64,000 nucleotides of DNA from assembly GCA_000998135.1 (NCBI GenBank), contig LCCV01000004.1, forward strand, positions 85,681 through 149,680, written 5' to 3'. The position numbers were made by a program, and so were the translations under genes. The DNA is from Parcubacteria group bacterium GW2011_GWA2_42_14. Its GTDB lineage: Bacteria > Patescibacteriota > Minisyncoccia > Sungbacterales > GWA2-42-14. The notes under the pieces are model-generated. The model searched no databases and was not told the DNA's origin. It saw only the letters and a program-made list of their open reading frames with translations. Of the stretch, positions 1-64,000 are shown piece by piece (position 1 is the first letter of the stretch; every line of letters begins with the position of its first letter).

Positions 1-281
1 AGGGTTGACGCGTTTTGCTCGATGAAGTTTTTAACTTTTTCTTCGGTTTTGTCGGATGAACCGTCGTTGACAACGATAATTTCAAAAAAATCTTTCGGCA
101 GGTTCTGGCTGACAAGCGCTGTAAGCGCGCGAGTTATGAGATGGTCGCGGTTGTATGTTGCCACTACTACGCTGATTTTTGGCGCGTTATTTTGGCGGCG
201 CGATTCACGGCGAAAAACCTCTTTGATTAAAGAGCGGTCAACTTCGGCAAAATAGTTATAGGAATCGGTAGAAGTTTTCAT
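1..281 (-). CDS. glycosyltransferase family 2, N-terminal part (gene runs past window start)
   Basis: Reverse-strand translation from ATG at ~279-281 gives MKTSTDSYNYFAEV...KISVVVATYNRDHLITRAL...FEIIVVNDGSSDKTEE. This is the GT2 N-terminal signature (VVxTYNR, VVNDGSxD). No stop before position 1. Overlaps the 3' end of the next gene by ~26 nt. Confidence 0.6.
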   Translation of the reverse strand, partial: MKTSTDSYNYFAEVDRSLIKEVFRRESRRQNNAPKISVVVATYNRDHLITRALTALVSQNLPKDFFEIIVVNDGSSDKTEEKVKNFIEQNAST

Positions 282-1110
282 AATCTTCTTTGAGCGTTTT
301 TTGAAACGGGGCGAAGTTCATGCCCAGACCCTTTATTTTTTTATTAGAGCAAAAAAAGTTTTCGTTGGCGAAGGGAAATTCGTCTTCGTTGAATTTTTCG
401 CCGTCGGTGCCCGGGTTATATTTTATTTTTGGTTCTTTACCCGCGATTTTGGCCATTTCCTCAACAAGCCCTTTTAAGGTTATTATATCGTCACCGGCGA
501 TATTAAAAGCTCCTTCGGTTTTATTTTCCGCAATCCCCGCAATGGCTTCGGCAACTTCTTCGGCAAAAACGAATTGTGTCAATGCTTGTCCGTTTCCCGG
601 AAGAATTATCGGCAAACCGTTTTTTATCTTTGCGTAGATAAAACTTTCCCGCGCAAGATAATTTTTGGGGCCGAGGATATAGACCGGGCGCGCCGTTGCG
701 AATTTGACATCGCTATTTATAAGTGCTTCTTCGCATTCAACTTTCCCTTTGTTGTATTTTCCCCAAAGCGGCCATTCTCCCAGAGGAGATTCTTCCGTAA
801 GCGGAAAAATTTCCGTTTTTTTGTAAGCGGCGGCTGTTCCCATGTGTATGAAAAAATCAAATGAGAGTTCGCTCAAAGCCCTTTCGGTCTGATATCCCTT
901 GTAGGCGCACATGTCTATGATTGTTTGGAAATGCCCGAGATTCGGGAAACCGCTGTTTCTGTCTCCTTGAATGAAACGTATTTCTTTAGGATACTTTTTT
1001 TGCGTTCGTCCGCGGTTGAATACTGCTATGTTATGTCCGCGGTTCAGTAAATTTCGTATGATATGCGGCCCTATAAAATTTGAGCCGCCGATGATAAGTA
1101 TGTTTTGCAT
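256..1110 (-). CDS. NAD-dependent epimerase/dehydratase (extended SDR family)
   Basis: N-terminal Rossmann motif ILIIGGSNFIG. 284 aa. Overall epimerase-like layout. Lies next to a GT2 gene. Confidence 0.7.
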   Translation of the reverse strand: MQNILIIGGSNFIGPHIIRNLLNRGHNIAVFNRGRTQKKYPKEIRFIQGDRNSGFPNLGHFQTIIDMCAYKGYQTERALSELSFDFFIHMGTAAAYKKTEIFPLTEESPLGEWPLWGKYNKGKVECEEALINSDVKFATARPVYILGPKNYLARESFIYAKIKNGLPIILPGNGQALTQFVFAEEVAEAIAGIAENKTEGAFNIAGDDIITLKGLVEEMAKIAGKEPKIKYNPGTDGEKFNEDEFPFANENFFCSNKKIKGLGMNFAPFQKTLKEDYENFYRFL

Positions 1111-1204
1111 GCGATTGTTTTAAATTAAAGATTGCGTTAGTACGCTTTGCGTGTTCGCAAAAAATTATTCGCCCATACCACGGGGTATGGGCGATTTTCT
1201 CCGG

Positions 1205-1651
1205 CTATTTCTTTTTCCGGAGAATCATTTGGTTCGGCAGATTTGTCGTGCGAAGTTCTCCGTTAAGAACATATTCGCCGTTCATGCGCATAAGCCACAA
1301 AGTGGCTCTTGATCCGCTCCCGGTCTTGAAGTTTACTGATATTCTTCCTTCGGAGTGTCCCACATAAACCGTTGTTCGTCCTTGAAAACGTGTTCCGGGA
1401 ATGCCGTAATAAGCCGTTAGGATTGAAGATGTTCTTTGCGGCGGGATAATAAGCATCCGTTCCGCTTCCGGATGTGTTGACCCTGGAATGTTGACCGTAC
1501 CTTCCCATTCTCCGACAAGATAGGTAAGCGGGTCTCCCTCAAATTTGTCGATATAATTATAATAATGCTGGACAGAACCGCAAGCGCTGATAATGGCTGT
1601 AATTGCCGTAAAACACACGAATACGAGAACAAATCGGAGTGATTTATCCAT
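1205..1651 (-). CDS. putative secreted lipoprotein (hypothetical)
   Basis: N-terminal hydrophobic signal ending in a lipobox-like AIISAC. No recognisable domain. Confidence 0.45.
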   Translation of the reverse strand: MDKSLRFVLVFVCFTAITAIISACGSVQHYYNYIDKFEGDPLTYLVGEWEGTVNIPGSTHPEAERMLIIPPQRTSSILTAYYGIPGTRFQGRTTVYVGHSEGRISVNFKTGSGSRATLWLMRMNGEYVLNGELRTTNLPNQMILRKKK

Positions 1652-1739
1652 TTGTTTATCTCCTTTTTTCGGACTTTTTACCTCTTAATTTATTGTATCA
1701 TTTTTAAAGCAGTATGTCAAATTTTATTTCTTCTCTTTT

Positions 1740-1789
1740 GGAAACGGGGTTTCCAAGTTACCGAGTTACCACTTGGAAACCCCGTTTCC
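1740..1789. promoter_or_regulatory. perfect 19-bp inverted repeat with 12-nt spacer (candidate operator) in divergent promoter region
   Basis: GGAAACGGGGTTTCCAAGT-taccgagttacc-ACTTGGAAACCCCGTTTCC read directly from the sequence. Lies between the divergent genes 1205-1651(-) and the YcaO gene(+). Overlaps the TTG-initiated N-terminal extension of the YcaO ORF. Confidence 0.6.
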
Positions 1790-1808
1790 ATATGATAACA
1801 TATTTATT

Positions 1809-3296
1809 ATGAAAAACAAGGATATTGAATTTTTGCGCACCGAAAGATTGCAGAATTATTGGGAAAATTACGCGCGCTCTTTTGAACCGCCTTTTTCCCG
1901 GTGGGGTTTTTTAATCGAGTTTTTGGTGAGAATTTTTCGGAACACGGCCATTGCTTTGGAGGGATTATGCGGCCGGAATATTTATGTCAAAAAAGCCGAT
2001 TCTGATTTTGACCGCATCCCCCCGCGGTTTCATTCTTTGGTTAATCTTCTTGGTCAGGAGGGCATATTGAAACAGGTTTTGTTCCCCAAGCCAATATCTG
2101 ACTGGCCGCGCATTCCGGCTTTGAACTTAAAATTCGGCAATGGCGCAAGCGCTTCCGGATACGCGTTGGATTGGGATATGGCCGCAACCAAAGCCGTGGC
2201 TGAACTTTTGGAATGGAGCGCGTTTGGCGGGCATGAGAAAAAAAATTTTATTTTCGGAACATGGAACGATTTAAAATCAAAAGGGGCGGTTGACCCGAAG
2301 CGTTTTATTGCTTTTTCCGAAAAACAGCTCGTCGAACCGGAATATGCCGGGCATCGTATAAATGATGGTTCTAAATTTAGCTGGACTAGATGTTTTTCTC
2401 TTTTTGACGGAAAAGAATATTGGGCGCCGGCGCAATTGGTTTTTTTTGGCAGTGAGATTTTTTCGGGAGAGCCGAAGATTCGTCAAACAACCACCAACGG
2501 CGGAGCGGCCGGAACTTCAATAACCATAGCGTTGGTTCACGGATTATTAGAGGCGATTGAGCGCGATGCTTTGATGATACATTGGCTGAACAAGATTACT
2601 CCGCCTCGTGTTGACCTGGAAAGTTTGGCAGAGTTTAACAATGAAAATATAAATAAAATTCTCGGCGAATATAAAAAATATGATATTGATTTTACGCTTT
2701 TGGACATAACTACTGATTTGGAAGTGCCTGTTTTTCTGACTGTTATCCGCGACCAGATACCAGGCAGGCCGGCTGTTTTTCTCGGGGCCGGAGCAGACCT
2801 TGACGCTGAATCGGCGATTATCCATTCTTTGTTGGAAGGTCTTCGCGCCGGATATTGGAGGGATGTTTCGGAAGAGCAAATTGCGGAAGTCAATAAAAAA
2901 GCGCCGTTAATTGAAAATCTTGAAGAAAGAAGGGCTTATTGGTGCGATAAGTCGCGAATGCCAGAAGCTGATTTTCTTTTAAACGGCCCGATGAAAAAAA
3001 TAAAGAGAAACGAATTTTGCGGCGCGGACAATCAAAAAAAACTGGAGCGGCTTAAGCAGATTCTAAGGGCGCGGGGAATGGAGGCCTACGGCGTTGATTG
3101 CACCACTAAAGCGGCCGAAGGCGCCGGCCTTAAAATTATAATGACATTGGTTCCGGAGCTTTATTATCTTTACCTTAACGAGCGTTTTAAGTATCTGGGA
3201 AGCAAACGATTATATGAAGCGCCGGTAAAAATGGGTGTTTTTAAACAGCCCAAAAAAGAAGAGGAGATGAATTCAATTCCTCATCCCATGCTTTAA
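1809..3296 (+). CDS. YcaO-domain protein (ATP-dependent cyclodehydratase family)
   Basis: Contains both YcaO signature blocks: FGNGASASGYALDWDMAATKAVAELLEWSA and TTNGGAAGTSITIALVHGLLEAIERDA. The start is probably the ATG at 1809 (MKNKDIEF...). The ORF-track start at 1773 is a TTG inside the palindrome. Confidence 0.8.
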   Translation: MKNKDIEFLRTERLQNYWENYARSFEPPFSRWGFLIEFLVRIFRNTAIALEGLCGRNIYVKKADSDFDRIPPRFHSLVNLLGQEGILKQVLFPKPISDWPRIPALNLKFGNGASASGYALDWDMAATKAVAELLEWSAFGGHEKKNFIFGTWNDLKSKGAVDPKRFIAFSEKQLVEPEYAGHRINDGSKFSWTRCFSLFDGKEYWAPAQLVFFGSEIFSGEPKIRQTTTNGGAAGTSITIALVHGLLEAIERDALMIHWLNKITPPRVDLESLAEFNNENINKILGEYKKYDIDFTLLDITTDLEVPVFLTVIRDQIPGRPAVFLGAGADLDAESAIIHSLLEGLRAGYWRDVSEEQIAEVNKKAPLIENLEERRAYWCDKSRMPEADFLLNGPMKKIKRNEFCGADNQKKLERLKQILRARGMEAYGVDCTTKAAEGAGLKIIMTLVPELYYLYLNERFKYLGSKRLYEAPVKMGVFKQPKKEEEMNSIPHPML

Positions 3297-3309
3297 TTGA
3301 TTTATTATT

Positions 3310-4815
3310 ATGATCCGCCATCTTAACTTAAGCGAAAAAACCGAAGAACGACTACAACAGGAAATCAAGTGGCTGCTTGATGAAAAATATGACGGGCATC
3401 GTACTTCGGAAGCAGAACAGGATATCGAACGGCTCAAGAAGGGTGAGCCGGTGGATTACGTTATCGGGCGTATGGATTTTTGCGGCTGCACTATTGATTT
3501 GTCTTTGCGTCCGTTGATTCCCCGGACCTCCACCGAATATTGGGCAGAGAAGACCATTGAATCAATAAAAAAAAGGGGATTAACAAGTCCCCGTTGCCTT
3601 GATATGTTTGCCGGCTCCGGCTGTGTCGGCATAGCGATTTTGAAACATATCCCCGGAGCGACGGTTGATTTTGTGGACATCGATCCGGACGCATTGAAGC
3701 AGATCGAGATCAATCTGAAGCTGAACGATATATCGCCGAATCGTGCGCGGATCATTCATTCCGATGTTTTTCAAAATGTGACCGGCATGTACGATATTAT
3801 TGCGTCTAATCCGCCATATTTTCCTCTTGGAGTTACGGGATTAATCGCAAAATTCAGTTTGGCATACGAATCGCATCATTTTTATTTTGCCGGCGAAGAC
3901 GGTCTTTCCTGCATCCGGCCGTTTTTACAGTCGGCTAGAAAGCACGTGAAGGAGGATGGAGAAATATGGCTTGATTATGCTTCGGGGCAGAAGTCCGACG
4001 TTGAGCGATTGCTTAGAGAATATGGCTATGCAAATTTTATTTTTTCTGATGAGGGGATGAAACAGAGGCAGGTCGTCATAATGTCTGACGCCGCATTTCA
4101 AGCAGCTGATCCATTTTTTGATTTTTTTGATGCTGATCGGCCGGTCGTTGATCCGCTTTTGCCGGAATGGAAAGAGGTGTCTTATAAGGATTATCCCAGG
4201 TCTACTTGTATAACCCTGCCTAAACCGGAATTGCCGCAAGATGTTTTACTGGAAACTGTTTTGGAGAAAAGGAAGAGTGAACGCGATTTTTCTGACAATC
4301 CTTTGCCGGAAAAAACAATAAGCTCGCTGCTTTATTGGAGCGTTGGTCTAATTAACAAAAATAAGAACATGGTCGAGTTTCAGTTAAGGCGGCCGTATCC
4401 TTCGGGCGGGGCAAGATATCAAGTGGAGATTTACGCGGTTCTTTTCAACGGAAGCGGATTGGAAAACGGTGTTTATCATTATAATACCAAAGAGCACGCG
4501 TTGGAATTGATTCAGCGGGCATCTTTTGAAAATATTCGTCAGGCCTTGCATTATGATTTTGCCAAAAAAGCGGCGGCATTGATACTTTTGTCTTTTGTTG
4601 GGGGCAGAACTTTGAAAAAATACGGGAACCTCGGCTATAAGCTTGGCCTGCTTGAGGGCGGGCACATAGGTCAAAATATTTATCTCGTAGGAACGGCTTT
4701 GGGTTTGGGGGTGTTGGCTTTGGGCGGAATGGATTATGAAGTTGTTCAAAAAGAGCTTGATTTGGGAGAGGATGAAACCGTGTTTTATCAACTGGCCATC
4801 GGATGGCCCAAATAG
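3310..4815 (+). CDS. fusion protein: PrmC/HemK-type protein-(glutamine-N5) methyltransferase domain + SagB-type (nitroreductase-fold) dehydrogenase domain
   Basis: Residues 1-255 carry the PrmC/HemK signatures GEPVDYVIGRMDFCG, LIPRTSTEY, DMFAGSGCVGIAIL, DIDPDAL and NPPY. Residues ~300-501 carry the SagB-type hallmark RRPYPSGGARYQVEIY plus a nitroreductase C-terminus (LLEGGHIGQNIYLVGTALGLG...GGMD). Single uninterrupted ORF, 13 nt downstream of the YcaO gene. Confidence 0.75.
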   Translation: MIRHLNLSEKTEERLQQEIKWLLDEKYDGHRTSEAEQDIERLKKGEPVDYVIGRMDFCGCTIDLSLRPLIPRTSTEYWAEKTIESIKKRGLTSPRCLDMFAGSGCVGIAILKHIPGATVDFVDIDPDALKQIEINLKLNDISPNRARIIHSDVFQNVTGMYDIIASNPPYFPLGVTGLIAKFSLAYESHHFYFAGEDGLSCIRPFLQSARKHVKEDGEIWLDYASGQKSDVERLLREYGYANFIFSDEGMKQRQVVIMSDAAFQAADPFFDFFDADRPVVDPLLPEWKEVSYKDYPRSTCITLPKPELPQDVLLETVLEKRKSERDFSDNPLPEKTISSLLYWSVGLINKNKNMVEFQLRRPYPSGGARYQVEIYAVLFNGSGLENGVYHYNTKEHALELIQRASFENIRQALHYDFAKKAAALILLSFVGGRTLKKYGNLGYKLGLLEGGHIGQNIYLVGTALGLGVLALGGMDYEVVQKELDLGEDETVFYQLAIGWPK

Positions 4816-4872
4816 CATTTGAAATGTTGTGGATAAGCAAAACTTGCCCTTTGTTAAGCCAGATGGTATTTT

Positions 4873-5003
4873 GAGACTGTAGAAAAACTCTTATAAGGAG
4901 CCAAAAAGTTATTTCCTGAGCCTGTCGAAGGATAACTTTTTGGCTTCTATATTCAAGGTATGGCTTCGATAAGCTCAGCCAATAACTGTTTTTCTACAGT
5001 CTC
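4873..5003. repeat. palindromic element, family D copy 1 (16-bp perfect terminal inverted repeats GAGACTGTAGAAAAAC)
   Basis: Terminal inverted repeat gagactgtagaaaaac / gtttttctacagtctc. An inner inverted repeat gccaaaaagttat / ataactttttggc. Shares ccaaaaagttaYttcctgagcYtgtcgaaggata and cgataaRctcag with the copies at 6955 and 10168. Confidence 0.7.
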
Positions 5004-5014
5004 ATTTTACAGAT

Positions 5015-5392
5015 ATGGTAAACAAAAAAGTCACAATTGAAGATTTGGCGGTAATGGTTCAAAAGGGTTTTAAGGATACGGCCCGAAAAGAAGAGATGGA
5101 TAAAAGATTTGACGAGGTGGATAAAAGATTTTTGGGCATAAACCAAGAATTAGTTGATCTTAAATCGGATGTTTCTTATCTTAAATCGCGGGTTGAAGAA
5201 ATAGGCCGCGTGCTTGAACGTCATGATGAGCTTTTGGAAGAACACTCCGAAGAATTAAAAATTATCCATAAAATATTGGATGATTTAACCGACCCCAAAA
5301 ATAAAAAACATATTGTAACTTATCAGGAGTTTTTGGCGCTGGAATCGCGGGTAATAGATTTAGAGAAAAAAGTTGGAGTACAAAAAATATAA
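5015..5392 (+). CDS. hypothetical coiled-coil protein
   Basis: 125 aa. Charged heptad-like sequence. No recognisable domain. Flanked by repeat families D and F. Confidence 0.45.
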   Translation: MVNKKVTIEDLAVMVQKGFKDTARKEEMDKRFDEVDKRFLGINQELVDLKSDVSYLKSRVEEIGRVLERHDELLEEHSEELKIIHKILDDLTDPKNKKHIVTYQEFLALESRVIDLEKKVGVQKI

Positions 5393-5412
5393 ACGTTGCC
5401 ACGGCAACGTTT
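5391..5412 (+). terminator. hairpin terminator aaacgttgcc-ac-ggcaacgttt
   Basis: 10-bp perfect stem starting at the stop codon of the 5015-5392 gene. Confidence 0.55.
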
Positions 5413-5480
5413 GAATTTCCGTCGCTCGCCCATCGCGAAAGTGAACTTTCGTGCGGGCTCGTTAGGAAATATAAGAAATG
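5412..5480. repeat. structured repeat family F copy 1 (gaatttccgtcgctcgccc...gggctcgttaggaaatataag)
   Basis: Related copy at 22875-22945. The inner hairpin differs between copies by compensatory changes (cgaaagt/actttcg versus gaaaac/gttttc). Confidence 0.5.
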
Positions 5481-5532
5481 CCACGGTATAAAAATAAATT
5501 ATATTAGCATTAGTAGATTCGCATCTATCTTC

Positions 5533-6942
5533 ATGAAAAAACTTCTAAATTCCGTTAAATTTATTTCTAAAGCGTTGTTGCTGATAATTCTTCTATTGGT
5601 CGGCTGGGCTTTTATTAATGTTGCCAACTTTATTAAAGGAAAAAAATCCGTGGAAAATAAATCCGGAGCGGGAGATCTTTTTGGGGCTGATAAGGCAAGC
5701 GCGGATATCCCATATATTTACGATTGTAATTGTCCGCATGTCGCGTATTTTGACGGCAAAGAATTTAAAATTGAGAATGATTTTCTTCCGGCAGAATTTA
5801 AAGCAATTGAACCCGGCTTCGCCGGTTATCTTTATGAACAAACCGTCCTGTCTCCTGATATGCTTAAGTTTTCTTCCATACCCCAAAAATATAACGGAGA
5901 ATTGTTCCTGCGCCTTCAGGAAATTGAGCTTGAGGAATCATTTATCCGGTGGATAAAACTTTTAAGAGTTGTTCATTCCGAAAAAGAAGAAATACTCATA
6001 GACGCCGTTAAAAAAGTTCCTTATCTGGTGTCAATAAATGAGGTTAAGGAAAAAATTCTGCTTCCGTCGGAGGTGATGCTGAATGAAAAAAGCTCTTTAG
6101 CCGGAATTTATCTTGCTAAGCAATTTTTATGGAATGATATTCCGGAAAGTAAAAATGACCTTTTTCAAAAAGGCGATTCCATTGATTTCACTTTTAAAAA
6201 TCTTCAAAAAGATAAAGACGTTTTATTGGTGGTGCGTTCCGTGTACCGCGATTGGATGGCCGGCGAGGAAGTAAAAAATAAGTATTCCTTTTCGGATTTT
6301 ACCCGTTTTCCGGTTTTGGCGAAAGTAGCGGCTTTGGCGGGACTTTATTTTCTTTCCGAACATTTGCCAACGGCAGGCGGTCTTGCGCTTTTGCCGTTTG
6401 TGGCCGGGGCAGGAAGCCAGTGCAAATCAATTGCTTTTTCCTATCGCAATAAAGAAGGCGGATTCAATCCTCTTGTAATCCAAAAACCAAGAAGTTTTAG
6501 GCAAAGTACCGAGGTTATTTCCATACCCAAAGAAGCGGTTGGAGAAGATGACTCTATGGTTATTCGCGCGGATTTTACCAAACGGCATCGTTTGAGTTTT
6601 GTCGGGACTCTGCAGGGATTAGAGATGAATGCCGCCGGAGCAGAAGAACTTTCCGTAAAAAATGCCCGGCATTCACGGCTTGGAGATGTAACATTGAAGA
6701 TTTCCGGTAAAGAAAAAAAAGTAACTCATTTGATTCCCGGGGATACGGTGGATGTAAGTTTTGAAGAACCGAGCCGCCTTCTTTTACAAGGACAGAAAGA
6801 AACGTATCTTTTTCAATCAGCCGGGTTTTATTCAGCACTTAGGCCGGAATACAAAAAAGCGGCCGGCAATTGGACGGAAAAACTTTCCTGCGAAGCTAAA
6901 GAGCATTATAAAAAACTTGTTGAAATTAACTCATATAGTTAA
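5533..6942 (+). CDS. hypothetical membrane-anchored protein
   Basis: 469 aa. One N-terminal transmembrane segment (ALLLIILLLVGWAFINV). No recognisable domain. Confidence 0.45.
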   Translation: MKKLLNSVKFISKALLLIILLLVGWAFINVANFIKGKKSVENKSGAGDLFGADKASADIPYIYDCNCPHVAYFDGKEFKIENDFLPAEFKAIEPGFAGYLYEQTVLSPDMLKFSSIPQKYNGELFLRLQEIELEESFIRWIKLLRVVHSEKEEILIDAVKKVPYLVSINEVKEKILLPSEVMLNEKSSLAGIYLAKQFLWNDIPESKNDLFQKGDSIDFTFKNLQKDKDVLLVVRSVYRDWMAGEEVKNKYSFSDFTRFPVLAKVAALAGLYFLSEHLPTAGGLALLPFVAGAGSQCKSIAFSYRNKEGGFNPLVIQKPRSFRQSTEVISIPKEAVGEDDSMVIRADFTKRHRLSFVGTLQGLEMNAAGAEELSVKNARHSRLGDVTLKISGKEKKVTHLIPGDTVDVSFEEPSRLLLQGQKETYLFQSAGFYSALRPEYKKAAGNWTEKLSCEAKEHYKKLVEINSYS

Positions 6943-6954
6943 GAGGGCGTTAAA

Positions 6955-7068
6955 TAACTGCCAAAAAGTTACTTCCTGAGCTTGTCGAAGGATAATGGTT
7001 CGATTAACTCACCATAAACTTTTGGGCTTTAAATAAGGTAACCCCTCGACTCCGCTCGGGGAATAAAA
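6955..7068. repeat. palindromic element, family D copy 2
   Basis: ccaaaaagttacttcctgagcttgtcgaaggataatggttcgattaactcaccataaacttttgggctttaaataaggtaacccctcgactccgctcggggaataaaataa. It is the near-exact reverse complement of 10168-10285. Confidence 0.7.
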
Positions 7069-7084
7069 TAATTATTCAAAGGTC

Positions 7085-8188
7085 TTGTTAATGATAAGAA
7101 TGAGCGAAAACAAAAATAAAAAAGTTAAAATTGTTTTAGCGGTTATTGCCGGTCTGGCGGTTATGGTTTTAGTTGCGTTTTTTTGGGGGAAGCAATGGTT
7201 TGCTTCCTCATATTTTAATCAAGGGCAGACTGCTTTTTTAAAAGGGGATTATGATGCGGCGGGGCAGTTGTTTGAAAAGTCCTTGAAGTTTAACGCAAAA
7301 AATCCGGAGCCGCATTTTTATTTGGGAAAAATCGCTTTAGGTAAGACTGTTTCCAGCGGCCCCCTTTTGTATCCCAATGCCGATTACGAGTCCGCGGTCG
7401 AGCATTTTGAACAATCGTTTTCTTTTGGTCTTGTTCAAAAAAACAAAGACGCTTATCTTGTATCACTTAATGATGCCGGTTTTTCTTATTACATGCTGAA
7501 ACAGTATGAAAAATCCATACCGCTTTTTCTAAAATACATTGAATTGAATCCAACCGGAGCTTTTACGGCGCGATATTTCGTGGCAACGGATTATCTCAAT
7601 CGTTCCAACAAACCAGAGGAAGCTTTGGATATTTTACTTCCGGCAGTTGATGCCGTTTCCGTCAATTCTCCGATTAACAGGCGGAATCTGTTTCGCGTAT
7701 ATTCGCTTCTTGGCCGGTTATATAGTTATTTCGCGGATGCCGTTAATACGGAAAAGTATGCGCGTCTGTCCATTGAAAGCGGCGTAGCCGGCAATAGAGA
7801 GCCGGAAATTCAAGTTGCTCACGTGCTCCTGTCTATTGTTTACGGCAGTAGGGGTGATTTTTCTTCGGCCATGGCGGAAATTAAAACGGCCAATGAATTG
7901 GCGGGTTCTGGCAGTGCGTACAATTGTTCTTTGGTCACAGCGTATTTTGCCGGTAAGAATTATTTTGACGCGGTTGAGGCGGCTAAAGCCGTTAAGCCGT
8001 CCAATTCTTATGGCTATTCCACCTGTTTGCAGATTTTAGGCGAATCTTATCTGGCAGAGGGCAATAAAATTGAGGCAAAAAAATATATGGAAGATTATCT
8101 GACCATGACCGATAAATTTAAAGATAAGAACATTTTTGTTTTCCGCAATCGCGAAAAGTTTGTTGATGAACTGGAGAATTTAAAATAA
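7085..8188 (+). CDS. TPR-repeat protein, membrane anchored
   Basis: N-terminal transmembrane segment followed by tetratricopeptide-like repeats (GDYDAAGQLFEKSLKFN...). Confidence 0.55.
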   Translation: MLMIRMSENKNKKVKIVLAVIAGLAVMVLVAFFWGKQWFASSYFNQGQTAFLKGDYDAAGQLFEKSLKFNAKNPEPHFYLGKIALGKTVSSGPLLYPNADYESAVEHFEQSFSFGLVQKNKDAYLVSLNDAGFSYYMLKQYEKSIPLFLKYIELNPTGAFTARYFVATDYLNRSNKPEEALDILLPAVDAVSVNSPINRRNLFRVYSLLGRLYSYFADAVNTEKYARLSIESGVAGNREPEIQVAHVLLSIVYGSRGDFSSAMAEIKTANELAGSGSAYNCSLVTAYFAGKNYFDAVEAAKAVKPSNSYGYSTCLQILGESYLAEGNKIEAKKYMEDYLTMTDKFKDKNIFVFRNREKFVDELENLK

Positions 8189-8190
8189 AG

Positions 8191-8985
8191 ATGTTAAAAA
8201 AAGATTTTTTAAAGTTTAGGGTTTTTATAATTTTTCTTGCCGCTTTTGCGGTTTTTGTTTTATTTTTTTATTTTCAGCCGGATATTGGGAATTTTTTATG
8301 GAAAGAGGCGGGATTTCCGCGGCTCGCTGTTTTTGTTTATCCGGATGCGAAGTTTGCCGTGAATATTGGCAATTATTATTTTAACGTCGGCGGTAAAGGG
8401 GATTATGATTTGGCGAGAGCCGAAAAATTTTTCCGCTACGCTTTGTTTTTGAATTCGCGTGTTCCTGATGCCTGGCACGAGCTCGCGCGTATTGATTTTT
8501 TGCGGGGAGATTTTGCCGGAGCTCTTGAAAAAATCAATAAGCAAATTGCGCTTCACGGTGATTTGTTTATGGCTTCGTTTTATATCCGCGGCCTGATTAA
8601 CGGATATGCCGGAAATTTTGACGAAGCCGAGCGTGATTTTAAAAAATTTCTGGAATGGGATAAAACTAACTGGGCTGTTCACAACGACCTTGCCTGGATT
8701 TATTTTCAAAAGGGGGATTATAAAAAAACCGAAGAAATTGCCAGAGCCGGCCTTGAATTTAATCGGGGAAATATCTGGTTGCTTATTTCTTTAGGAGTTG
8801 CCTTATTGAATCAGGAAAAAAAGGAAGAGGCGCGGAAAATTTTAGAAGAGGCCGGTATGGCCGCGACCCTGTTATCTGAAACGGATTGGCAGAAGGCCTA
8901 TCCGGGAAATAATCCTTTGTGGGCCAAAACCGGACTTGAAAAAATGAAAGAAACGATTGAATTTAATTTGGGTCTTGTTCGTTAG
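8191..8985 (+). CDS. TPR-repeat protein, membrane anchored
   Basis: N-terminal transmembrane segment followed by TPR-like repeats. The start is 3 nt after the stop of the upstream TPR gene. Confidence 0.55.
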   Translation: MLKKDFLKFRVFIIFLAAFAVFVLFFYFQPDIGNFLWKEAGFPRLAVFVYPDAKFAVNIGNYYFNVGGKGDYDLARAEKFFRYALFLNSRVPDAWHELARIDFLRGDFAGALEKINKQIALHGDLFMASFYIRGLINGYAGNFDEAERDFKKFLEWDKTNWAVHNDLAWIYFQKGDYKKTEEIARAGLEFNRGNIWLLISLGVALLNQEKKEEARKILEEAGMAATLLSETDWQKAYPGNNPLWAKTGLEKMKETIEFNLGLVR

Positions 8986-9023
8986 CTGTCAGACCGTCCG
9001 AAAACTGCGAAAAAAGCGCCTTC

Positions 9024-9103
9024 GTCATTCTGAGCGAAGCGAAGAATCTCGTGTTTAAGCCAGTTTCGAAAGATAGAGATTCTTCACAAAGTTCAGAATG
9101 ACA
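9024..9103. repeat. hairpin repeat family A copy (GTCATTCTGAGCGAAGCGAAGAATCTC ... TTCAGAATGAC)
   Basis: Inverted termini gtcattctgagc / ttcagaatgac. Related copies at 19505, 25627, 27205, 31037, 38445 and 41879. Confidence 0.7.
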
Positions 9104-9180
9104 TTTTCGGACAATCTGTTCAATTTCGGCTGTTGATAAAAAGGTTTATTTTTCTCGGTTTTTTTTGTATAATTAAAGAT

Positions 9181-10104
9181 ATGGCAGGAATGAATAAAAA
9201 AAGCATTTATCGGTTTGGCGTTGCTTTGGCTGTTTTGCTTTTTATTTTTGGCCTAAGTTATTTTGCGGGAAATGATGAATCGTTTTTGAATTTTAAGCCA
9301 TCGGTTGAAGTCGGTATTTTTTCTTTGTCGCCGCGCGGTCCTTCGGGCGGCCTGATTATTCCCGCTTCCTGCCCTTCTTATGAGCATTATCCGGGAGAGT
9401 GTACGGCGCCGCCGTCGCCATTTGCCGATATTAGAGCGAATGCCACCGGTGATCCGAACTGGGTAAATGGTTCAGACGGGCCGCTTTCTATTGTAAATAA
9501 TACGGCGGTTACTGTTACTTGGATATCTAGTGACGCTGGTTCTTGCACTGTTACAAAAAACGGCGGCGCTTGTAGTCTTGGTTCGGATAGTTGTACAGCG
9601 TTAAATCTTGACCCCGGTACGCTTAATAATTCCGGTTCGCTTACCGGAGGACCGTTTAGATACAGCATAAATTGTAGTGGAGCAAGTGATGCTGTGAATA
9701 TAAGTATTCAGACGATTAATGCCTGCACCGACGGTTTGGATAATGACGGTGATGGTTTGCGGGATTGGGATGACGGTATTGCCAACGGCGTTATGCCTCC
9801 TGCCGGTTTTTCGGCTGACCCGGGATGCACTAGTTCTTCTGATACAGACGAAGTCAATAGATACGTTTGCAGTCAGGGAGTTTGTTCTTCTGCTGAAGGA
9901 GTCGGCATTAATAACGGCGGATGTTCTTATAATAGATTATCTGCCCGTTGCGCCCTAACCCAGTGCAATGACGGTATTGATAATGATGGCGACGGAAAAA
10001 CGGATTTTCCGGCGGATTTAGGATGCACCAGCGTAAATGACAACAATGAAGGAAATATTCCGGGGATTTTCAAAGAGTGCGACCCGGGACTGTTGACTTG
10101 TTAA
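9181..10104 (+). CDS. secreted Cys-rich protein with two C-x-DG-[LI]-DNDGDG (thrombospondin-type-3-like putative Ca/metal-binding) motifs
   Basis: Signal peptide. Contains CTDGLDNDGDGLRDWDD and CNDGIDNDGDGKTDFPADLGCTS. Many paired Cys. Start ATG at 9181 chosen (MAGMNKKS). Confidence 0.5.
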   Translation: MAGMNKKSIYRFGVALAVLLFIFGLSYFAGNDESFLNFKPSVEVGIFSLSPRGPSGGLIIPASCPSYEHYPGECTAPPSPFADIRANATGDPNWVNGSDGPLSIVNNTAVTVTWISSDAGSCTVTKNGGACSLGSDSCTALNLDPGTLNNSGSLTGGPFRYSINCSGASDAVNISIQTINACTDGLDNDGDGLRDWDDGIANGVMPPAGFSADPGCTSSSDTDEVNRYVCSQGVCSSAEGVGINNGGCSYNRLSARCALTQCNDGIDNDGDGKTDFPADLGCTSVNDNNEGNIPGIFKECDPGLLTC

Positions 10105-10167
10105 TAAATAGTCGCTAAACAATCGCTAATTTTGTCGCGAATTTTCTCTAAAAGACCGTTGAATAAT

Positions 10168-10285
10168 TATTTTACTCCCCGAGCAGAGTCGAGGGGTTAC
10201 TTTATTTAAAGCCCAAAAGTTTATGGTGAGTTAATCGAACCATTATCTTTCGATAAACTCAGGGAATAACTTTTGAGCTGTTATG
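10168..10285. repeat. palindromic element, family D copy 3 (inverted relative to copy 2)
   Basis: Reverse complement of the 6955-7068 element. Together with it, brackets the 7085-10104 gene block. Confidence 0.7.
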
Positions 10286-10358
10286 CAACGGTATCTCTAA
10301 TGCGGGTAGACAATACCCGTATTTTATTGTAAGCTTAAAAAAGTATAAAAATGAAAAT

Positions 10359-10430
10359 GCCGGAGTAGCTCAGTGGCAGAGCAACGCATTCGTAACGCGT
10401 AGGTCGTGGGTTCGACTCCCATCTCCGGCT
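10359..10430 (+). tRNA. tRNA-Thr (anticodon CGU)
   Basis: Cloverleaf read by eye: acceptor GCCGGAG/CTCCGGC, D arm GCTC-AGTGGCA-GAGC, anticodon loop TTCGTAA, T arm GTGGG-TTCGACT-CCCAT, discriminator T. One A-C mismatch at the base of the anticodon stem. No encoded CCA. Confidence 0.65.
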
Positions 10431-10467
10431 ATTTCATTTTTTATGTTTTTATGTTAATATAATAACG

Positions 10468-11677
10468 ATGGAAGAACTGAAGGAAAAACTCGCAGAATTG
10501 GAAAATAAAGCCCGCGAATTGGCGGACCGTCTTTGACTTGCCTAAAAAAGAGCTGGAAATTTCGGAAATTGAAAAAGCTATGGGTATTGCCGGATTTTGG
10601 GAAGATAAGAAGCGGGCGCGGGAAATGAGTCAGGAATTAGCCGTTCTTAAGAAAGAAAAAGAGCGTTGGGACGTATTTTTTGATGAAATAAAGACGCTCA
10701 AGGAATTGTTGGAAATTTTAGTTCACCCCGTTAGAAGTCCGGCAATGGCTTCTTTGAGCGGAAAGGAAGGCGAAGCCGACTTAGGCCTTAGTCCATCTTC
10801 CAACAAAAGCGCTTTTCAGACTTCTAATGGGGCAAAAGACGAGCAGATTATTAAGGAAATTGAGGAGAGAATTAAAATCATTGAAAAAAATTTAAAAATA
10901 GTTGAAATTGAAACATTATTTGCCGGAAAATACGATAAAGGCAACGCGGTTTTGTCGGTCTATGCCGGAGCCGGAGGAAAGGATTCGGAAGATTGGGCCG
11001 CACTTCTTTTGAGAATGTACCGCAGATTTGCCGAAAAAAAAGGATGGAAGTCGCGAACCCTTCACGAGCATTGGGGAGAATCCAGCGGGCCTGCCGGCTG
11101 GGGAATAAAAAACGCGACGATTTTAATAGAAGCGCCATTTTCCTACGGATATTTGAAAAATGAATCGGGTGTGCACCGGTTGGTGCGTATTTCGCCTTTT
11201 TCCAGTCAGAGTTTGCGCCATACTTCTTTTGCCTTGGTTGATGTCATGCCAGAATTTGTGGCTCCGGAAGAAGTTGAAATAAATCCTGATGATTTAAAAA
11301 TAGATTTTTTCCGTTCATCCGGTCCGGGAGGGCAGAACGTGAACAAGCGCGAAACCGCGGTGCGCATAACTCATCTTCCGACCGGTTTGCAGGCGGCCTC
11401 ACAATCCGAAAGAACACAGGAGAGAAATCGCGAAATTGCCATGGAACTTTTGCGTTCGCGCCTTTATGCTTTTAAGTTAAAACAACAGGAACAGGAAAGA
11501 CAGGGTGTACGCAAAGAAAAAGTCGCCATAGAATGGGGCTCGCAAATCCGTTCTTACGTAATGCATCCGTATCAAATGGTAAAGGACCATAGGACGGAGG
11601 TTGAAACATCAAATATTGAAAAAGTTTTGGATGGAGGGCTGGATGAGTTTATTGATGCAGAACTTCATAAATCATGA
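10468..11677 (+). CDS. prfB: peptide chain release factor 2 with programmed +1 ribosomal frameshift (CTT TGA C at 10531-10537)
   Basis: ORF1 (MEELKEKLAELENKARELADRL) ends at an in-frame TGA in the canonical CUU UGA C context. The +1 frame continues as DLPKKELEISEIEKAMG... and contains SPF-like and GGQ (SGPGGQNVNK) motifs. Carries an extra ~36 aa from the family B element. Confidence 0.85.
10726..10832. repeat. family B palindromic element inserted in-frame within prfB
   Basis: Terminal inverted repeats ccccgttagaagtcc / gacttctaatgggg. Encodes HPVRSPAMASLSGKEGEADLGLSPSSNKSAFQTSNG within the RF2 ORF. Confidence 0.7.
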
Positions 11678-11739
11678 AACATAAAACTTGAAACATAAAT
11701 TTTTTATGTTTCAGGTTTCAGGTTTCAGGTTTCAAAAAG

Positions 11740-12420
11740 TTGATTTTTTTTGATAATGTATCCAAAATTTATACTCCCACATCGGCGGCGTTGAAAAACG
11801 TTACTCTTAGAATTATGCCCAAAGAATTCGTTTCCATCGTGGGGGCCTCGGGCGCCGGAAAAACCACGCTTTTAAAAATGCTCATAGCCGAAGAAAAGCC
11901 GTCGGAGGGCAGGATTTTTTTGGACGGCATTGAAATAACCGGTTTATCGTATCGGGAATTGCCCAAAGTGCGGCGCAGAATCGGCACGGTTTTTCAGGAT
12001 TATAAGCTATTGCCTCAAAAAACCTCTTTTGAAAATATTGCCTTTGCCATGGAGGCGGCCGGTTTAGCTGATGAAGAAATTAAAGAAAGCGTCCCCCAAG
12101 TTCTTGAACTTGTCGGACTTTTGGATAAATCAGACAGTTTCCCGCATGAACTTTCCGGAGGAGAAAAACAAAGAGTGGCTATTGCCCGTGCTTTGGTGAA
12201 TCGCCCGGAAGTAATTATGGCTGACGAGCCGACCGGGAATTTAGACCCCATCAACACCTGGGAAATTGTAAAACTTCTTGTTAAGATAAATGAATTGGGA
12301 ACAACCGTGATTTTGGCAACGCATAACAAGGAAATCGTTGATGACCTCGGCCGAAGGGTGGTAGCATTGGAGAACGGCCAGATTGTGATGGATGAAGAGA
12401 AAGGAAAATATGTTATTTAA
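11740..12420 (+). CDS. ftsE: cell-division ABC ATPase FtsE
   Basis: Walker A GASGAGKTT, signature [15 protein letters not shown], Walker B IMADEP. 226 aa. Followed by ftsX. Confidence 0.8.
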   Translation: MIFFDNVSKIYTPTSAALKNVTLRIMPKEFVSIVGASGAGKTTLLKMLIAEEKPSEGRIFLDGIEITGLSYRELPKVRRRIGTVFQDYKLLPQKTSFENIAFAMEAAGLADEEIKESVPQVLELVGLLDKSDSFPHELSGGEKQRVAIARALVNRPEVIMADEPTGNLDPINTWEIVKLLVKINELGTTVILATHNKEIVDDLGRRVVALENGQIVMDEEKGKYVI

Positions 12421-12512
12421 ATCGCCAATCCGTCGCTAATTTTTTCGCGAATGGTTCGACGAGCTCACCACAGGCATTCGCGAATGAAATTCGAGATTGA
12501 TTAGTGATTATT
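12421..12512. repeat. palindromic element family C copy 1 (…ttcgcgaatgGTTCGACGAGCTCACCACAGGcattcgcgaa…gattgattag)
   Basis: Near-identical copy at 27996-28082. Partial copies at 10105-10140 and 39700-39730. Confidence 0.7.
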
Positions 12513-12538
12513 GTATTTTGAAGTCAACTTTCAACAGA

Positions 12539-13423
12539 ATGCTCAAATCTTCCTGGCTCTCGTTTTCCAGAAACGGCTGGCTTTCCACGGCTACGATTTT
12601 GGTAATGACTCTGGCCCTTTTTGTAATCGGCGGCTTGATGCTCGCGGGCGTCCTAAGCCAGGTTGTTTTGGGGGAACTTGAAGATAAGATTGATATTGCC
12701 GTTTATTTTTATCCCAATTCATCCGAAGTTGATATTTTTAACATTAAAGACAGTATTGCCGCTCTGCCCGAAGTAAAAGAAGTAACTTATATTTCGCAGG
12801 AGCAGGCCCTGCTGGAGTTCAAGGAGCGCCACAAAACAGACCAGGTTATTTTGGGGTCTTTGGAAGAACTTGACGGAAATCCGCTTGAGGCAACTATAAA
12901 CATAAAAACCAAAGATCCATCCCGTTTTGCTGACATTGCCGGTTTTATAAAAGATAAAAAATATCCGATTGTTGATAAGATAAATTATTTTGAAAATCAG
13001 GTTGTCATAGACAAGCTTTCCAATATCATGTCTTCGGTAAGGAATACCGGTCTTGGCATAATTTTGGTTTTGGCCCTTGTTGCGGTTCTGGTAGCTTTTA
13101 ACACGGTCCGCATTGCCATTTGGTCCGCTAGAGAAGAAATAAATATTATGCGCCTGGTCGGAGCTTCTTCATGGTTTGTTCGCGGGCCGTTTATATTTGA
13201 AGGCGTTATTCACGGCGTTACTTCCGGAGGGCTGGCTTCTTTGCTTTTTTATCCAGCTTTGTGGGTTTTGTCGCCGAAACTTTTGGTGGTTGTTCCTTCC
13301 ATAGACCTTTATGCGTATTTCCAGAATAATTTTCTTCAATTTGCCGGAATTTTAATGGGTACCGGCGTGGTGCTGGGAGTTTTTTCCAGTTTTATCGCTA
13401 TCCGTAAATATTTGAAAGTATAG
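12539..13423 (+). CDS. ftsX: cell-division permease-like protein FtsX
   Basis: Downstream of ftsE. N-terminal transmembrane segment, periplasmic domain, three C-terminal transmembrane segments. Start ATG at ~12539 preferred over the track TTG at 12497, which lies inside repeat C. Confidence 0.7.
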   Translation: MLKSSWLSFSRNGWLSTATILVMTLALFVIGGLMLAGVLSQVVLGELEDKIDIAVYFYPNSSEVDIFNIKDSIAALPEVKEVTYISQEQALLEFKERHKTDQVILGSLEELDGNPLEATINIKTKDPSRFADIAGFIKDKKYPIVDKINYFENQVVIDKLSNIMSSVRNTGLGIILVLALVAVLVAFNTVRIAIWSAREEINIMRLVGASSWFVRGPFIFEGVIHGVTSGGLASLLFYPALWVLSPKLLVVVPSIDLYAYFQNNFLQFAGILMGTGVVLGVFSSFIAIRKYLKV

Positions 13424-13465
13424 GTAGTTGGAATTTTAAATTTTTCCAAAATAATGCTAATATAA

Positions 13466-13493
13466 AAACGCCTTTTCTTTTAGGGCGTTTTAT
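13466..13493 (+). terminator. rho-independent terminator aacgcc-ttttcttttag-ggcgtt + T-run
   Basis: Hairpin then TATATTT immediately after ftsX. Confidence 0.55.
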
Positions 13494-13645
13494 ATTTATA
13501 GTGAGTACGCTGAATCGTTGCGGGATCGTCTAATGGTAGAAAAAGTTTTCAGTGCGTGGTAGAGTAGATGTATGCCTAGAAATTTGAATAAAGGACTGAC
13601 TAAACATACGCATCCTTCTCTTTTCAAAATTTCACAAACAATGAA

Positions 13646-14141
13646 ATGGCCACATTGAATCTTTCAAGAACCGAACGGCTTCTCATAGCGGCAAACAGTG
13701 ATAACAAGGGATTTATAAAAAGATATTCTGGGCTTATTTTGAACGTCATTCAAAAACAACCGACGGTAGCAAAAGTAAAAAATGTGAAGTGTTTCCGAAT
13801 CAGTGTATATGAAAAATATATTAGTAAGCGGCTTGGTATACCGATTGGTGCTCGTAAAAATAAAAAGATAGAAATTCCTAACCGGATTTTAAAAAGCGAG
13901 GTTAACATAATAAGGTATCTCCGAGGGCTATACGAGGCGGAAGGGAGTTTTTGTGTGCATAAGGCCACGAGTACATATAAATTTCTTTTCTTCTAGGAAT
14001 AAATCTCTTATTAGAAATGTAGAAATGTTATTAAGAAGGTTAAACTTTCATCTTCATATCAGTAGTCATCAAGTACAGATTTCGAAAAAAGAAGAATTCT
14101 ATAGAGCCATTGATTTGTTAAAATTTCGCTATTATGTATAG
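13646..14141 (+). pseudogene. LAGLIDADG-family homing endonuclease gene disrupted by a frameshift
   Basis: Two overlapping ORFs in different frames (13646-13996, 13953-14141). The first carries a LAGLIDADG-like block YLRGLYEAEGSF and an upstream LLIAANSDNKGFI block. The second continues a homing-endonuclease-like C-terminus. Confidence 0.55.
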
Positions 14142-14163
14142 AAAGTTTTCTTGCGCCTATGCC

Positions 14164-14234
14164 TGCCGGGTCGGCTAACGGTAGGCCTCGAGACTCTGAA
14201 TCTCGCTATCTTGGTTCGAATCCAAGCCCGGCAG
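14164..14234 (+). tRNA. tRNA-Gln (anticodon CUG)
   Basis: U1:A72 acceptor TGCCGGG/CCCGGCA typical of bacterial tRNA-Gln. Anticodon arm CGAGA-CTCTGAA-TCTCG. T arm CTTGG-TTCGAAT-CCAAG. Discriminator G. No CCA. Confidence 0.8.
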
Positions 14235-14304
14235 GCATAGGCGGAAGTGTTTGAGAGAAAAATAAGTAGTTTAAATTATAATTAGGGATTCCACGAGGGG
14301 CGGA

Positions 14305-14324
14305 ATCGAATCCAAGCCCCGCAG
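14305..14324 (+). repeat. partial direct duplicate of the tRNA-Gln 3' end (tcgaatccaagccc..gcag)
   Basis: 14/14 identity with the tRNA T-arm/acceptor segment, ~70 nt downstream of the tRNA. Resembles an att-site scar. Confidence 0.5.
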
Positions 14325-14391
14325 TTTTAGGTTTAAACGAATGATATGGCAAAAGTAATTTATAAGTATTATTAAAATAATTATTTAATCT

Positions 14392-15228
14392 ATGAACAAT
14401 ATGTTAAAAAATTTTTTTTCTCGGATACGGTCAAGTTTTTATGACCCAAATTTCTATAATGGCGTGAAAAGCCAGCCGCTTAAGCAGGCACTGTATTTTC
14501 TACTTGGGCTTTGTGTTATCGGGGCGCTTGCTATTTCAATCAAGGTAGCGGTGGTTTTTACTCCGATGGTTAAAGATTTTTTGGACGGAAGTTTCCTTAA
14601 CAGTATTCCCGCAGAACTTGAGGTAGTGATTAAAGACGGGAAGGCGTCAACAAATGTTTTTGAGCCTTACTATATATCCGTTGACGGGAAAGAGGAGTCA
14701 ACGGAAAAATTTAAAAATATTTTAGTAATTGACAGGAGTGGCGGGGATTCAATTGACCTTCTTGAAAAGCATAGGGCATTCGCCGTTTTGACGGAAACGC
14801 GGTTGTTTGTTCAAAAAGAGAGCGGAAGTGAAATCAGAGTTCTGTCTCTTTCAAATTTTCCAAACATGACCATTAGTAGGGAAAGCGTGGCGGGGCTGCT
14901 TCAAAAATACCGGGTATATGCGTATCCCGTGATGGCTCTTGGTTTAGTTGGCGCCATTGTCGGAATCACTTTATTTTCGTTCGGGTTTTATGCGTTTATG
15001 CTTCTGCTTTTCGCCCTTGCAGTACTTATTATCGCAAAAGTTAAAAAAGTGTCGCTTTCATACGCTGAATGTTACAAAATCGGTGCGTTTGCAATAGGAC
15101 CCGCCATTGTTGCGGACGTCATTAAGGATATATTAGGAATACACCAATATTCATGGTGGTTGCTTTTCTCCCTCTTCGTTATCGTTGTTTTCCTGAATGT
15201 TCAAAAAGAGGAAGAGAGCAAGGAGTAA
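14392..15228 (+). CDS. hypothetical integral membrane protein
   Basis: N-terminal transmembrane segment plus three C-terminal transmembrane segments. AT-rich gene. Confidence 0.45.
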   Translation: MNNMLKNFFSRIRSSFYDPNFYNGVKSQPLKQALYFLLGLCVIGALAISIKVAVVFTPMVKDFLDGSFLNSIPAELEVVIKDGKASTNVFEPYYISVDGKEESTEKFKNILVIDRSGGDSIDLLEKHRAFAVLTETRLFVQKESGSEIRVLSLSNFPNMTISRESVAGLLQKYRVYAYPVMALGLVGAIVGITLFSFGFYAFMLLLFALAVLIIAKVKKVSLSYAECYKIGAFAIGPAIVADVIKDILGIHQYSWWLLFSLFVIVVFLNVQKEEESKE

Positions 15229-15452
15229 AATCCGTTGCTATGTTTAAAAAGGATGCTTGACACCAATTAATTCAGACTGTGGCAGTCAGCTATTTTTCGT
15301 TAGGGCTAAGAACATTGAATCGTGGTGTAAGAGTGTTACGAAGCTTTAGCGAAGTATATCAAGCTATGCAATTTTGTATGCAAGTTGAACATAAAAATGA
15401 TAACTGACGCCAATATCCGTTATTCTGATACGGATATGCTAATTAAGTTAAA

Positions 15453-16286
15453 ATGGAAAAACCAGAAACATATATTCCGGTAATAAGACATTTTGAGGAT
15501 ATTGATGATCTTTTAAATTTTGGGCGTGATGGTAATTTAGTTCCCGGACAAGAAAGCAAGGCTGTTCTCATTGCTCAAGACATATATACTGAAGCGAAAA
15601 AAGAAGGTAAGGGCGCGGTCATGTTTATTTGCTCAAACAAAAAAAGAGCGATCCAAACAGCAGATTTGATTGTCGGGGAGTTAAGAAAAGTAGATGATAA
15701 GCTAAAACTTAGGATAGTTGCAGAAAAAAATTTGGATGCCATACAGCAGGGAAAGCCCATATTGCCGCCCGATTATAAGCCCGGGGATAAATTTATAGGA
15801 TTTGACCTTGCAAATAAAATATTTACAAAAGAGGTGTTTGCTTTTGATGACGGCAACCATCTTTACAAATTTGGAGACCCCGTTTTGCAAGATGACGGAA
15901 GTTATAAATATCCAGAATTAGTTCCTTATTTTGAAAGTTATGGCGAAAGTAATAGAGATTTATTGCTTAGAATTTATGACCTGATTGTCAGAATTTATGA
16001 AAAACTTGATAAACTAAATTCGAAAACAGAAGTAGTTGTTGTAACACATGCGCAACTTTATCAGATATTTAGAGATCTGAACATGGTGGCGAATATGGTC
16101 AAAAATGAAGAGTTAGAGCTTGTAACCGGTGAATTGCCTAAATTGTGCTGGAATTTATATTCCGAAAGGTTCAAGAACGAAAAGCCGACGTATGGCATTA
16201 ACTATATTTCAATAGAAAATTTACGTGACCCTGAAATGATCGGCTTATTAAAAAAAGAAATAGAACACTTAAAAAATTTAAAATAA
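15453..16286 (+). CDS. histidine phosphatase superfamily (PGAM-like) protein, putative
   Basis: N-terminal IPVIRHFED (RHxE-like) and a later VVVVTHAQL (second catalytic His context). Weak assignment. Confidence 0.4.
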   Translation: MEKPETYIPVIRHFEDIDDLLNFGRDGNLVPGQESKAVLIAQDIYTEAKKEGKGAVMFICSNKKRAIQTADLIVGELRKVDDKLKLRIVAEKNLDAIQQGKPILPPDYKPGDKFIGFDLANKIFTKEVFAFDDGNHLYKFGDPVLQDDGSYKYPELVPYFESYGESNRDLLLRIYDLIVRIYEKLDKLNSKTEVVVVTHAQLYQIFRDLNMVANMVKNEELELVTGELPKLCWNLYSERFKNEKPTYGINYISIENLRDPEMIGLLKKEIEHLKNLK

Positions 16287-16293
16287 TAAAATT

Positions 16294-16779
16294 ATGAGCG
16301 ATAAATCAACACAAAAGATGAATACTAAATTTGTTGGACACCACGTTTCTTCCGGTGGCTTTATTTTCTATAAAGATAAAAAAAGGGGGGAGCTTTTTGT
16401 GCTACTTACTAAAAACAAAAAGAATGAGTACTGGATACCAAAAGGGCATATTGAAGAGAATGAAGATCATGTAGTTGCCGCTTCCAGAGAGATAGAAGAG
16501 GAAGTTGGATTAAATAAAAACCAGATGGCATATGTGGGCCTTAGCCATCTTTATAAATTTTCTTTTGCCGACGATAAGGGAAATCCAAATACCAAAGAAA
16601 TTTATATGAATGTTTTTGAGGCAAGGGAAAAGTATGATTTGAACATGGAACAAGGTGAAACAGATATTAGAGATGCGGAATGGTTTGAGTATTCAAAAGC
16701 TCTGGAGACAATCTTGCCCTTTAGTAAGAACGAATTGGTTGGGGCAAGGGAAATGTTCGAAAAATATCTACAAAAATAG
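16294..16779 (+). CDS. NUDIX hydrolase
   Basis: Nudix box GHIEENEDHVVAASREIEEEVGL (Gx5Ex7REUxEExGU). Confidence 0.7.
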   Translation: MSDKSTQKMNTKFVGHHVSSGGFIFYKDKKRGELFVLLTKNKKNEYWIPKGHIEENEDHVVAASREIEEEVGLNKNQMAYVGLSHLYKFSFADDKGNPNTKEIYMNVFEAREKYDLNMEQGETDIRDAEWFEYSKALETILPFSKNELVGAREMFEKYLQK

Positions 16780-16789
16780 TATTCATTTT

Positions 16790-17500
16790 ATGAGTAAAGA
16801 TTTTGAAAGTATAAAAAAAGTTTTACCAATCCAACCTTTCGCGAAAGACCTGGTTTGTTTCATTGTTTTTGGGTCTAGTGTTGTTAATAATAATATGGGA
16901 AAAATGCCTGACGATGCGGATATATGTGTTGTTGTAAATAATCGTGAGGCAGATTTACGTAAGATTTCAGAATTTATATTCGACCATTTTAAAAAACCAG
17001 ATTTCAGAATATATTTTCAAGATGAAATAGATAGTAATTTACAATTCATGGATGTTGGAGTTGGTGTTTTTGCGATGGAATATTTTGCGAATGGCATCTC
17101 ATTGTTTGGCGAGAATATTTTTATTAAAAAGTTATTAAAAATAAATAAGTCTAAGCTGAAAGAAAGTTATTTAAACAAAATTTTTGAATATATTATACGA
17201 ATAAGAGTGGCTTACATTTCAAAAAATTCAACGTATAAATATAAGATGTGGCATATCTATAAATATGTCATACGCCTCTCAATAGACATTTTGCTCTACA
17301 ATGGTTATATTGTTTATGGTGATTTGAAAGGTTTGACAAAGTATGAAATTTTTAATTTGTGTAAAAAACATAATATCGTTAAAAAAAGTACTGTGATAGA
17401 TTTTGATAATCTGGAGAAAATGTATGAATTATTTAAAGAAATAAATATATATGTTGTAAATTCTCATACCGGCAAAATTAAAACTAAAATTAATAGCTAG
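16790..17500 (+). CDS. nucleotidyltransferase (Pol-beta superfamily) domain protein
   Basis: Motif FGSSVVNNNMGKMPDDADICVV (GS...DxD). Start ATG at 16790 chosen to avoid overlap with the NUDIX gene. Confidence 0.5.
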   Translation: MSKDFESIKKVLPIQPFAKDLVCFIVFGSSVVNNNMGKMPDDADICVVVNNREADLRKISEFIFDHFKKPDFRIYFQDEIDSNLQFMDVGVGVFAMEYFANGISLFGENIFIKKLLKINKSKLKESYLNKIFEYIIRIRVAYISKNSTYKYKMWHIYKYVIRLSIDILLYNGYIVYGDLKGLTKYEIFNLCKKHNIVKKSTVIDFDNLEKMYELFKEINIYVVNSHTGKIKTKINS

Positions 17501-17584
17501 GCCTTACAACAAAAAGTTACAAATGTATGTGCGTGGTCTTAATGCAGGAGGTTCGATACCGGAGCGGTTAGTTATAGCATTTTT

Positions 17585-17603
17585 TAGACACCATCGGTGT
17601 CTA
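17585..17603. terminator. bidirectional hairpin tagacacc-atc-ggtgtcta flanked by T/A runs
   Basis: Perfect 8-bp stem with TTTTT upstream and AAAAAA downstream. Confidence 0.5.
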
Positions 17604-17742
17604 AAAAATGGTTTAAACAACCCCTTGATTTATTTATCGTATGGGAGTAGAATAATGGCATAGATTAGTTATTAATTTTCGTCATTTGGTAGGCCCCTTT
17701 AGGGGCTTTTCTCTTGGTTTAAGGGTATTTTATTTTAGTCAT

Positions 17743-18732
17743 ATGTTCATAGATGATCTTACAATTAAGGTGGGGGCGGGAAACGGCGGAAAGGGCGCTG
17801 TCGCGTTTAATAAAAACCTTAACCAATATGGCCCGACAGGCGGTTCCGGCGGCATGGGCGGAAGCGTTTTTGTCGAAGGTTCGTCTAACATGGGGATTCT
17901 TAGTAAATATCGTTATAAAAAAGATTTTTTTGCGGACGACGGGAAAGACGGCAGAGGACAATTTTGCGACGGGTCTGATGCGAAAGATCTTGTATTGCTT
18001 ATCCCAGTCGGAACGGTTGTTCATAACATTACAATGGGGACCAATCAGGAGGTCATATTGATCGGCCAGCGTATTTTGGTGGCGTCGGGCGGCTCCGGCG
18101 GCAAGGGTAATTTTCACTTTCGGTCTTCCATAAATACGCGGCCAAAACAATTTAAGTATGGAGAGACCGGCGAAAAGTTTATTATCCAGCTTGAATTAAA
18201 ATTAATGGCCGATGTGGGAATAATCGGTCTGCCTAATGTCGGTAAATCAAGCTTGCTTAACGAGTTGACCTCGGCAAAAAGCAGGGTGGGCAATTTTCCT
18301 TTCACGACGCTTGAACCGAATTTGGGAGTTTATTTTGAAATGATCCTTGCCGATATTCCCGGTTTAATAGAAGGTGCTTCCGGCGGAAAAGGGCTTGGGA
18401 TAAAGTTTTTACGCCATATTGAACGGACCGGAGTTCTTTTTCACATTATATCCGCGGAATCGCCAAACTCGTACGTTGATTACAAAGTTATACGGCGCGA
18501 GCTCGGAATATATAACCCTGCTCTGCTTAAGAAAAAAGAGCATGTGTTTTTAAGCAAGAGCGATATGGTTTCTTCTGCGGACCTTAAAAAGAAAATTCTT
18601 TTGTTGAAAAATAAAGGCATTCGCGCGCTGGCCTTTTCAATACACGATTTTAATTCCATAGAAAAAATAAAAAAAATCCTTAATACGCTGATAAAAAAGA
18701 AGTATCAAAAAAAAGCGGGTAAACCCCGTTAG
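17743..18732 (+). CDS. obg: GTPase Obg/CgtA
   Basis: Obg fold N-terminus FIDDLTIKVGAGNGGKGAVAF...GGSGGMGGSV. G1 motif GLPNVGKSSLLN. G3 motif DIPGLIEGAS. The stop TAG lies inside the family B element. Confidence 0.85.
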   Translation: MFIDDLTIKVGAGNGGKGAVAFNKNLNQYGPTGGSGGMGGSVFVEGSSNMGILSKYRYKKDFFADDGKDGRGQFCDGSDAKDLVLLIPVGTVVHNITMGTNQEVILIGQRILVASGGSGGKGNFHFRSSINTRPKQFKYGETGEKFIIQLELKLMADVGIIGLPNVGKSSLLNELTSAKSRVGNFPFTTLEPNLGVYFEMILADIPGLIEGASGGKGLGIKFLRHIERTGVLFHIISAESPNSYVDYKVIRRELGIYNPALLKKKEHVFLSKSDMVSSADLKKKILLLKNKGIRALAFSIHDFNSIEKIKKILNTLIKKKYQKKAGKPR

Positions 18733-18825
18733 AACGCTTGCTTCGCGGCCGGCTGATGGGTGCCCTTAACTCTTTCAGCTATTTCTTTATTTATTACCGG
18801 CAGGAGTCGGTAACGTTCTAACGGG
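18724..18825. repeat. family B palindromic element (intergenic copy; provides obg stop codon)
   Basis: ccccgttagaacg ... cgttctaacgggg. The TAG of ccccgtTAG terminates obg (…KPR*). Confidence 0.65.
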
Positions 18826-18843
18826 GTAAAAAGAAAAATAACC

Positions 18844-19437
18844 ATGTCAGAAAAAGGAGTTATTATTAGATTTGACGGCGTATCATTTGATTATGGCGTC
18901 AAGAGGCCGGATATTCCATAGGGTCAGTTTTGCGTTGCGTCAGGGCTTAAAATTGGCGCTCATGGGTCAAAACGGAACGGAATCGGCAAATCAACGCTTC
19001 TTGAATCAATCGCCAGGAAAGAATCGAGGGGCGTTACTATTGCTCCGGAAGTTCGTATTGGGTATTATAGCCAGAATTTTTCAATGCTAAATTTTGATGA
19101 AACTCTGTATCTGGCCCTTGTTTCGGCTATGGTTGAGTTTGACGAATAGCGCCTTCGCTCGGTTGCCGCCGGGTTTTTGCTTTCTCATGATATTTTATAT
19201 ACAAAAATAGGCAGTTTGTCAGAAGGACAGAAAGGACTTGTTTCCTTTGCGAGACTTGTTTTGCAAAAACCGGGGCTTCTTCTTTTGGACGAGCCGACCA
19301 ATCACATTAATTTTCGTCATATACCGGTCATTGCCGAAGCTTTAAATAAGTATGAGGGTGCTTTGATTTTGATAAGTCATGTTCCTGGTTTTGTGCGCAA
19401 AATCCGTATTGATACAGTGCTTGATCTCAGTATATAG
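18844..19437 (+). pseudogene. ABC-F/ABC ATPase gene fragment with multiple frameshifts
   Basis: Starts MSEKGVIIRFDGVSFDYG. Degraded Walker A (GQNGTESANQRF where GQNGTGKSTLL is expected). Signature LSEGQKGLVSFARL. Walker B LLLLDEPTNHI. Split across at least 3 frames with stops. Confidence 0.6.
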
Positions 19438-19504
19438 CGTTAATATTCTAATGCGTCTTTAAAATACATAAAGGGACCGTTGTCGAATAGTCTTTTCCAT
19501 TTTT

Positions 19505-19590
19505 GTCATTCTGACCCTTAGCAATGCGAAGGGGAAGAATCTTAATGTTTTTGATGTTTTCGAATAGCCGAGATTCTTCACATTCGTTCA
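19505..19590. repeat. hairpin repeat family A copy
   Basis: gtcattctgac ... gagattcttcac. Confidence 0.6.
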
Positions 19591-19640
19591 GTTTGGTCGG
19601 TTTTTTGTTTATAGTTGCTTTATCGTGTAACGTATATTTT

Positions 19641-21365
19641 ATGACTCAAGAAGAAGCGCTCACAATTCTTAAAACCGGCGCGAATGTTTTTTTAACCGGG
19701 GAGCCGGGAAGCGGGAAAACGCATGCTATCAACAGATACGTTGAATATTTGCGCGAACACAATATTGAGCCGGCAATTACCGCTTCAACCGGCATTGCCG
19801 CGACGCATATCGGCGGATTTACGATTCATTCGTGGAGCGGCATTGGCATCCGGAAAAATCTTTCAACGTATGACCTTGACATGATTGCCTCGAACGAACG
19901 CGTCGCAAGGCGAGTCGGGAGAGCAAGCATACTTATCATTGATGAGGTATCTATGCTTTCTTCCGAAACATTTTCTATGGCGGAGGCCGTCTGCCGCGAG
20001 ATTCGGCGAAACGCAAAGCCCTTCGGCGGACTGCAGGTTGTTCTCGTTGGTGATTTTTTCCAGTTGCCGCCGATTGTTGCTGCTACGCGTGATGAGGGTA
20101 GCGTGGCACGACTTGGTTTTGGCGAAGGGGGAGCGAGCACGGCGACAGCACCCTTTGCTTTCCGTTCGCGCGCGTGGAAAGCATTGAATCCGCTTGTTTG
20201 CTATCTCTCGGAACAATATCGACAGGATGATACGGCGTTTCTGAACCTGCTTCAAGCAGTGCGTTCCAGCAAAGTTGATGAAGGGATACATACCATCCTT
20301 GCTCTAAGGCGTATTGGTGAAAAGCAGGCGTCTCGCGATTTGCCGCGGCTTTTTAGTCATAATGCTGATGTGGACCGCTTGAATGAAGAGCGGCTGAAAA
20401 CCGTTAACGGCATAGCGCGGCAATTTAAAATGACCTCACGGGGGTCCGAGGCGCTCGTTCAAGCCCTGAAACGCGGTTGTCTTTCTCCGGAAGTACTCTC
20501 GCTCAAAACAAAAGCGCGCGTTATGTTTACAAAAAATAAACCCGATGGGAGTTTTATTAATGGCACTCTTGGCGAAGTAGAAGGATTTGCCGATGACGGA
20601 GCGCCCATTGTACGCACTCATGGCGGCCGGCGAATTTATACGGAACCGATGGAATGGACTATCACTGATGGCGCGCGCGTATTAGCCAAGATATCGCAAA
20701 TTCCTTTACGCCTTGCTTGGGCAATCACCGTGCATAAGAGTCAGGGAATGACGCTTGATGCCGCGGTTATGGATCTTTCGGACGCATTTGAGTACGGGCA
20801 GGGATATGTAGCGCTTTCCAGGGTGCGTTCTCTTTCCGGTTTGCATCTTCTGGGGTTCAATGGTCGCGCGCTTGAAGTGCATCCGGAGGTTTTGGCAAAA
20901 GACGCCGAATTCATGGAGTTGTCAGATTGTTTGCGCAAAGAATTGCGCGCTATGGATTCGGCAAAAATTGAAAAACTTCACAGAGATTTCATAAGCGCTT
21001 GCGGCGGGACTTTTGTTTCCGAACGCCATGCGCCAGCGGAAAAGAAAAACAGTTCCACTTATATTTTAACCAAAGAACTTATAAGCCGGCAACTTTCGCT
21101 TGAGCAAATGGCGCTGGAGCGGGGATTAACCGCCGGTACTATAGTAAGCCACTTGGAAAAGCTTGTTTTAGAAAAAAGGATTGAACCAAACCGCGATCTC
21201 GGGCACCTCAAGCCGGAACAAAAGCGATTTGAAAAAATAAGTAAAGCGTTTGTGGTAACGCTTAAAAAAGAAGGTAAAATGCTCCTTGCTCCGATACGCG
21301 GGATGCTCGGCAAAGATTTCAGTTTTGAGGAACTCCGTTTAGCGAGGATGTTTTTACAGAAGTAG
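19641..21365 (+). CDS. Pif1/RecD-like ATP-dependent DNA helicase with C-terminal HTH-like domain
   Basis: Walker A LTGEPGSGKTH. Motif II LIIDEVSML. Also VVLVGDFFQLPPI and a Pif1-like C-terminus. Start ATG at 19641 (MTQEEALTIL). The upstream part of the track ORF is repeat A-derived. Confidence 0.75.
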   Translation: MTQEEALTILKTGANVFLTGEPGSGKTHAINRYVEYLREHNIEPAITASTGIAATHIGGFTIHSWSGIGIRKNLSTYDLDMIASNERVARRVGRASILIIDEVSMLSSETFSMAEAVCREIRRNAKPFGGLQVVLVGDFFQLPPIVAATRDEGSVARLGFGEGGASTATAPFAFRSRAWKALNPLVCYLSEQYRQDDTAFLNLLQAVRSSKVDEGIHTILALRRIGEKQASRDLPRLFSHNADVDRLNEERLKTVNGIARQFKMTSRGSEALVQALKRGCLSPEVLSLKTKARVMFTKNKPDGSFINGTLGEVEGFADDGAPIVRTHGGRRIYTEPMEWTITDGARVLAKISQIPLRLAWAITVHKSQGMTLDAAVMDLSDAFEYGQGYVALSRVRSLSGLHLLGFNGRALEVHPEVLAKDAEFMELSDCLRKELRAMDSAKIEKLHRDFISACGGTFVSERHAPAEKKNSSTYILTKELISRQLSLEQMALERGLTAGTIVSHLEKLVLEKRIEPNRDLGHLKPEQKRFEKISKAFVVTLKKEGKMLLAPIRGMLGKDFSFEELRLARMFLQK

Positions 21366-21454
21366 AAGCTGTCTTAGAAATCAATTATGCCATTGAACAA
21401 TTCTATAGAATTGTCCGGTTGGGTGTGATATGATTGGCTGTTTTTTTTAGAAAA

Positions 21455-21492
21455 TTCTTATTCTAATATTCTTGAGAATATTAGAATAAGAA
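21455..21492. promoter_or_regulatory. 18-bp perfect hairpin/palindrome ttcttattctaatattct-tg-agaatattagaataagaa
   Basis: Read directly. Lies between the helicase and the DUF559 gene. Confidence 0.55.
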
Positions 21493-21542
21493 AAATGGGC
21501 AGAAAGTTATTTCTTAAATTTCGTTAAAGCCGCATATCAATT

Positions 21543-22382
21543 GTGATTAATAATAATACTAAAGATAAAAACAAATCTCTGCGCCTTGCCGCGGAGAATT
21601 CAACCACGCGGAAGAATTTAAACGGTCTTGTGATAAAACCCGGCGGCAGAACTGCGTTGTATTCAAGGCGCGGGGTTTTAGTGTGCGTGCTTAAAAATAA
21701 ACGCGACCTTGATGTGCTTATGGCCGAAAAATGGTATAGGATTCCAGCGGCATATATGCCGGGGCATAAGTTCAAATATCTTGCTTTTTATCAGCCGGTT
21801 TCATTTGGTCGGCGAGGAAAGCGGATTTTATATTATGCCGAGGTCCTGAATTGCCGGATTGCCAAAAGAAAAAATCTTTTGCCGAAAGAGGCAAGGCATC
21901 CGAGAGCAGAAAATTTTTATCTCAAGATTCGCATAGGTAAAATTAAAAAATTGCCCGAGCAAATCAGAAATGTTATGCCGCGCCGCATCTCTTTTGGATT
22001 TACCACCCTGGAGCATTTATTAAAATCAAAAAATATTTTAGAGCTTTATAATATTGCGGAAACGGAAAAGATTATGGAAAAAGGATTAAGGATGGCAAGA
22101 ATAAAGTCGGTATCCCAATATAATGTGAAATGCGGCAACAAGCGTTTCCGTCTTGATTTTGCGGTATTTTGCAAAAAAGGAGCGATTGCCGTTGAATGCG
22201 ATAACAAAAAGGCGCATTCCGGCAAAGCGCGTGTCAAGAAAGATAAAATAAAAAATGCCCTTCTTAAGCAATGCGGCTGGACAATTATGCGCTTTTCCGA
22301 ATCAAAAATAGTTTCTGATTTAGACGGCTGTATTTTGCAAGTTAAAAAAGCAGTAGGGAAACTCGGAGGATTTACGCCTTAA
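21543..22382 (+). CDS. DUF559-like endonuclease-domain protein (Vsr/restriction-endonuclease fold)
   Basis: C-terminal RFRLDFAVFCKKGAIAVECDNKKAHSGKARVKKDKIKNALLKQCGWTIMRF matches the DUF559 pattern (D..., E.D, H, lRf). N-terminal half basic. Confidence 0.5.
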   Translation: MINNNTKDKNKSLRLAAENSTTRKNLNGLVIKPGGRTALYSRRGVLVCVLKNKRDLDVLMAEKWYRIPAAYMPGHKFKYLAFYQPVSFGRRGKRILYYAEVLNCRIAKRKNLLPKEARHPRAENFYLKIRIGKIKKLPEQIRNVMPRRISFGFTTLEHLLKSKNILELYNIAETEKIMEKGLRMARIKSVSQYNVKCGNKRFRLDFAVFCKKGAIAVECDNKKAHSGKARVKKDKIKNALLKQCGWTIMRFSESKIVSDLDGCILQVKKAVGKLGGFTP

Positions 22383-22404
22383 ACGGCAAAAGCATAAGTG
22401 CTTG

Positions 22405-22516
22405 CCCCGTTAGAAGTTTAGCAATACGCCAATTACCGCACCACAATGTGAAGCGAAGCGGCTTTCGCCTTACATCTTTTGGAATAAAATACATCTTATT
22501 TAGATTCCTAACGGGG
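22405..22516. repeat. family B palindromic element (intergenic copy)
   Basis: ccccgttagaag ... cctaacgggg. Confidence 0.6.
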
Positions 22517-22637
22517 CTTGTATTGTTATTCATACTATGATAGTATTATATGGATCAATTCATGGGGGCTGTAAGAGAAGCGTAGTCGGGTTTTATTCTG
22601 CAGTATTCCCTTGTTTTGTGGCTTATTGGCTTAAAAT

Positions 22638-22853
22638 TTGAACATTATGCAAGAAGGAACAATTGCTCGGCTTGTTAGCGACCGTGGTTTTGGATTCATT
22701 GCCCGTGCCGGAGGGGAAAAGGATATCTTTTTCCATTCGAACGAGCTTAAGAATGTTGAATACAAAGACCTTAAGGAAGGCGACAAAGTTACTTTTGAAG
22801 TGACCGAAGGCCCCAAGGGGCTTAGTGCTACAAACGTTAACCGAGTGCAGTAA
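22638..22853 (+). CDS. cold-shock protein (CspA family)
   Basis: GTIARLVSDRGFGFI (RNP1-like) and DIFFH (RNP2-like). 71 aa. Confidence 0.85.
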   Translation: MNIMQEGTIARLVSDRGFGFIARAGGEKDIFFHSNELKNVEYKDLKEGDKVTFEVTEGPKGLSATNVNRVQ

Positions 22854-22856
22854 AAA

Positions 22857-22945
22857 TAAGAAATGCCACGGCATTTCTTGAATTCCGTCGCTCGCCCCAA
22901 ATGAAAACAAGTTTTCATCTGTGAGCTCGCTAGGAAATATAAAAG
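22857..22945. repeat. terminator hairpin (aagaaatgcc..ggcatttctt) plus repeat family F copy 2
   Basis: See the 5412-5480 copy. The inner hairpin shows compensatory changes. Confidence 0.5.
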
Positions 22946-23075
22946 CGCTCCGCGATGGCGGGGCGTTTTTATTTTTGGATTAGTTTTGGAAACGGAGCGT
23001 TTTTAATTGGCTGGCGCAAATGCTATAATTTATAATGTTTGGGCCGGTTGGTTCGGAGTCGAATTTTGCTAAATT

Positions 23076-23097
23076 AGGGAAGTCGGACTTCGCTAAA
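23076..23097. repeat. REP palindrome GGGAAGTCGGACTTCGCTAA (copy flanking RAYT 3' side)
   Basis: Palindromic GAAGTCGGACTTC core. Further copies at 23626-23649 (inside the RAYT gene) and a doublet at 23865-23900. Confidence 0.65.
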
Positions 23098-23108
23098 TTC
23101 ACTGTTGC

Positions 23109-23837
23109 TTATTCGATGACGATATCACGGATCGTTTCAGTATTGAGTCCTTGTAACCAATCAGTCATATCTTTTTTGTAATCGCTTGTTTTCCGGAGCC
23201 CATAGATTTTAGTAAGAAAATTTCTCTGGGTGATTGATGGAAAATTTTTAATCCCGATATAGTCTTGATAACTTGACCAGCGATATGATTCTAAAAATTG
23301 CAGCGCCTTTCTGACATTTGATATTTTTTTCTCCCGCCATTCTGGAAAAGACGTATCTAGGGGATTGAGATGGATATAGTGGGGGAGATATAACAGGTGT
23401 GCCTGGTTAAAGATATGAACTGCCTTAAATTTTCCCTGAAAGAGGGGGCCTACGCGTTGATACTTTGTGTTAAAATAGTTAGTGTATCCGGTTCCTATTT
23501 TTCGCATGAATTCGGTAATGCCGTTATCAGCTAATTGTCGGATTATGAAGTGATAGTGATTGGGCATGAGGCAAAAACAAAAGATTTCAACCAGCATTTT
23601 TCTCGGCATCTGTAATTTAGCGAAGTCGGACTTCGCTAAATTACCGGCAAATGGCCGTTTTCCATAGGAATCAAAATAATAACCGAGGTTTATGGCCGGA
23701 TTTTCATCATTAAATTCAAACATATCGTGAATAAAGCGGAAGTAATCAGATTGATTAGAAAATATATGGCGTTTTTCAACACCGCGGTTAAAGATGTGGT
23801 AGATTTCTCCTGTTGCAAATTGTGGTCTTTTTGCCAT
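23109..23837 (-). CDS. REP-associated tyrosine transposase (RAYT; IS200/Y1 transposase family)
   Basis: EIYHIFNRGVEKRHIF, HuH motif CLMPNHYHFIIRQ, YFNTKYQRVGPLFQGKFKAVHI, YIHLNPL. Contains an internal REP-encoded segment NLAKSDFAKLQ. Confidence 0.8.
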   Translation of the reverse strand: MAKRPQFATGEIYHIFNRGVEKRHIFSNQSDYFRFIHDMFEFNDENPAINLGYYFDSYGKRPFAGNLAKSDFAKLQMPRKMLVEIFCFCLMPNHYHFIIRQLADNGITEFMRKIGTGYTNYFNTKYQRVGPLFQGKFKAVHIFNQAHLLYLPHYIHLNPLDTSFPEWREKKISNVRKALQFLESYRWSSYQDYIGIKNFPSITQRNFLTKIYGLRKTSDYKKDMTDWLQGLNTETIRDIVIE

Positions 23838-23864
23838 GTTGTAAATGTATCATTAGTGAAGTCG

Positions 23865-23900
23865 GACTTCAATAGTTTAGCGAAGTCGGACTTCGCTAAA
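23865..23900. repeat. REP doublet upstream of the RAYT start
   Basis: agtgaagtcggacttcaatag followed by ttagcgaagtcggacttcgctaaa. Confidence 0.65.
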
Positions 23901-24066
23901 AAGTAAATACCATGCATTGATGAGCATGGTATTTCTTGTTTTTCATAAACTCGCAGTATCAGCTCATCAAATTCAGTCATGTGTTTGTTATACGTATGAT
24001 AGTAATTGGTCAGTAATTGGTGTCAGGTACCTTTTCTTTTTCTTAGTCCCATGATATCGTCTTATC

Positions 24067-24787
24067 ATGGGACGAGCACTACGAGTTGATGTAGGAGGTG
24101 AGGTTTATCATGTAATCAATCGAGCCAATGGCCGCTAGACCATCTTTTATAAAAAAGATGATTATTTGCATTTTGAACAACTTCTTACAGAGGCAAAAGA
24201 GCTGAATGGCATGCGCATCCTTGCCTATGTTCTTATGCCGAACCACTGGCATTTATACCATCTCTAACTAACTCATGCTTACCAAGCTACCTAAAAAGCC
24301 AGTTATTGTTTGCCGATTCGGTTGTATAATGAGTAGAGGTTAGTTGTGGATGGTATTAGTACTTTACCCGAGATATGATGGCGACCTGTCCGTTTTCATG
24401 CAGTGCTTACCTTAACTCATACCCAGCAATACTACTCAAGAACAAAAACAATCGGCTACAGCCACCTTTATCAAGGAAGATACAAGTCATTTCTCGTCCA
24501 AAAAGACAATTAACTCTTGCAACTTATTCGCTATGTTGAACATAATCCTTTTCGTGCTAAACTGGTAAAAAAGGCTCAAGAATGGCAATGGGGGAGCGTG
24601 TATCGGCGCATTGTGGTACCCCGCAAGAAAAAGCGTTGTTGAGCGATACCATTATTGAGCTTCCGAACGATTATCTAAAATGGCTGAATGCGCCCGAAGA
24701 TCAAGATACCCTCGCTCGAATCAGGCAATCGGTAGACAAGGGAACGCCATTCGGGGCCATGAAGTGGGTTGATGAAAAAGGTACCTG
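24067..24787 (+). pseudogene. second IS200-like/RAYT transposase gene, decayed (nonsense + frameshifts)
   Basis: MGRALRVDVGGEVYHVINRANGR*TIFYKKDDYLHFEQLLTEAKELNGMRILAYVLMPNHWHLYHL*. A later frame carries …RIVGTPQEKALLSDTIIELPNDYLKWLNAPEDQDTLARIRQSV…. Flanked by inverted GTAATTGGTGTCAGGTACC-type repeats (24002-24031 and 24779-24935). Tandem 43-nt duplication at the 3' end. Confidence 0.6.
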
Positions 24788-25107
24788 ACACCAATTACCT
24801 CACCAATTACATTCGGAGCCATGAAGTGGGTTGATGAAAAAGGTACCTGACACCAATTACCAATTACAACTGACACCAATTACAATTACGATGCCGGCTC
24901 TGACACCAATTACATCACCAATTACATAAAAATTCTGGCCGATGCCGGCTCGCATGTGGCCGAGCATTTTGAATATAAATTCATCGGACCCGCTGAAGGA
25001 AGCGAGCCGGAAGGCAAAATAATAACGGATATAATAAATTTTTTCATAAGACGAAGGCCTAATTAGCGCTCTTGTTTTAAATTTTTAAAGATATTATACT
25101 ATAAGTA

Positions 25108-25551
25108 ATGAATTCGTTTGTTACAATCTTGCTTATTTTGAGCATTATCGGCCTGGCGGCATTCGGTTTTTTCGCGGTTTTATGTGAAAACGGAGCCGGG
25201 CATAACTGTTGTATCGCGGAAATTATCGCCAAAACCGTAACCAGGCAGGCCTGTCCTCAAAATAACGCTTTGGCCTATATTGATTTTCATTTTGGCGCTC
25301 TAAAAAGTCTTTCTACGGCGGTTTTTGACGCACCGTTGTTTTCGTTTTTGGCAATCGTATTACTGGGTTTGATTTCCGTTGTATTATCTTCGCGTATTTT
25401 TGAGCATAAAATAAATTCGCGCTTTTCGCTGTTTTTGTATTATTTGTCACAAGATTCCATGGAGGGCGTTTTTCAATTTAAGAAAAGTTATCTTCGCTGG
25501 TTAGCGCTTAGAGAAAGGCGCGATGCCTGCTTAAATTTTTGGACTGTCTAA
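25108..25551 (+). CDS. hypothetical membrane protein
   Basis: Two to three hydrophobic segments. No recognisable domain. Confidence 0.35.
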   Translation: MNSFVTILLILSIIGLAAFGFFAVLCENGAGHNCCIAEIIAKTVTRQACPQNNALAYIDFHFGALKSLSTAVFDAPLFSFLAIVLLGLISVVLSSRIFEHKINSRFSLFLYYLSQDSMEGVFQFKKSYLRWLALRERRDACLNFWTV

Positions 25552-25626
25552 ATTAGCTTATTTTAAGCTAACCGATTTGGTTCCGGGCAGTCCAAAGATT
25601 TTGGCAGGTTTTTTATTTTTCCAGAT

Positions 25627-25867
25627 TATCAGATGGGACTGTTGCCGAATGTCATCCTGAACACATTCGCTTCGCTCAGTGTAAACTCCGTGAAGGATCT
25701 CGGCCACTCGACAATATCGAAAACATTGAGATTCTTCGCGGATGGATTCGATAAACTCACCACAGGGTTTATCCTGAGATTCTTCCCCTTCGCATGGCTC
25801 AGGGTCAGAATGACAACCGAAGGGCTCAGAATGACAGGAATAGAAAAGGGTCATTCGGCAACAGTCC
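25627..25867. repeat. compound nested-palindrome element (family A type with embedded gataaactcaccacagg module)
   Basis: Outer inverted repeat ggactgttgccgaatg / cattcggcaacagtcc. Internal gtcatcctgaac…gagattcttc…ctcagggtcagaatgac modules. Confidence 0.65.
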
Positions 25868-26077
25868 CTAGATTCTAATTCATGATTAAAAATGTTCGCG
25901 CCATAATCAGCATTGCTTGTTTCGCGGTTCTATTATGGGCTGTATTATTTGTTTAACCTCGAAGAAATTTGATTTCAGCGTCAAATCAGCGTATCCATCA
26001 GCGTTTAGTTAGCTTCTAAATTTGCCTAGAAGCAGAAAGTACGCTGATTAGTACGCTGAAAAACGCTGATAGGATTT

Positions 26078-26758
26078 ATGAATAATTATTTAATAAGACA
26101 ATCTAATAATAAACGTATTGCGAAGCGCGTTATTCTTTGGTTATTGGTTGCTGTCGGCATTGGGCTGGCTTCTTTCGGAATGGTTAAGCTTGTTAAAATT
26201 TCACCAACGGCCACTACGGCATCGCTTGTTCTGGCCGTTTCCGACAACGATTGGTTTAAGGGCGCGAAAGACGCCCAAGTCGTTTTGGTGGAATACAGCG
26301 ACTTTCAATGTCCGGCTTGTAAAGCTTATTATCCGTTTCTTAAAAAACTGAATGCCGATTTTGAGGGAAAAATTAAATTTATTTACAGGCATTTTCCTTT
26401 GCCCCAGCATAAAAACGCTAAAATCGCGGCTTTAGTAACGGAGGCCGCCGGCAAGCAGGGAAAATTTTGGGAAATGCATGATTTGATTTTTGAGAATCAG
26501 GATAAATGGTCTGGTGAAAACAATGCCGGAGAAATTTTTGCGCAATACGCCCATTTTCTCGGCCTTGATACGGAAAAATTAGGCCAAGATTTGAATTCTT
26601 CCGAAGTTAAAGAAAAAGTGGAAAATGATTTGCAAAGCGGAATCCAGTCAAAAGTGAATTCCACCCCGACCTTTTTCCTTAACGGCGTTAAATTGCAAAA
26701 TCCAAGAAGTTATGATGAATTTAGAAAAATTATTGAAGAATTCCTCAATGCCTCCTAA
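26078..26758 (+). CDS. DsbA-like thiol:disulfide oxidoreductase (thioredoxin fold), membrane anchored
   Basis: N-terminal transmembrane segment. CPAC active site (YSDFQCPACKAYYP). DsbA-like length. Translationally coupled to the downstream VKOR gene. Confidence 0.7.
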   Translation: MNNYLIRQSNNKRIAKRVILWLLVAVGIGLASFGMVKLVKISPTATTASLVLAVSDNDWFKGAKDAQVVLVEYSDFQCPACKAYYPFLKKLNADFEGKIKFIYRHFPLPQHKNAKIAALVTEAAGKQGKFWEMHDLIFENQDKWSGENNAGEIFAQYAHFLGLDTEKLGQDLNSSEVKEKVENDLQSGIQSKVNSTPTFFLNGVKLQNPRSYDEFRKIIEEFLNAS

Positions 26759-27176
26759 ATGGCTTATTTATTCTTTGCTATTTTTGAGCTTAATCGGTTT
26801 TCTTGATGCCGATTATATCACCATCAAGCATTATCTCGGAGTTCCTTTGACCTGCTCCATTTTTGAAGGATGCGAAAAAGTAACGACCAGCCAGTACGCG
26901 ACAGTCGGAAATATTCCGGTGGCATTGTTCGGCGCGGTTTATTATCTTTCAATTCTGGTTCTTGTGATTTTATATCTGGACACGGGAAGGGTTGGGGCAA
27001 TTCGTTTGATTTCCCGTTTCAGCGTTGCCGGATTTTTGGCCTCTCTTTGGTTTATTTATCTCCAATTATTTGTGATAGGGGCAATTTGCTTTTATTGCAT
27101 GGTTTCCGCGGTTACTTCCACAAGTATTTTTATTGTCGGCATGCGGCTGATGATAAAAGAGTATAAGAATAATTAA
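26748..27176 (+). CDS. vitamin K epoxide reductase (VKOR) family protein
   Basis: Loop Cys pair (LTCSIFEGCEK). Transmembrane CFYC active site. About 4 transmembrane segments. Start ATG at 26748 overlaps the DsbA stop. Confidence 0.7.
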   Translation: MPPKWLIYSLLFLSLIGFLDADYITIKHYLGVPLTCSIFEGCEKVTTSQYATVGNIPVALFGAVYYLSILVLVILYLDTGRVGAIRLISRFSVAGFLASLWFIYLQLFVIGAICFYCMVSAVTSTSIFIVGMRLMIKEYKNN

Positions 27177-27204
27177 GAATCTTTTAATTACAAAATGCTT
27201 TTTT

Positions 27205-27445
27205 AGTCATTGCGAGGAGTCCCGAGCGCGTCGAGGGACGACGAAGCAATCTTAATAGTCATTGTGAGGGAGCGAGACGACCGAAGCAATCCCGAGAATT
27301 ATTTATTTAAGAGATTGCTTCGTGGATGGATTCGATAAACTCACCACAGGGTTTATCCTGAGCGAAGTTGAAGGGCCCGCAATGACAAAAAGAGATTGCT
27401 TCCCGCCATGCTCCTTTCGGTTGCTCGCGGTCGCAATGACAGCGG
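27205..27445. repeat. compound palindromic element (family A type with embedded gataaactcaccacagg module)
   Basis: agtcattgcgagg…gagattgcttcgtggatggattcgataaactcaccacagggtttatcctgagcg…gcaatgac modules. Shares a 40-nt block with 25735-25775. Confidence 0.65.
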
Positions 27446-27473
27446 AATGGCATTTTATAATTCAAGGAAAGCT

Positions 27474-27980
27474 ATGAAAAAAAATACGAACATAATTATT
27501 ATCGGCGTAATTTCTGTTTTGGTTCTGGCCGGACTTATTTGGTTCGCGCGTCCATCGCCCTCAAACAATAATAATTTGGCAAACGTAAGTTCCGGCCCTC
27601 CTGCTTCGTTGGGCGCGGAAGAGTCGGATTTTGATTTCGGTCAGGTTTCCATGGCTTCGGGAAAAGTCAGCCATTTATTCAAGATTAAAAATACCGGAGG
27701 GCAAGATTTGGCAATAAATAAAATGTACACATCCTGCATGTGTACTATTGCCACTTTAATTAGCGGCGGTAAAAAATTCGGTCCTTTCGGCATGGCCGGA
27801 CACGGTTTTATTCCGAAGATTAACGCGAGTGTTGTTTCGGGAAGCGAGGCAGATGTTGAAGTTGTTTTTGACCCGGCCGCTCACGGCCCCGCCGGGGTGG
27901 GGCTTATTCAGCGCGTAATATACCTTGAAACTTCAGCCGGAGAAAAACAATTCGGGATAAAGGCGGTAGTTATACCTTAA
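27474..27980 (+). CDS. DUF1573-domain protein, membrane anchored
   Basis: SDFDFGQVSMASGKVSHLFKIKNTGGQDLAINKMYTSCMCT matches the DUF1573 pattern. N-terminal transmembrane segment. Confidence 0.55.
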   Translation: MKKNTNIIIIGVISVLVLAGLIWFARPSPSNNNNLANVSSGPPASLGAEESDFDFGQVSMASGKVSHLFKIKNTGGQDLAINKMYTSCMCTIATLISGGKKFGPFGMAGHGFIPKINASVVSGSEADVEVVFDPAAHGPAGVGLIQRVIYLETSAGEKQFGIKAVVIP

Positions 27981-27995
27981 CAAATATGCTGTTCT

Positions 27996-28082
27996 CTAAT
28001 CAATCTCTAATTTTATTCGCGAATGGTTCGACGAGCTCACCACAGGCATTCGCGAACTAATTCGCGATTGATTAGCGATAAC
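27996..28082. repeat. palindromic element family C copy 2
   Basis: …ttcgcgaatggttcgacgagctcaccacaggcattcgcgaactaattcgcgattgattagcgat. About 90 percent identical to the 12421-12512 copy. Confidence 0.7.
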
Positions 28083-28086
28083 ATTT

Positions 28087-28878
28087 TTGGAAAAATCAAA
28101 ATTAAAAATAATTATCCTGATTGTTATTGCTGTAATCCTTTCTGGCATGTTTCTTTTTTTCCGTTTCAGCCCAACCGGAACGTCTGTTTTATGGAATTGG
28201 TCGGGCGGAGGCAGGATTTTACTGCCGCTGGTTTTGGTGTCGGCTTTGATTGACAGTGTTAACCCCTGCGCGTTTTCCATTTTGCTCCTGACCATAGCTT
28301 TCCTTTTCAGCATCGGTTCGTTAAGAGCCAGCATTTTGAAAATAGGCAGTTCCTATATTTTCGGAATTTTCAGCGCTTACATTCTCATAGGTCTTGGAAT
28401 TTTGGGAACTCTGCATATTTTCAATACTCCGCATTTCATGGGGCGTCTTGGCGCGATTCTTCTTATTATTCTTGGCATAATAAATCTTATAAACGAGTTT
28501 TTTCCGTCTTTCCCTGTAAAACTGAAAATTCCGCAGTCAGCTCACCATAAAATGGCAGAACTTGTGAATAAAAGTTCGTTGCCGGCCGCTTATTTTTTGG
28601 GAGTACTGGTGGGGCTTTGTGAATTTCCCTGCACCGGCGGGCCGTATCTTATGGTTCTCGGGCTTTTGCATGACACCAAAACCTATTTTTCCGGAGTCGG
28701 TTACCTCTTCCTCTATAATGTTATTTTTGTCCTGCCGCTGGTAATAACTCTTTTATTGGCAAGCAATAAACTGCTTTTGCAAAAAGCGCAGATTTTATAC
28801 GGCAAGGAAAAAAGATTGATGCGATTGGGAGGAGGGATAGCGATGATAATTCTTGGGGTAATTATTCTTTTATTTTGA
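28087..28878 (+). CDS. CcdA/DsbD-transmembrane-domain family protein (disulfide reductant transporter)
   Basis: Transmembrane Cys motifs DSVNPCAFSILLL and CEFPCTGGPY. About 6 transmembrane segments. Paralog at 51057-51773. Confidence 0.6.
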   Translation: MEKSKLKIIILIVIAVILSGMFLFFRFSPTGTSVLWNWSGGGRILLPLVLVSALIDSVNPCAFSILLLTIAFLFSIGSLRASILKIGSSYIFGIFSAYILIGLGILGTLHIFNTPHFMGRLGAILLIILGIINLINEFFPSFPVKLKIPQSAHHKMAELVNKSSLPAAYFLGVLVGLCEFPCTGGPYLMVLGLLHDTKTYFSGVGYLFLYNVIFVLPLVITLLLASNKLLLQKAQILYGKEKRLMRLGGGIAMIILGVIILLF

Positions 28879-28882
28879 ACTT

Positions 28883-29392
28883 ATGGCCATTGTTTTTGCG
28901 ACAATCTTATTTCTTGCCATTACCGCCTTTGTTTGGCTACTGAACAAAGTTTTTCCTTTTGAAATTTGCCCGATTTGTGCCGGAGTCAGCGGTTCTTGGC
29001 TTTTGCTTTCTGCCGGTATCGTTTTTGGATTGCTGCCGCCCGATTCAATCGGGCGAGCCTCGCCCCTTTGGGGCGGGGAAGCCGGAAGCTGGCAGTTGGC
29101 GGTTGCGCTCGCCATGGGCGGTTCGGTTGTTGGCATTGCTTATAAAAGCGAGTATATGTTTTCGTGGGGCCGTAAAAATCCATTGCTTTGGAAATTGACG
29201 ATAATCGGCATCGGCATGCCGCTTGCTTATTTGGCGGTAAATATTTTGAATTTGAAGGTTTTTATTGCGGAGGTCGTGTTTCTTTTAGTTCTTACATATA
29301 TATTTTTCGTGAGAACACCTGAAAGAAAAATAGCGGCCGCAAGTAATGGTCAAATTAAAGAATTAGAAGATAAATTAAAAAATTGCTGTTAA
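28883..29392 (+). CDS. hypothetical membrane protein (contains in-frame copy of GC-rich repeat G)
   Basis: 4-5 transmembrane segments. The segment GRASPLWGGEAG is encoded by gggcgagcctcgcccctttggggcggggaag (29051-29081). Confidence 0.4.
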   Translation: MAIVFATILFLAITAFVWLLNKVFPFEICPICAGVSGSWLLLSAGIVFGLLPPDSIGRASPLWGGEAGSWQLAVALAMGGSVVGIAYKSEYMFSWGRKNPLLWKLTIIGIGMPLAYLAVNILNLKVFIAEVVFLLVLTYIFFVRTPERKIAAASNGQIKELEDKLKNCC

Positions 29393-29446
29393 GATTTTGT
29401 CCAAAATTGTGAAGTTGGACCAAAACAATTTTGGCAATAAAATTTT

Positions 29447-30550
29447 ATGAAAAACTTAGAACAAGAAAAAATATCGGATTCTTCCGCCGGTGAAGCCGTT
29501 GGAGAAAATCAAGCGGTTGAAGAAACTAAGGAGGAGAAAAATAAAATATCTCCGCTGGGCTGGATTATCGGTACTTTGGTTATTGTTGTTTTGTTTTCGC
29601 AGTTTTTTGAAGTGGATTTTAAATTGCGTACTCCGTCAAAATCAGCCAAAGAACAAGCGGCAGTTGTTCAAAACATTTCTTATGAAGAGCCGGCATCGGC
29701 GAATAAATCCGATCTGGAAGAAAAAGTTCTGCCGTCTGAAGGAATTGTTTTGCCGGTACGCTGGGGCGATTTGGGGGTAAAAATGACAAGTGTTGGCGTT
29801 ATTGACCGGAATAAATTGGAAACGCTTTATGCCGAGCGCGCCGCCTCATCAGGGGCGAGCCTCGCCCCTTCGGGGCGGGGAGGATTGAGTGATGAAGAAA
29901 AAAAATTTCTTGACGGAAGCGATAACGGAAACATAAAAATTACCGAAGAAAATTCCGGTTTTGTTTTGAATCTTTTTTGGGCGCTCGGTCTGGGAACAAG
30001 AAACAGCATATTGGAAAGCGGCCCCATGCAAAATTACGGCGGTATAGGAAATTTCGCATCCGTCGGCGGTTGGACTCTTGCCGAAGGCAGCGCCATGAAC
30101 CATTACAGCCGCCATCCTCTGGTTGTTTTAACAAAAGAACAACAGAAATTAGTTGAAGAGGTAAGTAAAAATATTTTCCGGCCTTGTTGCAATAACCCGA
30201 CTTATTTTCCCGACTGCAATCACGGCATGGCTATGCTCGGGCTTTTGGAACTTATGGCATCCCAAGGAGTTTCCGAAGAGGAAATGTATCGCGTAGCGCT
30301 TGAGGTAAATTCATTCTGGTTTCCGGACCAATATTTAACCATTGCTAAATATCTGGAATCAAAAGGTGTTGCTTGGAAAGATGTTGTTCCTAAGGAAATT
30401 TTAGGAGCAAAGTATTCAAGCGCTTCCGGGTTTAGCAATATTGCGAGTGAAATTGAGCCGGTGGAAAACGGCGGCGGCTCTGGCTGCGGGGTTGAAAGCG
30501 GCGCACCCGCGCCCAGAGAAAACAGGGGTAGTGGCGGATGCGGCGTATAA
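29447..30550 (+). CDS. hypothetical protein with conserved CC-x5-FPDC-x-HG Cys motif and Gly-rich C-terminus
   Basis: N-terminal transmembrane segment. RPCCNNPTYFPDCNHGMAMLGL motif. C-terminal GGGSGCGVESG…GSGGCGV. Contains repeat G in-frame (29852-29881). Confidence 0.4.
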   Translation: MKNLEQEKISDSSAGEAVGENQAVEETKEEKNKISPLGWIIGTLVIVVLFSQFFEVDFKLRTPSKSAKEQAAVVQNISYEEPASANKSDLEEKVLPSEGIVLPVRWGDLGVKMTSVGVIDRNKLETLYAERAASSGASLAPSGRGGLSDEEKKFLDGSDNGNIKITEENSGFVLNLFWALGLGTRNSILESGPMQNYGGIGNFASVGGWTLAEGSAMNHYSRHPLVVLTKEQQKLVEEVSKNIFRPCCNNPTYFPDCNHGMAMLGLLELMASQGVSEEEMYRVALEVNSFWFPDQYLTIAKYLESKGVAWKDVVPKEILGAKYSSASGFSNIASEIEPVENGGGSGCGVESGAPAPRENRGSGGCGV

Positions 30551-30572
30551 CAAAACTCGGTCTTGTAATTAT

Positions 30573-31046
30573 ATGTATATGAGAAGCGTAATATTAAAAT
30601 CAGCTGGAAAAGGATTTTTGGCCGCTGGCGGATTGGTTGGTATTTATTTTTCTGTCGTTATTTTAATTTCAGGGGCAAGTTTTGCTTTAAGCCAATTTTA
30701 CGAATTCTGGTATTTTATCATTGCTTTGGCTTTGGGATTTGGCGTTCAGGTCGGTTTATATACTTATCTTAGAAACGCGATTTTAGAGCGGGGTTCGGCC
30801 GGAAAAGTTTTGGCAGTTTCCGGCGCTACTTCAACTTTGGCCATGATTTCTTGCTGTTCGCATTATTTGGTAAATATTCTGCCGGTCATTGGAGTTACGG
30901 GAATTATCAGCATTATAGGCCAATATCAGATTGAATTTTTCTGGGTTGGTTTGATTTTTAATTTGGTTGGCATTGTTTATATCGCAAGAAAAATATTTAA
31001 TTTCGTGTATAAGAATTCCGAGACAATCCAAAAACTGTCATCCTGA
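30573..31046 (+). CDS. hypothetical membrane protein
   Basis: 4 transmembrane segments. The stop codon lies inside family A element copy 31037-31128. Confidence 0.4.
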   Translation: MYMRSVILKSAGKGFLAAGGLVGIYFSVVILISGASFALSQFYEFWYFIIALALGFGVQVGLYTYLRNAILERGSAGKVLAVSGATSTLAMISCCSHYLVNILPVIGVTGIISIIGQYQIEFFWVGLIFNLVGIVYIARKIFNFVYKNSETIQKLSS

Positions 31047-31128
31047 GCGATAGCGAAGGATCTCCGGCTGGTGAAATTAGCTTAAACTTGAGATTCTTCC
31101 CCTTCGCACGGCTCAGGGTCAGAATGAC
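31037..31128. repeat. hairpin repeat family A copy
   Basis: gtcatcctgagcg…gagattcttcc…ctcagggtcagaatgac. Confidence 0.65.
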
Positions 31129-31134
31129 GACAAC

Positions 31135-31593
31135 TTGAGTATGAATAATAAACTTTATATTTTGGGAATAATTTTTGTTTTTGGTCTGATAATTTTAGGG
31201 GTTTTTCGCGCGCCCAAGGACAAAAACCCGGAGCCGAAAAAAACGCTTGTTATCAAAGAAACGGCGGTTTGGGAATCCAAGACCAATGCCGAGGGTGCGG
31301 TAACTGTTACGGTAACCCCCAAGAGTTTAACCGGCACCGTATGGAATTTTGAAATATCGTTAAGTACTCATTCCGTTGAGTTGGATGAAGATTTAACCAA
31401 GGATGTTGTTTTGCTTGACGAAAGCGGAAAAGAATTTAAACCGATTTCCTGGGAAGGGGACGGGCCGGGCGGTCATCACCGGGAAGGGGTTTTAAACTTT
31501 ATGGCGATTGAACCAAGATCGTCCTCAGTTGAATTGAAAATCAGGGATATCGGTGAAATAAAAGAAAGAATTTTTCAATGGGATATTAAATAA
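31135..31593 (+). CDS. hypothetical membrane-anchored protein (immediately upstream of Cu-ATPase)
   Basis: N-terminal transmembrane segment then a beta-rich domain. Ends GDGPGGHHREG. No confident family. Confidence 0.4.
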   Translation: MSMNNKLYILGIIFVFGLIILGVFRAPKDKNPEPKKTLVIKETAVWESKTNAEGAVTVTVTPKSLTGTVWNFEISLSTHSVELDEDLTKDVVLLDESGKEFKPISWEGDGPGGHHREGVLNFMAIEPRSSSVELKIRDIGEIKERIFQWDIK

Positions 31594-31595
31594 TT

Positions 31596-34058
31596 ATGGA
31601 ACATAATCATAAAATTGAAAAAGAGGTTGAAAAAGAATCTTACTGTGTTTGCGGTAATGGGTGTTTATGTTGGAGCGCTGAAAAGTTAAGCGTAAATTGC
31701 GGTTGCGGTATGGAGGCCAAGCAGTTTGAATATAAAATGGATAAAAAGTGCTGTCATACCGAACACGGGCACGGCGGAGAGCCAAAGAATGATGAAAAAA
31801 TTGTTTACCCCGTTAGAAGTCCGGAAGTGCCTTTGTCTTTAGGGCTGCCTAAGGGCGAAGCCGATTTACATCATGGTTTTTCATCAGACATGAAGCCCTC
31901 TTTGACTTCTAACGTGGTTTACACCTGTCCGATGCATCCCGAAGTCGTAAAAAATGAACCCGGGCTTTGTCCCGGCTGCGGCATGGCGCTCGTGCCAAAA
32001 AAAAGCGAAGAATACGGTGGAAAAGATTTTTCAAAAATAAGTCATAAAGACCACGAAGCGGCAATGACCAATCCGGAGATGGCTAAAAAGATGGAAGTGG
32101 ATATGCGGCGCCGGTTTTGGATTTCTTTTCTTCTTTCTATTCCTGTCGTTTTGTATTCTCCTTTGGGGCTCAACTATTTCAAACTTAATCTTCCGACTCC
32201 GATTCCGGCAAGCTGGCTTCTTTTTCTTTTAACTACGCCGATTGTTTTTTGGACCGGCTCAATTTTCATTACCGGCACTTATTATTCGTTTAAGGCCAAA
32301 AAACTCAATATGGCGGTTTTGATTGCTACGGGAGTTTTGGCGGCATATCTTTTCAGTGTTTTATTTACGTTCATCCGGCCGGAGTCGGAAACATTTTATG
32401 AAGCCGCGGCTTTGCTTGTAACTTTCGTTCTTTTCGGCCATTGGATGGAGATGAAATCACGCCGAGGCACCTCGGATGCCCTACGCGCTCTTTTTGACCT
32501 TGTACCGCCGAAAGCAAATGTTATTCGCGGGGGAAAAGAAATGAACATACCAAGCGCTGAAATAGTTCATGGCGATATTGTTGTGTTGCGTCCCGGAGAT
32601 AAGGTGCCGGTTGACGGAGAAATTATTGAGGGCGAGTCCTCCGTTGATGAATCGCTGGTAACCGGAGAATCTATTCCGGTTTCCAAAACTATTGGCGCGA
32701 AAGTAATTGGCGGTTCGGTAAATCAAACCGGCATGGTCAAATTTAAAGCCGTTCAAGTCGGTTCAGAAACCGTTTTGGCGCAAATCATCAAACTTGTTGA
32801 AACCGCCCAGAACTCCAAAGCTCCGGGACAGCGTATTGCCGATAAAGCGGCCGGGTGGCTCGTTATTGTTGCCATTGGTTCGGGTCTTGCCGCGTTTTTG
32901 GGATGGTATTTCGGCGCGGGCGCCGGCTTTCTAACAGCGCTTACTTTTGCAGTTTCCACTATTGTGATTGCCTGCCCCGATGCTTTAGGCCTGGCAACGC
33001 CAACGGCAGTTGCCGTGGGAACCGGAATCGGCGCCAAACATAATATTCTTATTAAGGACGCGGCCACGCTTGAAAACACTTCCCGTCTTAATGCTATCGT
33101 GCTTGATAAAACCGGAACGCTTACGGAAGGAAAACCGAAAGTTACCGATGTCGCCGCTTTCAACGGTTTTACGGAACGGGAAATACTTAATTATGAAGCT
33201 AGTGTTGAAGTCGGTTCAAACCACCCCCTTGCTAAAGCGATAATGGAAGAAGCAGAAAGGCGGGGCGCTATGCCGCTTGAATCGATTGGTAAATTTGAAT
33301 CTATTCCCGGGCACGGTCTTAAAGCGGTAATTAACGAAAAAACGGTTTTTGCCGGAAAAGAAAAATTTCTGACTGATAATAGAATAGAGATCGGGAATGG
33401 TCGGACAGTACTTGATAAGCTGGCCGGTGAAGGAAAAACTTTAAGCTTGCTCGCGGTTGGCGGGATTTTTGCCGGGATAGTAGCGGCGGCCGATACAATA
33501 AAACCAAACGCGAAAAAAGCGGTTGAAGAACTTAAAAAACTCGGCATTGAAACAGCAATGATTACCGGCGACCATAAAAAAGTTGCCGAGGCCGTCGGTA
33601 AAGAATTGGGGATTGAGCGAATTTTTGCCGAAGTTTTGCCGGAAGACAAAGCCAAGTATGTTAAAAAATTGCAGGAGGAAGGAAAATTTGTGGCCATGGT
33701 GGGCGACGGCATCAATGACGCGCCGGCCCTTGCCCAATCGGATATAGGAATTGCTATCGGAGCCGGCACCGATGTTGCCAAAGAAACCGGAAATATTATT
33801 TTGGCCAAATCCGATCCCTTGGATATTGTACGCGCCATTCTTTTGAGCAAGGCCACCGTCCGGAAAATGAAGCAGAATCTTTTTTGGGCCGCGATTTATA
33901 ATATTTCAGCCATTCCGGTGGCGGCCGGCGTTTTTTACAGTTCGCTTGGCTGGTCTTTGCGGCCGGAAATTTCAGCTCTTCTTATGTCGGCCTCGTCTAT
34001 TATTGTCGCCACCAACGCGGTATTATTAAAAAGAGTTGAATCTTTCCTTAAGCAGTGA
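31596..34058 (+). CDS. heavy-metal (copper-type) P1B-type ATPase with Cys-rich N-terminus and atypical CPD transmembrane motif
   Basis: DKTGTLT phosphorylation site. GDGINDAPAL hinge. TGES actuator (LVTGESIPV). N-terminal CxC/CC clusters and YTCPMHPEV…CPGCGM metal-binding motif. TM6 motif reads IACPDALGLATP (checked against the DNA: tgc ccc gat), not the usual CPC. Confidence 0.8.
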   Translation: MEHNHKIEKEVEKESYCVCGNGCLCWSAEKLSVNCGCGMEAKQFEYKMDKKCCHTEHGHGGEPKNDEKIVYPVRSPEVPLSLGLPKGEADLHHGFSSDMKPSLTSNVVYTCPMHPEVVKNEPGLCPGCGMALVPKKSEEYGGKDFSKISHKDHEAAMTNPEMAKKMEVDMRRRFWISFLLSIPVVLYSPLGLNYFKLNLPTPIPASWLLFLLTTPIVFWTGSIFITGTYYSFKAKKLNMAVLIATGVLAAYLFSVLFTFIRPESETFYEAAALLVTFVLFGHWMEMKSRRGTSDALRALFDLVPPKANVIRGGKEMNIPSAEIVHGDIVVLRPGDKVPVDGEIIEGESSVDESLVTGESIPVSKTIGAKVIGGSVNQTGMVKFKAVQVGSETVLAQIIKLVETAQNSKAPGQRIADKAAGWLVIVAIGSGLAAFLGWYFGAGAGFLTALTFAVSTIVIACPDALGLATPTAVAVGTGIGAKHNILIKDAATLENTSRLNAIVLDKTGTLTEGKPKVTDVAAFNGFTEREILNYEASVEVGSNHPLAKAIMEEAERRGAMPLESIGKFESIPGHGLKAVINEKTVFAGKEKFLTDNRIEIGNGRTVLDKLAGEGKTLSLLAVGGIFAGIVAAADTIKPNAKKAVEELKKLGIETAMITGDHKKVAEAVGKELGIERIFAEVLPEDKAKYVKKLQEEGKFVAMVGDGINDAPALAQSDIGIAIGAGTDVAKETGNIILAKSDPLDIVRAILLSKATVRKMKQNLFWAAIYNISAIPVAAGVFYSSLGWSLRPEISALLMSASSIIVATNAVLLKRVESFLKQ
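31808..31917. repeat. family B palindromic element inserted in-frame within the Cu-ATPase gene
   Basis: ccccgttagaagtcc … gacttctaacgtgg. Encodes YPVRSPEVPLSLGLPKGEADLHHGFSSDMKPSLTSNV between the Cys-rich N-terminus and the CPMHPE motif. Confidence 0.7.
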
Positions 34059-34106
34059 TTTTAGTTATAATTATTATTATATTTATCTTTGATTACGAAA
34101 TATAGT

Positions 34107-34218
34107 TATTGCCTGAGCTTGTCGAAGGCATACATTTATGGAAACCCTTCTCCGCCAGAGGCGGATCCGCCTCTGACGGAAACTCCATTGTGGCTCGCTC
34201 AGGGAATAAAACTCCGGC
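34107..34218. repeat. palindromic element, family D copy 4 (variant with cagaggcggatccgcctctg core)
   Basis: Shares cctgagcttgtcgaagg and gctcgctcagggaataaaa with the other D copies. Confidence 0.55.
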
Positions 34219-34244
34219 TATTTCGTAATTCAAGGTATACTTAA

Positions 34245-35345
34245 ATGATTAAAGTAATAAGCAAAAAAACAAAAAAGCAGGTTAAAAAGAGGGGGTTTCT
34301 TAAGGGAATAAAGGAAAAGGTTTCCAAGACAAGAAAACTGAACGATGCCATGGCCGCGTTAATTAAATTTGAAGAAAATCCCATAATCTCTCCGATTAGA
34401 GAGAATGAATGGGAGTCCTGGCAGACTTTTAATCCGGGGGCGATTCTTTTTGAAGACAGGGTTCACTTTCTTTATCGGGCCATCGGTTCGGACGGCATTT
34501 CCAGGCTGGGGTATGCTTCTTCCGGTAACGGATTTAAAGTTGATAAACGTCTTTCCTATCCGGTATATGAACATCGTCTGTCCGGCCTTTCTTATTTCTA
34601 TTCATCTTCCGGAGGAAGTTTTGGGGGATGCGAGGACCCGCGCCTGACGCGGGTAGGCAATGAAGATATTCTTTATATGACCTATACCGCCTGCGACGGG
34701 GGGTTGGGCGTAGCCCTGACTTCCATAGCCCTTGATGATTTTTTGAGCGAGCGGTGGAAATGGAAAACTCCCGTATTAATTTCCCCGCCGGGAGAAATTC
34801 ATAAAAACTGGGTTATTTTTCCGGAAAAAATTAACGGCCAGTACGCGATTCTTCACAGCGTTTGTCCTGAAATTTCCATAGAGTATCTTGATAATCTGGA
34901 GTTTGCCGGGGGACAGTATATTTACAGCCGTTATCAAAACACTGCCCGAAATAAATGCTGGGATAGTTGGATAAGAGGGGCGGGTCCTCCGCCGATTAAA
35001 ACCAAATACGGCTGGCTTTTGTTCTATCACGCCATTGATAATAGCGACCCCGGCAGATATAAGGTCGGTGCCATGCTTTTGGATTTGGACGACCCGACCA
35101 AAATTTTATATCGTTCGCCAGAGCCGATTTTAGAGCCGGAGGAATTTTATGAAAATCAGGGTTTTAAGGCCGGTGTGGTCTATGCCACCGGAGCGGCAGT
35201 TAAAAATGGAGAACTTTTTGTCTATTACGGCGGTAGTGACAGTTATGCGTGCGTTGCTTCGGCAAATCTGGAAGAGTTTTTGCAAGAGCTCAAAAAAGAA
35301 TTGAAGCCGAAACTTCAAAAGAGGGTGTTAAAAAATAAAAAATGA
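34245..35345 (+). CDS. glycoside hydrolase family 130 (beta-mannoside phosphorylase-like) protein
   Basis: GH130 hallmark GGCEDPRLT. Also WQTFNPGAILFEDRVHFLYRA and a beta-propeller-like layout. Confidence 0.65.
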   Translation: MIKVISKKTKKQVKKRGFLKGIKEKVSKTRKLNDAMAALIKFEENPIISPIRENEWESWQTFNPGAILFEDRVHFLYRAIGSDGISRLGYASSGNGFKVDKRLSYPVYEHRLSGLSYFYSSSGGSFGGCEDPRLTRVGNEDILYMTYTACDGGLGVALTSIALDDFLSERWKWKTPVLISPPGEIHKNWVIFPEKINGQYAILHSVCPEISIEYLDNLEFAGGQYIYSRYQNTARNKCWDSWIRGAGPPPIKTKYGWLLFYHAIDNSDPGRYKVGAMLLDLDDPTKILYRSPEPILEPEEFYENQGFKAGVVYATGAAVKNGELFVYYGGSDSYACVASANLEEFLQELKKELKPKLQKRVLKNKK

Positions 35346-37279
35346 TTGCAAAACGCTCAGAAGAAAATCCGATTCTAGTGCCGGATTCCAAGAGCGCCTG
35401 GGAGGCCGAGGCGGTTTTTAACGGTTGCCCCGCTAAAGTCGGAAAGAATTTTCATTTGCTTTACCGCGCTCAATCTTTGCCGATTTTTGTGTCCGGAAAT
35501 ACTCTGTCAATGTCGTCAATCGGATGCGCCTCCGGTAATGACGGTGTGCATTTTAAAAATCGAAGGCAGTTTATAAAGCCGGAGCAAGAATGGGAGCGCT
35601 TCGGATGCGAGGACCCCCGCGTAACCAGATTCAACGGTAAGTATTACATTTTTTATACCGCTCTTTCCCGATTTCCTTTTTGCGCCGACGGAATAAGGGT
35701 GGGATTGGCTATAACCAAAGATTTTAAAAAAATGGAAGCCAAGCACCAGGTTACCCCTTTTAATTCCAAGGCCATGGCTCTTTTTCCGGAAAGAATCAAC
35801 GGGAAAATGGCTGCCGTTCTTACGGCCAATACCGATAAACCGCCCGCTAAAATCGCTTTGGCGTTTTTTGAGAAAGAAGAGGACATCTGGTCACCTCCAT
35901 ACTGGAAAGCGTGGTATGAAAAACTTGATTCGTATAGTTTGACTTTGGCGCGTTCTGCCCGTGACCATGTTGAGATTGGCGCTCCTCCGATAAAAACAAA
36001 ATACGGCTGGCTGATTTTTTACTCTTACATTAAAAATTATTTTTCTCCGCCGGCGGTTTTTGGAGTGGAAGCGGCTTTGCTTGATCTTAAAAATCCTTTC
36101 AAGATTTTGGGGCGCATCGAAACTTCTCTTTTGATTCCGGAAGAAGAATATGAAAAATACGGCCGCGTTCCCAATATTGTTTTTCCGTCGGGCGCCCTTG
36201 TCAAAGGCAAAAAACTGTATCTTTACTATGGCGCCGCCGATACGGTGGTAAGTTTAGCCGAGCTTAATCTGAAAGACGTATTAAGCGAAATGCTTTCGGA
36301 AAAATTGAGAAAAATTGAAATGGTTCGTTCTCCGTCCAATCCTATTCTCGAACTTAGAGCCGAACATTCGTGGGAAGCCAAAGCGGTTTTCAATCCCGGA
36401 GCAATATATTTGTCCCAAAGGGTCCGCTTGATTTATCGCGCCATGTCTCCGGATAACACTTCTGTTTTTGGATACGCTTCCAGCCGAGATGGCTTTAAAT
36501 TTGATGAAAGAATTTCAGAACCAATTTATGTTCCGCGGGAAAATTTTGAGAAAAAAAATGTTCAAGGGGCAAATTCCGGCTGCGAAGATCCGCGGCTTAC
36601 CATAATCGGTAATATTATTTATATGTGTTATACGGCTTTTGACGGACAAGGGCCGGCCCGGGTGGCTTTGACTTCTATTCGCGTCAGCGATTTCCTTGCC
36701 CAAAAATGGAATTGGGCGAAACCGGTTTTGATTTCTCTTCCGGACATAGATGATAAAGACGCGGCCATATTTCCGGAAAAAATCAAGGGCAAGTACGCTA
36801 TTTTGCATCGTTTGGGAAATGATATCTGGCTTGATTACGCGGATAGCCTTGATTTTGACGGCAAGACATGGCTCAAAGGCGATATTATTATGAGACCGAG
36901 GCCGGGAGAGTTTGATTCCAGAAAAATCGGAATTGCCGGCCCGCCCATAAAAACTGAGGTCGGCTGGCTTCTTTTGTATCACGGTATATCCAAGAAAGAA
37001 AACCGGCATTATCATTTGCGGGCCGCTCTTCTTGGCCTTGACGATCCGTCCAAAGTCATTGCTCGCACAAAATACACGATAATTGAGCCGGAATTTCCTT
37101 ATGAAAAAGAAGGACAAACTCCGAATGTCATTTTTTCCTGCGGAGCGCTGATTTTAGGCGATAAATTATTTATTTATTACGGCGGCGCTGACCAAACGGT
37201 CGGCGTTGCCACATATAATCTTCCGGAATTTCTGGAAAAATTGCTTTGGGAAAAATTGCTGTCAGCGCCCCCAAAATGA
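35342..37279 (+). CDS. tandem double GH130-domain protein
   Basis: Two GH130 modules, each with a GCEDPR motif (FGCEDPRVTRF, SGCEDPRLTII). Start overlaps the stop of the upstream GH130 gene. Confidence 0.65.
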   Translation: MIAKRSEENPILVPDSKSAWEAEAVFNGCPAKVGKNFHLLYRAQSLPIFVSGNTLSMSSIGCASGNDGVHFKNRRQFIKPEQEWERFGCEDPRVTRFNGKYYIFYTALSRFPFCADGIRVGLAITKDFKKMEAKHQVTPFNSKAMALFPERINGKMAAVLTANTDKPPAKIALAFFEKEEDIWSPPYWKAWYEKLDSYSLTLARSARDHVEIGAPPIKTKYGWLIFYSYIKNYFSPPAVFGVEAALLDLKNPFKILGRIETSLLIPEEEYEKYGRVPNIVFPSGALVKGKKLYLYYGAADTVVSLAELNLKDVLSEMLSEKLRKIEMVRSPSNPILELRAEHSWEAKAVFNPGAIYLSQRVRLIYRAMSPDNTSVFGYASSRDGFKFDERISEPIYVPRENFEKKNVQGANSGCEDPRLTIIGNIIYMCYTAFDGQGPARVALTSIRVSDFLAQKWNWAKPVLISLPDIDDKDAAIFPEKIKGKYAILHRLGNDIWLDYADSLDFDGKTWLKGDIIMRPRPGEFDSRKIGIAGPPIKTEVGWLLLYHGISKKENRHYHLRAALLGLDDPSKVIARTKYTIIEPEFPYEKEGQTPNVIFSCGALILGDKLFIYYGGADQTVGVATYNLPEFLEKLLWEKLLSAPPK

Positions 37280-37386
37280 ATATTGCTAAACGCAATTGCG
37301 TATAATTTTGCGTATGAGCGGCGTTTAATTTTGCTTCTATGCTTTAAATAAAATACCGCGCTTGTGTTTGCGCGGCGTCAATAGAA

Positions 37387-38427
37387 CTATTGCAGGCGTT
37401 CCTTGGCCCCCAGAATTTGTCCTTCAATCCATAAAGAAATATTTTTGTGGGGAAGGAGGGTTTTGGGATAAAAAGTACAACCGCAGTTTTCCAGGATTTT
37501 TTTGAGTTCTTCTTCCCTTCCGCCCGGAGCCAAAAGATAGGGGATAACCAAAACATTTTTTCCGGTTTTTTTTTCTTTTTGTATTGCTTCCCGTATTTTT
37601 TCAATTGCCTTATTTCGGATAAATGACGGAGCATCATCTCTGAAAGTAAGGGCAAAAAAATTAGCGCCAGGGAATTCATCGGAAAGGGAAGAAGGATAAA
37701 TGTTTAAGTGAAGCATCCACATTTTGTTGTCGTCTTCGGTAATGGGGCCGTGCGCCAGAAGAAAAATGCTGGTTTTGGAATAGTCGGATATTTTTAGTTC
37801 CTTAATTCTTTCTTCAAGAATTTTCGTTATGCTAATGTCATAATTTATGGCTGAGGCCATAGAATACGGAACAGAAAATTTTACCTGCGTAGTAATATCC
37901 ATTTTATAATCGGTATGGCCGTCGTGTCCGTTGCCGGATTCGTCTCCGGTTTCTTCGCCACCCATCAAAATCCAGAAAAGTACGTCCGGTTCTTCGCGTA
38001 ACCCAAGAAGATATTCAATGTTTCTGTACATTTCGCTATGCGATGAAATAAAAAGCGGAATAACAATAATTGCTTTTACCATTGATTTTTCAAGATTGTT
38101 TATGCCCTGCTGTATTGAATCATATTCTCCCATGCCGAATACAATTTCCTTTTTGAATCTTCCTTGAACGTTCGCCACAGCTTCTTTAATGGCATTGTTC
38201 CATTTAGGACCCGCGCCGTGCGCCAGCACCAAAACCCCTATTTTCGAGTCGTTAAAAGCGTTTAAATCGTTGGCGGATGTTCTGTGCGTAAAAGTAAGGA
38301 ACATTGATAAAATTAGTGTTATAATAATAATAAAGAGAGGTTTTGACAGGTGAAAATTCATGTATTCATACCCTTTTTTATTTTTCAAGGTTCGAGGATA
38401 GCATATATCAAATTTATAAAAGGTCAA
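37387..38427 (-). CDS. secreted CbiX/SirB-like (class II chelatase fold) two-domain protein, putative
   Basis: Signal peptide. Two repeats of the chelatase-like pattern: VLVLAHGAG…IIVIPLFISSHSEMYRNI and IFLLAHGPI…VLVIPYLLAPGGREEEL. Confidence 0.45.
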   Translation of the reverse strand: MTFYKFDICYPRTLKNKKGYEYMNFHLSKPLFIIIITLILSMFLTFTHRTSANDLNAFNDSKIGVLVLAHGAGPKWNNAIKEAVANVQGRFKKEIVFGMGEYDSIQQGINNLEKSMVKAIIVIPLFISSHSEMYRNIEYLLGLREEPDVLFWILMGGEETGDESGNGHDGHTDYKMDITTQVKFSVPYSMASAINYDISITKILEERIKELKISDYSKTSIFLLAHGPITEDDNKMWMLHLNIYPSSLSDEFPGANFFALTFRDDAPSFIRNKAIEKIREAIQKEKKTGKNVLVIPYLLAPGGREEELKKILENCGCTFYPKTLLPHKNISLWIEGQILGAKERLQ

Positions 38428-38444
38428 TTTTTCAATGAGTAATA

Positions 38445-38540
38445 GTCATTCCGAGCGTAAGCGAGGAATTTTCGGTTTAGCGACACTCAGTATTGCTAAA
38501 AAATCGGCCGTAAGAGATTCTTCATTTTATTCAGAATGAC
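38445..38540. repeat. hairpin repeat family A copy
   Basis: gtcattccgagcg…gagattcttc…ttcagaatgac. Confidence 0.65.
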
Positions 38541-38548
38541 ACAGCGCA

Positions 38549-39670
38549 ATGAATAAAAATCTAATTTTTTTTCTGATTGTAATCGGTATTTTTGCCGCCG
38601 GGCTTGGTTATAGATATTTAAGCGTTTCCGGTGTTGCTCAAAAAATTTATGTGGCTGTTGAGGGCGACGGAAAAATCGCGGTTATTGACCAGAATACCCG
38701 GAAAGTTATCCGGAACATTGATTTGTCAACTGACCACGAAGGAGGAAAATTATTTTTCGCGCCCCATAATGTCCAGGTAAGTCCTGACCAAAAAAGCGTA
38801 TGGGTAACGGCTAATGTTGGCGATCATCAGGATCATGCGGCCTTTTTTGTTGAACAAGTTTTAGCGCACGGAGAAGAAGAGGAGGAAACAATTGGGGAGC
38901 CGGATGAAGTCATTGTCATTAACCCGGAAAATGACCGCATCGTAAAACGCATTCAAATTAAAGCAGGAATACATCTTGCCCATGTTGTTTTAACGCCGGA
39001 CTCAAAATTAGCTTATGCTACGGCGCAGGAGGAAAGCGTTATATACAAGATTGATGCCTTAACTTATGAGATTGTAAAACGGATTGAAGCTGCGGAAAAA
39101 AGCGAGCCGCATGGAATAAGGATTTCTTCAGACGGTTTATTTCTTTATGCCGCAATGCTGGCAGGAAAAAGTCTCGGCATTGTTGATTTAAAAACTGATA
39201 CTTTTTCAGAAATTCCTCTAGGGGGACAAGCAGTACAGACAGGGGTAACACCGGATGGCAAATTTGTTGTTGTTTCGCTTTATGACACAAAACAACTGGC
39301 GGTTTACAGTGTTGAAACCAAGTCGTTAAGTTTTGTAAAATTGCCAGAAAGTTCCATGGGCCCGATTCAAATGTATCCTACGCCGGATTCAAAGTTTATT
39401 TATCTTGCTGACCAGGGGTATTATTTCGAACAGCCGTCAAGCCAATGGGTTTATAAAATTGAACTTGCTTCGGGCCGTGTTGTGAAAGAAGTCAAAGCCG
39501 GCAGCGCTCCCCACGGCGTAGTTGTTTCCAATGACGGAAATTTTGTTTATGTAACCAATCTTTTGAGCGATGATGTTTCGGTGATTGATACGGCCAAGGA
39601 TGAAGAAGTTGGCCGCATTAAGGTCGGAAAGTTTCCTAATGGAATCAGCACTTGGACAAAAAATAAATAA
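38549..39670 (+). CDS. YVTN-family beta-propeller repeat protein, membrane anchored
   Basis: N-terminal transmembrane segment. Repeated ~40-residue units, including the diagnostic YVTNLLSDDVSVID and a preceding YAAM…/YLAD… series. Confidence 0.55.
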   Translation: MNKNLIFFLIVIGIFAAGLGYRYLSVSGVAQKIYVAVEGDGKIAVIDQNTRKVIRNIDLSTDHEGGKLFFAPHNVQVSPDQKSVWVTANVGDHQDHAAFFVEQVLAHGEEEEETIGEPDEVIVINPENDRIVKRIQIKAGIHLAHVVLTPDSKLAYATAQEESVIYKIDALTYEIVKRIEAAEKSEPHGIRISSDGLFLYAAMLAGKSLGIVDLKTDTFSEIPLGGQAVQTGVTPDGKFVVVSLYDTKQLAVYSVETKSLSFVKLPESSMGPIQMYPTPDSKFIYLADQGYYFEQPSSQWVYKIELASGRVVKEVKAGSAPHGVVVSNDGNFVYVTNLLSDDVSVIDTAKDEEVGRIKVGKFPNGISTWTKNK

Positions 39671-39743
39671 TGCGCCGTCTTTGGTCGAGGGCGGCAAATT
39701 CATTATTAAATTAGAGATTGATTAGTGATAAATACAAAAAAAT

Positions 39744-40154
39744 ATGAACAATTTAAAAACCATAGAATGGATTTTGCGAATTGCCGTTGCCGGAGAATTT
39801 TTAGGACATGGCGTATTCGCGCTTCAGGGTAGAAAGGCGTGGGTCGAATGGTTTTCAATTTTTGGCATCTCCGATGTTCAGACCGCAACAACGCTCTTGT
39901 GGCTGCTCGGTTCATTGGATATTCTTATGGCCATTCTTATTTTGGTTAGGCCCGTACGTTTAGTTCTTCTCTGGATGGCTTTTTGGGGATTTTGGACGGC
40001 ACTTATGCGTCCCATTGCCGGTGACTCAATTTTTGAATTCGTGGAGAGATGGGCCAACTGGGGAGCTCCTTTGGCTTTGTTTTTTCTTTATGGCTGGCCA
40101 AAATGCCTTAAGGGCTGGTTTTGGAAACAGAGATGCGAGGAAAATACTGTTTAA
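39744..40154 (+). CDS. DoxX-like small membrane protein
   Basis: 136 aa. 4 transmembrane segments. N-terminal pattern similar to DoxX (…LRIAVAGEFLGHGVFAL…). Confidence 0.45.
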   Translation: MNNLKTIEWILRIAVAGEFLGHGVFALQGRKAWVEWFSIFGISDVQTATTLLWLLGSLDILMAILILVRPVRLVLLWMAFWGFWTALMRPIAGDSIFEFVERWANWGAPLALFFLYGWPKCLKGWFWKQRCEENTV

Positions 40155-40174
40155 TCAAAAAGTTAATTAAACCG

Positions 40175-40211
40175 ATTAAGTGAATTAAGCGGGTTAAGCT
40201 TAATTCACTTA
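40175..40211. promoter_or_regulatory. 15-bp inverted repeat ttaagtgaattaagc-N7-gcttaattcacttaa upstream of efflux operon
   Basis: Read directly. Lies ~55 nt upstream of the membrane fusion protein gene start. Confidence 0.45.
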
Positions 40212-40267
40212 ACTTGCCTAACATGCTTGTTTAGGATTTTTGTGCTTGAAAGCGCTGCAATCATTTT

Positions 40268-41860
40268 ATGAATAAGATTAAATACATAATTGTTTTTATT
40301 ATCATTATTGGTGCGTGGGTTGCCTGGTATTATTTTTGGGGCAGGGAAAAACCTCTTGATTATGAAACTGTTAGCGCAAAACTCGGCAATATCAGTCAGG
40401 AAATAAATGTTACAGGAAAAATTATACCCTTGGACAAGGTGGAACTTGCTTTTGAAAAAGGCGGAAGAATAGTAAAAATAAATGCCGATGTCGGAGATAC
40501 CGTGTCCCGCGGCTGGATTCTGGCCGAACTTGATAATTCCGAACTTTTGGCAGAAATATCCCAGAAAAAATCGCAGGTTAAGGCCGAAGAAGCGCGTCTG
40601 GAAGAATTGAAAAGAGGAAGCCGTCCGGAAGAATTGAAAATATTGGAAGTAAAAGTTGAAAATGCCAAGGCCCTGCTTGAAGACGCTGAAAAAAATATGA
40701 TTGATAAAATTCAGGATTCTTATACCAAATCCGATGATGCCATAAGAAATAAAATTGACCAGCTTTACTCAAATCCCAGAACCAAATCTCCTACCCTGAC
40801 TGTTTATGACCCCGGCGCTTATCAAACCCGCCAAGAACTGGAAACCGGCAGGGTTGTTATTGAAGGTATTTTGGTAGAATGGAATTCCGAATTGGCGGGA
40901 CTCGTATCTTCTCAAGATTTGTCTCCCGCTCTTTTAAATGCCAAAACAAGAATCGGGGAAATAAATAAGTTTCTTGAAAAAATCGCGCTTTTAGTAAACG
41001 GTTTGACTCCGAGTTCTTCTCTTTCCCAGACAACTATTAATACTTATCGTTCCGATACGGCAACGGCAAGAGCCAATGTCAATACCGCGTTGGGAAATTT
41101 AACATCCGCGGATGAGAAAATGCGTTCGGCCAAATCCGCGGTGGTGCTTGCCGAAAATGAGCTTTTTTTGAAACAGGTCGGCGCTGCCGTTGAAACAATT
41201 TCTGCCAAAGAAGCGGAGTTGGAATACGCCCAGGCAAGTGTGGCAAGCGTTTTGGCACAGCTGCAAAAATTAGTTCTTCGCTCACCAATAAATGGGATTG
41301 TTTCAGGAACTTTTGCTAAAATCGGAGAAATTATCGCGGCCAATAAAGTCATTTTTTCTCTTATTTCCGACAACGAAGCTGAAGTCGAAGCGAATATTCC
41401 TGAAGTGGATATTGCCAAAATAAAAAAAGGGGATACGGCATTGATTACACTGGACGCTTACGGAGTTGATACGGAATTTGAGGCGGAACTTGGCATGATT
41501 GACCCGGCAGAAACAATTATTGAAGGCGTCGCGACTTATCGCGCGACATTTCAATTTCTTGTCCCGAGGACTTCGAGTGATCCTCAGTCGAACTCCGGAG
41601 TCGAGGGGGTGAAAAAAGACGGGCGCATTAAACCGGGCATGACCGCCAATATTAGCGTTAAGGGGCCGTCCAGAGAGAATGTTTTAGTTCTTCCACAGCG
41701 CGCCGTAATTTCTAAAAACGGAAATAGATTTGTCAGGGTTCTTAATGGCAAAGAAATCTTTGAAACGGAGATAAAAACCGGATTAAGGGGTTCGGATGGC
41801 AATGTGGAAATAACGGAAGGGTTGAAAGACGGGGACATAGTAATTTTGTTTCAAAAGTAG
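40268..41860 (+). CDS. efflux membrane fusion protein (HlyD/MacA-type periplasmic adaptor)
   Basis: N-terminal transmembrane segment. Biotinyl-lipoyl-like half-motifs (GKIIPLDKVELAF…, ITLDAYG). Long coiled-coil middle. C-terminal beta-barrel (GMTANISV). Followed by a MacB-type ATPase. Confidence 0.7.
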   Translation: MNKIKYIIVFIIIIGAWVAWYYFWGREKPLDYETVSAKLGNISQEINVTGKIIPLDKVELAFEKGGRIVKINADVGDTVSRGWILAELDNSELLAEISQKKSQVKAEEARLEELKRGSRPEELKILEVKVENAKALLEDAEKNMIDKIQDSYTKSDDAIRNKIDQLYSNPRTKSPTLTVYDPGAYQTRQELETGRVVIEGILVEWNSELAGLVSSQDLSPALLNAKTRIGEINKFLEKIALLVNGLTPSSSLSQTTINTYRSDTATARANVNTALGNLTSADEKMRSAKSAVVLAENELFLKQVGAAVETISAKEAELEYAQASVASVLAQLQKLVLRSPINGIVSGTFAKIGEIIAANKVIFSLISDNEAEVEANIPEVDIAKIKKGDTALITLDAYGVDTEFEAELGMIDPAETIIEGVATYRATFQFLVPRTSSDPQSNSGVEGVKKDGRIKPGMTANISVKGPSRENVLVLPQRAVISKNGNRFVRVLNGKEIFETEIKTGLRGSDGNVEITEGLKDGDIVILFQK

Positions 41861-41878
41861 TTAGAGACTATTTTAAAA

Positions 41879-41982
41879 GTCATTCTGAGGTAACAACCGA
41901 AGAATCTCAATCTGCGAAAATACTAATTTTTGAGATTCTTCACGGAGTTTACACTGAGCGAAGCGAATGTGTTCAGAATGAC
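41879..41982. repeat. hairpin repeat family A copy
   Basis: gtcattctgagg…gagattcttcac…gagcgaagcgaatgtgttcagaatgac. Confidence 0.65.
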
Positions 41983-42029
41983 GAAAAATAATTTTTGAAA
42001 CTTTTTAGACAGTCTTTTAGGCAACTTTT

Positions 42030-42749
42030 ATGGAATTAATAGAAATCCAGGATTTAAAAAAAATATACGGCGAAGGGGAAATGGAAACATCGGCGCTTGC
42101 CGGAATAAGTTTAAAAATAGCTAAAGGAGAATTCGTCGCGGTTATGGGGCCATCCGGCTCCGGCAAATCAACGCTTCTTCACATTCTTGGTTTTCTTGAC
42201 AGGCCCACTTCCGGCCTTTATTTTTTTGACGGCAAAAACATGCTTGATTACTCGGATGAGGAACTGGCGCGATTGAGAAATAAGAAGATGGGTTTTATAT
42301 TTCAGGCCTTTAATCTTCTTCCCCGGACATCCGTCTTGGAAAACGTAAAACTTCCGCTTATTTATTCCGATATCGCGTTAACGGAATGGAACGCGCTTGC
42401 GGAGTCGGCTATTGAGAAAGTTGGCTTAACTCACCGGATTCATCATCAGCCATCCCAGCTTTCCGGAGGAGAAAAACAAAGAGTTGCCATTGCCAGAGCT
42501 TTGGTTTTAAATCCACTGGTAATTTTCGCGGATGAGCCCACCGGCAATCTTGATTCAAAATCCGGCGGACAAGTTATGGAAGCGATTGCAAAGCTTCATG
42601 AGGACGGACATACTATTATATTGATTACACATGAGACCTATACCGCCGCCTATGCCCAAAGAATAATAGAACTTAAAGACGGCCTGATTGAAAAAGTTCG
42701 GTCTGTTTCGGAGCGTCACCGCACTTTTGACCATCAATTTATTAAATGA
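42030..42749 (+). CDS. MacB/LolD-type ABC transporter ATP-binding protein
   Basis: Walker [13 protein letters not shown]-loop. Signature [15 protein letters not shown]. Walker [13 protein letters not shown]-loop ILITHE. Confidence 0.8.
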
Positions 42750-42750
42750 T

Positions 42751-42903
42751 TTTGTTTTGCGAAGGCGTCTGCTTAATTGTCATTTGAATACTTTGAGAAA
42801 TTGGGATAATAATGGATTTCTGAAAGCGATTCGTTTCGGCACGCGAGGCGACCGAAGATATAAAAAAGAAGATATATTAAAATGTTTAAGAAAACGTATT
42901 TAA
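42751..42903 (+). CDS. small excisionase/HTH_17-like DNA-binding protein, putative (start uncertain)
   Basis: C-terminal LRNWDNNGFLKAIRFGTRGDRRYKKEDILKCLRK resembles excisionase-family HTH (…G.lpa.k.G.r.yRf..edi..wl). The ORF overlaps the ATPase 3' end. No ATG found, so a TTG start is assumed. Confidence 0.3.
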   Translation, partial: FVLRRRLLNCHLNTLRNWDNNGFLKAIRFGTRGDRRYKKEDILKCLRKRI

Positions 42904-42912
42904 CAAAAAAAC

Positions 42913-43416
42913 ATGATTCCCAAAGAGAACAACTTTGCATTTATAGACAGCCAAAATGTGTACAAAGGGACACGGCGGGATTTAGGTTGGGAATTGGACT
43001 GGGTCCGTTTTCGTGTGTATTTGAAACACAAGTACGACATCACTAACGCTTATTTGTTTATCGGCTTTATGCCGGAACATAACGACATTTATGATGAACT
43101 CCAAAAAGCAGGATTTATTTTGAAATTTAAGCCCGTATTGCCCAACGGAAAAGACGGCGTGAAAGGAAACATTGATGCTGACCTGGTATTACAAGCCATG
43201 ATTGACTATCCAAACTACGACAAAGCAGTAATTGTTTCCAGCGACGGTGATTTCTATTCACTTGCCCGCCACTTGTACGATAACAAAAAACTTTTGGCGG
43301 TTTTAAGTCCGCACCGGAAAACATGCTCGTCTCTTTTAAGAAAATCGGCAAAGGACAAAATGGTCTATATGGACAATCTAGAAAACAAGCTATCAAAAAG
43401 AAAAAGCACCGCGTAG
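42913..43416 (+). CDS. NYN/LabA-like domain protein
   Basis: FAFIDSQNVYKG…GNIDADLVLQAM…AVIVSSDGDFYSL matches the NYN (LabA) catalytic-residue pattern. Confidence 0.6.
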   Translation: MIPKENNFAFIDSQNVYKGTRRDLGWELDWVRFRVYLKHKYDITNAYLFIGFMPEHNDIYDELQKAGFILKFKPVLPNGKDGVKGNIDADLVLQAMIDYPNYDKAVIVSSDGDFYSLARHLYDNKKLLAVLSPHRKTCSSLLRKSAKDKMVYMDNLENKLSKRKSTA

Positions 43417-43614
43417 GGACGGAACCCATACGAAGTGCTTTTTCATAGGAATACTTAAAGTATAGCAAGTACTTGCCAAAAGTCAATAGTTTTATCAACA
43501 CCTCCAACAAATATCCGATAAAATCCGTATATATATAACCAAAAATATCCGATAATATGGCTAATTTATCCGGGGTTTGGTTTAACAGAAAAAATTAAAT
43601 TAAAAAGTTAAAAC

Positions 43615-44157
43615 ATGAAAGACATAGACAATTTATATTATGACGCCATGGAATTGCTTGACGACGGGCGAAGCGGAGCGAAAAAAGCGGAGAAATTACT
43701 TTTGAAAGCGGTTGCAATAGACCCGCATAGCCCGCAAACATATATTGGACTAGTTCAAATTTATGGAGTTATCAAAAATAAAAAGAAAATAGAGGAGTGC
43801 GTTAAAAAAGCTTATACTGAAACAGTCAAAAAAATTCCAGTTTGGCCGAAGACAATGTTTTGGGGCGATATGGACAATCGAGCGTATATGAGGGCTGTTC
43901 AATATCGGGCTGACCCTTATGCTGATAAAGGAGAAAAGGAGAAAGCCATAGAATTATATAGACTGCTTTTGCGGTTGAATCCGAATGACAATCAAGGCGT
44001 CAGATATACTCTTTCCGGGGTATACGCCGGTATTGGCGGTGAAAAAATAAATGAAATGTTTGACGAAGGAAACGCAAAACAAAATTGGGATAAGCTGGAA
44101 AATTTAGTAAAAGAGCAAAACACCAAACACAAATTTTGGAAAGAACCAAAATATTAG
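43615..44157 (+). CDS. hypothetical TPR-like helical protein
   Basis: Helical repeats (AEKLLLKAVAIDPHSPQTYIGL…, AIELYRLLLRLNPNDNQG). Confidence 0.4.
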   Translation: MKDIDNLYYDAMELLDDGRSGAKKAEKLLLKAVAIDPHSPQTYIGLVQIYGVIKNKKKIEECVKKAYTETVKKIPVWPKTMFWGDMDNRAYMRAVQYRADPYADKGEKEKAIELYRLLLRLNPNDNQGVRYTLSGVYAGIGGEKINEMFDEGNAKQNWDKLENLVKEQNTKHKFWKEPKY

Positions 44158-44686
44158 AATATAAACCCCATTCAGCCGAAATTCTGCAGGAATAAGTCGC
44201 GCGGCGGATTGTCAGCCGGGGGTGGAAATAGATTTGCTTTTAAATTTAAATTGCGTTATCGTTAGAATTTTGTATGACGATATTTCTAGATTTAAACTCA
44301 CAGAAAGTTCTGTGGTTTAATTTCATCATACTTTCCCTGAGTATAATTTAAGTGGTAGCGAACTTGCTGTTGCTTGGACGGCCCATATTTCTGAACAAAT
44401 GGGATATAATCCTTGGGTTATAATTCATCCTGATGAAAAAAAACTCATAGAATTTTGCACAAACAAGAGGTTGACTTTTACTGTTTAAGCGATCGAAAAA
44501 ATGGTAATATGCCACAGAATGTGCAAGAAATTATCAGTAGTGTAATTTCCAACAAAAACGGCGTAGAAACTCAGATAATTTCAAGTAGTGATTATTCGTA
44601 ATTTTCTACCTCAATTTAGCTAAAACCAAGAAACCAGCTCTATGTAGTTGGTTTTTTGAGGTAAAATATGTGATAATAGAATAACT

Positions 44687-44932
44687 ATGCCCTCTTTAAA
44701 CTGGATAGGAAAAGAGAAAATTGTGAATCACGATAAGGATGTGCCGTTTCGGCTGATGCGAAAGAATAAGAAATACTCGCTTGGGGAAAGCGAGAATTTA
44801 ATTTTGGAGGGGGATAATTTGGGGGCATTAAAGGCATTGGTGCCTTTTTATTATGGAAAAATAAAATGTATTTATATTGATCCACAGAAGAATAGTACTG
44901 ATAGCGTTATTAATAAAGTTTCTAAATTATAA
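44687..44932 (+). pseudogene. N-terminal remnant of an N6-adenine/N4-cytosine DNA methyltransferase (Type III Mod / Type II beta-class like)
   Basis: LNWIGKEKIV…NLILEGDNLGALKALVPFYYGKIKCIYIDPQKNS corresponds to the conserved N-terminus of Mod methylases (…NLLIxGDNLxALKxL…IDLIYIDPPYNTG). The DPPY motif is degenerated to DPQK and the ORF stops after 81 aa. Confidence 0.5.
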
Positions 44933-45462
44933 AACCCAATCCCTCGAACAGAAAAAGAAACTAAAAGATGGTAATACAGCGAAGAAACGGTGTCAGGTAC
45001 TCTTTTTGACTCCACAAAAAACCAATAAAACTATATTACACCACGCCAACAACATACTAACAAACTGGAGTTTGTTGGTATGTTGTGAAGTAAAAAAATT
45101 AACAAAATAAATTTATGGAAAAATAAGCCGAAGTCCGCGGCTGCGAAAAACAAATTGACCAGCTCGTCTATGGTTTGATAAACTCACCACAGGTAAACTC
45201 TACGGCCTCCCGCCTTCAATAAACTTTTGGCGGGCAGGCACCCCGGAGGAAATTAAAATTGTTGAAAATGAAAATAGATAATTTTAATCAGCAAAAATTA
45301 TGACCGGAAGCAATCAATATTTTTATGAAGATATTGAGACTGCCCATATAAAGTTCTTGCGCTTATTTTGAGTATAGCATATAATTTAAACCAAAGGTAC
45401 CCAAATATGGGTACCAATATGGCACAAACCATCAATATATCTATGGCGAATGTCATTTAATC

Positions 45463-46062
45463 ATGGAAAAATACTATATTTTAGACTTAATGAGATCCAA
45501 AAAGACTGTCTTCACTTTTAAAGACCTTATTTTGTTTTGGGGAAAATCTGACGTGAATTTTGTAAAGAAAAAAATTTACCGCTACGTGAAGGCGGGCAAA
45601 ATGAATTCTATCCGTAGAGGCATTTACTCCAAGGACAAGGACTATAATAAATACGAACTGGCTACAAAAATATATACACCCTCATATGTCAGCCTGGAGA
45701 CCGCGCTAGGCGCGTCCGGAGTTACTTTCCAGCTGTATGGTCAGATTTTTGTCGTATCATACACCACAAAGGAAATCGAGTGCGACGGACAGAAATATTC
45801 TTACAAAAAAATCAAAGATATCATTCTCACCAATCAAATCGGCATAGAGTCGAGGGAAAATTACAGCATTGCTTCGCCCGAACGCGCCTTTTTAGATGTT
45901 ATTTATCTTAACAAAGATTATCATTTTGATAATCTATCAGCTTTGAATTGGGAAAAAGTACGCGAAATTTTACCCATTTACGGCGGCAACAAACGAATGG
46001 CAAAAATGGTAAAAATGTACCACAAGGCGTTTTCCGCCGAAGTCACCAGTCCTTCGCAGTAG
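45463..46062 (+). CDS. AbiEi-family antitoxin/transcriptional regulator
   Basis: N-terminal AbiEi_4-like pattern (FTFKDLILFWGKSDVNFVKKKIYRYVKAGKMNSIRRGIYS). Positioned immediately upstream of the AbiEii gene. Confidence 0.55.
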   Translation: MEKYYILDLMRSKKTVFTFKDLILFWGKSDVNFVKKKIYRYVKAGKMNSIRRGIYSKDKDYNKYELATKIYTPSYVSLETALGASGVTFQLYGQIFVVSYTTKEIECDGQKYSYKKIKDIILTNQIGIESRENYSIASPERAFLDVIYLNKDYHFDNLSALNWEKVREILPIYGGNKRMAKMVKMYHKAFSAEVTSPSQ

Positions 46063-46127
46063 CTCTGCTACGGAGAATGGAGATCCGCCTCCGGCGGAAA
46101 GATTGCCAATTAGAAAATAATAACCGC

Positions 46128-46835
46128 ATGACTCTTAACACCGCAAAACATAAAAATATTCTTATAAAAATCCTCAAGGATATCTACACTGATCCTGCCA
46201 TCAGTCCTCTTTTGGGATTTAAGGGCGGTACAGCCGCTATATTTTTCTATAACCTTGACCGCTTTTCGATGGACTTGGATTTTGATTTGCTCAATTCAGA
46301 AAAGGAATACTTTGTGTTTGAACAAGTAAAAGCGGCCCTTGAAAATTACGGAAAATTAAAGCAGGTAAGAAAGAAAAGATTCAATCTTTTTTATATTCTT
46401 TCTTATGACGACAAAGACATTAATGCTCAAAATATTAAGGTGGAAATCAACCGCCGGGAATTTGGCTCAAAATATTCGGTGGAATCATTCCTCGGTATTT
46501 CTATGCAGGTAATGGTCAAAGAAGATATGGCCGCTCACAAACTTTGCGCCATGTATGAGCGAATCGGCAAAACCAACCGCGATATTTATGACGTACATTT
46601 TTTTCTTTCTCACGACTGGCCGGTTAATAAAAAGATTGTTGAGGACCGCATGGGAGTATCGTATGCGGAGTTTTTGAAAAAATGCATTGAGACAATGGAA
46701 AAGTTTGATGATAGCAACATTCTCTCCGGTATGGGTGAATTACTGTTGTCCGGGAAGCAAAAAGCGTGGGTAAAAGCAAAACTTAAGTCAGAAGTATTGT
46801 TCTTTCTGAAACTTGCTTTGGAAAAAGAAAAATAA
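46128..46835 (+). CDS. AbiEii/AbiGii-family nucleotidyltransferase toxin
   Basis: LLGFKGGTAAIFFYNLDRFSMDLDFDL matches the AbiEii signature (GGTAL…RFSEDIDF). Start ATG at 46128 chosen (MTLNTAKHK). Confidence 0.7.
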   Translation: MTLNTAKHKNILIKILKDIYTDPAISPLLGFKGGTAAIFFYNLDRFSMDLDFDLLNSEKEYFVFEQVKAALENYGKLKQVRKKRFNLFYILSYDDKDINAQNIKVEINRREFGSKYSVESFLGISMQVMVKEDMAAHKLCAMYERIGKTNRDIYDVHFFLSHDWPVNKKIVEDRMGVSYAEFLKKCIETMEKFDDSNILSGMGELLLSGKQKAWVKAKLKSEVLFFLKLALEKEK

Positions 46836-46853
46836 ACTCGCATACACTTATAT

Positions 46854-47987
46854 ATGTCAGAAGACACCGATAAAATTTTTGGGAATACGGAAGCAGAAGA
46901 ACTTTTGGGGAAAGCGGCTGATTTGTTTTACGAAAATAAATACGAGGCGGCCGAAACCGTGCTCAAGGAAGTTATCGAAAAATTCCCTGAATTTTTTCCC
47001 GGGTGGGCCGCCTCCGGAGATTTTTATTTGAATGTCGGCCGGCCGGATAAGGCTCTGGCTCCATTGCGAAAAGCGGTTCGGCTTTCATTCTACGAAGGCA
47101 TTGGCCATTATCTTTTGGGCGCGGCGTATATTAAAGTCGCTCGATTTCATCTGGCGGAACGGGAACTGGAAGCGGCCGAGAAACTGCTCGAGGAAAAAGC
47201 CGACGTAAAAGCGCATTTGGGCCGGGCTAAATTTATGCTGGGAAAAATTGAAGAGGGCCGGAAGCTAATTGCCGAAGCCGTGAATGATGACCCGGACAAT
47301 TCTTTTATCCGCTGCGATTTAGCTCAAACTTACGTAGCTGAAAAAAATTTTACCGAGGCCTTGCGCTTGGCCGAAAATATTTCTTCTGACGACCCTTTCT
47401 TTAAAAAAAATGCCGCTTTTATCCGCAAACTTAAGGAGGACTTTGACCGATTAACTCCGGAAGAACAAGAAAAAAACCGAGAAGAATCGCTTAGCGGTAA
47501 AGCAGGGCAGAAGATGAGGATTGAAATGCTTTTGGGGCTGGCGGACGCGGGCGAAGGACTAACCAAAGAAGATATGGCCGAAATCACCGAGGAAATGCGC
47601 CTTTTCGGACTTACCGGACAAATAACTATGATGAAGGATGAAAATGACCCCAAAAGCAAAGATGTTTTGGAGTTTATAAAAATGCATGAGGAGTTGGGAT
47701 TGGGAATGGGAAATAAGGTTAAAAAATTTTCTTCTGCCGAGATTCGCGAATTAACGGATGCGCTTTTGGAAGATACGCCCGTTTTGGAGAAGAAAAAAAC
47801 GCTGGTTAAGCTCGCGAGTTCCGGCCATAAAAAAGCGCTGGGAACGCTTAAACGTTTTTGCGAAAATCCGCGGCCCGGGGAACTTAAATTTTGGGCTGAA
47901 CTTGCCTATGACGAATGCCGCCTTATCAATTCCGGCGTTTCCGAAACAGAACCCCCGGTTATTTTCCGAAATTTGGAAGAAAATTAG
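46854..47987 (+). CDS. TPR-repeat protein
   Basis: Several TPR-like units (AETVLKEVIEKFPEFFPGWAASGDFYLNVG…, GHYLLGAAYIKVARFHLAEREL…). Confidence 0.5.
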   Translation: MSEDTDKIFGNTEAEELLGKAADLFYENKYEAAETVLKEVIEKFPEFFPGWAASGDFYLNVGRPDKALAPLRKAVRLSFYEGIGHYLLGAAYIKVARFHLAERELEAAEKLLEEKADVKAHLGRAKFMLGKIEEGRKLIAEAVNDDPDNSFIRCDLAQTYVAEKNFTEALRLAENISSDDPFFKKNAAFIRKLKEDFDRLTPEEQEKNREESLSGKAGQKMRIEMLLGLADAGEGLTKEDMAEITEEMRLFGLTGQITMMKDENDPKSKDVLEFIKMHEELGLGMGNKVKKFSSAEIRELTDALLEDTPVLEKKKTLVKLASSGHKKALGTLKRFCENPRPGELKFWAELAYDECRLINSGVSETEPPVIFRNLEEN

Positions 47988-48120
47988 GAGAATGGTTCGA
48001 CAAACTTACCGCACGTTAGGAAAATAACATACCAGCAATCTTGCTTGTCCGCCTTTGGAGGGAGAATGTTGGTATGTTGCAGACCGCGTTAACGGCGGGC
48101 GGGCAAAACTTAAAAAATCT

Positions 48121-49374
48121 ATGAAATTATTTTATTCATTCAAAACGGCGGCTGGGGGGTTGGGCAGAAATAAATCCCGAAGCGTTTTAACGCTTTTAGG
48201 AATTGTTATCGGCATTGCCTCAATTATAACCGTAATGTCTGTTGGAGAAGGCGCTAAAAATTTGATTTTGGGGCAAATTCAGGGGTTGGGTTCCAAAACC
48301 ATAGCTGTTATTCCTGGACGTCAACCGCGGGGTCCTACTGATATCGCCGCTCTTCTTCTTGATTCGTTAAAGGAGAAGGACTTGAATAGTTTGCGTAAAC
48401 GGGAGAATGTGCCCTATGCGGCGGACGTTATGCCAGTAGTATTTGGACCAATACGGCTTGCCTATGAAGGGGAAACGTATCAGACGACCATGCTTGGCGG
48501 CGGGAGCACCGATACCAATGATATTCTCGGAAAAGTATTTGACGTATATCCTGAAAAAGGTCGTTTCTTTAGCGTTGAGGAGGTAAATTCAAAAGCCAGC
48601 GTTGCGACTATAGGTGATAAAATCCGCAGAGAACTTTTTGGTTTTACAGATCCTTTAGGTAAAATACTCAAAGTTAATGGGCTAAATTTTCGAGTCGTGG
48701 GTGTATTGGCTCCTAAGGGGCAGGTTTCCTTTTTTAATTTCGACGATACGCTTTTAGTGCCGTATACTACTGCCCAGCAGTATATTTTAGGACGTAAACA
48801 CTTTGATCGAATAATCGTAGTCGCAAAATCCGACGAAACCGTAGAGACAACGGTAGGAGATATCGCGGTTACTTTGCGCATAAACCACGGAATTACGGAC
48901 CCGTCTAAAGACGATTTTTTCATCCAGACCCAGGCTGATCTTGCTGATCGCTTAGGAACAGTGACTAGTATTTTGACAATACTTCTTACTTCAGTTGCGG
49001 GTATATCGCTTTTGGTCGGAGGCATTGGTATTATGAATATAATGCTCGTATCGGTTACCGAGAGGACGCGTGAAATCGGCTTGAGAAAAGCCATCGGTGC
49101 TACTAACCGAAATATATTAACACAGTTTCTTCTGGAAGCGGTCATGCTGACTATCGGAGGAGGGGTTATCGGAATAATTTTGGGACTTTCTTTATCGTTT
49201 TCGGCTTCGTTCATACTGGGGCAGTATCTTGGCGTTGATTGGGGTTTTACCATTCCTTTGAACGCGATAATTATCGGGCTCGGCCTTTCGGCGTTTGTCG
49301 GAATAGTTTTCGGAACTTATCCGGCCCGCCAAGCTTCATTGAAGAGTCCGATTGAAGCTTTGCGGTATGAATAA
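48121..49374 (+). CDS. MacB/FtsX-type ABC transporter permease
   Basis: N-terminal transmembrane segment. Large periplasmic MacB_PCD-like domain. C-terminal FtsX 3-transmembrane bundle (LLVGGIGIMNIMLVSVTERTREIGLRKAIGAT). Start ATG at 48121 (MKLFYSF) preferred. Confidence 0.75.
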   Translation: MKLFYSFKTAAGGLGRNKSRSVLTLLGIVIGIASIITVMSVGEGAKNLILGQIQGLGSKTIAVIPGRQPRGPTDIAALLLDSLKEKDLNSLRKRENVPYAADVMPVVFGPIRLAYEGETYQTTMLGGGSTDTNDILGKVFDVYPEKGRFFSVEEVNSKASVATIGDKIRRELFGFTDPLGKILKVNGLNFRVVGVLAPKGQVSFFNFDDTLLVPYTTAQQYILGRKHFDRIIVVAKSDETVETTVGDIAVTLRINHGITDPSKDDFFIQTQADLADRLGTVTSILTILLTSVAGISLLVGGIGIMNIMLVSVTERTREIGLRKAIGATNRNILTQFLLEAVMLTIGGGVIGIILGLSLSFSASFILGQYLGVDWGFTIPLNAIIIGLGLSAFVGIVFGTYPARQASLKSPIEALRYE

Positions 49375-49400
49375 CCTTGAATTAAAATAGTAAAAGTTTA

Positions 49401-49483
49401 TTCTTCGAGATTGTCGATGTTTCAACAAGCTCACCACAGGGAAGTTATAATTGTAAGGTTCTCGACAAGCTCGAACAATAAAT
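49401..49483. repeat. modular repeat family H (ttcttcgag…caagctcaccacagg…tgtaaggttctcgacaagctcgaacaataaa)
   Basis: Shares a 30-nt 3' block with 60721-60788. Contains the cgacaagctc core common to families C and D. Confidence 0.6.
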
Positions 49484-49490
49484 TTTGTAA

Positions 49491-50012
49491 TTGAAAGTGG
49501 ATAATTTTAAACAGACAACAGAAATATCAGCTTCGTATCTTCGAAATTTTGTTTTCGGGGTTGAAGATAGCTTGGTTTCAACCGCGGGGCTTCTTTCGGG
49601 TATTGCTATTACGGGGATGCCGAGAAATAGTATTTTTGTTGCCGGAATTGTTCTTATTTTTGTGGAGGCCTTTTCCATGGCTGTCGGCAGTTTTCTTTCC
49701 GAACGCTCGGCCGCCGAATATATTGAAAAGAAAGAGGTTTCTGCTTCTGACTCGGTTCTTGACGGAATAATAATGTTTTTTTCTTATTTTATTTCAGGTT
49801 TTATTCCTTTGTTTCCTTATATTATAATGAATACTGAAAACGCCTTTTGGTTTTCAATCGTACTTTCTCTTATTGCCCTCTTTCTTTTAGGCGTTGTGGG
49901 AGCAAAAATTTCCGGCCGGAATATTTTTAAAAGCGGTTTTCGCATGGCCATTATCGGCGGAATCGCGATTGGTGTGGGAATAACCGTAGGCCGTATGGTT
50001 AATAATTTATGA
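49491..50012 (+). CDS. VIT1/CCC1-family iron/manganese transporter
   Basis: VEDSLVSTAGLLSGIAITG…VEAFSMAVGSFLSERSAAEY and a C-terminal glycine-rich transmembrane segment (AIIGGIAIGVGITVG) typical of the VIT family. Confidence 0.6.
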   Translation: MKVDNFKQTTEISASYLRNFVFGVEDSLVSTAGLLSGIAITGMPRNSIFVAGIVLIFVEAFSMAVGSFLSERSAAEYIEKKEVSASDSVLDGIIMFFSYFISGFIPLFPYIIMNTENAFWFSIVLSLIALFLLGVVGAKISGRNIFKSGFRMAIIGGIAIGVGITVGRMVNNL

Positions 50013-50163
50013 AGTTTCCGGACCGTTCAGAAACCGTTATTTTGAGTGTTAACAAAGAGTCGGGTTACCACCTAGACCGGATTCTTCGCGAATGGCCGGC
50101 TATAGGGAATGGCTGAAATGAGTCCCTTTGCATACAGTATAGTTGATGTAGTATTCTTAAAGT

Positions 50164-50973
50164 ATGAAACCAAATAAATTACAACAGGTCGCGCTGGCGG
50201 TTTTTTCGCTAGCCGGTACCGCCCTAATGGGCTATCTTCTCTCGCTCAAGTTCTTTTCTAAAGCCTCGTCGTTTTGCGAGCTGGGCGAAGGTTTTTCGTG
50301 CGACCTTGTCAACCAGAGTATCTACTCGGAAATTTTCGGAATTCCCGTATCACTCCTGGGCCTGCTTTATTTTCTCGGGGTGCTGGTTGCGGTTTTGTGG
50401 CGGTATAATGAGACTACGCTAAAATCCATTCTCTTTTTTTCCATCGTATTTTTAGGGCCGTCGCTTTACCTAAGTTATATTGAATTTTTTGTGTTAAAGA
50501 GTATCTGCGTTTTTTGTGAAGCATCAAAAGTTTTGATACTTGCCGTAATTGCCGTATCCGGATACGCACTAAGAGGGAGGACCGGCAGGCAGTTCGTGAT
50601 ATCGGCTATGGCAGTTGGACTTGTTTTTGCCGGAGTCACTTATTTTATTCATGCTAACGCCGGACCCGGGGAAAAATATAACGCTCTGGCTCAGTGCCTT
50701 GATGAGAAAGGGTACAAAGTGTACGGCTCCATAACTTGCGCGTCGTGCGCGAGACAAAGAGCCATGTTCGGCGATGCGTATAAATTCATAGAGGAGATTG
50801 AGTGCGATCCGCGAAATCCGCATAATGTCGTGGAACTCTGTATTGCCAAAAACATAAAAAAGACACCTACATGGATTCAGGAGGATGAAGCCGGAGGCGA
50901 GCTTTACCGGTTTGAGGCAGGCATAGTGTCTCTGGAGAATCTCTCCCGCGTGTCAGGGTGTTCACTGGAGTAA
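50164..50973 (+). CDS. VKOR-domain / thioredoxin-like-domain fusion protein
   Basis: N-terminal VKOR features (loop Cys pair FCELGEGFSC, transmembrane CVFC). C-terminal Trx-like domain with CASC. Confidence 0.6.
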   Translation: MKPNKLQQVALAVFSLAGTALMGYLLSLKFFSKASSFCELGEGFSCDLVNQSIYSEIFGIPVSLLGLLYFLGVLVAVLWRYNETTLKSILFFSIVFLGPSLYLSYIEFFVLKSICVFCEASKVLILAVIAVSGYALRGRTGRQFVISAMAVGLVFAGVTYFIHANAGPGEKYNALAQCLDEKGYKVYGSITCASCARQRAMFGDAYKFIEEIECDPRNPHNVVELCIAKNIKKTPTWIQEDEAGGELYRFEAGIVSLENLSRVSGCSLE

Positions 50974-51056
50974 ATTTAAGTTAAGGCGAAGTTGTGAAGA
51001 CCGGCCCTGAATTTAGGTGCGCCCCTCAATAATTTCAAGGAGTAAAATAAAATCTT

Positions 51057-51773
51057 ATGGCTATAGATAATTTAACCATCCCCATTATCGTCAGCGCGGC
51101 ACTGGTTGACAGCATCAACCCCTGCGTTTTAGGCGTGCTTATTTTTTTGCTGGCATTCATGACTAGCGCTTTCCGCAGCCGGACGCGGATGCTTCTCGGA
51201 GGGCTTTTCTATAGTTTGGTGGTATACGTTACTTATCTTGCGCTCGGTTTAGGAATTTTGAGGATAACCGTGTCCATCGGGGTTTCCACCGCTTTCTACT
51301 GGGTGGCCGCCCTGGTGGCTATTGCGGCCGGGCTTTTTGAAATAAAAGATTTTTTCTGGTACGGAAAGGGGTTTTCTTTGCAGATGATTCCCGGAGCGTC
51401 AGAACGCATCAAGTATTACACCTCGAGAATCGCGGCAATTCAGGAAAATCGTCCCGGCTTGAGCTTGCTTTTTATCGGTCTCTTGGGGGTTTTTGTCGTT
51501 TTGGTGGAATTGCCCTGCACCGGAGCGCCGTATTTTGCGGTTTTGGCCCTGTTGGCCAAAGGAGCGTATGCAGATGCGGTTCCCTTTTTGCTTCTGTATA
51601 ATTTTATTTTTGTGCTTCCGTTGCTCGCGGTGGTCGCGGTCGCTTATTTTGGAACCTCATCCGAACAAATGGAGGAATGGCGTAAGCGCCATCGGGGTCT
51701 TATGCGATTGGTTATAGGAACTTTTCTCATTGCTCTGGGTGTTTTCATGCTTTACTCGATTCAAGGGTTTTAA
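51057..51773 (+). CDS. CcdA/DsbD-transmembrane-domain family protein
   Basis: DSINPCVLGVLIF and ELPCTGAPYF Cys motifs. 6 transmembrane segments. Paralog of 28087-28878. Confidence 0.6.
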   Translation: MAIDNLTIPIIVSAALVDSINPCVLGVLIFLLAFMTSAFRSRTRMLLGGLFYSLVVYVTYLALGLGILRITVSIGVSTAFYWVAALVAIAAGLFEIKDFFWYGKGFSLQMIPGASERIKYYTSRIAAIQENRPGLSLLFIGLLGVFVVLVELPCTGAPYFAVLALLAKGAYADAVPFLLLYNFIFVLPLLAVVAVAYFGTSSEQMEEWRKRHRGLMRLVIGTFLIALGVFMLYSIQGF

Positions 51774-51785
51774 TCGGAATATTTT

Positions 51786-51866
51786 GCGTCTGTTTAGCGT
51801 TTGGTTTCGCGTCAGTTTAGCGCTACTGCGCCTTTATCGTGAAACAGACGCGAAACTATACGCGAA
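51786..51866. promoter_or_regulatory. direct + inverted repeat cluster gcgtcTgtttagcg / gcgtcAgtttagcg / aaacagacgc upstream of P-type ATPase
   Basis: Two direct 14-mers 23 nt apart, plus an inverted partial copy. Candidate operator. Confidence 0.4.
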
Positions 51867-51878
51867 AATAGGATAAAA

Positions 51879-54497
51879 TTGATTACCCCAAGGTTAAATG
51901 CCAAATGGCACGAACTCCCGATTAAGGATTTGCTGCAGGAATTCGGGTCCAATTTAGAAACCGGACTGGCGGATGACGAGGTCGGGCGAAGGCGGGCAGA
52001 GTTCGGACCGAACGAACTTCCGAAAGGAAAAAAGCTCCACTGGTGGGAGTTTTTTTTCCGACAGTTCAAAAATCCACTTATTTTCATTTTGCTCGCGGCC
52101 GGAGCGATTACTTGGTGGCTTGCCGAGTATCTGGATACCATTGTCATATTTCTCGCGGTGCTGGTGAATGTTGCTATCGGATTTTGGCAGGAATTCCGGT
52201 CCAACCGCATTTTTGAAAAACTTCAGGCGATTGTGGCGGTGCGTTCGCGCGTGCGCAGAGACGGTAAAATGCGGGAGATCAACGCGAAAGACCTTGTTCC
52301 CGGCGACATAATTCTCCTTTACGCGGGAGTGAAGGTTCCGGCTGATGCCCGGATTCTTGAAGCGCGGCGATTGGAAGTGAATGAGGCGCTTCTTACCGGA
52401 GAATCTCTTCCGGTCAAGAAGACGGTTTTGGATCTTTCCGGTAGAACGGCGCTCGCCGATAGAAAAAATATGGTTCATGCGGGAACTGTGGTGGAGCAGG
52501 GTGAGTGTATTGCTCTGGTGGTAGCAATCGGAGAGAATACGGAACTCGGCGAGATCGCTCGCCTTACCGCCTCGGTGGAGGAGGAGTCCACCCCGCTTCA
52601 GGAGCGTTTGGCGCGCCTCGGTAAAATCATCGCGGGTTTTGTTCTGGCCGCGGCGTTTTTCGTAATCCTCGTCGGAGTTTGGGAGGGAAGAGCATTTGTG
52701 GAGATGTTTACGGTAGGAGTCGCGGTGGCGGTTGCCGCGATCCCCGAAGGGCTTCCTGCCGCACTCTCGGTGGTGCTCGCCGTAGCTTCGCAAAGGATTT
52801 TTGGACGAAAGGGACTGGTTAAAACTCTCATTGGTGCCGAAACTCTCGGCTCCACAACCGTAATTTGTACGGATAAGACCGGAACTCTTACCGAAGGAAT
52901 CATGCAGGTGGAGAAGCTCGTTGAAGCCAAGGACCCTAAACGTAGCGCTTTAGCACTCGCACTCGCGAACGAAGCGGCCGTCATGGACCGGGGAGATATC
53001 AGGGGAGAAGCAACCGATTGCGCGAAGCTTAAATATTTTTTGGAAGAGGGCGGGGGTAATCTTGACGAAGCGCTCAAGGAATACCCGCGCCTGGCCATAC
53101 TCCCGTTTGACGCGGACGAAAAATATATCGCGTCGTTCCACGGAGGAAAAGAGCGCCTGATAAACCTATTTGTCACGGGCGCTCCGGAAATTCTTATTGA
53201 ACGTTCGACTCTGTCGGAGCGGGAAAAAGGGCGAATGCGGGAGATAGTGGATTCTTTTGCCGCCCGGGGATACCGGATGATTGCTACGGCCGAGCGCGGT
53301 ATTGTGCGCAGTGCCTCGCGGATAGATCCGGATGACATCGCTGGGCTTCGTCGGGAGGTAGGAGGGCTCTTGCTTTCCGGACTTGCGGCAGTCCGCGATC
53401 CGGCGCGCCCCGACGTAAAAGAATCTTTGAAAATCACGCGCCAAGCGGGCATTCGCGTCCTTATGGTAACCGGGGACCATAAGCTTACGGCGCGCGCCAT
53501 CGGCCAGGATTTGGGATTCAGTGCTGATCCGTCGGCTCTTATTGACGGCCCGGAATTGGATCAATTGTCGGATGAGGAATTCGCCCGACGGATCCGGAGC
53601 GTGGAAATATTTTCGCGCGCTTCCCCTAGGCACAAGATGCGGATTATAAACGTCTTAAGGATAGAGGGACATGTGACGGCCATGACCGGGGACGGCGTAA
53701 ACGACGCTCCGGCTCTTAAGGCGGCGGATGTCGGGGTCTCGGTCGGCGACGGAGCGGACGTTACCAAAGAGGCGGCGGACCTTGTGCTTTTGGATGACTC
53801 GTTCTCGACCATTACCTCGGCCATCCGCGAAGGCAGGATCGCTTTTGATAACATGCGCAAAGTCGCCGTTTTCCTGCTGATGGGTTCCTTTACTGAATTT
53901 ATTCTCGTCGTAACGTCGCTCGTCTTGGGAATCCCGCTTCCCGTAACCGCGGTGCAGATTCTCTGGGCGAATATTATTGAGGACGGGTTTCCTAATTTTG
54001 CTTTGGCTTTTGAGCCCGGCGAGAAGGATATCATGGAGCGCCGGCCATTTAAACGTAAAGAGCCGATACTTGATCGGCTCGGAATGGCTTTTGTATTTAT
54101 TCAGGGGATCCTTACCGACCTTATTTTGGTGGGAGTATTCCTCTGGCTCTTCTATAATTCTTCCTACACCCTCGAACATCTCCGGACTATTATACTTGCC
54201 GCTCTTACTACTGATGCGCTTCTTTTGGTCTTTGTCCTTAAAAATCTGCGCGAGCCGCTGTATAAAATCGAGTTTTTCAGCAATTACTATCTTCTTTTGG
54301 CTGTTATTTTGGGATTTACCGCGATGTTTGCGGCAATTTACGCTCCGCCTCTTCAGTGGCTTCTCGGCACCGTTCCTTTAAGCGCGGGGGATATAGCGCT
54401 CGTCCTCGGCATGGGTCTTTTGGAGGTGGGGCTCGCCGAGGGTATCAAATGGTGGTTCAGACGCGGTGGATATTTTAGGGTGCAAACAGCTTCTTAA
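51879..54497 (+). CDS. cation-transporting P-type ATPase (type IIA-like, Ca2+/Mg2+-ATPase family)
   Basis: N-terminal cation-ATPase-N-like region. TGES. ICTDKTGTLTEG. MTGDGVNDAPALKAADVGVSVG. 10 transmembrane layout. 872 aa. TTG start at 51879. Confidence 0.8.
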   Translation: MITPRLNAKWHELPIKDLLQEFGSNLETGLADDEVGRRRAEFGPNELPKGKKLHWWEFFFRQFKNPLIFILLAAGAITWWLAEYLDTIVIFLAVLVNVAIGFWQEFRSNRIFEKLQAIVAVRSRVRRDGKMREINAKDLVPGDIILLYAGVKVPADARILEARRLEVNEALLTGESLPVKKTVLDLSGRTALADRKNMVHAGTVVEQGECIALVVAIGENTELGEIARLTASVEEESTPLQERLARLGKIIAGFVLAAAFFVILVGVWEGRAFVEMFTVGVAVAVAAIPEGLPAALSVVLAVASQRIFGRKGLVKTLIGAETLGSTTVICTDKTGTLTEGIMQVEKLVEAKDPKRSALALALANEAAVMDRGDIRGEATDCAKLKYFLEEGGGNLDEALKEYPRLAILPFDADEKYIASFHGGKERLINLFVTGAPEILIERSTLSEREKGRMREIVDSFAARGYRMIATAERGIVRSASRIDPDDIAGLRREVGGLLLSGLAAVRDPARPDVKESLKITRQAGIRVLMVTGDHKLTARAIGQDLGFSADPSALIDGPELDQLSDEEFARRIRSVEIFSRASPRHKMRIINVLRIEGHVTAMTGDGVNDAPALKAADVGVSVGDGADVTKEAADLVLLDDSFSTITSAIREGRIAFDNMRKVAVFLLMGSFTEFILVVTSLVLGIPLPVTAVQILWANIIEDGFPNFALAFEPGEKDIMERRPFKRKEPILDRLGMAFVFIQGILTDLILVGVFLWLFYNSSYTLEHLRTIILAALTTDALLLVFVLKNLREPLYKIEFFSNYYLLLAVILGFTAMFAAIYAPPLQWLLGTVPLSAGDIALVLGMGLLEVGLAEGIKWWFRRGGYFRVQTAS

Positions 54498-54521
54498 ACA
54501 GATATAATATATATGAATGGC

Positions 54522-54667
54522 GACCCCGCTCCAATTTTGCGGGATATTCTGGGGCAAGCCGCTTCGCCCGACGAGGGTTGTCCTATGCGGACACGCGGCT
54601 TGCGAGAGGATATGGCTATAGGGCGAAGGAAGCCAAGTTAAAATATAGGCAAAATTGGAGCGGGGTG
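54522..54667 (+). ncRNA. candidate structured RNA / long imperfect palindrome (19-bp closing helix, nested 9-bp helix)
   Basis: gaccccgctccaattttgc (54522-54540) pairs with gcaaaattggagcggggtg (54649-54667). An internal gcaagccgc / gcggcttgc helix. Lies between the ATPase and the small Cys-rich ORF. Confidence 0.35.
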
Positions 54668-54720
54668 CTCATATTTATACCTAAAATTTGTTCGCCCGCT
54701 GCTCCAAATTTTAGACAAAT

Positions 54721-54888
54721 ATGGCAGAAGAAAAACTTTTTAAATGCGCCAAGTGCGCGAAAGAAAAAAAGAAAGAAGAGGGGATGTATGTGCTTGAAGG
54801 CACGGCTTTTTGTTGCAAAGAATGTTGCGGTGTTCCGTCAAAGAACGAGCGCAAAGAGAAGAAGGCGAACGTTTGCGAATTCTGCTAA
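54721..54888 (+). CDS. small 8-Cys protein (55 aa; zinc-ribbon/metallothionein-like)
   Basis: MAEEKLFKCAKCAKEKKKEEGMYVLEGTAFCCKECCGVPSKNERKEKKANVCEFC. Pattern CxxC…CCxxCC…CxxC. Not in the ORF track because under 60 aa. Confidence 0.4.
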   Translation: MAEEKLFKCAKCAKEKKKEEGMYVLEGTAFCCKECCGVPSKNERKEKKANVCEFC

Positions 54889-54912
54889 GCAGCCAATTTA
54901 GCAAAATGACTC

Positions 54913-56151
54913 ATGGAAAAGGTGAAGTATCTAATAATAGGAGGCGGCATTGCCGGCACAACTGCCGCGGAAACAATCCGGCAGAATGACCCTGTCGGAA
55001 CTATTGCCATTGTGTCTGATGAGCCATATCGGCTGTATTCGCGTATCATGCTTTCTAAGCCGAATTTTTTTCTGGAGAAAATTCCTTTTGAAAATGTGTG
55101 GTTGAAAAAAGATTCGTGGTATACGGAAAATAATATAATGCTGCTCGCCCCCAAAAAAGCCATTTCACTTGATACCGTAAAAAAAGAAGTAAAGCTTGAT
55201 GACGGGCAAGTCATCCGTTATGAAAAATTGCTCCTGGCGGTAGGGGGATGCGCGCGCCAGTGGGGAATTAAGGGCAGTGAAAAAAAAGGAATATTTTATA
55301 TTCGGACCCTTGACGACGCTAAGGCAATAATTAGCGCGGTAAAATCATCAGAAAACGCCGTGGCCATCGGAGGGGGGTTTATAAGTTTTGAAATGTGCGA
55401 TATGCTGAAATTGGCGGGAATTAACGTATCACTTATTTTGCGGGAATCATATTTTTGGGAGCCGCTGCTTGATGAACAGTCCGGCAGAATGATTGAGCGG
55501 GCCCTGGAAAAAGGCGGTGTTAAAATTTTTTATAATTCGCAGGTTAAGGAAATAATTGGCGCAGATAAGGTAGAGGAAATTGTATTGGATAACGGCGAAA
55601 AGATTTCCTGCAATATGCTCATGGTCGGTATCGGGGTGGTTTGCCCTTTTGGATGGGTTCAGGCAGGCGGTATTTCCGTTAATCGCGGAATATTGGCCAA
55701 CGAGTATCTGGAAACCGATAAACCGGATATTTGGACGGCCGGGGATTCGGCGGAGTTTAACGATATTATTTTGGGGGAGAGGGTGCAGCTCGGCAACTGG
55801 GTTAACGCTCAAATGCAGGGAAGAATTGCCGGTTTGAATATGTTAGGAAAGCGCAATCCGTTTAAATTGGTATCGTTTTACACCACCCAGGGGTTCGGTA
55901 TAACGATTGCTTTTGTTGGCGACGTAAAACCCGGACAGGATCGTTTGGTAATCGGACGCGGTTTACCGGATTCCGGCTCTTATGGAAGAATTCTTGTTAA
56001 AGACGGAGAGATCATGGGCGCTACGCTTATCAACCGCACTTCGGAACTGGGCGCGATTTCCAAACTTATTGAAAAAGATATAAAAGTTTCCGGACATGAA
56101 AAGGAACTTGGCGACGCTAATTTTGACCTTAAGAAATTAATCAATGGATAA
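54913..56151 (+). CDS. FAD-dependent pyridine nucleotide-disulfide-family oxidoreductase (rubredoxin/ferredoxin-reductase- or AIF-like), probable hydrogenase diaphorase partner
   Basis: N-terminal FAD motif YLIIGGGIAGTTAAE. Second Rossmann AVAIGGGFISFEMCDMLKLAG. TAGD motif. No redox-active Cys pair. Stop overlaps the hydrogenase small-subunit start. Confidence 0.65.
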   Translation: MEKVKYLIIGGGIAGTTAAETIRQNDPVGTIAIVSDEPYRLYSRIMLSKPNFFLEKIPFENVWLKKDSWYTENNIMLLAPKKAISLDTVKKEVKLDDGQVIRYEKLLLAVGGCARQWGIKGSEKKGIFYIRTLDDAKAIISAVKSSENAVAIGGGFISFEMCDMLKLAGINVSLILRESYFWEPLLDEQSGRMIERALEKGGVKIFYNSQVKEIIGADKVEEIVLDNGEKISCNMLMVGIGVVCPFGWVQAGGISVNRGILANEYLETDKPDIWTAGDSAEFNDIILGERVQLGNWVNAQMQGRIAGLNMLGKRNPFKLVSFYTTQGFGITIAFVGDVKPGQDRLVIGRGLPDSGSYGRILVKDGEIMGATLINRTSELGAISKLIEKDIKVSGHEKELGDANFDLKKLING

Positions 56152-56632
56152 TGAACATAAGAAAATTAAAATCGGGTGGTTCACTTTTTCTTGCTGTGAG
56201 GACAATACTATTGTGATGACGGAAATTATGAACGACCATTGGCAGGAGTGGAAAAAACTTTTTGATTTCAGGCACGCCAATGTTCTTAAATCTAAAAATA
56301 TCCTTGATGAGTTGGATATCGCTTTTGTAGAGGGGGCGATAGCTTCGGAAAAGCATGCGGAGAAACTCCGTGAAATAAGGGAAAAATCAAAGAAATTGGT
56401 GGCGGTGGGCGCTTGCGCCGTTGTCGGGATGCCGGCGGCCCAGAGAAACTATTTTAACGAACAGCAAAAGCAGGAAATAGAATTTTTAGTCGCGCGTTTT
56501 GCGGCACTTCCCAAAGTGCTTAAGGTTTCCGATGTCGTGAAAGTGGACGCCGAAGTGGGAGGATGCCCCATGGACCCTGATAAATTTTTGACGGCCGTTG
56601 CCGGTCTCGTTGAAGAGTTAAAAAAGGTTTAG
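56144..56632 (+). CDS. [NiFe]-hydrogenase small subunit, minimal (proximal 4Fe-4S cluster only; HoxY/delta-like)
   Basis: 162 aa. No Tat signal. Four Cys in the expected spacing (FSCCED, GACAV, GGCPMDP). Directly upstream of the large subunit. Confidence 0.6.
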   Translation: MDNEHKKIKIGWFTFSCCEDNTIVMTEIMNDHWQEWKKLFDFRHANVLKSKNILDELDIAFVEGAIASEKHAEKLREIREKSKKLVAVGACAVVGMPAAQRNYFNEQQKQEIEFLVARFAALPKVLKVSDVVKVDAEVGGCPMDPDKFLTAVAGLVEELKKV

Positions 56633-56643
56633 TTTTAAACACT

Positions 56644-57939
56644 ATGCACACAGTTGATTTAGATTTAAATTTGGATCGTCTGACAAAAGTTGAAGGTTCA
56701 GCTTCGCTTGAAATAAGGGTGCGCGGTGGAAAAGTTGAATACGCGCGTTTTAAAATTAATGAATACAAGCGTTTTTTTACCAAGGCCTTGGAAGGAAAAC
56801 CGATTATAGCCCTTCCTCAGCTTTTGTCGCGAATCTGCGGCACTTGTTCCAATGCCCATATTCTTGCTTCTATCGAGGCCTGCGAACACGCTTTGGATAT
56901 TGAGCCCTCGGAGCAGACAAAAATTTTGCGCGATTTGACCATGGACGGTTTGAATATCCGCGACCATGCGCTTCATTTGTATCTTTTTTCCATGCCCGAT
57001 ATATTCGGGAAAGACGCGTTTCTTGATTTTGATGAGAATAATCCTGTGGAGCACCAGATGCTTCATGACGGTTTTGAAATAAAAGCCGCGGGAAATTTTC
57101 TTGCTTCTCTTATTGCCGGAAGAAGCGTTCACGCGACCTATCCCGTGGTGGGAGGATTTACGCATTTTCCGGAAAAAGACGGGATTGAAGAAGCGGTTAA
57201 AAAACTTGAAGCCGCGCGTCCGGCGGTGTTGCGGCTGATAGATGTTTTTAAAAATTGTCCTTTCAGTTTTGACCGTCAAACCAAATTTATGGCTCTTGTG
57301 CCCAAGGACAAATACGGTTTTATTGACGGATGCATTCAGACCGGCGAAGGGGAGTGCATAGAGGAAAGGGACTATCGCGAGCATCTGGAGCATGTTGTTT
57401 TGCCTTATTCACAGGCATCGGCCTATAAGCATTCGCGCGGTTCTTATATGGTAGGGGCTCTGGCGCGAGTTAATCTTGCTAAACATCTTTTACATCCTAA
57501 AACCAAAGAAATGCTTGCGGATACTCTGAGTATTTTTCCTTCAACGGACGTATTCCGCAACAATTTGGCGCAAGCCGTGGAAATTCTCCATTGCCTTGAT
57601 AGCGCGCTGGAAATACTGAAGACCTTTGAGTTCAAGGCGGAGCCGGTAATTAAAAAACCGCCTCGCGAGGCGGTCGGCGTGGGAGTGGTGGAAGCTCCCA
57701 GAGGAACGCTCTATCACCAGTATCATTTGGCAAAAAGCGGCATAGTTACCGAGGGCGAAGTAATTGTGCCGACCGGACAAAACCAGATAAATATAGAAGA
57801 GGACATATTTGCGCTTGTGCAAAAATTGCTTCCGTCGGCGGAAAAAGAGCAGATTCAATTTGAAGTTGAAAAGCTTATCCGGGCGTATGACCCTTGCATG
57901 AGCTGTGCCGCGCATTTTCTTAAAGTAAAGTGGAATTAA
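56644..57939 (+). CDS. [NiFe]-hydrogenase large subunit (group 3-like, cytoplasmic)
   Basis: N-terminal L1 motif RICGTCSNAH. C-terminal L2 motif DPCMSCAAHF followed by a short extension. Both verified in the DNA. Confidence 0.85.
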   Translation: MHTVDLDLNLDRLTKVEGSASLEIRVRGGKVEYARFKINEYKRFFTKALEGKPIIALPQLLSRICGTCSNAHILASIEACEHALDIEPSEQTKILRDLTMDGLNIRDHALHLYLFSMPDIFGKDAFLDFDENNPVEHQMLHDGFEIKAAGNFLASLIAGRSVHATYPVVGGFTHFPEKDGIEEAVKKLEAARPAVLRLIDVFKNCPFSFDRQTKFMALVPKDKYGFIDGCIQTGEGECIEERDYREHLEHVVLPYSQASAYKHSRGSYMVGALARVNLAKHLLHPKTKEMLADTLSIFPSTDVFRNNLAQAVEILHCLDSALEILKTFEFKAEPVIKKPPREAVGVGVVEAPRGTLYHQYHLAKSGIVTEGEVIVPTGQNQINIEEDIFALVQKLLPSAEKEQIQFEVEKLIRAYDPCMSCAAHFLKVKWN

Positions 57940-58309
57940 TGATGGCGGAAATTTTTTCCAGCGCTTCTTTTTCGGGTATGTCGGCGGGAACGCCGATTAT
58001 TTTTATTTTTTTGAGTTTGCCGAGTTTTTGAAGAAATTTCAGCTGCGACCATAAATCAAAGTCATGAAGTGATATGTGAGGATGATTCGTAAAATTTTTC
58101 AGGTCAGAAAAAATTTTGACTTCTTCAATGCCTCGAACGGTATCAATTATAGTCAGCTCTTCCGGTATTTCAAATTCTTCATTCGGGTCTTTTATTTCAA
58201 ACCGGATTTTGGGAAAAAGCCGCTTGAGTTCAGGAAGAACGCGAAGCGGTAAAGAATCAAATTCAAGCTCTTGATTGCCGAAAATAAGGATGTGTTTTTT
58301 ATTCTCCAT
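57920..58309 (-). CDS. hydrogenase maturation endopeptidase (HycI/HoxW family), putative
   Basis: ILIFGNQELEFDSLPLRV (GN..xxDDxxG-like), IIDTVRG (DA-like) and LHDFDL (His) fit the maturation-protease pattern. Convergent with the large subunit and overlaps it by ~20 nt. Confidence 0.5.
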   Translation of the reverse strand: MENKKHILIFGNQELEFDSLPLRVLPELKRLFPKIRFEIKDPNEEFEIPEELTIIDTVRGIEEVKIFSDLKNFTNHPHISLHDFDLWSQLKFLQKLGKLKKIKIIGVPADIPEKEALEKISAIINSTLL

Positions 58310-58387
58310 GGCATTTTTGTTACTTATTGACTAGCCCGCAGGGATTATATACTATAATCCGTAGTACCAAACAATAGGAGGTGTTGC

Positions 58388-58669
58388 ATGTCACAGCCAT
58401 TATTGCCGTGGGATTCTCCTGAAGATGCCAACTATCCCCAACTAGTCTGGCGAAGCAAGCTTGATGACATATATCTCATTGAAGTGCGCCACACTAACGG
58501 TTGTGGCGGCAAGTTATTTGTGTTTGACCACAACAATAATGATCAGGAAATTTTTTCTATGGATGTAGATTTATTGTATGGAGCAATATTAGGACCCGAT
58601 GTGGATGATGTCCAAGAATGGCAGGAAAAAGTACTGGACTTCATCGACAATACCTATAACAAACAGTAA
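58388..58669 (+). CDS. hypothetical protein
   Basis: 93 aa, acidic. No recognisable domain. AT-rich context. Confidence 0.3.
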   Translation: MSQPLLPWDSPEDANYPQLVWRSKLDDIYLIEVRHTNGCGGKLFVFDHNNNDQEIFSMDVDLLYGAILGPDVDDVQEWQEKVLDFIDNTYNKQ

Positions 58670-59058
58670 CAACCTCTCTCGTCTAGCTGGCAAACGCCGG
58701 CTTTTTCTTATCTCTATACCCCATGACACCTTTTATATTCTTGACTATAGTATATTGATATGATAAGTTTTGGTAAGTTCCTGAACACATAGACGGAGGT
58801 TCGCCATGTTTATAGGTACTCATTGTGGTAAAAAATCTGTTTATTGGAATGAAGGTGAACGTTCTACTTTACAGCGAATTATTGAGATTGCAAAAGTGGA
58901 ATTTCCTGATATTCCATATGAACAATTGGTTCTTGAGGCCGATTTAGATAATGACGGTAAGAGTATTTGTGCCGGAACAATACTTCATCAGTTATAGCCC
59001 TATATGGGCTTTTTTCTTATATTTCTTCCACCGCGATAGTTATAAGAATGTTGGTGGT

Positions 59059-59838
59059 TTAAATGGTTTGATTGGCGAGCTCAAGATGGCGCAGGGTGTA
59101 TTTTTTAAGCATTCCTGCCTGCCTTGGCGTTATTTTTTCGCAAATCACTCCCCAGTGAATGGAAACGAGGTCGCCTGTTTTTAATTCTTCAATGTCTCTG
59201 TCCGATTCCAAACTAATGGCGATTTTGGTTGTTTGGGGACTGCCTAAAATAAGTTTTCCGTCCCGATATAATAAAGGTTCGTGTTTTACCATCAGGAATG
59301 GTCCGTTTCTGGCTGTAATTTTTCCCCAGCTTATGCGGCAGGAATCCATGGATTCAAGAGTATGTTCCCGCTCAAGATGGCCGGTTCTTTTCCAGATATC
59401 CAGTACGTGAAAAGAGTGATTGGGAACTCCGCCTTTTTTTATTTTATTGGCTACTACTTCAAAAGATTTGTTACCTATTTTCTTTTTAATTTCTTGTTCT
59501 TCAAGAAGATGGCGCCAGAATTTCTTTTTTTCAACCGTTTCCAACAATTCGTTTCCCAGCCAATAGGCCTCCACTACGCGATTATCAAACGGGTCGCGGA
59601 TGCTGTTGGCATCAGCAATAAGCCGGAGATACGGATACATTGTTTTAAAGGCCTTAAGCAGGATTTCAAGTCCCGGGTCGCCCGCCCTCTCTTTAATGTA
59701 TGAAAAAATTTCCCGATTGGCATCGGGACCGCAATAGTGAAGCCGGTTCGGTCCGAAAGCATATCGGCTACACATTAAGAGGCCGTCATAGAGATGCTGT
59801 GGAGATTCTGCGGCTGAATTTTGAGTAAATATTTTCAA
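59059..59838 (-). CDS. hypothetical protein (conserved-looking, no family assigned)
   Basis: 259 aa. The N-terminal 17 codons overlap the EamA gene end, so the true start may be an internal Met. Confidence 0.35.
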   Translation of the reverse strand: MKIFTQNSAAESPQHLYDGLLMCSRYAFGPNRLHYCGPDANREIFSYIKERAGDPGLEILLKAFKTMYPYLRLIADANSIRDPFDNRVVEAYWLGNELLETVEKKKFWRHLLEEQEIKKKIGNKSFEVVANKIKKGGVPNHSFHVLDIWKRTGHLEREHTLESMDSCRISWGKITARNGPFLMVKHEPLLYRDGKLILGSPQTTKIAISLESDRDIEELKTGDLVSIHWGVICEKITPRQAGMLKKYTLRHLELANQTI

Positions 59839-60709
59839 TTGTTTTTGAAATAATCAGGATTCCCGCAATCATTATCACCGCCTGTATTAATGTTTTGCCG
59901 GGAAAAATATGCGTAACAAAAATTGAATTAAGAATTGCCGTGATGGGCGCCGCTATGACAAGGACGGAACTAACAACCGTTGCCGGAGCGTATTTAAGAG
60001 CGGCATACCAGGTTGTTACGTAACCGAAAAGCAATGCGCCGGTTAAAATCGCCCATCCGGCTTGTTCTGTTGACGCCGGAATAAGGGCGGAAATTTTTCC
60101 GGTGATTGCAAGAAACAGAAGAAGAAACAAAGAACCGAAAAACATTCTTGCCCAGCCGGCAATAGACGGCGAAATTTCTTTAAGAACTTTTTTGGCGATT
60201 ATATTTTCAACTGCCCAAAACAAAGTTGCTAAAAGCGCTAAAACGGATCCGGTTCCGAATTTCCAGTTTGCGGGCGAATCAAACATAAAAATTCCTAAAA
60301 ATAATATTCCCAGGGCGGCAAACTGAATTGAACTTATCCGTTCTTTAAGAAATGGATAGGAAAATAAAGCGACCCATAAAAACAAGGTTTTGTGGATGAA
60401 AGCCGCTTCTGTGGCCGAAATCATGGTAAGCGATTTGAAAAATAGCAGAAAGGGAATGGAGCCGCCTATAATCCCAATGAGGATAAGTTTGAGCCACAGC
60501 CTTCGAGAAAGTCCTTTTAGTTCCGGAATTTTTCGCAATAGCATAATCAGGCCGGTAAGAAGAACGGCGGTTGCGATATTTTTTGCCGTAGTATAAGCAT
60601 AAGCGTCTTTCCAGAACGCTACCCCGAATTTATTGATAAATACGGCAAAACCGCTGATTAGCGCCGTAAGAAAAGCGAGATTAACTCCTTTAGATAATGA
60701 ATTTTCCAT
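59786..60709 (-). CDS. EamA/DMT-superfamily transporter
   Basis: 10 predicted transmembrane segments in two EamA-like halves. Confidence 0.7.
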   Translation of the reverse strand: MENSLSKGVNLAFLTALISGFAVFINKFGVAFWKDAYAYTTAKNIATAVLLTGLIMLLRKIPELKGLSRRLWLKLILIGIIGGSIPFLLFFKSLTMISATEAAFIHKTLFLWVALFSYPFLKERISSIQFAALGILFLGIFMFDSPANWKFGTGSVLALLATLFWAVENIIAKKVLKEISPSIAGWARMFFGSLFLLLFLAITGKISALIPASTEQAGWAILTGALLFGYVTTWYAALKYAPATVVSSVLVIAAPITAILNSIFVTHIFPGKTLIQAVIMIAGILIISKTIENIYSKFSRRISTASL

Positions 60710-60720
60710 AATTAAGGTTA

Positions 60721-60788
60721 TTATTCTTCGAGTAAGGTCGAGAAGTTAATATTAATGTAAGGTTCTCGACAAGCTCGAACAGTAAAAA
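60721..60788. repeat. modular repeat family H copy 2
   Basis: ttcttcgagtaaggtcgagaagttaatattaatgtaaggttctcgacaagctcgaacagtaaaaa. Confidence 0.6.
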
Positions 60789-61030
60789 CATAACTAATTT
60801 TTGGGATTTTTCCTGATTTTTCCATATTTATTATAGCAATGCCGCCGGGCTTTAGCAAATAGCCATATCCTACATGGGCGAGCCCATCGGGCCTTAGCCC
60901 TTGGTTTTTGGGTAAAATAATTATAGAATATAAGTGGTTCGGGCTGTTTAAAAATTTTGTTATTGTTTCATGTCTGCCTTAATCCTCGCCGCAATTGGCA
61001 AGTATTATCGGTATGAAACAATAAATTTTT

Positions 61031-61507
61031 ATGACAAAGTCGCAAAAAGTATCATTGTTTTTGCTTCGCGTGTCTTTGGGCTGGCTTTACTTTTATGCCG
61101 GTATTACCAAAGTTATAAATCCCGAATGGTCGGCGGCGGGATACCTTAAGGGGGCAAAAATTTTTGCCGGATTTTATCAGTGGCTGGCAGGTTCCGATAT
61201 TTTACCGGCAGTTAATTTTATTAATGAGTGGGGGTTGCTACTTCTCGGCGTTTCCCTGATTTTGGGTATTGCTGTGCGTTTGTCGTCTATGCTCGGCGTG
61301 ATGCTGATGATGCTTTATTATATTCCGATTCTTGATTTCCCGTATCCCAATCCGCATTCTTATTTGGTCGATGAACATATTATTTATGCGTTTGTTTTAA
61401 TTTTGTTTGCGAGTTTAAGGGCCGGCCGTATCTGGGGTTTGGAAAATTGGTGCTCGGGTCTTCCGATTTGTTCCAGATTTCCGAAACTTCGAGATTGGCT
61501 TGGTTAA
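61031..61507 (+). CDS. DoxX-family membrane protein
   Basis: LLRVSLGWLYFYAGITKV… DoxX N-terminal pattern. 4 transmembrane segments. Confidence 0.6.
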   Translation: MTKSQKVSLFLLRVSLGWLYFYAGITKVINPEWSAAGYLKGAKIFAGFYQWLAGSDILPAVNFINEWGLLLLGVSLILGIAVRLSSMLGVMLMMLYYIPILDFPYPNPHSYLVDEHIIYAFVLILFASLRAGRIWGLENWCSGLPICSRFPKLRDWLG

Positions 61508-61512
61508 GTCTT

Positions 61513-61838
61513 ATGAAATTTGGCCTAATTTTGCAATCAAATAAACCTGAACATGTGTGGAACACGTTCCGTTTCGGAATTACTGCGCTTAAGGGCGGCA
61601 TCGAGTGGAAATTTTTTTGATGAATGAGGGTTCGGAGTTAGATACTATTCCTGGTAGCAAAAATTTTGATATTTCCGCGAAAGTGGCGGAATTCAAAGGG
61701 TTGATGGGCGAGATTTATGCCTGCGGCACTTGTCTTGAATTGCGCGGTAAAGGTGAAAGCAATGTATGTCCGGTTTCCACAATGTCCGACCTGCTTAAAA
61801 TGGTCGAGGGCTCGGATAAAGTTTTAGTTTTTGGTTAA
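61513..61838 (+). pseudogene. DsrE/DsrF(YchN)-like gene interrupted by frameshift at a T7 homopolymer
   Basis: ORF1 MKFGLILQSNKPEHVWNTFRFGITALKGGIEWKFF* (61513-61620). ORF2 in another frame from 61605 …LMNEGSELDTIPGSKNF…GEIYACGTCLELRG…SDKVLVFG. Together about 107 aa matching the DsrE-like fold pattern. Junction at gaaatttttttgatg. Confidence 0.45.
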
Positions 61839-62619
61839 TTACATGATTATGAAAAAATATATTTTATTATCGTCAATTTTTGTTTTCATACTTCTTTTTG
61901 CGCGAACAGGTAATGGTCAAATGATGACGCAGAGTTTGGACGGAGCTATTGCCGGTGACCACACTAAAAAAGAAGAGGCCGAAGGAAAAGAAATTTGGGA
62001 AAAACTTCAGGCCAAAACTTTGACTTGCGCGGATTTATCGGAAGAAGATTATGAAGTTCTCGGCGAATATTTTATGGGTCAAATGCTCGGAGAATCGCAC
62101 TCCGCCATGAACCAGATGATGATACAGATGATGGGAGAAGAAGGAGAAGAAAAAATGCACGCTGTTTTAGGAAAGCGTTCATCAGGATGTGAAACCGGAG
62201 CGGCTCTCCTTCCCAAAGAAATAAGCGGGTTCATGCCCATGATGCAGATGTTGTCGCCGTTGTTGGGCGGAGGTTTTGATGCCGGGAGTTCGCCTTCCGG
62301 AAATTTTCCGTTTATGCAGGGAATGATGGGAAAAGGATGGGGGTGGTCGCTTTTGAATTATTTGAGCCCTATGGGATTTTTAACTCCGTTGATGAATTGG
62401 GGAATGCCGTTTGGTATCTGGTGGGGGATTGTTTTTATGCTTTTATGGTGGGTTTTGGTTATTGTGGGCTTTATTGTTTTGGTAAGATGGGTGGCAAAAA
62501 AGAACCGCACCCAGGAACATCATGTTGAAAAATCAGCTTTGGATATATTGCAGGAAAGATACGCCAAGGGAGAAATAAACAAGCAGGAATTTGAGGAAAA
62601 AAGAAAAGATTTATCCTGA
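61831..62619 (+). CDS. Met-rich membrane protein with C-terminal SHOCT domain
   Basis: Signal/transmembrane N-terminus. Met-rich motifs (MNQMMIQMMGEEGEEKMHA, FMPMMQM, FMQGMMGKGW). Transmembrane segment. C-terminal SHOCT-like SALDILQERYAKGEINKQEFEEKRKDL. Confidence 0.5.
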   Translation: MVNYMIMKKYILLSSIFVFILLFARTGNGQMMTQSLDGAIAGDHTKKEEAEGKEIWEKLQAKTLTCADLSEEDYEVLGEYFMGQMLGESHSAMNQMMIQMMGEEGEEKMHAVLGKRSSGCETGAALLPKEISGFMPMMQMLSPLLGGGFDAGSSPSGNFPFMQGMMGKGWGWSLLNYLSPMGFLTPLMNWGMPFGIWWGIVFMLLWWVLVIVGFIVLVRWVAKKNRTQEHHVEKSALDILQERYAKGEINKQEFEEKRKDLS

Positions 62620-62669
62620 ATTACTAAGTCGGAGCAACACTGAGTGTTGCTACTGCGAAAGATTGAGTA

Positions 62670-62705
62670 AATAGAAAAGAGCCCCTCCGCAAGCATGCGG
62701 AGGGG
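62670..62705. terminator. bidirectional rho-independent terminator agcccctccgc-aagcat-gcggagggggct + T7
   Basis: Perfect 11-12 bp GC-rich stem followed by TTTTTTT. Lies between convergent genes. Confidence 0.7.
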
Positions 62706-62715
62706 GCTTTTTTTA

Positions 62716-63396
62716 TCATGCGTGTTTTAAATAAATGTTTCCGAGGTTGTGAAATACTTTTTCGCAGGCGTCTGTCGCTTCCTCCATTTTTTCCGCGATT
62801 TCACGGCGTTGGCGCGTGTGGTTGTATGAGTCAAAGACCGCCTGTAGCTCTTTTTTACTTAGATATTCGCTGGCGCCTTGCGTCAGTATGTCCGATACAG
62901 AAATTTCATAACTGTCGGCAATGATGTCTTTTACCAGTTTGTCGGCGTTGTGCTCGCACTTTTTCATTTTGATTTGCAATTCGTCAACATTTTCAAGTTT
63001 TCGCAGTTTGAATATGCCGTCATATACCTGGATTATTGACAATCTTATGATTTCCAGGAATTTTTTCAGAGCTTCATCGGGAAGAACTTTATAATCAACT
63101 ATTTTTATAACAACTTCTTCCACAAAATCCATTACGTCGTCAATTGCTTGGGCCAGTGCGTAAATATCTTCGCGGTCAATCGGGGTTACGAAAGTTTGGC
63201 CGGCTTTTACTATTATTTCTTTGGTGATGGAGTCGCAATTTTGTTCAAGTTCCTGAATCTGTTTTTCCCATAAAGGTTCTATATGTCGGTTTGACGCAAT
63301 TTCCAATAAAATTGGCAGGCATGCTTTAATAGCTTTAGCCTGTTTTTCAAACAGGTCGAAAAACTTTTCTTCCTTGGGAATGATTCTAAACATCAT
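62716..63396 (-). CDS. DUF47-family protein (PhoU-like, phosphate-transport-regulator related)
   Basis: FFDLFEKQAKAI…ITKEI…VTPIDREDIYALAQAIDDVMDFVEEV matches the DUF47/TIGR00153 helical pattern. Confidence 0.65.
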   Translation of the reverse strand: MMFRIIPKEEKFFDLFEKQAKAIKACLPILLEIASNRHIEPLWEKQIQELEQNCDSITKEIIVKAGQTFVTPIDREDIYALAQAIDDVMDFVEEVVIKIVDYKVLPDEALKKFLEIIRLSIIQVYDGIFKLRKLENVDELQIKMKKCEHNADKLVKDIIADSYEISVSDILTQGASEYLSKKELQAVFDSYNHTRQRREIAEKMEEATDACEKVFHNLGNIYLKHA

Positions 63397-63599
63397 TTTT
63401 CCTTTGTTTTTATTAAAGAACTTGTTTGCGCGTCTTTTATATTATACTACGAGGCTAGGAAAATAGCAAGTAGTCCTTTTAATTCTGGCGAAGAACGTAA
63501 TCTGTAATTAAGAAGTAGCCCATAGATTTATAGAACAATTCTATGGAATTGTCCTATGGCGCGATTTTTTGACGACCTTGAGCGCCCGCATGCCATAAA

Positions 63600-64000
63600 T
63601 TATTGAATCGGCGTGAGCCAATTTTTATACTTTTTGATATTTCCTCCGGTAATTTTTTTATATTGATTTTGTAAATCAGTAAAAATGGATTGCGGGATTT
63701 GGCGTTGTGAAAAGTATTTGTGAATTTTCGTTACGCGTTCCAACTCAATTCCGGTGCCGGTCAGAAAAATTTCATCCGCTTTACGGAGAAAACCAGGAAG
63801 GATATTTTTTTCGCAAACTTTTATGCCCATATCACGCGCAATTCGGATTATGGTATTTCTTGTGATACCGCCTAAGATATTTCCTATTTTTGGAGTATAA
63901 AGAATTCCGTTTTTGGCGATAAAAATGTTATTGACCGCTCCTTCGGCGACAAAACCACTGGTATCCAGAAAAAGCGGTTCATCAAATCCGCTTTTGCGCG
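63600..64000 (-). CDS. class IV aminotransferase (branched-chain amino acid / D-amino acid aminotransferase), C-terminal part; gene continues past window end
   Basis: Reverse translation gives …FDEPLFLDTSGFVAEGAVNNIFIAKNGILYTPKIGNILGGITRNTIIRIARDMGIKVCEKNILPGFLRKADEIFLTGTGIELERVTKI…, the fold-type IV C-terminal motifs. Stop at 63600. Confidence 0.65.
   Translation of the reverse strand, partial: RKSGFDEPLFLDTSGFVAEGAVNNIFIAKNGILYTPKIGNILGGITRNTIIRIARDMGIKVCEKNILPGFLRKADEIFLTGTGIELERVTKIHKYFSQRQIPQSIFTDLQNQYKKITGGNIKKYKNWLTPIQ

Follow-up and report, generated by a model that had tools for sequence, protein, structure and literature searches.

The hydrogenase genes described here belong to hyd2, a CPR-specific form of group 3b-related cytoplasmic [NiFe]-hydrogenase. 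Comparison of gene neighbourhoods led us to a best model, to which we give about even chances, of a ferredoxin-linked enzyme, with one ferredoxin pool common to a 2-oxoacid:ferredoxin oxidoreductase (OFOR), a flavoprotein reductase and Fe-S assembly.

Identification of the locus

The window, i.e., the whole stretch of DNA that was analysed, comprises 64,000 nucleotides from Parcubacteria group bacterium GW2011_GWA2_42_14. The hyd2 clade was defined by Jaffe et al. (2020; BMC Biol 18:69, PMC7304191) and is found only in the ultra-small CPR bacteria; its large subunit was described as related to group 3b yet distinct and its small subunit as consistently truncated (mean 164 aa), beta/gamma subunits were missing, and a PF07992 protein, an Fe-S protein and a HypC-like family were encoded nearby. 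The present locus agreed with this description point by point, without any structural difference (its small subunit has 162 aa), and this agreement, the CPR origin (Candidatus Sungbacteria) and the closest solved relatives, which were the alpha and delta subunits of group 3b enzymes, identified it as hyd2. The original prediction, that this may be an uncharacterised architecture, was not borne out in the sense of a new one, since the locus is an instance of an architecture that is known but uncharacterised. New with respect to PMC7304191 are the ferredoxin-reductase pairing, the supercluster with OFOR, ADP-forming acetyl-CoA synthetase (ACD) and NifSU, the fold of the protease and the DUF6390/EamA unit.

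Table 1. Features of the hyd2 locus and its surroundings (positions are those of the window).
Feature	Position	Strand	Remarks
P-type ATPase	51879-54497		upstream of 8-Cys ORF
55-aa 8-Cys ORF	54721-54888	+	outside hydrogenase module; goes with upstream P-type ATPase
412-aa flavoprotein, putative ferredoxin-NAD(P)+ reductase family	54913-56151	+	Pyr_redox_2 + Reductase_C/Rubredoxin_C
162-aa truncated [NiFe]-hydrogenase small subunit	56144-56632	+	PF01058 E = 4e-20
431-aa [NiFe]-hydrogenase large subunit, group 3b-related, CPR hyd2 clade	56644-57939	+	PF00374
129-aa HybD/HycI-fold maturation endopeptidase	57920-58309	-	predicted structure + Foldseek
DUF6390 protein	59059-59838	-	PF19927 E = 2e-63
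EamA/DMT-family permease	59786-60709	-	PF00892 via L085 gene

All five predicted open reading frames were present as described (Table 1), with an 8-nt overlap between the flavoprotein stop and the small-subunit start and a 20-nt overlap between the convergent protease ORF and the end of the large-subunit gene, and each assignment was backed by Pfam and NCBIfam profile searches. Neither beta/gamma or NuoE/F-type subunits nor hyp genes were detected among about 45 window ORFs scanned, and a Hyp motif scan of the window likewise returned none, in agreement with the absence of hypA-F and of a canonical diaphorase first noted. The window also held no ferredoxin gene, although such a gene is a normal member of the cluster in related genomes.

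Hydrogenase subunits

The core enzyme consists of two subunits, a large one, in which the Ni-Fe site is intact, and a short small one. In the large subunit, the predicted nickel-site motifs RICGTCSNAH (L1) and DPCMSCAAH (L2; DPCMSCAAHF as first reported) were found, the latter followed by a 7-residue tail, FLKVKWN, and the cysteines of both motifs were invariant in 12 diverse relatives. It matched a Candidatus Sungbacteria protein at 100% identity, and hundreds of CPR relatives showed about 70% identity. The top NCBIfam matches, ShyA (254 bits) and HydA (208 bits), both fell under the cutoff. Among solved structures the alpha subunit of the group 3b enzymes SHI of P. furiosus and Hyh of T. kodakarensis (9nez and 5yxy, about 200 bits) was the closest relative and aligned over the full length, ahead of group 3c (156 bits) and group 3d (114 bits). 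The locus resembles these group 3b enzymes in its L1/L2 motifs, in the short tail at the C-terminus, in being cytoplasmic and in having an endopeptidase of its own. SHI, however, is tetrameric (alpha-beta-gamma-delta), its beta and gamma subunits being AsrA/AsrB-like, whereas the locus lacks beta and gamma; one of the compared loci (L151) showed a canonical SHI-like layout with a delta subunit of 291 aa.

The small subunit aligned solely to residues 9-157 of the 266-aa delta subunit of P. furiosus SHI. The SHI delta subunit (about 260 aa) thus continues for some 100 residues past the homologous part, and the 162-aa protein is predicted to hold one cluster. C17, C18, C91 and C141 were the sole conserved cysteines in 71 homologues (median length 167 aa), from which a proximal [4Fe-4S] cluster only is predicted, in line with the original prediction, and no twin-arginine signal was found at the N-terminus. 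The small subunits of group 3d HoxFUYH (5xf9) and of bifurcating HydABCSL (7t2r) likewise carry the proximal cluster only (179-189 aa), and with this design a separate Fe-S protein must receive the electrons directly. Both enzymes employ NuoE/F/G-type modules, of which the locus has none, and the bit scores of their large subunits were much lower (114-146, with about 200 for group 3b).

Flavoprotein and conserved gene neighbourhood

The 412-aa flavoprotein matched PF07992 (E = 3e-51), PF14759 and PF18267 and contained two GxGxxG motifs. Its best NCBIfam matches were PadH (214 bits, the top match), HcaD and NirB-N, none of which reached its equivalog cutoff (475 bits for the best). The best PDB relatives were the ferredoxin reductases ArR (3lxd), PuR (3fg2), BphA4 and PdR, along with complex-bound AorC (8c0z_E); these proteins and PadH share with it the two-Rossmann FAD/NAD(P)H fold and the Reductase_C domain. 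A redox-active cysteine pair was absent, just as in the ferredoxin/putidaredoxin/rubredoxin reductase family, and a small ferredoxin was encoded alongside in most related loci, as is the case for family members. On these sequence criteria the flavoprotein is assigned to the ferredoxin-reductase family, although its context, unlike that of the family, included no P450, dioxygenase or tungsten enzyme.

Linkage to hyd2 was then sought in other genomes. In 52 of the 71 informative species-level loci the flavoprotein gene was no more than 8 kb away from hyd2 (orthologues at 44-69% identity), and in 27 of the 71, the window included, it immediately preceded the small-subunit gene, often with translational coupling between the two; the 8-nt overlap recurred in one other locus (L087). 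Since the linkage is conserved, the flavoprotein does not appear to be an unrelated neighbour. A ferredoxin with exactly three conserved cysteines (domains Fer4_15/Fer4_13) was encoded 0-163 nt upstream of the flavoprotein gene in about 41 of the 52 loci.

The conserved order of the cluster was NifS, NifU, ferredoxin and reductase, then in some loci ACD and OFOR, then the small and large subunits, followed by the protease, DUF6390 and the EamA permease. Of the loci, 32 carried OFOR alpha-gamma, 26 OFOR beta and 23 ACD, and OFOR still adjoined hyd2 in ten loci without a flavoprotein in range. Around the hyd2 core, the conserved neighbours are genes for proteins that use ferredoxin or Fe-S clusters or that make them. 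The 'minimal' module placed within 54522-58309 proved too narrow, as the cluster reaches DUF6390 and EamA and in relatives includes ferredoxin. The architectures were clade-specific, and in small CPR genomes, between which gene blocks move laterally, such clustering may stem from co-transfer and not from a shared mechanism.

Electron partner of hyd2

As the small subunit lacks the medial/distal-cluster domain and beta/gamma subunits are missing, the electron partner is most likely a soluble single-cluster ferredoxin. In the ferredoxin-linked model this would be the three-Cys (C-x5-C...C-P) protein, probably of the [3Fe-4S] type, that most relatives encode just upstream of the flavoprotein. It would act as a hub, reduced by OFOR while ACD would conserve ATP; the flavoprotein, as a putative ferredoxin:NAD(P)+ reductase, would equilibrate it with NAD(P)H, NifS/NifU may draw electrons from it for Fe-S assembly, and the hydrogenase would vent or take up electrons of the pool as H2. 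The link between H2 and NAD(P)H would then be indirect, and the flavoprotein would not be a diaphorase subunit. In the window the ferredoxin gene appears to have been lost from its usual slot, now held by the P-type ATPase and its 8-Cys companion, and presumably lies elsewhere in the genome. The proposed partner is thus unobserved in the host organism, which counts against the model, as does the potential of [3Fe-4S] ferredoxins, which is often too positive for them to reduce protons efficiently.

A doubtful alternative makes the flavoprotein a structural subunit of hyd2 proper, either alone or together with the ferredoxin as a bridging Fe-S subunit. It would stand in for the lost medial/distal clusters and for the beta/gamma diaphorase, and the result would be an NAD(P)H-linked hydrogenase whose composition is new. 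Electrons would pass from the NiFe site through the proximal cluster and the ferredoxin cluster to FAD and NAD(P)+, which is the original prediction with a ferredoxin added. The direct adjacency and translational coupling in 27 loci, with the 8-nt overlaps, would be expected of a stoichiometric complex and thus weigh against a ferredoxin hub. To our knowledge, the short small subunits of group 3d and HydABCSL (5xf9_C, 7t2r_E) are always docked on another Fe-S subunit. In a mirror-tree comparison, the flavoprotein co-varied with the large subunit no worse than the maturation proteins did. PadH and AorC, moreover, are not free reductases but FAD subunits built into Fe-S enzyme complexes, again at odds with the hub; they are fed by ferredoxin-like subunits and reduce NAD+, NAD being the acceptor of AorABC (bioRxiv 10.1101/2023.01.23.525143 / PMC10413684).

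Against a structural subunit, an opposite-strand OFOR/ACD operon separated the flavoprotein and hydrogenase genes into distinct transcription units in 19 loci, and in about 19 hyd2 loci the flavoprotein was out of range. Its mirror-tree correlation with the large subunit (0.58) was below those of the small subunit (0.70) and of OFOR/ACD (0.72-0.79). Two orthologues (54% identity) had no hydrogenase nearby, and many homologues of 32-40% identity belonged to hydrogenase-free NifS-NifU-ferredoxin-reductase cassettes. No fusion of flavoprotein or ferredoxin to either hydrogenase subunit was seen in about 80 loci and the 120 homologues listed, and in the window the flavoprotein occurs without a ferredoxin. 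Together with the ferredoxin pairing, the separated or absent genes and the hydrogenase-free cassettes weaken the predicted direct partnership; coupling of H2 to NAD(P)H stays plausible, but probably by way of ferredoxin and not by direct docking.

Those cassettes also bear on a less probable reading, in which the pair serves Fe-S biogenesis (NAD(P)H to reductase to ferredoxin to NifS/NifU, with electrons for sulfide formation), hyd2 is merely co-located or co-transferred, and the real redox partner of the hydrogenase is something else. ISC-type Fe-S assembly needs both a ferredoxin and a ferredoxin reductase; in 21 of 51 hyd2 loci the pair was directly preceded by NifU, NifS and NifU-C, and 12 metagenomic loci with more distant homologues kept the NifS-NifU-ferredoxin-reductase order with hydrogenase absent. 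On the other hand, a search from the flavoprotein side found that most true orthologues (at least 44% identity) adjoin hyd2 and/or OFOR, about 30 hyd2 loci had the pair without NifSU in range, and hyd2 needs an electron partner, for which no other conserved candidate was found nearby in the loci compared.

Maturation genes

By sequence the convergent ORF gave a weak HycI match (E = 0.0065, below the Pfam cutoff). Its AF2 model (pLDDT 84.7) found HybD (5ija, 1cfz) and HycI (5zby) as top Foldseek PDB matches (E = 4e-6, probability 1.0, TM 0.62-0.64), and G11-N12, D18, D56 and H82 were invariant. The structure prediction thus confirmed the HycI/HoxW-like endopeptidase first proposed as a HybD/HycI-fold maturation protease.

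The DUF6390 gene occurred in 45 loci, where the usual arrangement was <protease <DUF6390 <EamA. The AF2 model of its product (pLDDT 81.9) showed a helical domain at the N-terminus and, at the C-terminus, an OB domain similar to HypC (2z1c_B; probability 1.0, TM(target) 0.70), the Pfam HupF_HypC match was weak (E = 0.013), and C36, H141, C167, H228 and C233 were invariant. The modelled protein probably has a HypC-like domain, which makes it a candidate for a chaperone specific to hyd2. The permease, 92.5% identical to an L085 gene annotated as PF00892, occurred in 28 loci as the first gene of a convergent EamA-DUF6390-(protease) unit, and EamA-DUF6390 fusions were found in L003 and P0218. Maturation would presumably involve canonical Hyp proteins encoded elsewhere and the local protease, possibly with DUF6390.

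That hyd2 is a degenerate, sensory or repurposed [NiFe] protein rather than a metabolic hydrogenase, as the lost beta/gamma subunits and medial/distal clusters, the lack of hyp genes in the window and in 79 of 80 hyd2 neighbourhoods and the function called uncertain by Jaffe et al. (PMC7304191) might suggest, is very improbable: the four Ni-Fe-ligating cysteines, the proximal-cluster cysteines and about 130 further positions are invariant over diverse CPR lineages, large-subunit identity of 60-76% across classes implies strong purifying selection, the dedicated protease gene is kept, and convergent, in 48 loci, and canonical hypC, hypD and hypE adjoin hyd2 in one related locus (L048).

8-Cys protein

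The 55-aa 8-Cys protein had been counted as a member of the module, whose supposed start at 54522 matched no feature boundary. It is a real family (24 cluster representatives with conserved cysteines), and no homologue was found in 80 hyd2 loci; it was rejected as a hydrogenase component because its homologues sit directly 3' of an orthologous P-type ATPase in loci where no hydrogenase gene is near. In three such loci (L089-L091) the gene follows the ATPase gene (52% identity) by 33 nt, and the protein is thus a companion of the upstream P-type ATPase.

Identity and group placement of the hydrogenase

All five ORFs of the original prediction were found in the window as described, together with the 8-nt overlap that couples the small-subunit gene to the flavoprotein stop and both nickel-site motifs of the large subunit, RICGTCSNAH and DPCMSCAAHF. 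The Ni-Fe-site residues C65, C68, C418 and C421 were invariant among 12 diverse relatives, and judged by the RICGTCSNAH and DPCMSCAAH motifs the protein would have the functional Ni-Fe site of a [NiFe]-hydrogenase large subunit; a short conserved tail, FLKVxW..., follows the DPCxxCxxH motif at its C-terminus.

Features of the hydrogenase locus and of the remaining window
Feature	Position	Strand	Assignment or remark
YcaO gene, then methyltransferase-nitroreductase fusion gene	1773-4815		cyclodehydratase; nitroreductase domain of the fusion is dehydrogenase-like
Mobile/defence-type genes, scattered	19524-23837, 45948-46835
Metal/redox-homeostasis genes	31596-34058, 49491-51773, 61031-61838
Structured intergenic element	54515-54725		between P-type ATPase stop and 8-Cys ORF start
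17-nt inverted repeat, perfect	54524-54540 / 54650-54666		closes ~110-nt multibranch
8-Cys ORF, 55 aa	54721-54888	+	Cys-rich small ORF
Flavoprotein, 412 aa	54913-56151	+	Pfam/NCBIfam: Pyr_redox_2 + Reductase_C/Rubredoxin_C
Small subunit, 162 aa	56144-56632	+	Oxidored_q6
Large subunit, 431 aa	56644-57939	+	NiFeSe_Hases
Convergent ORF, 129 aa	57920-58309	-	sub-threshold HycI match
Two small ORFs, 93 and 63 aa	58388-58997	+	split the usual protease-DUF6390 adjacency
DUF6390 gene	59059-59838	-
EamA permease gene	59786-60709	-

A protein of Candidatus Sungbacteria bacterium RIFCSPLOWO2_12_FULL_41 matches the large subunit at 100% identity, and hundreds of Patescibacteria/CPR proteins match it at ~70%. 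A scan of species-representative genomes with an alignment as query (the single large-subunit query gave no match) confirmed at least 539 relatives, essentially all from Patescibacteria/CPR; the best 80 of these all came from CPR-type MAGs. Among solved structures, the large subunit came closest to the alpha subunits of group 3b sulfhydrogenases (9nez and 5yxy; ~200 bits, full length), and scores against the PDB entries of groups 3c (156 bits), 3d (114) and 3a were lower. Scores of the NCBIfam models ShyA and HydA (254 and 208 bits) fell far short of their equivalog cutoffs (700 and 880).

Jaffe et al. (2020; PMC7304191) reported two clades of CPR 3b-related hydrogenases, hyd1 and hyd2. In hyd2 the small subunit is 'consistently truncated' (164 aa on average), proximal beta/gamma subunits are missing, and the neighbourhood includes an Fe-S family in a subset of loci and a family homologous to hypC. 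The window shares with hyd2 the CPR genome, the truncated small subunit, the lack of beta/gamma subunits and a PF07992 protein nearby. From the 60-76% identity of the large subunit to hundreds of CPR sequences, all with short small subunits, we infer that it belongs to the hyd2 branch. The locus is an instance of hyd2, and the architecture, which the original prediction had proposed as possibly uncharacterised, is not new as a discovery: it was published in 2020. In the literature searched, no later paper used the name hyd2 for CPR.

As predicted, the small subunit would hold only the proximal cluster, since C17, C18, C91 and C141 were its sole conserved Cys residues in 71 homologues (median 167 aa). 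Group 3b delta subunits (~250-290 aa) bear further Fe-S clusters beyond the proximal-cluster domain, whereas the 162-aa protein lacks such an extension; its alignment to the 266-aa P. furiosus delta subunit was limited to residues 9-157. Group 3b enzymes also differ in being co-encoded with an AsrA-like beta subunit (Fe-S) and an AsrB-like gamma subunit (FAD/NAD(P), 2Fe-2S). The predicted lack of diaphorase subunits was borne out: ~45 window ORFs were scanned and included no beta/gamma or NuoE/F-type subunit, and the recurrent families of 80 hyd2 loci contained no beta/gamma subunits either, in agreement with Jaffe et al. (2020; PMC7304191). A contig with a Pyr_redox_2 gene after the hydrogenase (L151; L and P numbers denote fetched relative loci and contigs) was rejected as a precedent and is unrelated: its 3b enzyme is the canonical one of four subunits, and a pair of rubredoxin reductase and rubrerythrin comes after it.

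Conserved neighbourhood of hyd2

Genes were called in the 80 hyd2 loci and clustered into families. The full layout opens with NifS, NifU, NifU-C, ferredoxin and flavoprotein genes; in some loci an opposite-strand block follows, consisting of ADP-forming acetyl-CoA synthetase (ACD) and the beta and alpha-gamma subunits of 2-oxoacid:ferredoxin oxidoreductase (OFOR); then come the small and large subunits, sometimes c10 (a protein cluster), and lastly the protease, DUF6390 and EamA genes on the opposite strand.

Gene families found near the large-subunit gene in the 80 hyd2 loci
Family	Loci	Remark
Small subunit	71
Flavoprotein	51
Convergent 125-aa protein	48
DUF6390	45
OFOR alpha-gamma	32
Fer4_15/Fer4_13 ferredoxin, ~90 aa	30	by clustering; about 41 by tblastn
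EamA permease	28
OFOR beta	26
ACD	23
c10, 150 aa	18	just downstream of large subunit, e.g. L070:5228-5686
NifU / NifS / NifU-C	14 / 10 / 8

The flavoprotein gene lay directly upstream of the small-subunit gene in 27 of the 80 loci, upstream with the opposite-strand OFOR/ACD block in between in 19, and elsewhere in the locus in 6. It was absent within 8 kb on both sides in 9 loci and from a visible upstream stretch of at least 3 kb in 10, and the contig was too short to place it in the other 9. The two main layouts occupied separate halves of a neighbour-joining (NJ) tree of the large subunit. The linkage of flavoprotein and hyd2 in other genomes is therefore real, and the reservation attached to the original prediction, that such linkage might be missing elsewhere, does not apply. 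Mirror-tree correlations with the large subunit were 0.70 for the small subunit, 0.72-0.79 for OFOR/ACD, 0.58 for the flavoprotein, 0.60 for DUF6390 and 0.52 for the protease, values that fit co-inheritance of the whole block with no special flavoprotein signal.

The junction of the small- and large-subunit genes seems to be a hotspot of insertion. A DHO_dh-family (dihydroorotate-dehydrogenase-like) gene lies there in the 93%-identical relatives of the window (L085:1099-2217, L086:1564-2685 and L007, about 6893-7987), and other loci hold other insertions, such as a Bro-N domain gene (L039, L040 and L046). DHO_dh was dismissed as a recurrent hydrogenase partner, being found only in L007, L085, L086 and L087.

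The flavoprotein and its candidate ferredoxin partner

The flavoprotein contains the Rossmann motifs GGGIAG and GGGFIS and matched PF07992, PF00070, PF14759 and PF18267, while no catalytic Cys was conserved, nor any Cys above 82%. With FAD and NAD(P)H motifs, a Reductase_C domain and no catalytic Cys, it is a probable reductase of the ONFR/PdR/BphA4 type. It also contains PYRLYSRIMLSK, which we take to be an FdR-type motif. Its best solved relatives were the ferredoxin reductases ArR (3lxd), PuR (3fg2), BphA4 and putidaredoxin reductase, and the top NCBIfam model was PadH. Another high-ranking match was AorC (8c0z_E), which serves as FAD subunit in AorABC, a tungsten aldehyde oxidoreductase that reduces NAD (10.1101/2023.01.23.525143).

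A ferredoxin gene stood immediately upstream of the flavoprotein gene in ~41 of 52 related loci, at a spacing of 0-163 nt in nearly every locus with the upstream position visible, and among hyd2 loci the ferredoxin was never seen beside hyd2 without the flavoprotein. The conserved Cys of this ferredoxin number exactly three, arranged as C-x5-C...C-P, presumably the pattern of the [3Fe-4S] ferredoxins that usually partner this reductase family. No Fer4_15-type ferredoxin was detected in the whole 64-kb window; L087, an 80%-identical relative, has a normal one in the slot of the 8-Cys gene. In a metagenome search, most flavoprotein orthologues of at least 44% identity were preceded by the ferredoxin and followed by hyd2 and/or OFOR/ACD; two of the orthologues, at 54% identity, had none of these neighbours.

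The 8-Cys protein and the upstream intergenic element

The 8-Cys protein had been assigned to the hydrogenase module, an assignment that did not survive comparison: homologues were found in none of the 80 hyd2 loci. It represents a family of unannotated ~55-aa proteins (24 cluster representatives) with 7-8 conserved Cys in the pattern C-x-K-C ... FCC-x2-CC ... C-E-F-C at the C-terminus, and no Pfam or PDB match was obtained. In three independent contigs (L089-L091), its gene follows, after 33 nt, the gene for a Ca/Mg-type P-type ATPase, an orthologue (52% identity) of the ATPase encoded at 51879-54497 in the window, and no hydrogenase genes are nearby. It is therefore an ATPase companion that sits by chance where the relatives have their ferredoxin, and may assist the pump as a small partner that binds metal. 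On the same grounds (absence from hyd2 loci, company of the ATPase, no Pfam/PDB match), the idea that it supplies the flavoprotein in place of a ferredoxin or rubredoxin was rejected.

Position 54522, from which the module had been drawn, is no feature boundary. The ATPase and 8-Cys genes are separated by a highly structured element, in which the multibranch is followed by a second hairpin reaching the 8-Cys start codon (MFE -89.1 kcal/mol against -64.4 ± 4.6 for shuffles, z = -5.4). No other copy was found in the window or in 172 fetched loci, and a riboswitch was discarded in the absence of an Rfam match. As the corresponding junction is merely 33 nt in L089-L091, the element seems to be either an insertion or a leader specific to this lineage.

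Maturation of the hydrogenase

The predicted convergent maturation protease was corroborated by its fold. The convergent protein, whose gene overlaps the large-subunit gene end by 20 nt, gave a confident model (pLDDT 84.7, 41-sequence alignment) with HybD/HycI structures 5ija, 1cfz and 5zby as top Foldseek matches in the PDB (E = 4e-6, probability 1.0, TM ~0.63). G11-N12, D18, D56 and H82 were invariant, presumably corresponding to the Glu/Asp-Asp-His metal site of HybD. Modelled fold and Asp/His residues together point to an endopeptidase of the HybD/HycI/HoxW type; its score against PF01750 was 16.7 bits (cutoff 23). Fold comparison was needed here, as profile searches of PDB sequences yielded chance matches only for the protease, DUF6390 and c10 families.

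DUF6390 was modelled (pLDDT 81.9) as a helical N-terminal domain followed by a C-terminal beta-barrel, and its best specific PDB match in Foldseek was HypC (2z1c_B; probability 1.0, TM 0.70 normalised to HypC, E = 0.02), followed closely by other OB folds; the Pfam model HupF_HypC gave E = 0.013. Among its invariant residues C36, H141, C167, H228 and C233, C167 and H228 occupy the positions of the HypC Cys and of its conserved His (xVHxG segment), with C167 internal whereas the essential Cys of HypC is N-terminal. Because hhalign against genuine CPR HypC was weak, aligning the GDxVxxHxG segment alone, we infer with moderate confidence a HypC-like C-terminal domain of predicted OB fold. DUF6390 is tied to hyd2 and confined to CPR, with 1859 homologues found, all of CPR origin among the matches listed. 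In some genomes (L003, P0218) it is fused to the neighbouring EamA permease, and c10 is a shorter paralogue (hhalign 95%, E = 2e-8). The literature searched contained no mention of DUF6390.

The predicted lack of hyp genes was confirmed for the window, both among ~45 ORFs scanned and by a Hyp motif scan. In one CPR MAG (L048:9931-11921), canonical hypC (PF01455, 9e-26) and hypD (PF01924, 3e-115) lie right beside the hyd2 protease gene, with the start of a hypE-like ORF read from its translation; standard Hyp machinery is thus present in at least some hyd2 organisms. The 2.6 kb of downstream sequence there held no DUF6390, and the other 79 of the 80 hyd2 neighbourhoods held no hyp genes. Several candidates were rejected: 'MHE' HypA-like and multi-CxxC HypF-like motif matches in L013 and L016, likely spurious ORFs overlapping the large-subunit gene end in high-GC contigs; a 116-aa match in L080, far too short for HypF; and the 813-aa cluster c26, a ClpB-type AAA protein.

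The 93- and 63-aa ORFs beside the protease gene had no convincing Pfam match (chance-level matches for the 63-aa ORF only). By tblastn, no locus contained a homologue of the 93-aa ORF; even in the 93%-identical relative L085, other small ORFs take its place.

Candidate electron partners

The locus combines an intact Ni-Fe site and a proximal-cluster-only small subunit with a dedicated protease and no beta/gamma subunits, and the neighbourhood of hyd2 consists of ferredoxin-using or Fe-S-cluster-building enzymes. We favour, with about even confidence, a model in which the hydrogenase, OFOR (then ACD), the flavoprotein and possibly NifS/NifU share the small ferredoxin as a hub. The hydrogenase would exchange electrons with this ferredoxin; OFOR would deliver it in reduced form, and ACD would then make ATP from acyl-CoA; the flavoprotein would equilibrate ferredoxin with NAD(P)H, and NifS/NifU might be served by the same carrier. 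H2 would be coupled to NAD(P)H indirectly only. The original prediction is largely correct in what it observed and partly supported in its interpretation.

A true complex of ferredoxin, flavoprotein and the two hydrogenase subunits is a tentative alternative. The tight adjacency and translational coupling of flavoprotein and small-subunit genes in 27 loci argue for it, as do the precedents PadH and AorC. The proposed tie between flavoprotein and hydrogenase stands as a conserved linkage, but ferredoxin and reductase form a tighter and apparently older unit than flavoprotein and hyd2. Somewhat doubtfully, hyd2, the three-Cys ferredoxin and the flavoprotein might constitute a new class of NAD(P)H-linked soluble [NiFe]-hydrogenase complex, the free-standing single-cluster ferredoxin replacing the medial/distal clusters lost from the small subunit and an AorC/PadH-like FAD subunit the diaphorase, with DUF6390 as a new HypC-family chaperone coupled to an EamA-type permease.

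It seems unlikely that the ferredoxin-reductase pair is dedicated to Fe-S assembly and that the hydrogenase has some other partner. NifS/NifU genes lie upstream of the pair in 21 of 51 flavoprotein-bearing hyd2 loci, and 12 metagenomic loci with reductase homologues of 32-40% identity (among L110-L139, e.g. L111, L117, L118 and L122) have a NifS-NifU-ferredoxin-reductase cassette with no hydrogenase, which suggests a dedicated electron supply for a NIF-type Fe-S assembly system. A degenerate or sensory role of hyd2 is highly improbable given its strong conservation.

To the published hyd2, synteny adds the ferredoxin, the reductase, OFOR/ACD and DUF6390 as candidate partners, and concrete candidates are now available for the electron-partner question. 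Hyd2 is widespread and probably the main H2-exchange route in many ultra-small, host-dependent CPR fermenters. Models of subsurface hydrogen and carbon cycling depend on its electron partner, which decides whether CPR enter them as sources of H2 that dispose of electrons from ferredoxin or NAD(P)H, or as users of H2. Of all soluble [NiFe]-hydrogenase cores known, that of hyd2 would be the simplest, a point of interest for enzyme engineers.

Other genes in the window

The wider window is rich in metal/redox-homeostasis genes, encoding a heavy-metal P-type ATPase with an HMBD domain, a VIT1 iron transporter, a VKOR-family protein, a DoxX protein, a small DsrE-like protein and a membrane protein with a weak sub-threshold SfLAP match alone. 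The scattered mobile/defence-type genes encode a PIF1-like helicase, a DUF559/REase-like protein, an IS200-like transposase and an AbiEii toxin. The YcaO and methyltransferase-nitroreductase gene pair is reminiscent of azole-forming RiPP biosynthesis.
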